Of a stretch of 33,736 nucleotides of DNA, positions 1 to 33,736 are shown piece after piece. The translations under genes were made by a program, and so were the position numbers. Each line of letters opens with the position of its first letter. Position 1 is the first letter of the stretch. Below the pieces are notes generated by a model that saw nothing but the letters and a program-made list of their open reading frames with translations, searched no databases and was not told the DNA's origin. This stretch comes from Folioceros fuciformis (taxonomy: Eukaryota): the NCBI GenBank assembly GCA_049999805.1, contig JBNGIO010004367.1, positions 1 through 33,736 on the forward strand. Reading direction: 5' to 3'.

Positions 1-3000
1 AGCTTAAATTCAAACAAGGCTTTAATTCCTTTTTCTGGCTTGCGGTTGAACTGCACAGGAAACAACCTGCACTAACGTTTTACCGTATCGACTTGGTGCA
101 ACTACAGGGTGGAAATGTCCATGTAAGAACTGCGAGTGTGTTTCTCACTAGAAACTAGAAAACGATGAGCAAGTGAGCGTCACCTCAGCCACGGCAGCCT
201 CCATGGTGGACTTGTGGGCCTTTGCTTTCCCATAGTCTGCTTCGCCTCTTGCCATTCCATCCTCCCTGCTTTCCAGCTCAGATGCTTCAACTGCTTCCTT
301 TCCTTTCAATCCTTCAACACCAGTGCTTTCACCCTCAAGATCCATACTGTCTTGGTGCTTGACAGTCCACTCCATTAGCGCTTTAAGAACATTCACAAGA
401 CACTGCAGTTACATCCTACCAACACTTAGCATGTTTGAATTGAAAGGAACCAATGTGTGAGCAACCCATTCTTTGGAGGAACACGGTGCAATGCCACAAT
501 CCACTTCTTGCAATCAAACTACATCCTCGATCTATGAAATGAGGAGATACTGCACTGCAGCTACTATTTGCTGTGGCTTATCGACCACAACCTTCACTTG
601 AATGCGATGACAGTCATCTGAAGGAATTAAAACTACCTCTCTTGTCTACAAGTTCACAACAGTCATCCTCCGCTGTACTTTATCTAACAGGAAAACTTCA
701 TGCACTGGCATCATCAGAAGGCTTGAATACCAAGGAGAAGTCACCTGTAAAGATGAGACCTGGATGACCATCATATGTTCTGCTTCAGGACTATTTGGTT
801 GTTGAAGATCCGAGGTGCCTTGTGCAATCTTTGATAAAGAGTTGACCTGAGGAATTCCTTAGTTGCTGTGATCCAAGTAATGTAAGTTCACAGCTCCACG
901 CAATGAAGATCAATGAAGCCTCACCATGCGTTCAAACAAATTGGTTGCTGCCAAATCGCAATCATAGTTGACAAAGACATCTGCCAGTAGCTGAGGATCC
1001 AAGCACAGGCTCTCAAGCATTCTACACGAAACAGAACGGAGAGATTTCCTCAACGTGGAACACCATTTACATGACACTTGGACTGAGCTCAGAAGCAACA
1101 ACTCTCATGATCCTTTAGTGACGGGACAATATGGAAGGCCAGCAGCTCACAATCACTCAAAATAATCCAAGCAACTCCTTACTTCAAAACTGTCGTTTGC
1201 TGTGCAAGAGGTATTTCCAAATTATCTAGTGCCCTCAAAATAACTAAAGGAAAAAAGACTGCTACCTCCTCCTGCGAGGTAATGTCTTCATAATGAGAAA
1301 AAACCATTATGCATAGGGGTGCTGGCATAGATTGCAGTACAGAGATGAAACTACCTTCAGGATTCCCCTGAAACGTTGCAGCAAAACTGCAAAGATGCTG
1401 CAAGAGAACTGGACGAAACACAGTTGTTGATCAGACATGAAAATTCTCAGGGTGCTAAATCAAAAACTGCTGTGCAGGTAACAGACATGAATATTCTTGA
1501 GGTGCCAATTCAAAAAGTGTTCTCCAAGTAACAAAAAAAAAAGAAGATACTTGGACAACCTGGAAAATGAGGAGATTCGTTGATACACATGCTCGAAGTA
1601 GAGCATAACATAAGTATGCTTTCAAACAATCCAAAAGATGCAGATCAAGTATGGAACCGAAGTCAACATTCATCAACAGGCTCTGAAATGTGCCATGCAG
1701 TATCAGAAAGAACGGCTTTCACAGCCATGAACAGCCCTTTCGATGATGTAACAGACCTGTAAGACCTCAAGAGAAAGTATCCTGGTCTTGTCCACGACAA
1801 TATCGTCACCATCTTTCATCGACATCTGCCAGACAGCCAGAAACTACCAAAAACTCAACGTCGTGAACTCGCAAAATAATATGAATAGACGAAGAGAAGT
1901 TTTGCGAAGTCAAACCTAAGACATCCACAAATCTATATCCCCCTGCTCCCACGCCTTTACCTCACAGATGGTCCGAACAATTAGCAGAGAATCCTGCTCG
2001 TCTATTGTAAAATTGCTTGTGTACAGCCCCCTGTCACATTAAACTTACGTCATTGTTGACTTGGTAATCTGACATCCAGCGACACTCAGAACCGGGGTCA
2101 GGTTTACTGAGTTACAAAAGGCTTACTTTCCTGTCGTTGCTTGACCCTCTGCAAAAACAGCCTGACCCAGTGCAGCCTCCAGACCCTGCCAAGGCCAGAG
2201 ATTCCTGACATCGGACCATCCGTGAACAGCAACAGAGACATTTGGATGAAATGGAGTTTAAACTACAAGGTATACCAAATACGTACCTTTACATTAGAAC
2301 CTCCAGCAAGGGCCTGAAGTTCTTGCAAAGTCAACTTTGAGGTTGGTGCGGTTTCACCTGAAGCCCTCTTGATGCCCACGCTGACGGCACTAGTTTCAGG
2401 CTTATGATCGTCAACAAGAGAAACCCTATTGACTCTGTCCACCGTCTTGGGTAAACCTTCACCATCTGGATGACTATTTGCTGCCCCCAAAGAACTCTGC
2501 ACAATTCAAGCCGGCCTTCTCTTTACATGAGGGAATAAGGCCCATTATTCTCGTGCTTCCTGTAGCTTTCAGCAATGGGTCAAGAACATTAACTTATCAT
2601 GGTCGGGCTGTGCATCGGTTCTTAAGTTAGATTGCTTTTCTCTGTACCTGTACCTGCACCGGGGACTCAAGCCTCTTGCATTTCACTATGCTCATTTGTG
2701 TCAGGGTTGCCTTCGCGGTTGCCTGATTTACAACACTCTTGCTGAAAACAATAATGTAGTCATTAACTAAGAGTCCAGTAACGGAATACCATTTCAACAT
2801 GGAATAGTTGTATGAGGAGTACTGGTATCAGCAAGAGCATACAAACAACATGCTACAAACCTGCTCAATGCAATGTTGTAGCATGTTATCATAGCTGTCA
2901 GCAGGCAGCTCCCATGCACTGTGAAAGTGAATACTAAGAGGAGCACAATTTATTCAATGTGGGAGAGAATCAGCCAAGTGCACCAGACCTAGTACCTTCA

Positions 3001-4199
3001 AATGAGGAAGATGCAACAGCAGTAAGCAGAGCCTTGATCACTTGCAGCACCACTCTAAGGGACAAACCATAGCCGGAGGTCACCAAACACAGCTACGTAA
3101 GCCGCAGAAGTCCTCTAATAAGTCAAACTGACCGTAACTGTTCTTAATTATTTTCGAAAAATCAAGTGAGCTTGTCTTACGTATCAGATGCGTTGTTGTC
3201 AGCGCAAGCACATATTACATTGAACAACTGAGTTGTCATGCTTTCGTTTTTCCCACTGTTCTCAAGGCCAGCTACACCTTCCAACAGCCCAAACGCTATA
3301 AGTTTCTGTCACAAAACATGCGGTAGCATGGAATATTATGAAAGTGTAACAAATTTTAGATAGGAGATGCCAGAAGAGCCTATTCAAGCACTTCAGTTGT
3401 ACAATTGCCTCCTTCGATGTGGGGAAATTTTGAACTCCCAGACTCTCAAATGCTCACAACTGCACCAACTCACTCATCCTGACAAGGTGGGAGTTTTAAA
3501 TCTCTCCACAGTGGAGGGCACCACAAAATGCAGCCAGTCACGTGTATTCGTCCCATCAGACACACACACCAAGATTTTGGGCACCTACGTGAAAACAATC
3601 CAACGCTGTCTCTACGAGCTTGGTTTGCTTGCTTTGGATGGCAAGGCGCAATGGAAGAACAGCTAGATCAACTTGAAAGTCCTCTGGATTGCTGGCACCT
3701 TCAGCCAGTGCCACACCGATAGCACTTGACGACGTCAACGGAGGACCTAGCAGCCTTTGGAAAAACGATGGAGTTCCTGCTTGTGGGATGGCCTTCGAGC
3801 TATTGGAGGTTCCTGGCCCCTTAGAGTTAATTTCTTCGGACTCGCTACAGAGCAAATCAATTCCATATCAGCAAGAGAGACAGTAACTAGTCTGCACACT
3901 ACAATAACACCAAGGAGAGCTCAATAACCAGCTGTAGTACAGATGGTAGATCACCTGTCGTCCTTAGCACCCGTGGTCGAACTCTTCACCATTTCTACAA
4001 TCACATCCCCCCTCAGGTACAAAATCCATCATCATAGTGCTCGGAACACGCATGCATCGATCCCGCAGGAAAGAGTAGCTGAGTGACAACCTAAGTAGAC
4101 CTTGATAGCCTCCCGCAAGACTCCATTTTTCCTTCCTGTAGCGTCTTTCAGCATTCGCTCAAAGGCCCGAGTGACAAACGACCCCACCGCATCCGCCAT
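1..4199 (-). CDS. BIG5: Brefeldin A-inhibited ARF guanine-nucleotide exchange factor, BIG5/MIN7/BEN1 type; 5' multi-exon part, gene runs off the left edge at the start of the Sec7 domain
   Basis: ATG at 4199; exon 1 (4199-4091) reads [24 protein letters not shown], resembling the BIG5 N-terminus. Further exon peptides: [22 protein letters not shown] and [11 protein letters not shown] (DCB region), [36 protein letters not shown] (HUS box), [28 protein letters not shown] (Sec7 start). GT-AG introns. Not every exon boundary was resolved. Confidence 0.9.
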
Positions 4200-5874
4200 C
4201 CTCGGTAGTTCAACTTAAGGGGCCTCCTCACAGGATTATTTCAATCTCCTAGGTCCAGATGGAGTGCAGGCCATTGCGTTGCGATGTCGCAAAACCCTAG
4301 CCTTTCAGGAGACTTCTCAGTGCAGTTATGTTAGCTTTGAGCTGCTGCTTCTTCTGGGGGTCCTAATGCAGTCCATCGCCTAAATCGGTGGCAGTACCGA
4401 TTTGCGTTTCCCAATCAGTCTCGTCGAGTGAGCATCCAACACGGCCGTGAATCTAAGAGCAGATTGCGGAGGAAGGGACGGGCTCGCAGCAAGGAGCTGC
4501 AGCTTCGGGAGCTAATTGTGCTGAATCATGCTGCTGCGCAATTTGTTCTCATCGCATGCAAGGCTGGCAACAACAGGAGCCGCGAGACAGGGGACACATA
4601 TACATGCTTGCAATGTAGCTATACACCAGATGGCACAGCAAAGCATGATTCCGCGAAAGGAAATGAGAGCACTGTGCACAAGGCGACTCACGAGATGTCG
4701 CATGCCAGGTACCAGGGCACTCTAGGTCGGTTTGCATGCATGACGAACAGTGCGTCTTCCAGTTCACTACATTTTCCATCGGGGCTCCCGTCTTCCTTTC
4801 TGGCCGTGCCATCGTATCACTCTGCGAGCATCCTTCAAGCTCCCACGTTTTCCATCGATATGTGGAAATCTGGGACATTTGTGCACATCTAGCCACTAGG
4901 TAGCGTCAGACGGAGACATCCCAACAAGCCATACAAGCCTAGAAAGCTATGGATCGCTTCGGAGTAGGCAACAAGCCTCCAGAAGCCACCTACACGCAGC
5001 AGAACATGCAGCAGTAGCATACATGTGCTGTGCAAACCCAACTTCCCATGTCAACACGTCCTCTGAAGGTAAGGGGTGCAGCATCCTGCCATGCATGTTC
5101 CGGACAACCCGTTTGGCCACACACACATGCCCACCACGCAGCTGCCCAACAGGACGTTACCCACAAATCCTCTTTCGAGGACCAGACAATCCAGCTGCCA
5201 GAGACGTCCCATGCCACCACACTGTTCAACCAGGCATGCATCTTTCCGTTCATCACATTTGGCATACCCAGATACACGGACATTCGATGTCCCCGCATGC
5301 TATGTGGCCGCGCTGTTAAAACCACGCGTACATCTTCCAGGTCGTGCACGACCTTTTGCAGAGACAGGTACCAGGAGTTTCCGTGCCACCACAAGAAAGA
5401 TTCCAAAGCGGCTTGTGCTCCAATCTAGGAAGCGGTGAAACAAACATGACACCGGACATGAAAGGAAGGAGTGCATTCATCAGGCTCAGTGCACCTCGTG
5501 CTCATCCAGGCAGATGCCATCAAGAAGCTGCCCAACAACTGACTGATGAGTGCAGCTGCCTCAGCCATTCCGTGCCACCACGTTCGATGCGGACGAAGAC
5601 ATGGCACGCATCTTCCTGACCGATTTCCGATCCAAACACTCAGGAGAGCGAGCCTTCCTCGCACCATCGTGCAGTGATTCTTAATCTACAGGTGGTTTCT
5701 ATAAATAATCATACAACACGGTTTGTCATACACCCATGTCTTACGGGAAGATCTCTCACGTCTTTGGTCTTCAAAGGTAGGAGAGAAAAGACTTTAAGGA
5801 AAGAGATTAAGGAAAGATCTCTCACTGATAGCCTATACCACAATGCACAATGAAAAGTATATGTCTTTGCAGCA

Positions 5875-6170
5875 CTATCCAAATAGGGCTACATAGAAGA
5901 AATTTGGAGAAGTGTCTTGGGCTGGCATGTACCCACACGTTTCACAAGATGGTCATTAGCTCTTCAACTGAAATTAAATATATAAATATTAGATGAGTCG
6001 AAACTTAAAGAGAACTACATATACACAGTTGAATTCTTGTAACAGCTGGCTACAGTGAAGTATTTACTATCATCTGCCTAATGTGGTACGCTAAGATGAG
6101 GTCTTAAAACAAATCTAATGCATGCTTCGACTATACCAAAGAGGACAAAAGAGACTGCCGACTTTTTCAT
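5875..6170 (+). mobile_element. Possible heavily degraded Ty1/copia reverse-transcriptase fragment
   Basis: Broken peptides LSK*GYIEEI(L)EK, VEFL*QLAT and MLRLYQRG occur in the order of copia RT motifs LSQxxYIxxILxxF, VGSLxYL and RVLRYLxGT. Stops and frameshifts are needed, so the match is weak. Confidence 0.25.
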
Positions 6171-6191
6171 TGACACCACCAAAGTGTGAGG

Positions 6192-7004
6192 TGTGACTTG
6201 TGGGCTGTGGTGCGTATGACGAGAAGGGTCTAACCTCCAAAACCACCCTTGCCTGGCCTAGTCTTGGGGGGCGGGAGCCAAGCTCGGCTGCGCACGGCTA
6301 CCTCACGCCAGGCAACCGTGATGGCTTTGGTGACAATGACCTCCAATAGGGAAGGCTATGGAGGAACGTCCACCACATATTCCCAAAGATACCCTCTGGT
6401 TGGGCCTCCGAGTTAGGCTCCGGAGGGGCATCTACCAAATATTCGCAAAGATACCTCAAAGATAGTAGTAAAAAAATATGGAGCGCCCTCTGTTCCCGTT
6501 TGTGTGCCATACCATATCCCATGAAGGGGGAGACAACATTGAACAGCCTCGTAACCCTGACAAGGAATAAAGTAGAAGCCACATATCCGCCCTCCCCCAA
6601 GTGTTACAATAGCGGTTCCGTACTGTCAGTACATAGTTGTTGTTCCTCCATGACTTGTCTTGTCTGATGCAGTGCACACAGTAATAAGCAGAGGTCAGTT
6701 GTCCACCTGCAGCACGCCTGAGACTCCACCCTATTTCCTAGGCGAGTGTGCCTGCGTATGAGACGGGGGCAAATCCGAGGAAGAAAGGAAGGAATAGAAG
6801 GCTAGAGATGGAATATCTAGAAAGACGAAGGCGTCGAACGCGCAATTATCCTGGGAAAGCTGAGACGCCGGTAGGCGAGGGGCTCGAGGCCTTCACGATT
6901 TCATCCACGCCGCGACGACGCAGACGATGGCGCGTGGTTGGAGTTGGCGTGGAACGTGGCAGATATTGGAGGCACAGACAGTCTGTATGTACGAGGGCAT
7001 CACA
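6192..7004. mobile_element. Candidate solo LTR (813 bp)
   Basis: Termini TGTGA (6192)...TCACA (7004) are inverted repeats with TG...CA ends. Flanks are TGAGG (6187-6191) and AGAGG (7005-7009), a 4/5 match to a 5-bp TSD. No credible protein inside. Confidence 0.4.
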
Positions 7005-7981
7005 AGAGGACGTATGAGTGTGTACATACTTGAAGCTGGTGCGCGGAGCGAATCTGGTTTCCAGTTGCCTCGGTCGTGCTAGCAGGCTTCGGTCACATCG
7101 AGGAAGCCCGGCCCTGGCTCCGGTCCGGGTCCGGGTCTGGGTCCCGGCCCGACACGCAGCGCCCGCACTCGGTTCGTACCTGCGTTCGGAACTCGATAAA
7201 GTGAATATGTATGGATGTACCGCGTCCGAACAGTGACGGTAGCTCGCTCTCCCGGACGCCAAGGAAATTGGTGGCAGGGCGGGTGCCGTGCATGTGCACG
7301 ATTTCTGTACTGCGACACTGGCATGGAGGCCTGGTCAGCGCCTCCGCCGTGCGACCTGGTACGGTGGCAGGCCCGGCGCAGAACGGCCCAGAACGGGACT
7401 GGCCGGCCCCGGGACCCGGGCCCCCAGTGTCAGGCTGTGATGTCAGAATGCTGGCGTCCGGGAGAGCGAGCTCCCATGTCGACCACCTGCATTCAGGCCG
7501 CCACGGACTCGGTCTGCGGCTTCTACCTCTGCGCGCTGCCGTGCCGGCTTGCTTGCTTGCCACGGCTGTGCGAGCTCACGAATCCCGCGCCCGTGCTCGG
7601 CTGCGGCGCTGTGGAGGCGTGCCTGCGACGGCTCTCGGCGGGGAGGTGGAGGATACTGGATTCCTGCGGGAGGCGGGAAAGGGAGGGAGGAATTGGCTCG
7701 GGCCGAATGGTGTGTGCGGGCGGCGCTGCGAGGTGGCCGCCTGTGGCAGCGGCCGCCAGGAGTCTTGGAGCTGGAAGAGTAAGGTGTTTTGCGTATCCGG
7801 TTTGTCGGAAATTTGGTGTGCTTATGCTGGCTGTGGTTGGAGGATGGCGTGAGGTGGAATGTTTGGCGCTGGATGATGTTGCAGGACGCGGTGGTTGGAG
7901 GATTCGCTCGGGGGAGCTGCGCCTCGAGTGGTGTAGGTTCATCCCGTGATTCATGGTTTTGACCAAGGGAATGTACAAGGC

Positions 7982-10330
7982 ATGGCGGGGCCGAAGCGGA
8001 GGCGTGGAGTCTTCTGTGCTGGAGGCGCCCTAACTTTGATGTTCTTACTGCAAGCGTATGGATGGCTTAGTGTAGGGGAGTGTAAGGCGGTTTTGGTGGG
8101 AGGGGACTACCACTGGCGTGCTCCCCCGGAGAATGACACTGCCTTTTTCCAGGAGTGGGCCGATTCTGTCTCCCCGCTTCACGTTGGGGATGCTATAAGT
8201 AAGCTGGTCATCTGCAGAGCCTGTGCCTAGGTGATGGTATGGTTGTTTGGATCGCGGAATGTTGATATGTGTTTACTCTTTGTTTTCTCTACATGGTGAC
8301 TGAAGTTTCCTGCTGTCTGTCCTGACATGACTGCTGCGCACATTCGTGTTGCAGTCTTCGACTATGGCGCACCTTATTCGGTTTACCTTGTCGATGAGGC
8401 AGATTTCAAAAACTGCGACAGCAACCATACCTCCGAGGTTTCGCCTGGAGGAAATATTTCTGTGTTGCTCAATACTCCTGGCCTTGCCTACGTTATCGAT
8501 GGCTTGTTCTGCACCCAGGGCATGTTATTCAGTTTGCTCGTGGCTCCACTTCCTAGCGTCGACGCTGGATCCTTCCAACCCCCCAAGGCTCAAAAAATAG
8601 ATATTAGTGGACGACAATATAAGTCCGAGACTGTGATCGGAGGTATGGACGAGTCTTGTACATTGTGTAACGAAAATTTGCTGCTTCGTCGTGCAATCGT
8701 TTGTTTGATTCTTCGCTTGATTCCTGCGCAACATGACCTTTTTCTGTTTTTTTTTTTTCTGGCAATGCAGCGATAATGGGAGCGTTCGGAGCCATCTTTT
8801 TGTGTGCTCTTTCGTGCTTTATCCACCGCACTTTTTACAGAAATCGGGGTGAGCTCCCTGATTTGTCGGACATGTATAGAATGAGGGAGTCTGCTCCTCC
8901 TCCGGTGACAGTTAAATCAGAGGTCGATGGTGCCACACAAACAGGCCACACTGTGGGCTTGTCAGCCTCACGTAGCATTAGGGAAGGTCTAGGGATCGAA
9001 GGTCCAAGTCATCTTTCTCTCTCTTTTTCTATGGGAGGTGCAAAAGTGTTTTCCCTACAGGAAGTCAAGGATGCAACCAGGGAATTTGCGAAGGATTTCT
9101 GTATAGGGGAAGGGCAATATGGAAAGGTTTACAGGGGTAGGTTGTACGTGAAAGAATTACATGCGACGAGGGAGGTTGCTGTGAAGCGACCAAAATTTAG
9201 GAAAGCTTGGAAAGACTTGGATCTAATAAACTTTGAGCTAAGTGTCATGGGGGCTGTTAGTTCGAGGAACCTGGTACAGTTGCTTGGTTATTGCTATGAG
9301 CATGAAGGTGCTCCCCCTGTGTTAGTATATGAGCTTGTATCAAGAGGATCCTTGTCGGACCATCTGTTTGGTTACAGACTCGGGAGCCTCGCAAGCAGCA
9401 TACCTGACTCGTCTCAGGGGACCAAATTCCTAGGTGTGCAAGGCCTAATCGTTCCATAATTGTATATGTATTTTTCTCCTGTAATCAGGTTCTTGAGGCT
9501 GTCCTCCTGATTGGAGAATGCTGACTCAATGTTTCCATCTTTTGCCAGACTGGGACAGGAGGCTGCAGATAGCGATTGGGACTGCCAAAGGCTTGGAGTA
9601 CTTGCATACCTCTAGTCATCCTGCCCTGCTCATTCACAAGGCTGTGAATACGGGGAATATCTTACTAGACGATGAGTTCCAAGCAAAAGTGGCAGATTTT
9701 GGGCATTTCGGATCAATTCCTGGCCAGCAATCAAGCGTCAGAGGCATGTAATCTCACCCATGGAGGAGGTGGGAGTGTGAGGTCACCGCATTGATCGCTG
9801 ATAACCTGATGATGCCCGCAATGTTTTGTTTGCTGCAGGATCCAATGGCTTTGTTGACCCCTACATTGAAGGCCCGTTCACTGATCGCTCAGACATTTTT
9901 AGTTTTGGAGTGGTTCTGATGGCGCTTGTTACGTCCAAGAGGCCGTATGAACAACCATGGTGTACAAGTGACGGCAACTTTGTGGATCCCTTCTTTACGT
10001 TCATTAAGAATCACACGGTGGAGCGCATCCTGGATCCTGAACTCACTCAACGAGAGGGTAATGAGGGAATCGAAGAAATGAAGACAGTCGCAAAGGTTGG
10101 CAGTCGTATTTTTTGAAGTGTCTTCGCTTTGTGGATACTTTGGTGATGGATGCCGTTTTAAGTCCGTGAACTGAAATCGCTGAACGCGCATCGTGTAGAT
10201 CGCCGCCTCATGTATGATGAGAAGAACAGAGCACAGGCCTTCAGCGAAGGATTTAGTATTCTCGCTGGAACAAATTCAAATTGAACGACAACGGAGAATT
10301 AGGACTGATGCTAAGATAGACGCAGGGTGA
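7982..10330 (+). CDS. Phytocyanin (ENODL-like) ectodomain receptor-like kinase, copy 1; predicted pseudokinase
   Basis: Exons 7982-8198, 8355-8642, 8771-9433, 9549-9743, 9839-10095, 10199-10330. Signal peptide; plastocyanin-like domain (VLVGGDYHW...FFQEWA...VGDAIIFDY...DFKNC...FCTQGM); TM ([21 protein letters not shown]); kinase motifs [45 protein letters not shown]. Catalytic loop reads HKAVNTGN. Intron 9744-9838 needs a GC donor. A one-base shift near 10325-10327 would extend the tail to 10530. Confidence 0.85.
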
Positions 10331-10720
10331 CAAACGAGCGTCACATGGAGTACCTCTCTAGGAATTTCAAAATATGCACTGTAAATTTGGACAGAGACGG
10401 AATACGAACTTCTGGAGATGTGCACGACATAATTCGGACCTCGGCATCTCTCCGTCATGGTGAGGGACACATCATCCAATTGTACAGTCCCACTCTTTCG
10501 AACCGCCCAACCCTGGAAAAAGTGAAATAATCAAGGGTACAACTTGTCAGAGCGGAGATCTTACTCTATAGTCGTGGGCTTTGGGAATCAGAGGATCCGA
10601 GTGTGCAAATACATACCCAGTGTCTACTCAGTTAGGGCATTTGAGATAGGGCTCACTTGGCGAGGAGTCTTGGTGGTGAGTGTTTGTTGGACGGTTGAAA
10701 AATCATGTGCTGGAACCACT

Positions 10721-12054
<1,334 letters not shown>

Positions 12055-12082
12055 TCATCCATACATGTACAGCTGCGCTTCA

Positions 12083-12255
12083 CTCTTGGTCCCGTGCCTC
12101 AGAAAAGAAAGTTCCTCCTATACTTACTTTCGTCTTTCAGCTGATGGTCCTCCGGCACGCTTTCCTCTTGGTCCCCTGCCTCAGAAAAGAAAGTTCCTAT
12201 ATAGATACTTACTTTCGTCTTTCAGCTGATGGTCCTCCCGAACGCTTTCCTCTTG
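12083..12255. repeat. Tandem duplication of an ~82-85 bp unit (two copies plus a short tail) in the DIM1A/UCH divergent promoter
   Basis: ctcttggtcc(g/c)tgcctcagaaaagaaagttcct...atacttactttcgtctttcagctgatggtcctcc...acgctttc starts at 12083 and 12165; ctcttg recurs at 12250. Confidence 0.9.
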
Positions 12256-12426
12256 CGATTGAGCCCCAAATATTAGGTCTGCGCTGAAAGCGAATACTTT
12301 AGGTTTTGGGTCTGACCTCGGGCAGGTACATGGACTTGGATTTCTGAAGCTTCCGTGACGAGTGGCGACTAGCGTGCCTGAGCTGCTCGATTTTTTGAGG
12401 TCGGGGGATACCAGGCAGGGCCAACC

Positions 12427-13962
12427 ATGCAGTGGTGTACTATAGAGTCCGATCCTGGTAAATGTATGCGTAGGCGTGTGCCTTTCTCGTGGTTTTGTCT
12501 CGTTCTGTTCTGCTCTGTGGCTTACCTTTGCCTCCGGAATATTGCAGGCGTGTTCACGGAGCTTATCCAGCAGATGGAGGTGAAAGGAGTCCAGGTGAGG
12601 GGATGTGATGGGGGCGCTGGTGCAAGTGCTATGTGTCTGGTTTATCCAGTTTTCAGTCACAGATGTACCTAGGACTTCTTTTTTTCCATGCGCCCGAATG
12701 CGCATGAGACGCAGGTCTGAAGTGCAGGGGTCTACTTTGTGCCAGTTTGCTCATGACTTCTAGGCGTGTGCCAGGTTGAAGAGCTCTACAGCCTTGATCT
12801 GGACATCCTTGAAGCGCTGAGGTGAAGAATGGCTGACCTGAGCTGGATTTTTTTAATGTTAAAGTCTTGTGTTGGGATGAAATTAACGTTTCGGCTTTTT
12901 GTTAAGCAGACCCGTGTACGGACTCATTTTCCTGTTCAAATGGCGTCATGGAGAAACGGATAGTCAACCCGTTTTGCAGGAGTATAACCCTAATTTATTC
13001 TTCGCAAGTCAGGTGTGGAATCGGAATTGATGTGGATGAAGATGTTGGAACTCACTTGATTGCTTGGGGTCGAGGTGCGCTGTGGTCGAGGAAGTATTGC
13101 CTGAAGTGTGGTTGGCTTCAATTGTTCTGGGCTGCGTCGAGCATCCTTACTAAGATGTTGCTCCTGGCATGTGTTCCAGGTTATAAACAACGCTTGCGCA
13201 ACGCAGGCCATTCTGTCCATTCTTATGAATAGGCCTGAGATTGACATTGGACCTGAGTTATCTATGTTGAAGGAGTTTACGAGAGAGTTCCCCCCAGATT
13301 TGAAGGGACTCGCCATAAACAACTCGGATGCCATTCGAACGGCTCATAACAGTTTTGCAAGGCCCGAGCCGTTTGTCCCCGAAGAGCTAAAGGCAGCCGA
13401 CAAAGACGATGATGTTTATCACTTCATCAGCTACCTCCCCGTGGATGGTGTTTTGTATGAGCTGGACGGGCTTAAGGAAGGGCCCATCAGTTTAGGATCG
13501 TGTAGCGATGATGGAACTGACGATTGGTTGAAAATGGTGAAACCGGTGATTCAAGAAAGGATACACAAGTACTCTCGAAATGAGATTAGGTTCAACTTGA
13601 TGGCAGTCATCAAGAACAGGAAGGATGTCTATCTGGCCGAGATTGCAGAGTTGGAGAGGAAAAAGGAGCTGTTACTTCAGCAGGCCACCAGGGCGAATGA
13701 GTCTCACGATGTGTCTATCCTGGGTATGTCATCCATGGCACAAGTTTCCCGTGCAGTGGGAGAGGTGGAGTCCAAACTAGAGCTCTTGAATGAGAGGATC
13801 TTCGTGGAAGACGAGAAGTTCAGGAAGTGGCGGACAGAGAACATCAGGCGGAAGCATAACTACATTCCGTTTCTGTACAATTTCGTGAAGCTTTTGGCCG
13901 AAAAGAAGCAGCTCAAACCTCTGCTCGAGAAAGCTAGACAGAAGACTCAATCGTCGTCGTAG
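12427..13962 (+). CDS. UCH2: Ubiquitin C-terminal hydrolase, UCH37/UCHL5 type (plant UCH1/UCH2, peptidase C12)
   Basis: Exons 12427-12457, 12548-12594, 12775-12821, 12910-13012, 13180-13962. [43 protein letters not shown] (catalytic Cys), YHFISY (His), LYELDGL (Asp), and C-terminal [12 protein letters not shown]. Confidence 0.96.
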
Positions 13963-14724
13963 GGGACGTGCTAAGGATTTGCAGTGGGGTCCAGGAGGTC
14001 AACTGGCTGCAATGTGGGGAGGAGTGTTCATGATGCCTGGGTATCGGCGATTCGCGATAAACATCCATTGCGACTTGCCAAATGCCGTCCAAGTGCACTG
14101 AATCGTCATGCACCATGGCCTCTGTAGTTTGTCCTCTTTCTGCTAGCTACCTGCCCTCTGGCACGCTCACGTCTTACTAGGTAGCTGAATTCGCAAGGAA
14201 TGCCTAGATTTGATAACTCCGTCCACTGCGTGCTTGGAACACTCCTCGGACGCTGACGGGACCTTTTAAGGGTTTTGCAAAGTACAGGGTATCAGGGTTT
14301 ACGGAAGCTGCTTCCTTGGCATTCTCAACTCGAGCTTCGTTATCACCGCCGCGATCCCGTGGGTCGTTTTACATTCGTCTGTTCCCTGGTTCACAGCCCT
14401 TTCCCCACAAACCGTGCTCACCCACCTGAACTTGGTGCACCATCTCGACGTCAAAACGGGGTGCTCAGCGTTCACGTTAGTGAGTCCAGGCGAAATCGTT
14501 ACGCGGCTGCTGAAGGCGTGCGAAGTGTTGCTCTCCAACAAAATGAGGTGGTGGCCGTGGAGACCACACCGCGAATGCGTTGATGTCGGTTCCTGTCTGG
14601 GCACAAGAGTCACGGCAAAGTAGTCATGGACGACTGGGTGGACTCTTCCATACTATTATGTGTCCAAGCTTTGTGACATCTGTTTTCACATGCTTGACAA
14701 CCAGGCGTATTGTGTTCTACGGAG

Positions 14725-17372
14725 ATGGTGATTTCATCGTGGACAAAATGCATCCTGCTTCTTTTCAATGTTACCGTTTTCGCTGCTACCCTTTTTTCCT
14801 CCAATGCGCAAGGCAGCAGCGTCGTGCACGCTGTTGGAGGCCACCTTGGATGGACGGTGCTTGCTGGCAGAGGCTTCTACCAGAACTGGGTTGACAGCAG
14901 GAGCATCTTCGTAGGTGACATCCTCTGTAAGTAGCTTAAGAGTTCAAAGCTTGAGTGCTACTGGAAACTGCCTCTCGCTCAACCATTTAGCCTATACACA
15001 TCCCAGGCCCAGGCCTGATCAGGCCCAGGCCGGGATATGTTGAGAATTGTGCAGGGAACAGGGCTAACCCGAGGTGCCAATTCCATGCCGCAGATTTCGG
15101 GTATGACCGTACTCGCCACAGTGTTCTGCAAGTTGAAGAACAGGATTACAACTCCTGTACTATCTCAGAGCCACTCCTGTTGATGTGGTCCGGCCACGAC
15201 GGAGTCCGCCTGTTGGATTCTGCACAATACTTCTTTGTCAGTGGCACTCCCGGGGACTGTGAGGCTGGCCTCAAATTCTTCATTCGTCCGTTGCTAAGGA
15301 GGAGGCAGCAGGGCCGGGATCGGTCCTCCAGCAGAGGTAAGGACCACCTCGAGGGATTGTTCCGACACAATCATGTGACAGCATTCAGCTGCTGGCATGC
15401 GCTAATCCTCCAAAATCTGGGGTGCTGCAGGCTTAGCCTCGCTTCGAATTGAAGCCAGGATAGGCATGAGGGCCCAACCTGCCACGCCTCCTCTGCACTC
15501 CATGAATCCTCCAACTGGTCCGATGCAATCTCCAAAGCTTGGTAAACATGTACTAGACGTGCAAACCTAGAGACATTAGCATCCAAGTTCAAGCTTGTGC
15601 ATGACTTGGCATATCCATGGTTGATGTGCGATTTTAGGGGCTGTACCGTATGTCGACGGGGTCGCCTTAATGGTGGTCGGAGGACGTGAGTGCTCGCAGA
15701 ACTCCTCACTCTTAATCCAGCGATCGATGCAGGTACCAAAAGAAAGCGAGAATCTGACTTAATTTGCTGGTGGACGGTGTGATTGCAGTAATTATAGTGG
15801 TAGGGATTGCCGTTGTTGCGTTAATCCTAAACGCCCGAACACACAACATCGTCACAAAGTTGAAAGCTTCCAGTGCGGAGACCTCAGCGAACACCGGCTC
15901 CCCGGACGATCGTCTTGAACGCCACTACAAGCTCACTTCCTGCCGGTTGTACACTCTGAAGGAGCTGGAGGCTGCAACAGACAATTTTTGTGAGGCCTTG
16001 CTGCTGGGCCAAGGAGGGCACGGGACTGTGTACAAGGGAAGGCTGGAGGGCCAGGATGTGGCAGTGAAGAAGAGCATTTGCACCGTGGTGCACCCTGATA
16101 CCGTGCGCGGGAAGCCGGAAGGTGTGAGTAGTCAAATGCACGCGCATCCCCCGCGGCCAGCTCCCAGTCCCGATACTCTCGACGACTTGGCCCACAGTCA
16201 ATGCTTGAACGAGATCACTCTCCTCTCCAAGGTCCATCACCGCAACCTGGTGCGTCTGCTGGGATACTGCCTTGCTGGAGCAGACTCTCTCTTGGTGTAC
16301 GAGTTTGTCCCCAACGGCACACTGAAGGACCATCTCCATGAATCACGACATAGACCCGGGATTCCCAGTGTGAAGGCAAGTGAATTCCTTTTGCCTCTCC
16401 CGAATTACGGATGGCCATTTTGACTCCTTGGTTTGGGCCACCAGAGGTGTGCATGAACTCGGGTGGTGTCGGGTGGGATACATGTGCAGAGGGTGTGGCT
16501 AGACTGGGAGAAGCGGCTGCAAATCGCAACCGAGACAGCAGAGGCCCTGCACTATCTCCACTTTTCGGTGGCCCCTCCCGTGTACCACCGGGACGTGAAG
16601 TCCTCCAACATTCTCCTGGACTCGGACATGAGCGTGAAGCTGTCTGATTTTGGACTCTCCAAGTTGGGACAGCAGGAGGGCGGGGGAGGCCGTGTGTCAC
16701 CGTTCGGGGCCAAGGGCACGCCAGGCTACATCGACCCCGAGTACTCCAGCGGGAGGAAAGAGGTAAGGCTCCCATTCAGCTCTTGTCGCAGGTGCTTGGA
16801 TGAATCTACGCACCGGAGACTGAGAGCGTACGCGCCTGGGCATTGCAAATGGCCTGGCAGGCTACAGATAAAAGCGACGTGTATAGCTTCGGCGTCGTAC
16901 TCCTGGAGCTCATAACGGGCAAGAAGCCGGTGGACAACGCGCACGCTCCGGCCTTCTACGACCCGAATCTGGCCTCTCGCTCGATCCCCTTCATCGAAAA
17001 TGAGCACACCAACAAGATCATCGACCCGGACCTTGGAGCCGTGAATGACGTTCAAATGATGGCGTCCATCAAGAGGACGGCGAGGGTCGCGCTTGCCTGC
17101 TTGGCTGCCAGGGGCCTCAACAGGTGAAGTCGTTTGCTGCGATGAGTCCAGTCTGTCTGTGGAATCCAAGGTGTGGAATCCGTTGCGGATCTAGAGGTTT
17201 AAAACTCAAAGTGGACTGTTGCAGGCCTTCCATGGACGAAGTGCTGGAAGAGCTGCGGGGCATCAAGAGTTGCAACCGTCCACCTCTCCAACGCTTCCAG
17301 CTCCTCGGGAGTCAAGTTGAGGACGGTGATCGCCACCCTTCTCCCTTGAGCACGATGCATCGAAATGCCTAG
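14725..17372 (+). CDS. Phytocyanin (ENODL-like) ectodomain receptor-like kinase, copy 2; RD kinase, WAK/WAKL-like kinase domain
   Basis: Exons 14725-14926, 15094-15336, 15431-15541 (Pro-rich linker), 15789-16375, 16490-16762, 16861-17123, 17225-17372. Signal peptide; HAVGGHLGW...YQNWVDSRSIFVGDILYFGY..HSVLQV..DYNSC...YFFVSGTPGDCEAGLK; TM LVIIVVGIAVVALIL; GQGGHG, VAVKK, HRNLVRLLGYC, HRDVKSSNILL, DFG, GTPGYIDPEY, TDKSDVYSFG. The TM-exon acceptor is uncertain. Intron 16376-16489 is GC-AG. Confidence 0.87.
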
Positions 17373-18355
17373 CAAAATACAGGAGCTGGCATGTATCATG
17401 CAACTGCCTCTTTCATTTCTCATGTTCTTGAATCGTTGCTATCCCCGCCACAGTCATCACTTCCCACTTCTTCCAGAATAAATCATCAAAGCAGTCCACT
17501 CACCTTGTCTAGGAAACGTCTGTATGCTCGACCGGCTACAGTGCCCGCCCCTGGTCATTGAATCATTGAGCTCCCCACCACTTTCATCATTTGCTACTTG
17601 TTCCACCTAAGGTCCTTGATTCAGTGATCGCCCCAAAAGATAAGGGGGAAGGGGCCCATGGGATCACCTCCTACCAAGGAGGTCGGAGAGGACTCCAGAC
17701 CTCCTCCTGTAAGAAGGATACACATAGGTGAGAAGGAAACCCTAGAGAAGGTATGTGCATCTACCAGGGGTGCCTCGGCAGAGGAACGGGGCCTCTACAG
17801 ACGAACGAAGAACGAGGTCCTACGGTAGGACGAGAGCAGAAAGCGGTAGGAGCCCGAACGGATGTGGCATTACCCATAGACATGAGCGAGAAGAGCACAT
17901 AAAAGGCGGAGGAGATGGAAGCAAAAGTAAGTCGTACTGCCGCCTTCGTGTTCCCGAGGTGAACCAGGGAAAGGTTGCTCTTCGAATAGTTACCATGTTG
18001 CAGCGCACGGCCATTGAGGTTCGAGATTTGGTCACAGGAGCTTGTAAGAGTGGCGAGAAAAGCTGAGGAGGGGGAAGCCCAATTGAGGTACGCACACCAG
18101 GAGATCGAGGGGGTGGAGGAGCGGAGGTAAAGGAAGCCTTTGAAGACCACCAAAGAAGGACGAATTTTAGTTGAAGAGAAGTCAAGGAGCGGGCCGTGGT
18201 CACCACCAGGTGCTTGCATAGGAAGCAAGTGCCTCCACGAAATTGGAAGCAGTAGAGGCTTGCTAGAGTGAATACAGGAGGAGGAAACGTGGCAGCTTTG
18301 GCCAGTAGACAGGCTAAACGCTTGATGTAAAGTGGGTGGTGAATAAAATGTTGAC

Positions 18356-20328
18356 TCAATACTGCTTCTTGAATATAAACTCACATTCCGAGACTCCGTC
18401 TTCAGGTAAGTCTGTGCAATGAACGCCGTTTTTCACCTGAGCAAGCAAGCAGAGTGAATACGAAGCTAGCAGTGAATTCCAACCCTCCGGACAGTGAAAC
18501 CTGTACCTTGTTAGATCCAAAATGTGCTCGGAGGGTGTTGGGCCTTAAAGCCTGGGCCAATTGGGAATCTAGAGGCCCGCAAAATTCACGAAAGATTTCC
18601 ACTGGGCATACTGTCCCATCCACTTTATCAGTTATCTCTAGAGCAAAAGACGGGCCGTATGCTAGCTCGTGTGTCATAGCCTGGATCAAGACAGCGTTGC
18701 TCAAGTCACATGAAGAAATTTGCCTGCAAAAGATTCGGGCAGGAGCAGGACTTGCTGCATAGGTAGCATTCTGAGGGAGTAGAAATGTGTACGTAGTAGT
18801 CTGGAAGAACTCCTTGGTAAAGGGTATAAAACTTTGCAGTGTTTTGCCGGTTAAGGTTCACTAGTTCCATAGCGGTGATGTTGAACTTCTTCAAAATGGC
18901 ATCGATGATGATCCCCGACACACCTGGAAGAAGAACAGACCCATGATCCACAACGATGGGCGATTGAAGTCACACGCTCAATCGACAAGTAGTTACGTGG
19001 CGTAAGCCTACCATCAAGCACTGCGTGAGGTTTAATAATACACAGTGAACAGTTTTTGAGCCTTGCGCAAAACCCAAATTTTCTGCACTTGAAGAAGAAC
19101 TTAACTTCCTGCATGTGTTCTTGCCTTTAAGTTCGCGTTCAATGGTATTAAATCCCTTGTATTAACAACAAATGAGATCTTTTACATTCTAGAAGGCCAC
19201 AGCATATACCTCTCTGCCGGCTGCATAGGTATCTGCCCCATGGACAGCATTCCTCGTGCTATTTGTACCGAACAGGGCCCGCAAAGAGGCAGGAGCCTTT
19301 AGCTTTGCAATGTCCGAGCTACTTGGGCCTGTAGAATTGACAGCCTCGCGAATGACACAATTCGAAATCTTGGTAAAGACAGATCAGTCTGAAGAGGTGG
19401 CAGCAAGTCTCACCAATGAGCACTTTCCACCTTTGGACTGCATCCTCAGCAACTAACTCCATGGCAACACAAGGACCACTGGCCATCAAAGCTGTAAGTT
19501 CCCTGCCGTAGACAAGCACAATCCCCGTGTCAGGCTGGAGATGACACTCTCACACTCATGCTGACGTAGATACGCTACACTTTGGCTTCTACAAAATCAC
19601 CAACAGGAACCTTACGCAAAATAAGGCTTCTTCCTGTGCGATTTGTAGAACTCCCCTGCATCCTGCTGAGTGATTTGGCACATTCGCAACTGCTTTATGA
19701 GGAAACCGTTCTTGTAAACTGCGTCAATGATCTTTCCTATGTGATGGTAGGCATCGGGTTTTATCAGAGCTAAGGTTCTGAATTCACCCGCCAAACGAAT
19801 TTAGTACAAACACCCAATAGAGTGATCTAAAGAACGGACTCAGACCCTCTCCGAGCAAATCACTGGGCCAAAAAGTTGTTAGATGCAATAAAACCAGCAT
19901 CTGTAAAGCAGCCTACATCTCACTGTAAGTACGCCAAGCAGTTTACAGATGTGTCTAAATGACGTACGTTTCTTGTTGTGCTGCCAAATGCTTCCGAGTG
20001 AATTCATCGCCATATTCTTCCAGTACCATAGTCCTTGTGTAAACTAGAACTGTACCACCAAGATATAAATGCTCTTGATTTATGGAGGGGTAGGCAACCC
20101 TCTTGAGAAAGACTTTCTGGTTTTTTATATCATACTGCATAATGGCATAGCATCAATTATTGCTGATAGATTATCTTCTACAAAGCCCTACAGGGACAAT
20201 GAGCTGGAAGAGAAAGCATACGAGCTCAATAGATTTGTCGACAGTGTGATAGAAAAATTGGTACTTCCAATGTATTTCCGTCATAGGATCAATCCAGCGA
20301 ACAATGAAGGCATACCGAGCACCTTCGT
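18356..20328 (-). CDS. NME7: Nucleoside diphosphate kinase 7 (DM10 domain plus two NDK domains); first exon not resolved, candidate ATG at 20616
   Basis: DM10 peptides RYAFIVRWIDP...YQFFYHTVDKSIEL|YDIKNQKVFLKR...LYLGGTVLVYTR...EYGDEFTR. NDK-A: RTLALIKPDA, SGPCVAMEL, SLRALFGT, NAVHGAD. NDK-B: SLCIIKPHAV, FREFCGP, LRPNTLRAHFG, NGVHCTDLPEDG. Stop TGA at 18358-18356. Confidence 0.93.
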
Positions 20329-22116
20329 CTGAAGGTAACTTGAATAAATTTGACTATCAATATAAGAGACACAATCTGTCAGTGATTCTGTTGGTACTGA
20401 AACATTACAAAATCAAACGTCTGCAGCCACAATGTCAAAAATATGGAGCAAAAGTAATACTTTCCAGTCCTACAAACATAGCCAACAGCAGATGGAAAAT
20501 CGAACCATTGTTTCCTAGGCACTGCTGGTGTATTCCACTCAATCACAAGATAGAGCTGCCTAGTCCACATCCATTTGTAAGCAAGATCGTACGTCACAGA
20601 GCCCACCGCCAGTCATTATCCGCAAACGACTACGATTTCAAAAGACAGTCTGCACAAAGAATGCAATCGCCTCAAATGATAGAAACAAGCCTAGAGACAA
20701 GTTCAAGCCGGGTCCGCACAACCCACCCACATGACGATATCAGGAATGCCATTCAAACCATCTGACTTGCAGCTTGACCAAGGATATTAGCTCCATAACG
20801 CCTGAAGTAACAAGTTTCAGATCATGAAACCCCCCTCTTAGATCAGACCTGAACCATACACAGCCAGCGGCATCCTTACAAATCACCAGAATGTTTTCTC
20901 CTAGCAAACAGTGGCAACAGACTGCCAACCAGAGCCACATACTGTTAGAAGAAGACAGACTCTGAAAAACTTCAGGTCTGCTGCCATCATTATAGCACAG
21001 TTATGACTCGAATCCCTTCTACGTCCGAAAACACCAGAAGGCGCTCCTAAGGACTGTGCAGGTATACGAACTCACGCACCACTACCTCTCAGTCATCGTT
21101 CCACATACCAATGAAAAGGGCTGTTAATCAAGAAGAAAAGATGTGGGTAGCTACGTGATGAAATATAGAGACACCATGCGGATCAGAAAAACTATCTGGC
21201 GTCACAGCCAAAAGTGTCTGCAGGGACCGACGCAGCATCTGATATCCGAGTTACGGCCCATTTATGTGAGGCAAAGTCTAGGCCACTTAATAAATCTATA
21301 CCAGCAGCCCACGCCTTTTCTTGACCTCTTTCCCGAACTTGCAGGCAAAATGTAGAAGAGCTTGCGACGGCTAGAAATTGCCAAAGCTTAGGCAGAAGCC
21401 AGGGCACTCTTCCTGACCAAGCCCGATTTCAGTTAGCACGGGTCCCTGCAGCATTCTTTCCGCTCAGACCTTTTACTAATCCACCATCATCTCTTCATGG
21501 GTCTCATCCAATGTCCAACCACAAACCAGAAAGCACAAAAAGCCAACTCCAGGACATAGCATGATGCTGAATGCGCGGCTTGAGGTCCTGTTTCCTCCCA
21601 AGATATCTTCCAGGTAGATGCCCCGCCACTTGATCCATGCCAATATTCGACATACGCGACCCAGGACCTGCGGCCTACAGATGGCACCCCCTCAAGAGCA
21701 TCATCACAGCTCCTGCTGCCCATCAAACAGGCGTAACGCAGGCCGTGTCTCACATCCAGCCCCTGTGAACATGTACACCGTCCGACTCCGACGAGATGAG
21801 AAGCCCTTACCTATGCTCAGCGGGAGCGGCAAGACCACGGATCTCAGAGACCAAGCCCTAAGCTCAGGCCAGTCTTCCATTTCCTTCTCCATCTTGCCCC
21901 TGTCGATAGCGAAAGCACCTACTCCTATCCGACTTTGTCTAGAAGGATCTGTGCCGATATTAGCTGGGAGAAGTGCCACACTCACCGCAGTGCTACCGAG
22001 CTCACCGGCTGAACAAACGGGTCCATTGGGGACAAACCCTTAGTTTCCATCGCTAGCGTAGTTCTAGATAAAGCGAGACCGTTACTGCAACCTCCAGAGC
22101 CGGACGACGCTTCCTG

Positions 22117-22131
22117 TTAGGGTTAGGGTTT
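22117..22131 (-). promoter_or_regulatory. Telo-box (AAACCCTAA with an adjacent CCCTAA) upstream of SRP9
   Basis: ttagggttagggttt lies about 110 bp before the SRP9 ATG. Telo-boxes are typical of plant translation-machinery promoters. Confidence 0.55.
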
Positions 22132-22237
22132 ATCATTTTTTTTCTCATAACCCTCGTCTCCTCAACTACCTTCATCTGGCAGTGTTGAGTCAACGGATAC
22201 AGCTTGCCGCAGGTCCTGCGAAATTCAGAGGCATGCC

Positions 22238-22938
22238 ATGGTGTACCTAGATTCATGGGACGACTTCGAGGAGCGCGCCATCTTGTTGTTCCGTGCCGAT
22301 CCTAACACTGTATCCTACGCTGCTTCCAATTCATGTAGGAAAAGGGAATTCGTGCCAAGCAGGCGAACCTGTCGTGTTGCATGTGTGGTCTGGTTAGGTC
22401 TCCGCTCATAAACCAGGATGTGGTTGAGATCTTAACAAGAAATCAGACTCGGTACGTAATGAAGTATCGTCATTGCGATGGGAAGCTCGTGCTGAAGGTC
22501 ACTGATGATCGGGTGGTATGGCACCTTGAGTTGCACTTCTCTAGTCGTTTTTGCTATCAGCTGGTAGTTGGGATTAGGGTTGAGCTGTGACGAGGGGCTG
22601 TCGTCCCTCTCTGTCGTAGTTTCAATGGTCATTCACGAAGTGAAGTTGTGGTTTGCAGTGTCTGAAGTTCAAGACAGATCAGGCTCAAGATGTCAGGAAA
22701 ATGGAAAGGCTCAACAACATTTTCTTCACTATGATGGCACGTGGGCCTGATGGTAATTATGATTCCTCCTTCAACAACCGAATACCTACTGTATGCCCAG
22801 CTGATGGTGTACCTGCCACGAAAACTACAGTAGATCGGCTGATATGGTCTGCATGTTTCAGCTGTTGTGCCGGAGGAAGTACCAAAGGAGCAAATACAAC
22901 AGCAAGCCTCGAAGAAAGGCCGCGGCAGACGTCAATGA
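22238..22938 (+). CDS. SRP9: Signal recognition particle 9 kDa subunit
   Basis: Exons 22238-22309, 22447-22515, 22659-22752, 22862-22938: MVYLDSWDDFEERAILLFRADPNT|TRYVMKYRHCDGKLVLKVTDDRV|CLKFKTDQAQDVRKMERLNNIFFTMMARGPD|...KKGRGRRQ*. Confidence 0.97.
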
Positions 22939-23814
22939 TTTGCGCGGGATCGCACTGCAACAGTGCAGCCATTTTGGTCTGGCTTGCGACCACCTACAGC
23001 TCTACCTCACCCATGCACGGTCGAAGTCCCTCCGCCCGGAGACTGACAGCGGTGTGGTACTCCCAGCCCAGGCAGTGAGGAGCCCAGCTGATGGCCCTCA
23101 AGGCTTTCTTCTTGCCAAGGCACCCCACATTGGTAACGTGAGTGAATGAAGCTGTGGAGAAGCGGCGCAAGCTGGTCAGCTAAGCTAGGTAGATGTTGTT
23201 TTAATGAAACTTACAACCCAGGATGGAAGTCCACTCTGAGAACAAGTGCATCGGGAACTAGACGGATCCCACAGTGTCAAGATCCATTTTTGCTGCTAAT
23301 CTTCCACATTTTTGCTGCTTCGGGTTCCACAAGTCAGCGTGGAGCTCGCAGGTCGACAGTTATTAGTCCAGCAGTCTGAGAGCGCAGAATTACTCTGAAT
23401 CTTTGTGTGAAAGTCATTTCCTCTCACCCAGTCCTCCCCAGAGTTACAGAGTGTGCAAGTCATATGCATCGCATTATCCCTTGGGGACGCTACACGTAGA
23501 TGTACTGAGCTACATCCTCCATGCAAGGGGGTCCTGGCTTCTGCTGCCTCTGTCTCCTGCTGCTGTGTGGATATAACCCTTGTTGGAGGCGAATTCACTT
23601 CTTAGGTCGCTCGCTCTTCGCAGCTCAGCACAAGTGATAGTAAAAGGTATGCATGGATTCTACCTATGTACTGGCAGGCTAGTGTAGGGTAAAATGTTGT
23701 CCGATTACCATCTTAGGTCGACGCAAGGCCCTTACCAACACCTTGCCCAATGGGTGGGAGATTCGCACGGATGGGCTGCCGGCCGTGGAGTGTCGCAGGG
23801 GTCAGGAGAGATGT

Positions 23815-24126
23815 GTTGCCGGCCGCGGACTGTGGAAGGGGGGTTCGCAGGGATAGGTTGCCGGCCGCGGACTGTGGGAGGGNNNNNNNNNNNNNNNNNN
23901 NNNNNNNNNNNNNNNNNNNNNNNNNNNNNNNNNNNNNNNNNNNNNNNNNNNNNNNNNNNNNNNNNNNNNNNNNNNNNNNNNNAAGGGGGGTTCGCAGGGA
24001 TAGGTTGCCGGCCGCGGACTGTGGGAGGGGGGTTCGCAGGGATAGGTTGCCGGCCGCGGACTGTGGGGGGTCCGCAGGATTGGTTGCCGGCCGCGGACTG
24101 TGGGGGGTCCGCAGGATTGGTTGCCG
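23815..24126. repeat. G-rich minisatellite with 42-bp units followed by 37-bp variants, interrupted by an assembly gap
   Basis: Unit gttgccggccgcggactgtgg(g/a)aggggggttcgcagggatag starts at 23815, 23857 and 24004. Shorter unit gttgccggccgcggactgtggggggtccgcaggattg starts at 24046 and 24083, with a partial copy at 24120. Confidence 0.92.
23883..23982. other. Assembly gap (100 N, probably a placeholder of unknown size)
   Basis: Run of exactly 100 n inside the minisatellite. Confidence 0.99.
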
Positions 24127-24832
24127 ATGGAGGCTAGCATCTCGCGGGCTTTGCAGAAATGTCCTTGGGTCGGAGGAAAGTGCCTCGGTTGGATCCCCGA
24201 AACATCGCTTCAATCCCTCGGGACCACTATGTTACGATTCCGGATCACACCGAGACACTACCAGAGCTGGGACTGGAAGCCCGAAGAGGTGCGTGCTTTT
24301 GATGCTGGGGTCTCTTCGTTCGAGAGGATAAGACAGTCATCTCAGCTGTAATCGGAGGGGTGATTTTCAGTCGTGCTCTCATCTCCCTTGCCTTCGTCAG
24401 TCATAAATACGGACTATCCCCCGGATGCTCATCCCCAGGGTGCTTCACAAACGGCTCGTTGGTGGTCAAGATGTCCGGAGGAGCTGACACGATTCTGTGC
24501 CATTGCAAGCTTGCACGTGTGTCGTCAGTGTTCAGAAGGGAGCTTGGAGGAGCCCCGTCCTCCACAATCCATAAAGGGTAGATAGGTGCTGTATACATCA
24601 GAATCTTCGAAATTCTGGTCAGCAATGCATGCAGAGTGTGCAGACTCCGCAACTGTAAATAGCCCCACAAGCCTCGTCATGACAACAACAGTCCCGCTCT
24701 CACTCAGTTGGGAGGGCTTTGAGATCCTGCAAAAAAAAAGGATCTCGTCGCGAAAGAGTCGTGTTCTTGAAACTACACCAAGCGTTGGCTTCCTGCCCGG
24801 CTCAAGATGAAAGATCCCCCTGGTAACAACCG

Positions 24833-27572
24833 TTATCTGGGCCTCACAAGCTCTGTAGAACTTCCCGTATACGAGCTGGAAGTTGCCCTGGTTGTTGATG
24901 TTGACCCCGACTCTCCGAGCACCATGCCGTGGGCTTGCGTGTCAAGTAACGTGCTTTCACTGTCGGTGACATCAGCCCTCTGGTAAAACTCCTCAGCCCT
25001 CAGTTTGGATCCCTTGATCCCTTGCAGCATTTCCACACCTTCACTCATCGATGGTCTCAAAGCTCTTGAGGACACCAAGCACGCCACCGCAACCTGCTAC
25101 CACAAACTGTTAATCTCCATTCTGCTCTGAACTGATTTGGAGGGCTCCACACAACTGTATGTAATCAAAGACCGACTCACCTGTGCAACTGCCTCAACTG
25201 ACTGGAGGTCATCTCCTGCGAGCGAGGACGATATATGCGTGTCAATGATTTCACGGACCCTCCCACTCTTTATCAAAGGCATTGAGGACAGAGCAAGGTT
25301 CTGCTCCGCATCCGGTTTGGAAAGGTCAATCGGCTTCTTGGATGTGATCAACTCGAGGAGCACAACCCCAAAGCTGTACACATCTGTTTTATCGGTGAGC
25401 TGGAAGTTGTGGAAATATTCGGGATCCAGATAGCCAGGGGTTCCCTTCACACCTGTGGACACGTGTGTGGCTTCCAAATCCACCAGCTTAGAAAGCCCGA
25501 AGTCCGCAACTTTGGCGTTGAAGTTATGGTCCAATAGGATATTGGCAGACTTCACATCTCGATGGAAGATGGGTGGTGTTGCCTGTACATGCAAGTACTT
25601 CAGTGCCTCAGCTGTTTGAAGAGCGATCCTGAACCTTGTACTCCAGTCAAGCCTTGTGCTGAAGCCCTTGTGTGATGTGGATAGGTGATCCTGCAAAGCT
25701 CCATTGGGTACGAACTCGTACACCAGCAGCGGAAATGTCCACCTCGATGCAGCACCCCAAAAGCTTGACAAGGTTCCTGTTGTTCACTTGCGAGAGGATG
25801 TCCACCTCGTTCACAAATGAGTCCACATCATTAGCATGCTTTGCCATTTTAATGGCCACAATTTGGCCATTATCCAGCTTGCCTCTGTACACAGTGCCAA
25901 ACCCTCCACTCCCAACCTGGTGGTCTGCAGAGAACCCGGTTGTTGCTCGCTCCAGCTCAGCGTAGGAGAAAATGGTGCTTGCTGCAAGTCGAGTGGCATT
26001 CCCTTTCAAAATGCTATTGATGGCAGCCGAGGCTTGATCAGACCTCCCCAACCCAACAATACGCAAAGCAAACGGTCGTTCTTGATCTTCCCCTGTGGAT
26101 TCAGATCCATGCTGCCGCCGGCAGTACAGAAACCCTGTAACAGCTATTACAGCAGCAATGGAGACGACGACGGCAGGCACTACTGCCGCTGCACCACCAC
26201 AACAAATCGCCTTACATCAGTTACCAGCGTTTATAGTACTCCACACCAGAAAAAACCTTGACAGCAAGCAACAGCGATTTACCTGCCACCGGGAAGTTCT
26301 TCCCACCCCGACTATTCCCTGCAAAGCCCAATCCACTTTTAGAGGGTGTTACAGTACAATACATGACCGAGCAGGTAGTCCGACGCACCGATCAGCACAC
26401 GGAGGCTAGCGTGCCAAGGCAAAGCTGAAGCGGTTCTAACCAAGCAAGGGTGTACATGACCAAGCGATTCTTCATTGAAATACCGATCTAAGCCATGGTC
26501 AACAATGCTCGAGGAAAACCTACCCACTTCCACACTCAGCTTCATGTTGTTTACGGCACAGTTGTTCCCAATTCCATCAATGAAATAGTTTACCCCTTTA
26601 GCAAGAGGCACACCTCTGTTCGGGTCGTTGTACTTAGCCAGGGGTCTGGAGGGCACTTGGCACCTATTGAAATCAGATTCGTTCACTTGCACCACGTTGT
26701 GTTGGTCCTTAACGTAATCGAAGACTCGATGGAATGCCAAAAAAAAAACAAGAGTCAGGCGAGAACGAGGCTCACGGCACCAGGAGCGACAAATGTGAAC
26801 AACTTGTGCTTGTTGGGCGACAACAAATCCAACCATTCATACCAAGCACACTGCCGTTGTGAAAAGGAAATCCCTTCAACAGATCCTTGTAGAAGTTGGC
26901 ATTGGTCTGCGGCGCCCATGGAATCTGCAAACTGAAGACCTGCCTGGGCGTTCCGGAATCCTCACCGGGAGCGGAACCAAGAGCGGGATCGGGATCGGGA
27001 CCGGGACCGGGAGCTCTCTGACCCGAAGGAGACAGAGGCGGAGGAGGGGAATCCTCAGCGAAGACGGTGATGGAAAACGCCATCCCCTGCTGGCAGTCTA
27101 CACTGATGTCTGTACTGAGGCCACTGCTGGTGAAGTAGTACGTGCCTGCGGCCACCATATACACCAAGGAGGCGCCTCCATCGATATAGGAAGCCAGTGA
27201 TGAGACATTGCAGTTGTTCAGGTCCTCAAATAACCAAACCTGCGTCACGTCATGGACGGTGGCATCGTACGTGAAGACTGCAGCCATGGCAACAGCTTGT
27301 CAGACACGGACATCGAAACGATCCAACAATCACAGGCTGCGAGCAGAAACCTGAACAGATTTCTCACATAGAGTGTCGTTGATGGACAGCGTCAATCTGT
27401 CAGCCCAGCGCTGGTAGAACCACAGGTCTTGCTGAGGAGCCCAATTTTTTTGGGCGCCTCCGATGGCCCCGACATTATACACCAGCTGGGCTTCACCAAC
27501 GGGGGTGACACCCAGCATGACACCCAGCAACGAGAGTACCATAGAAATGCAGGTGATCGTCGACGAGTCCAT
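24833..27572 (-). CDS. Double-phytocyanin ectodomain receptor-like kinase, copy 3; RD WAK/WAKL-like kinase with a +1 frameshift at 25733-25735 (sequencing error or recent pseudogene)
   Basis: Exons 27572-27368, 27277-26843, 26724-26524, 26318-26283 (36-nt microexon), 26188-25181, 25093-24833. Signal peptide; domain 1 VYNVG...FYQRWA...NDTLFFTY..HDV..NNC..YYFTS..DCQQGM; Pro-rich spacer; domain 2 W..FYKD..GSVLVFDY..HNVVQVNESDFNRC..NYFID..NCAVNNMKL; TM; GSGGFG, VAIK, FVNEV, HRDVKSANILL, DFG, GTPGYLDPEY. Confidence 0.85.
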
Positions 27573-27914
27573 CTCTCTGGCGATGCCGTGCCTCTTCCAC
27601 CTGAAACTTAACAACTATCTGGACCCTTGAGGGTGTTTAGGGCGATCGACTTCGAGAAGCCGGCCTCGCAAACGCGCTCGGGAAGTCAGACCCACGTTCT
27701 GGCTCCCCCACGAGGACGGCAGAAGCGCGTCCCAACACTTGAAGTTAAAGATGGCCGACAATATACAGCAATTCCGTGTTTCGCACCTTGGCAGAACTCT
27801 TCAACGTCAGGAGCCAGTAAGTAATGCCGGAATGGAAGTTCCGCCGGCTTGGGGCCCGGCGGATAGTATCAACAGGCTCTGCCGACCAAAAAACATTGTA
27901 GAATAATGAAGACG

Positions 27915-29573
27915 TTATCCATTGGGAGGCTTCCGTCTCGCTGTCCTGCAGACAGACCAGGCTCTCGTAAACTCGGACAGGGAAGGTGGAGGACGTCTGT
28001 CATCAGTCAATCGCCTCGAAGTTTGTCGGCTTTGGAGGCGTAAGCAGCATTTGCCAGCGCCATTACCAAAAAGCTTGAGATTTTTGAAGCTCGGTAACAA
28101 GGATGCAATACTATGCCCGCAGCTTGCAATACGATGCCCTTTTGTCACTAGTCCGAGAATCTGCATATCGGAAGTTTGCAGAATCAACGCGAAATATGTA
28201 ACCCATGCCTCGCACCGAGACTGTGTCACCTTGGCACGGGAAATTGGAGTTCCTGAGGTGTCTATCCGCTTGTTCCTTGTGCCCAGCAGCGAACTGGACT
28301 CTCGTCGTCTGCATGCCCCGCACAGTCCGTATCTTCGGCCCACTGCTACGGTTCTTCCCGAAGGTAACGTAACACAAGCCAGCAGTCTCCACTTCTGGGG
28401 CTCAGCTCTCCGGTGCCAGCACAACGTGAGCCAAATGCAGGATGTCATATTGTCATGGTTATCAGGTTCGTTTCTCCGGTTCTTGGTGATACGGGATCCC
28501 CGCAGATGCGAGACACTTGTGACAGATGGGGTGCAGTGGCGAAACACCGGCACTTTCAGGACTTCGGGGGAATTCTCCCGGACCGGGACGAAGCTCCTGC
28601 GGTTCAAGATCCTTAACACATCTCCTGATTGGAACATAGTGGCGTCAGAATCCTTGATTACCGCCCAAACATCAATTGCCTGAGAGTATCCTTCCGGATG
28701 ACATAGCCACACATTGTGGAGCCAAATGTGGAACTGCCTTGGTTTGTTGTCCTCACGACCAGAAAACTGAGGTGACAAGACAGATCCCTGGCGAATAATG
28801 TCCGCCACACACACATCGGGAAGGAGGTATCTGCTGATGACATGATTTATATTTTGAGCTTGAAGGAGACTGGTCTACGAGTCAAATCATCACGAGGAGG
28901 AGCGTTCAAAGGTGAGCACTAAGATGAGCCCATGACCCGGGATCGTTGAAGTCCCCGATCAAACAACCCTAAACCCTGCCAAACGGATACGTTCGACCTT
29001 CACCTTTGTGATGAATTGTTCAAGTGAGGTGGCATGACTGGTTGTATGATGCACCTGGACTTTGTTGTTCATGACACTGTCACCTCTGCCAGAAAGAAAA
29101 CGCACGGCCCTCTTTTCTCTTGCTTCAGGCATCTGATCCTGACCCATGAAACCCATTAGCTCGCGTGCCATCCAGGCCAAGCGCTCAAGACTCCATTTGC
29201 TGGCTGGCTATATGCTGCCCCGCCTCCAATTCATCAGCAGTCCGCGCCTCTCCAGCGGATGATCGGGGCCCAAGAATCCAGTGCAGCGAAAAAGGCAAGC
29301 TTGGTATGTTCATATAACGTATGTATGGCCTGGTACCATGGTGTCAACCGGTCGTGAATTGCCAGTGTGCTGATTGCAAGAGGAAGAAGAAAAGGCCATG
29401 GCATGCCTATGGTATTCACGCGGGGGTCGTACCACGTGTGTGTGCAGTTTGTAGATGGATCCGTGATGAGCACACAACGAGGTTCAGAGGTAAACATATA
29501 ACCCATATTTTGTCCCAGAAGTGTGTTACCTCTTGAGGAGTATTAGGGCTGCGGCTCTCTCTCCAGAATCCAT
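27915..29573 (-). other. Unidentified, possibly decayed or orphan coding region
   Basis: A 299-codon open frame (28814-27915) is preceded by two shorter same-strand frames and a spliceable ATG exon at 29573, but stops separate the blocks. No motif recognised. Confidence 0.25.
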
Positions 29574-29788
29574 GAGCCGTTTGTTCAACGCACAGCGAAC
29601 TATTCTTTCGCCTTTTACTAAAGAATACCGTGTGTTGGATACAAGCTGCGGCGTACTTTATTTTTTGGGCTGAGCTCTTACGAGCTCGACAAACTAAGTC
29701 AAAATTGGACGGTCTTCATAACCATGTGATATCTTTACAACAGTCATCTGCCGCAAATCTGTGTTGGGACGATGTTCTTAAAGTCTCC

Positions 29789-30017
29789 CAACCAAACCTG
29801 GCACTTACGCCTCAGAGACATCGAACCTTTCATTGTCTCTCAACCAGCCCGAGCGCCTATGCCGCAAAGACATCGTACATTTCATGCCTCGCAACCAAAC
29901 CTGGCACTTACTCCTCAGTGATATCGAACCTTTCATTGTCTCTCAACCAGCCCGAGCGCCTATGCCACAATGACATCGTACATTTCATGTCTCGCAACCA
30001 AACCTGGCACTTACGCC
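29789..30017. repeat. Tandem repeat with a 103-bp unit (about 2.2 copies), each unit made of two related ~51-52 bp subunits
   Basis: caaccaaacctggcacttac starts at 29789, 29892 and 29995. The alternate subunit caaccagcccgagcgcctatgcc lies between them. Confidence 0.92.
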
Positions 30018-30187
30018 GCAATTAAATCGTACTAGCATTACACCGACAGGCCGAAACATTTCTAAGGAGTCAATTGCGCAAGCGTTACAAACAGTTGTTT
30101 GGTAGGACAGATCTGCTGACTAATCCTTTGCGCCTTTCACATGTGTTGCCAGGAGAAATTTCTGGTAATTTCTGTGCAGGGCTGAGC

Positions 30188-31909
30188 TCAGAATTCTAGA
30201 AGAACGACATTCTTGATGTCTGGGAACTTGTCCTTGATGGCAGCTTGGATGCCCATACCAATGGGTGCAGGGCCTAGGTACTTGACCCTGCAATCTCCAC
30301 TTCCAGCGCATACGGAGACCACTTCGACTGCCCCACCGTAGTTGAGGATGGCTGGCTTGAGAATATCAAGATGAGAGTTCACCGCCTGCAAAAATGGAGA
30401 AACACACATCAAAAACACTGCAGTTCAACCCAGGATCCTGGAACACGCTAGGGTCTCGTGCAGAGACCGCTTCACATACCGCAATAGTTGCTCCCAGTTC
30501 TTGCCGGTCAACTTGGACAACCTCCTTGATTGCATCCCCAAACTTCTCCAGCAGCACTCTCTCGATCCCCATCTTCATTGTGGAGGTAGAGCTGGGGCAG
30601 GTCCCGCATGCCCCTGTACAATTTGAGCTTACAAACGTCAATGGAGAAACTGCCCCAATCTCTGCCACTGCAGCAACCTAGGAAAAACTACAACCCTTGA
30701 CAACTATTACGGTATTCATCCGCTTCAAGCCTGCAGAACTTGCAAACTCTTTGTTCAAAGCCTTGCATGCCAGCAAGACCCAAGACGGTACTACCAACCT
30801 TGAAGCCGCAGTGACACGATGCCATTGCTCACATCCACTACCTCCACATTACCACCATCCGCTATCAGATACGGCCTGACATCATTCAGCACCAAGTCCA
30901 CGTTCTCCTTCGTGAATTCGTATGTCTGGGCTGAGTACAGGCCACCAGCGACAGCGGAGTTTGCGAATGGACTAACAACCGATGCGGGCTTTGCCTCCTC
31001 CTTGGCATTAGCATTCTTGGACACAGCACCTTCAAAACTCTCCTTCGTCTGCCCATCGATCACACTGCTCCAGTCATCCCCTTCGGTAGCTTGAAGCAGC
31101 TTCAACCGACGGGTCCTGGAGTCCTCGTCCTCACCTTCCACCTCGTCGTACAAGTTTTCCCCCATAGCCTTCCTCATCTTTAGCTTCTTCTCCTCGTACT
31201 CTTTCCTCTCCTGCTCAGTCATGAGCCCCAGAGGCACACCCGCACCCGTTCCGTCCCACACATCTGCATCCACGGAGTTCCCAGCAGGAAAAATATCCAA
31301 CACATCCAGCCACCGCTGCTTCTCCTCCTCTAACCTAGCCCTGGTCACCAGCGAAGCCTGGGTATACAGCTTCACCTTCACAGAAACACATTTCACATCC
31401 CCAACCCTACTCCGGTGGCCCTTCAGCGACAGGATGACATTCCTCGAGTACCCAACATACTGCACCACCCCATCTCCAGCGAGCACAGCATAGACTCCCG
31501 CAAATTTGAACGCCTCCCTGGCACCCACATAAGTCTCAAATCCAACCACGGAGGTCCCATCATCCTCTTCCCCTCTACCTGTAAACTCCTTTCCCTGAGA
31601 GCTGTGGATATCCGCCCCGCCCTCTCCGTACAGGAACCCGTGCAGCCCCTTGTGCCCCTCAGGAACCGTGTCATCTGTAACGATGCCCGACAGTGAGCTC
31701 AGATTCTCCACATCCGCCGACGCCCCCGGGATTCCTGAAGCGCTCGTTTTCCCCCGAGCCCAAATCCTTACCCCATGGCTGCGGAGAGCGAATACGCCTT
31801 CAGAGAAAGTCGAGTAGCCAGGCCTCGAGCTGCGGGCCGAGGAGGTGGGGAGCAGGCTTGTGGTGCCGCGAGAAGATGCCTGCAGAGTCCGGTGCATCAA
31901 ACTCTCCAT
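30188..31909 (-). CDS. NFU1: Plastid NifU-like Fe-S carrier NFU1 with an N-terminal GIY-YIG-like domain
   Basis: Exons 31909-30799, 30613-30480, 30385-30188. Ser/Arg-rich transit peptide; AGVYAVLAGDGVVQYVGYSRNV...PAGN domain; NFU domain ENVDLVLNDVRPYLIADGGNVEVV...[30 protein letters not shown] (CxxC); degenerate second NFU domain VNSHLDILKPAILNYGG...YLGPAPIGMGIQAAIKDKFPDI. Confidence 0.93.
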
Positions 31910-32416
31910 CGTGGGGACTTCAGGAAGGCCAGTCGTTAGACCACCATGTCTTGCAGCAACATTTCCTCAACAGATTCGTCTTTGATCCAGAACCAGATCC
32001 TCCGTCTCTGAAGCCAAAACTGCCAAGTATGAAAAGTCGGGAGACGCAGAGCATCTGCCTGGCAATCGGGCCAACCAATCACAGCCTACCTTCCCAGTTT
32101 TATCCAGTCAACGCCTTCCCCTCTGGCAAAAGAAGGCCAACAACCTAGCAACGGTGTACAACTAATGCGTGGAATAGAATTTCAGGTGCAATATGATTCA
32201 TTAGTGAGTGTAATTGGTTATGGCGGATTGGTCAAGTGCTGTCCTGTTCCGCCGAAGATCTCTCACGGGAATGAAGCAAGGAGATGCAGGCCACGCTGGG
32301 CTAAATTGATTTACATACACGGTTGCCCCGCTCCCGCATCAGATTCGTCGCCGGCGACAGGCGGCATATGCTTGCCTTCATACTTTACAGGAAAAGGAAA
32401 GGGGATCCAGGGGTCT

Positions 32417-33736
32417 TTACGGATCCGCAGGCAACGTGGGACTCTGGGAACATACGTCCATGCTGTGCAACTGCAGTAGTTTCGTGGGAGCATCGCACAA
32501 ACCTGCTGAGACGAGAAGCAATGGCAGGCATGTAGAGGACTGGATTAGAAACAAGGCGAGGATGACGAGGTAACCAGGGGGAAAATCGGATGTACTAGAA
32601 CCTGCGCACACGGGGATGTCCCAGACGGCGACAGATGTGGCACGACATTCGGGGTCACAGAGTGCTCGGTTATCCTCGTACTCAACATTCTTGGCCAGCA
32701 TCCACACACCCATAGTGACATCATCGCTGTTGAATACCCTGAGACTAGGGACCATGCTAACGCAGTCAGTCATGTCCGCTGCCCGAAAGAAAGCTTGGCT
32801 TGCTGCGAACAAATGGCGAGGTGAAGATCTGGTGAGTACCTGTCGTTTCTAGCGGATGACAAGGAAGCTGCAACTGCAGCAGAGATGGCATAAATAGGAC
32901 CATAGGCATGATAGAAGTACTCGGAGCCTAGCAAGTACGCCAGGGGCTCATACCTGCACACGCACAGAGCATGGTTACGTATCTGGCTATGATAGTGAAG
33001 CAAGACAACAACCGAGTGCGCTCTCAACATGGAAGTACCAAGTAGCGCCTGGTTCCCTCACAACAGGTCCATTTTTCATGCATCCAAGATAGGTCCGAGG
33101 CGAGGTTCTGTCCTTGGCCAGGAGTGTGGACAACCTGTCTGCACTAGCAATTAACCTGAGTTGCACATCGCACATGGAGGGGCCCTTCCTAACGTTTCTG
33201 CGGCATATCACAGACGCTGTTCAGAGCAATTCACCGGTACGGAGGTAGATGTTGTCATCCGCCTTGACGTAAAAATCAGCATCGAAGCGCTTGTACGCAG
33301 CCTTGAGGAAAGCCAACCTGCAAAAGCAGTGTAAAGTCAGCCTGCCTACCGGCAACATCCAACCCAACAATTATCGTACTCCACCCCACCCACCGCCATG
33401 CTGACTCACGTTTTATAGACCTGCATTTGGCTCGATTCCTCAACATCGACAACCAGGAAGTCATTAAACGCCTCAAACTCCGCCTGCAACGCGGCCGCCT
33501 TCTCAGCATCCTTCGTGGACCCAATCACAAACCTGATCACCAGCCCGGTAGCCTCCTCCAACCTGGAACCGCACACCACCCGTCACTCCCCTGCATACTA
33601 AAACGCTCACACCCCACAACCCCACCCTCCACCCAGGCACTGTCCCTCTAGGGAGAGATGGGATACCTGGCAATACCTTCAGGCGTCTCGGGCACCCAGG
33701 TCTCTCTCAGAGCCTTCCTCCTAGCCAGAGCCTCGA
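32417..33736 (-). CDS. GT31 beta-1,3-galactosyltransferase (B3GALT12-14-like clade); 3' part, 5' end outside the window
   Basis: Exon peptides [49 protein letters not shown] (DDD-type motif), [75 protein letters not shown]. Stop at 32417. Confidence 0.92.

Follow-up and report, generated by a model that had tools for sequence, protein, structure and literature searches.

The window analysed here, a 33,736-nucleotide stretch of Folioceros fuciformis DNA (contig JBNGIO010004367.1 of assembly GCA_049999805.1), carries three genes that share one domain order: a signal peptide, one plastocyanin-like domain (genes 1 and 2) or two (gene 3), a single transmembrane (TM) helix and an RLK/Pelle kinase. 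A sequence-only reading of the same DNA had placed the genes at 7982-10330 (+), 14725-17372 (+) and 27572-24833 (-), and in our exon models each of these spans does run from an ATG to a stop codon; the domains that it had assigned to each gene were recovered by Pfam and hydropathy. Its description of the genes as highly diverged and interleaved with housekeeping genes also holds, the kinases being 32-45% identical pairwise, with an rRNA adenine dimethylase and a UCH deubiquitinase encoded between genes 1 and 2. Feature coordinates are collected in Table 1.

Table 1. Positions in the window of the three genes and their features
Feature	Position	Strand	Basis or remark
Gene 1 CDS, 583 aa	7982-8198, 8355-8642, 8771-9433, 9549-9743, 9839-10095, 10199-10330	+	exon model and X3 contig
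Gene 1 plastocyanin-like domain	8084..8542	+	PF02298 23.4 bits; split by phase-1 intron 8199-8354
PF02298 match, gene 1	8300-8776	+	23.4 bits
Gene 1 TM helix	8633..8823	+	sole 19-mer with Kyte-Doolittle of at least 1.6 (2.26, from residue 166)
Gene 1 catalytic loop, HKAVN vs HRDxK	9635..9649	+	motif scan of spliced protein
Gene 2 CDS, 606 aa	14725-14926, 15094-15336, 15431-15541, 15789-16369, 16490-16762, 16861-17123, 17225-17372	+	predicted exon model
PF02298 match, gene 2	14991-15452	+	45.8 bits
Gene 3	27572-27368, 27277-26843, 26724-26524, 26318-26283, 26188-25181, 25093-24833	-	exon model and X3 joints
PF02298 match, gene 3 D1 piece	26772-27299	-	25.3 bits
PF02298 match, gene 3 D2 piece	26339-26836	-	44.5 bits
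Gene 3 +1 frameshift, exon 5	25733..25736	-	between ...LLGCCIEVD and (F)PLLVYEF; break codon 25736

Domain content of the three genes

Our Pfam scan took 22 stop-to-stop ORF pieces as input, with a gathering score of 20.8 bits for Cu_bind_like (PF02298). Four pieces exceed this cut-off, eight match Pkinase/PK_Tyr_Ser-Thr and ten have no Pfam match of any kind, so that both families expected by the earlier reading were found; within every gene, Cu_bind_like pieces come first and kinase pieces downstream of them, all on one strand. The PF02298 scores of all four window domains (23.4-45.8 bits) come only from the second-exon half of each domain. In the exon models a phase-1 intron splits all four domains at an identical position, and another phase-1 intron falls at the start of the TM helix in all three genes (8643-8770 in gene 1). 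Against solved phytocyanins, the gene 2 domain and the second domain of gene 3 (D2) match with E values of 3e-9 to 2e-5 (3.1e-9 for gene 2 with mavicyanin 1ws7), and the gene 1 domain and the first domain of gene 3 (D1) only at E ~0.05 (a weak alignment at 0.055 for gene 1 with 1ws7). Signal peptides were judged from hydropathy and charge alone; an N-terminal hydrophobic leader is predicted in each model, by eye a weaker one in gene 1. Between its ectodomain and its kinase each protein has a single strongly hydrophobic 19-mer (Kyte-Doolittle 2.26, 2.46 and 2.78). We hold with high confidence that the three genes have this architecture and are members of one family of phytocyanin-type RLKs.

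Intron 4 of gene 1 (9744-9838) is of the GC-AG type. The gene 1 kinase retains the Gly-loop, VAVK and DFG; since HKAVN replaces HRDxK in its catalytic loop, with Asp changed to Ala and Lys to Asn, the product is predicted to be a pseudokinase, and probably is one. The gene 2 model has one plastocyanin-like domain, one TM helix and kinase matches in Pfam, and its kinase, with HRDVK, DFG and GTPGYIDP all intact, looks like an active enzyme. Its linker exon (15431-15541) is a guess in the model; the frame is kept even if this exon is skipped. A Pro-rich insert of ~30 aa follows VAVKK in this kinase. In the gene 3 product, a signal peptide precedes two plastocyanin-like domains, between which runs a Pro-rich linker containing SPPPP; a TM helix and a kinase with every motif intact (Pfam, 104.5 bits) come next.

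Transcripts and the reading frame of gene 3

Transcript contigs come from run X3, an independent sample; X1 is a DNA run and may be the source of the assembly. Fifteen splice joints are listed, and there are 13 more beyond these. One X3 contig of 2571 nt contains all five joints of gene 1 exactly as modelled. The 15 joints listed include three of the five introns of gene 3 (25093/25181, 26188/26283 and 26318/26524, on X3 contigs), and a single X3 contig runs from the D2 exon through a mini-exon of 36 nt into the TM/kinase exon; none of the six gene 2 introns is among the 15. The gene 1 and gene 3 joints of X3 are not present in X1. Ectodomain and kinase thus lie on one spliced transcript in genes 1 and 3, which supplies for these two genes the link between ectodomain and kinase exons that the sequence-only reading had looked to cDNA to provide. 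Its claim that each gene splices in frame stands for gene 1 and fails for gene 3, where the spliced CDS of 2146 nt leaves a remainder of 1.

Phytocyanins are usually encoded by small separate genes, and together with the place of the gene 2 junctions outside the 15 joints listed this would favour regarding the fusions as gene-model artefacts, in which separate phytocyanin and kinase genes merely adjoin. We give such an explanation almost no credence. For genes 1 and 3 it is ruled out by the X3 contigs that span ectodomain and kinase exons, one uniting all gene 1 exons and another the D2 and TM/kinase exons of gene 3; fern and liverwort annotations independently give fused proteins; and the ectodomain exons of our models reach their splice donors without a stop or a GPI-type tail. 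The frameshift of gene 3 calls for a similar weighing. As assembled, the gene meets a stop 29 codons past the break, and the alternative frame stays open for 272 codons; with this frameshift, the best-conserved member of the three may therefore yield no full-length receptor here. Were the break a sequence error or a rare allele, the plant would normally make a full-length receptor of ~714 aa. That would suit the 272 open codons with their intact kinase motifs, a kinase 58-63% identical to its orthologues, the transcription and splicing seen in X3, and the position of the break at a short T run. We nevertheless think it rather unlikely, because X1-read contigs cross the site with 0 gaps (record 8 does so, although the assembly may derive from X1) and neither X1 nor the independent X3, whose cover of the exact site is not visible, has any insertion or deletion listed. 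Gene 3 is the conserved orthologue; its frameshift in this accession would give a truncated receptor (ectodomain, TM helix and partial N-lobe) or be the mark of a very recent inactivation. As paralogues the three genes are old and unequal: one has the frameshift and another probably encodes a pseudokinase.

Relatives and kinase phylogeny

Proteins annotated in the liverwort Calypogeia and in two Adiantum ferns (P0063 and P0066, from an annotated set of P0053, P0063, P0066 and P0114) are colinear with gene 3 from the ectodomain through the kinase. Gene 3 is 29-32% identical to the fern and liverwort proteins over 276-304 aa of ectodomain and 58-63% in the kinase; for the gene 1 and gene 2 kinases, identity to their fern and liverwort counterparts is 34-45%. 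This colinearity means that the family is old, and the earlier idea of a lineage-expanded family has to be given up. The proposed search for the same architecture elsewhere was productive: among the 120 matches listed, four carry PF02298 (two from Adiantum and two from Calypogeia; 60-64% identity across 79-96% of the query), and in a 65-member ESM Atlas cluster Pkinase is present in 100% and Cu_bind_like in 80%. Three of five homologues scanned have two Cu_bind_like stretches and a kinase, a fourth has one stretch and the fifth none. These fern and liverwort RLKs share their domain order with the window genes, and gene 3 lies in their kinase clade. They differ in that genes 1 and 2 are single-domain, with far more diverged kinases, and in that a frameshift affects gene 3 in this DNA and the catalytic Asp is lost from gene 1.

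The ectodomains gave no matches in one word-indexed search and only two in another. A full HMMER search with the gene 2 ectodomain exon returned best 150 matches of 76-541 aa, and the 12 of these that were scanned are kinase-less multi-phytocyanin proteins. Because the ectodomain signal is too diverged, the common origin of the three ectodomains rests on intron positions and on a kinase clade that is not rejected.

The kinase tree is a quick tree, its row labels taken from source names and Pfam lists, and holds no verified FERONIA row. All listed relatives of the window kinases are plant RLKs, and the three kinases nest among them. Gene 3 belongs to a starred 8-row clade with the fern and liverwort proteins (SH-aLRT 96); the branch of gene 1 is long. 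A constraint tree uniting all 10 kinases of this type stands 5.49 log-likelihood units above the free quick tree (p-AU 0.649). The gene 3/fern/liverwort clade and gene 2 join a 21-row WAK-type clade, without lying within it, in a 30-row set (SH-aLRT 81). Rows with malectin-like ectodomains fall outside this group, and three of these four rows lie in the tree's other half. These placements weakly suggest that the window kinases are nearest to WAK-type kinases in this sample; unlike WAK and WAK-like proteins, the window genes have no GUB_WAK_bind or EGF match among the 22 ORF pieces. Three rows labelled CrRLK1L-1 at source have no malectin-like domain and lie inside the WAK-type clade.

The architecture has been listed in surveys, as the sequence-only reading had supposed it might be. 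In their available text, RLPredictiOme (PMC9603095), covering 80 Phytozome species, gives a count of 12 for 'Plastocyanin-like-RLK' and the metaRLK preprint (10.1101/2023.12.21.572927) names Cu_bind_like as an RLK ectodomain unreported in the RLK literature; their treatment there is one of counts or mention, with no anatomy and no function. Our literature search likewise found no functional study of plastocyanin-like or Cu_bind_like receptor kinases, in agreement with the earlier view that no family of this architecture had been functionally characterised. The Cu_bind_like receptor-kinase family is already catalogued in databases and surveys, and is neither new nor lineage-specific.

Copper site and possible role in recognition

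We take the type-1 copper ligands of solved phytocyanins to be His, Cys, His and Met or Gln, and compared these columns, drawn from alignments, in eight domains (four from the window and four from fern and liverwort proteins). In alignments to mavicyanin, cucumber basic protein and plantacyanin, the Cys column holds V or D and the second His column D or N; both ligands are replaced in all eight domains, across three plant lineages (4/4 in the window, 4/4 in fern and liverwort). The domain alignment of gene 1 has Tyr for the first His, Asp for Cys and no second His. The first His is retained in seven of the eight domains and the structural Cys pair in all eight; the axial column has Met in gene 1 and in both domains of gene 3, and Leu in gene 2. 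With the Cys thiolate and the second His lost throughout, no type-1 copper site can form. We infer that the window ectodomains serve in recognition as ENODL-type modules and do not sense copper. The earlier reading had called them ENODL-like, and they do resemble ENODLs in the plastocyanin-like domain, in keeping the disulfide Cys pair while losing the copper ligands (all eight domains) and, in gene 3, in a Pro-rich region past the domain. ENODLs are small and GPI-anchored or secreted, without a cytoplasmic domain, whereas in the window genes a TM helix and a kinase follow, on the same transcript in genes 1 and 3.

Two other functions have to be weighed against recognition by a copper-less ectodomain. 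The metaRLK preprint (10.1101/2023.12.21.572927), in its available text, classes Cu_bind_like under 'metal binding domains', and on its metal-sensing reading the ectodomain would bind copper and metal occupancy would gate the kinase. The domain does belong to a copper-protein family, and the retained first His and axial Met residues would fit; the replacement of Cys and second His in every domain of three plant lineages makes copper or redox sensing highly improbable. The second possibility takes its cue from a review that, in the part available, reports ENODL14/15 as direct FERONIA interactors (PMC6726743), an association of an ENODL-type module with an RLK. Given ENODL-type ectodomains in the window, the architecture could be a Rosetta stone, the angiosperm ENODL-FERONIA pair hard-wired, its kinase standing for the CrRLK1L partner and the fusion predicting the partnership. 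That pair consists of two separate proteins, however; none of the three genes has a malectin-like domain (PF12819; Pfam, 22 ORF pieces), and their kinases group, with weak support, with WAK-type rows and not with malectin-like-ectodomain rows, in a tree without a bona fide FERONIA. We judge this version very unlikely.

We favour, as the probable reading, an old and uncharacterised land-plant RLK family in which a copper-less ENODL-type ectodomain serves as a recognition module relaying to a WAK-like kinase, and whose copies have diverged. One or two cupredoxin domains of the ENODL kind would stand where an LRR, lectin or WAK ectodomain is usual. Unable to hold type-1 copper, the ectodomain may offer a surface for recognising proteins or glycans where wall and membrane meet, a role modelled on GPI-anchored ENODLs and animal ephrins, and engagement of a ligand there would be relayed through the WAK-like kinase. 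The gene 1 protein would probably serve as a scaffold or partner without kinase activity. The ephrin receptor-binding domain is, in the text available to us, a cupredoxin that has lost copper binding and works in kinase signalling as a recognition module tethered to the membrane (PMC6485061). This likeness is an analogy only: ephrins share no descent with plant RLKs and are the ligands of a receptor tyrosine kinase that is a separate protein, whereas the module is fused to the kinase in the window genes. The recognition mechanism itself, being argued from such analogy, we put forward tentatively, at somewhat less than even chances.

A more speculative history, which we consider improbable as a whole, would have a two-ENODL-domain RLK with a WAK-type kinase arise in the land-plant ancestor, survive in bryophytes and ferns, and in seed plants either disappear or come apart into an ENODL and a kinase partner, with kinase-dead gene 1 and active gene 2 forming a receptor/co-receptor pair. 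If such an ancestral fusion did occur, it would point to a hidden ENODL-to-WAK-type kinase axis for cell-wall or cell-cell recognition.

Anatomy and transcription of the three genes

The window DNA is eukaryotic and plant-like, with short introns. Each of its three receptor kinase genes (genes 1–3, see table) joins a phytocyanin-type ectodomain to a kinase, and the gene coordinates of the earlier sequence-only reading coincide with the outer limits of our exon models. Pfam was run on 22 stop-to-stop ORF pieces taken from the three loci: four matched Cu_bind_like (PF02298), all above the gathering score of 20.8 bits, eight matched protein kinase families and ten had no match. At every locus the kinase pieces follow downstream of the Cu_bind_like pieces, both being on one strand.

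Features of the window, including exon models
Feature	Strand	Coordinates	Product or match
Gene 1	+	7982-8198, 8355-8642, 8771-9433, 9549-9743, 9839-10095, 10199-10330	583 aa
Gene 2	+	14725-14926, 15094-15336, 15431-15541, 15789-16369, 16490-16762, 16861-17123, 17225-17372	606 aa
Gene 3	-	27572-27368, 27277-26843, 26724-26524, 26318-26283, 26188-25181, 25093-24833	frameshifted
Cu_bind_like piece		8300-8776	23.4 bits (Pfam)
Cu_bind_like piece		14991-15452	45.8 bits (Pfam)
Cu_bind_like piece		26339-26836	44.5 bits (Pfam)
Cu_bind_like piece		26772-27299	25.3 bits (Pfam)
rRNA adenine dimethylase (DIM1-like) gene	-	10616-12054	Pfam RrnaAD on two ORF pieces
Ubiquitin C-terminal hydrolase, family 1, with UCH_C tail	+	12456-13962	four spliced joints in run X3
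NifU-like domain gene	-	30366-31966	PF01106 matched by two ORF pieces
Assembly gap		23883-23982	100 N

All three proteins have a hydrophobic leader at the N-terminus, and a single strongly hydrophobic 19-mer separates the ectodomain from the kinase (Kyte-Doolittle 2.26, 2.46 and 2.78 for genes 1, 2 and 3). Genes 1 and 2 encode one plastocyanin-like domain each and gene 3 two (D1 and D2), connected by a Pro-rich linker with SPPPP. A phase-1 intron at the same position, just after the GDxL/NDTL motif, splits all four domains, and a phase-1 intron where the membrane helix starts is common to the three genes. The linker exon of gene 2 (15431-15541) is a guess in the model; skipping it would leave the frame unchanged, as the two donors and the acceptor share phase 1. 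In the gene 2 kinase a Pro-rich stretch of about 30 aa separates the VAVKK strand from the alpha-C region (16085-16205); it is absent from the fern and liverwort proteins described below. An intron here, at about 16122-16198, was rejected: its candidate donor and acceptor break the frame, and the stretch is therefore read as an insert.

Nine sequencing runs are listed, none on record as RNA, and four were compared with 7900-27700. Run X3, which differs in sample and year from the DNA run X1, the probable assembly source, is typed as RNA by guess only; its contigs hold GT-AG joints missing from X1. Coverage by X4 and X5 is confined to the methylase gene at 10.5-12.5 kb and is uninformative on genes 1–3; that gene is covered at high depth by X3, X4 and X5. 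For X3, 15 joints are listed, with 13 more beyond the list. Whether ectodomain and kinase exons share one transcript or belong to two genes had been posed as the test of the architecture, and for genes 1 and 3 the answer is one transcript. All five introns of gene 1 are spliced out, exactly at the modelled positions, on a single 2571-nt X3 contig whose start lies 555 nt or more before position 7900; this bears out even intron 4 (9744-9838), a GC-AG intron with a GC donor. At least three of the five gene 3 introns are among the listed joints, and a single X3 contig runs from the D2 exon through the mini-exon of 36 nt into the TM/kinase exon. Gene 2 has no joint among the 15 listed. At 19968-23866, in the stretch separating genes 2 and 3, further transcribed genes are indicated by X3 contigs carrying three GT-AG joints (22309-22861) and by long X3 contigs on the minus strand; ORFs of at least 75 aa in this interval gave no Pfam match.

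The sequence-only observation is thus real, except that gene 3, claimed like the others to splice in frame, does not: its spliced CDS (2146 nt) shifts frame by +1 where ...LLGCCIEVD gives way to (F)PLLVYEF, at about 25733-25736. As assembled, the protein would end 29 codons past the frameshift, inside the kinase N-lobe, while the alternative frame holds 272 open codons past the break, with HRDVKSANIL, DFG and GTPGYLDP intact; the kinase is 58–63% identical to those of the fern and liverwort proteins. A short intron restoring the frame was rejected, the homologue alignment being unbroken over the frameshift with only about 23 nt left. No inserted or deleted letters are listed for X1 or X3 contigs over 7900-27700, and an X1 contig crosses the site gap-free, X1 itself being possibly the assembly source. 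A further contig, found in X1 and X3, matches 250 nt of the kinase stretch (25483-25732) at 90% identity or more and diverges on both sides, encoding a different LLGCC... peptide upstream, so the genome must contain at least one close paralogue at another place. The matching segment ends at 25732, 1–4 nt from the break, and this edge might be the border of a gene-conversion tract.

Loss of the copper site

At the level of sequence, the fold family of the ectodomains is settled by profile matches together with matches to PDB entries. Alignments to solved phytocyanins used the exon-encoded C-terminal domain halves. The gene 2 domain matches mavicyanin (1ws7, E 3.1e-9), cucumber basic protein (2cbp, E 1.5e-5) and plantacyanin (1f56, E 5e-5), and gene 3 D2 matches plantacyanin (1f56, E 1.2e-6); the gene 1 domain and gene 3 D1 reach mavicyanin (1ws7) at E 0.055 and 0.044.

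We take the copper ligands of the solved proteins to include the Cys of YFIC/FLC and the second His of GHC, and computed the corresponding alignment columns. In the window domains V or D stands in the Cys column, and D, N or a gap in that of the second His. Only gene 1 has lost the first His, to Tyr, and both structural Cys are conserved. When the four window domains were aligned with D1 and D2 of the fern protein P0063 and the liverwort protein P0066, both the Cys and the second His were missing from all eight. Since, in addition, D1 pairs with D1 (32–38% identity) and D2 with D2 (28–35%), the loss of the copper site is older than the split of these lineages. Judged by these residues, the domains are of the ENODL kind.

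Relatives and kinase placement

A search with the large kinase exon of gene 3 gave 7963 matches, and among the 120 listed at least four carry PF02298: P0053 (Adiantum capillus-veneris), P0063 (Adiantum nelumboides), and P0066 and P0114 (Calypogeia fissa), with 60–64% identity over 79–96% of the query. By Pfam, P0053, P0063 and P0066 each contain a kinase and two stretches of Cu_bind_like; P0114 has a single such stretch, and the partial P0102 shows none. P0053 (1057 aa) is longer at the N-terminus by about 380 aa, where zf-C17orf113 is matched, probably through a merging of gene models. The fern and liverwort proteins align colinearly with the gene 3 ectodomain (29–32% identity over 276–304 aa). 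In the ESM Atlas there is a Streptophyta cluster of 65 members, of which 100% carry Pkinase and 80% Cu_bind_like.

Ectodomain searches recovered little of this. Word-indexed searching with the gene 3 D2 exon ('longer' lengths) scored none of 261 candidates, and with P0066 residues 25-330 only P0066 itself and P0114 among 1340, which reflects divergence and index limits rather than absence. Queried with the ectodomain exon of gene 2, a full HMMER search gave 402 matches at E ≤ 0.001, the best 150 of which are 76–541 aa long; the 12 scanned among these 150 all have Cu_bind_like and none a kinase, so this search recovered no receptor kinase relatives.

In a quick maximum-likelihood tree of 76 kinase domains, labelled from source names and Pfam lists with no curated reference set, gene 3 falls with the fern and liverwort proteins in a starred eight-row clade (SH-aLRT 96). 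One weakly supported set (SH-aLRT 81) unites this clade with gene 2 and a WAK-type clade of 21 rows, and gene 1 is a long unresolved branch. When all ten such kinases were constrained to one group, the resulting tree exceeded the freely searched one by 5.49 log-likelihood units (p-AU 0.649); a single origin is therefore not rejected, nor is it proven. In gene 1 the Gly-loop, VAVK and DFG are all present, but HKAVN takes the place of HRDxK in the catalytic loop; because the catalytic Asp is missing, gene 1 is probably a pseudokinase, one that is nonetheless transcribed and correctly spliced.

The fusion had been read as a Rosetta-stone version of the ENODL–RLK partnership. Direct interaction of ENODL14/15 with FERONIA is stated in the available excerpt of a review (PMC6726743), which cites Hou et al. 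2016. The placement of these kinases, in a tree that has no verified FERONIA sequence, does not appear to support a link to FERONIA.

A catalogued family and its possible working

To our knowledge, the textbook list of plant receptor-kinase types omits cupredoxin-fold ectodomains. The architecture is atypical, as had been proposed, but it is not new, being present already in annotated proteomes and, from the portions available, in two domain surveys. RLPredictiOme counts 12 'Plastocyanin-like-RLK' among the RLKs of 80 Phytozome species (PMC9603095), and the metaRLK preprint also lists the architecture, reading the domain as 'metal binding' (10.1101/2023.12.21.572927). The available part of an AGP survey (PMC5266747) does not mention the fusion, and in the full-text literature we found no functional study of it. 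Because the architecture stands in databases and both surveys, our finding sharpens a catalogued but uncharacterised family rather than discovering one.

The copper site being lost across the compared domains, the metal-binding reading, as worded in the preprint portion available, is unlikely. The loss counts against the published metal-sensing suggestion and points towards a recognition role resembling that of ENODLs or ephrins, whose receptor-binding domain is described, in the excerpt available, as a cupredoxin that has lost copper binding (PMC6485061). The copper-less domains would then present a surface that recognises a protein or a wall glycan, and the signal would be relayed via a WAK-like kinase; in gene 3 the Pro-rich linker may carry glycosylation. 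Gene 2 would be the catalytically competent member, gene 1 a kinase-dead partner, and gene 3 may be truncated or recently inactivated in the present accession.

For cupredoxin-ectodomain receptors the locus supplies, in genes 1 and 3, a transcript-backed anatomy. Since liverwort and fern proteins are colinear, genetic study of the family would be feasible in non-seed plants that can be transformed, and the family may reveal binding partners of ENODL-type domains.
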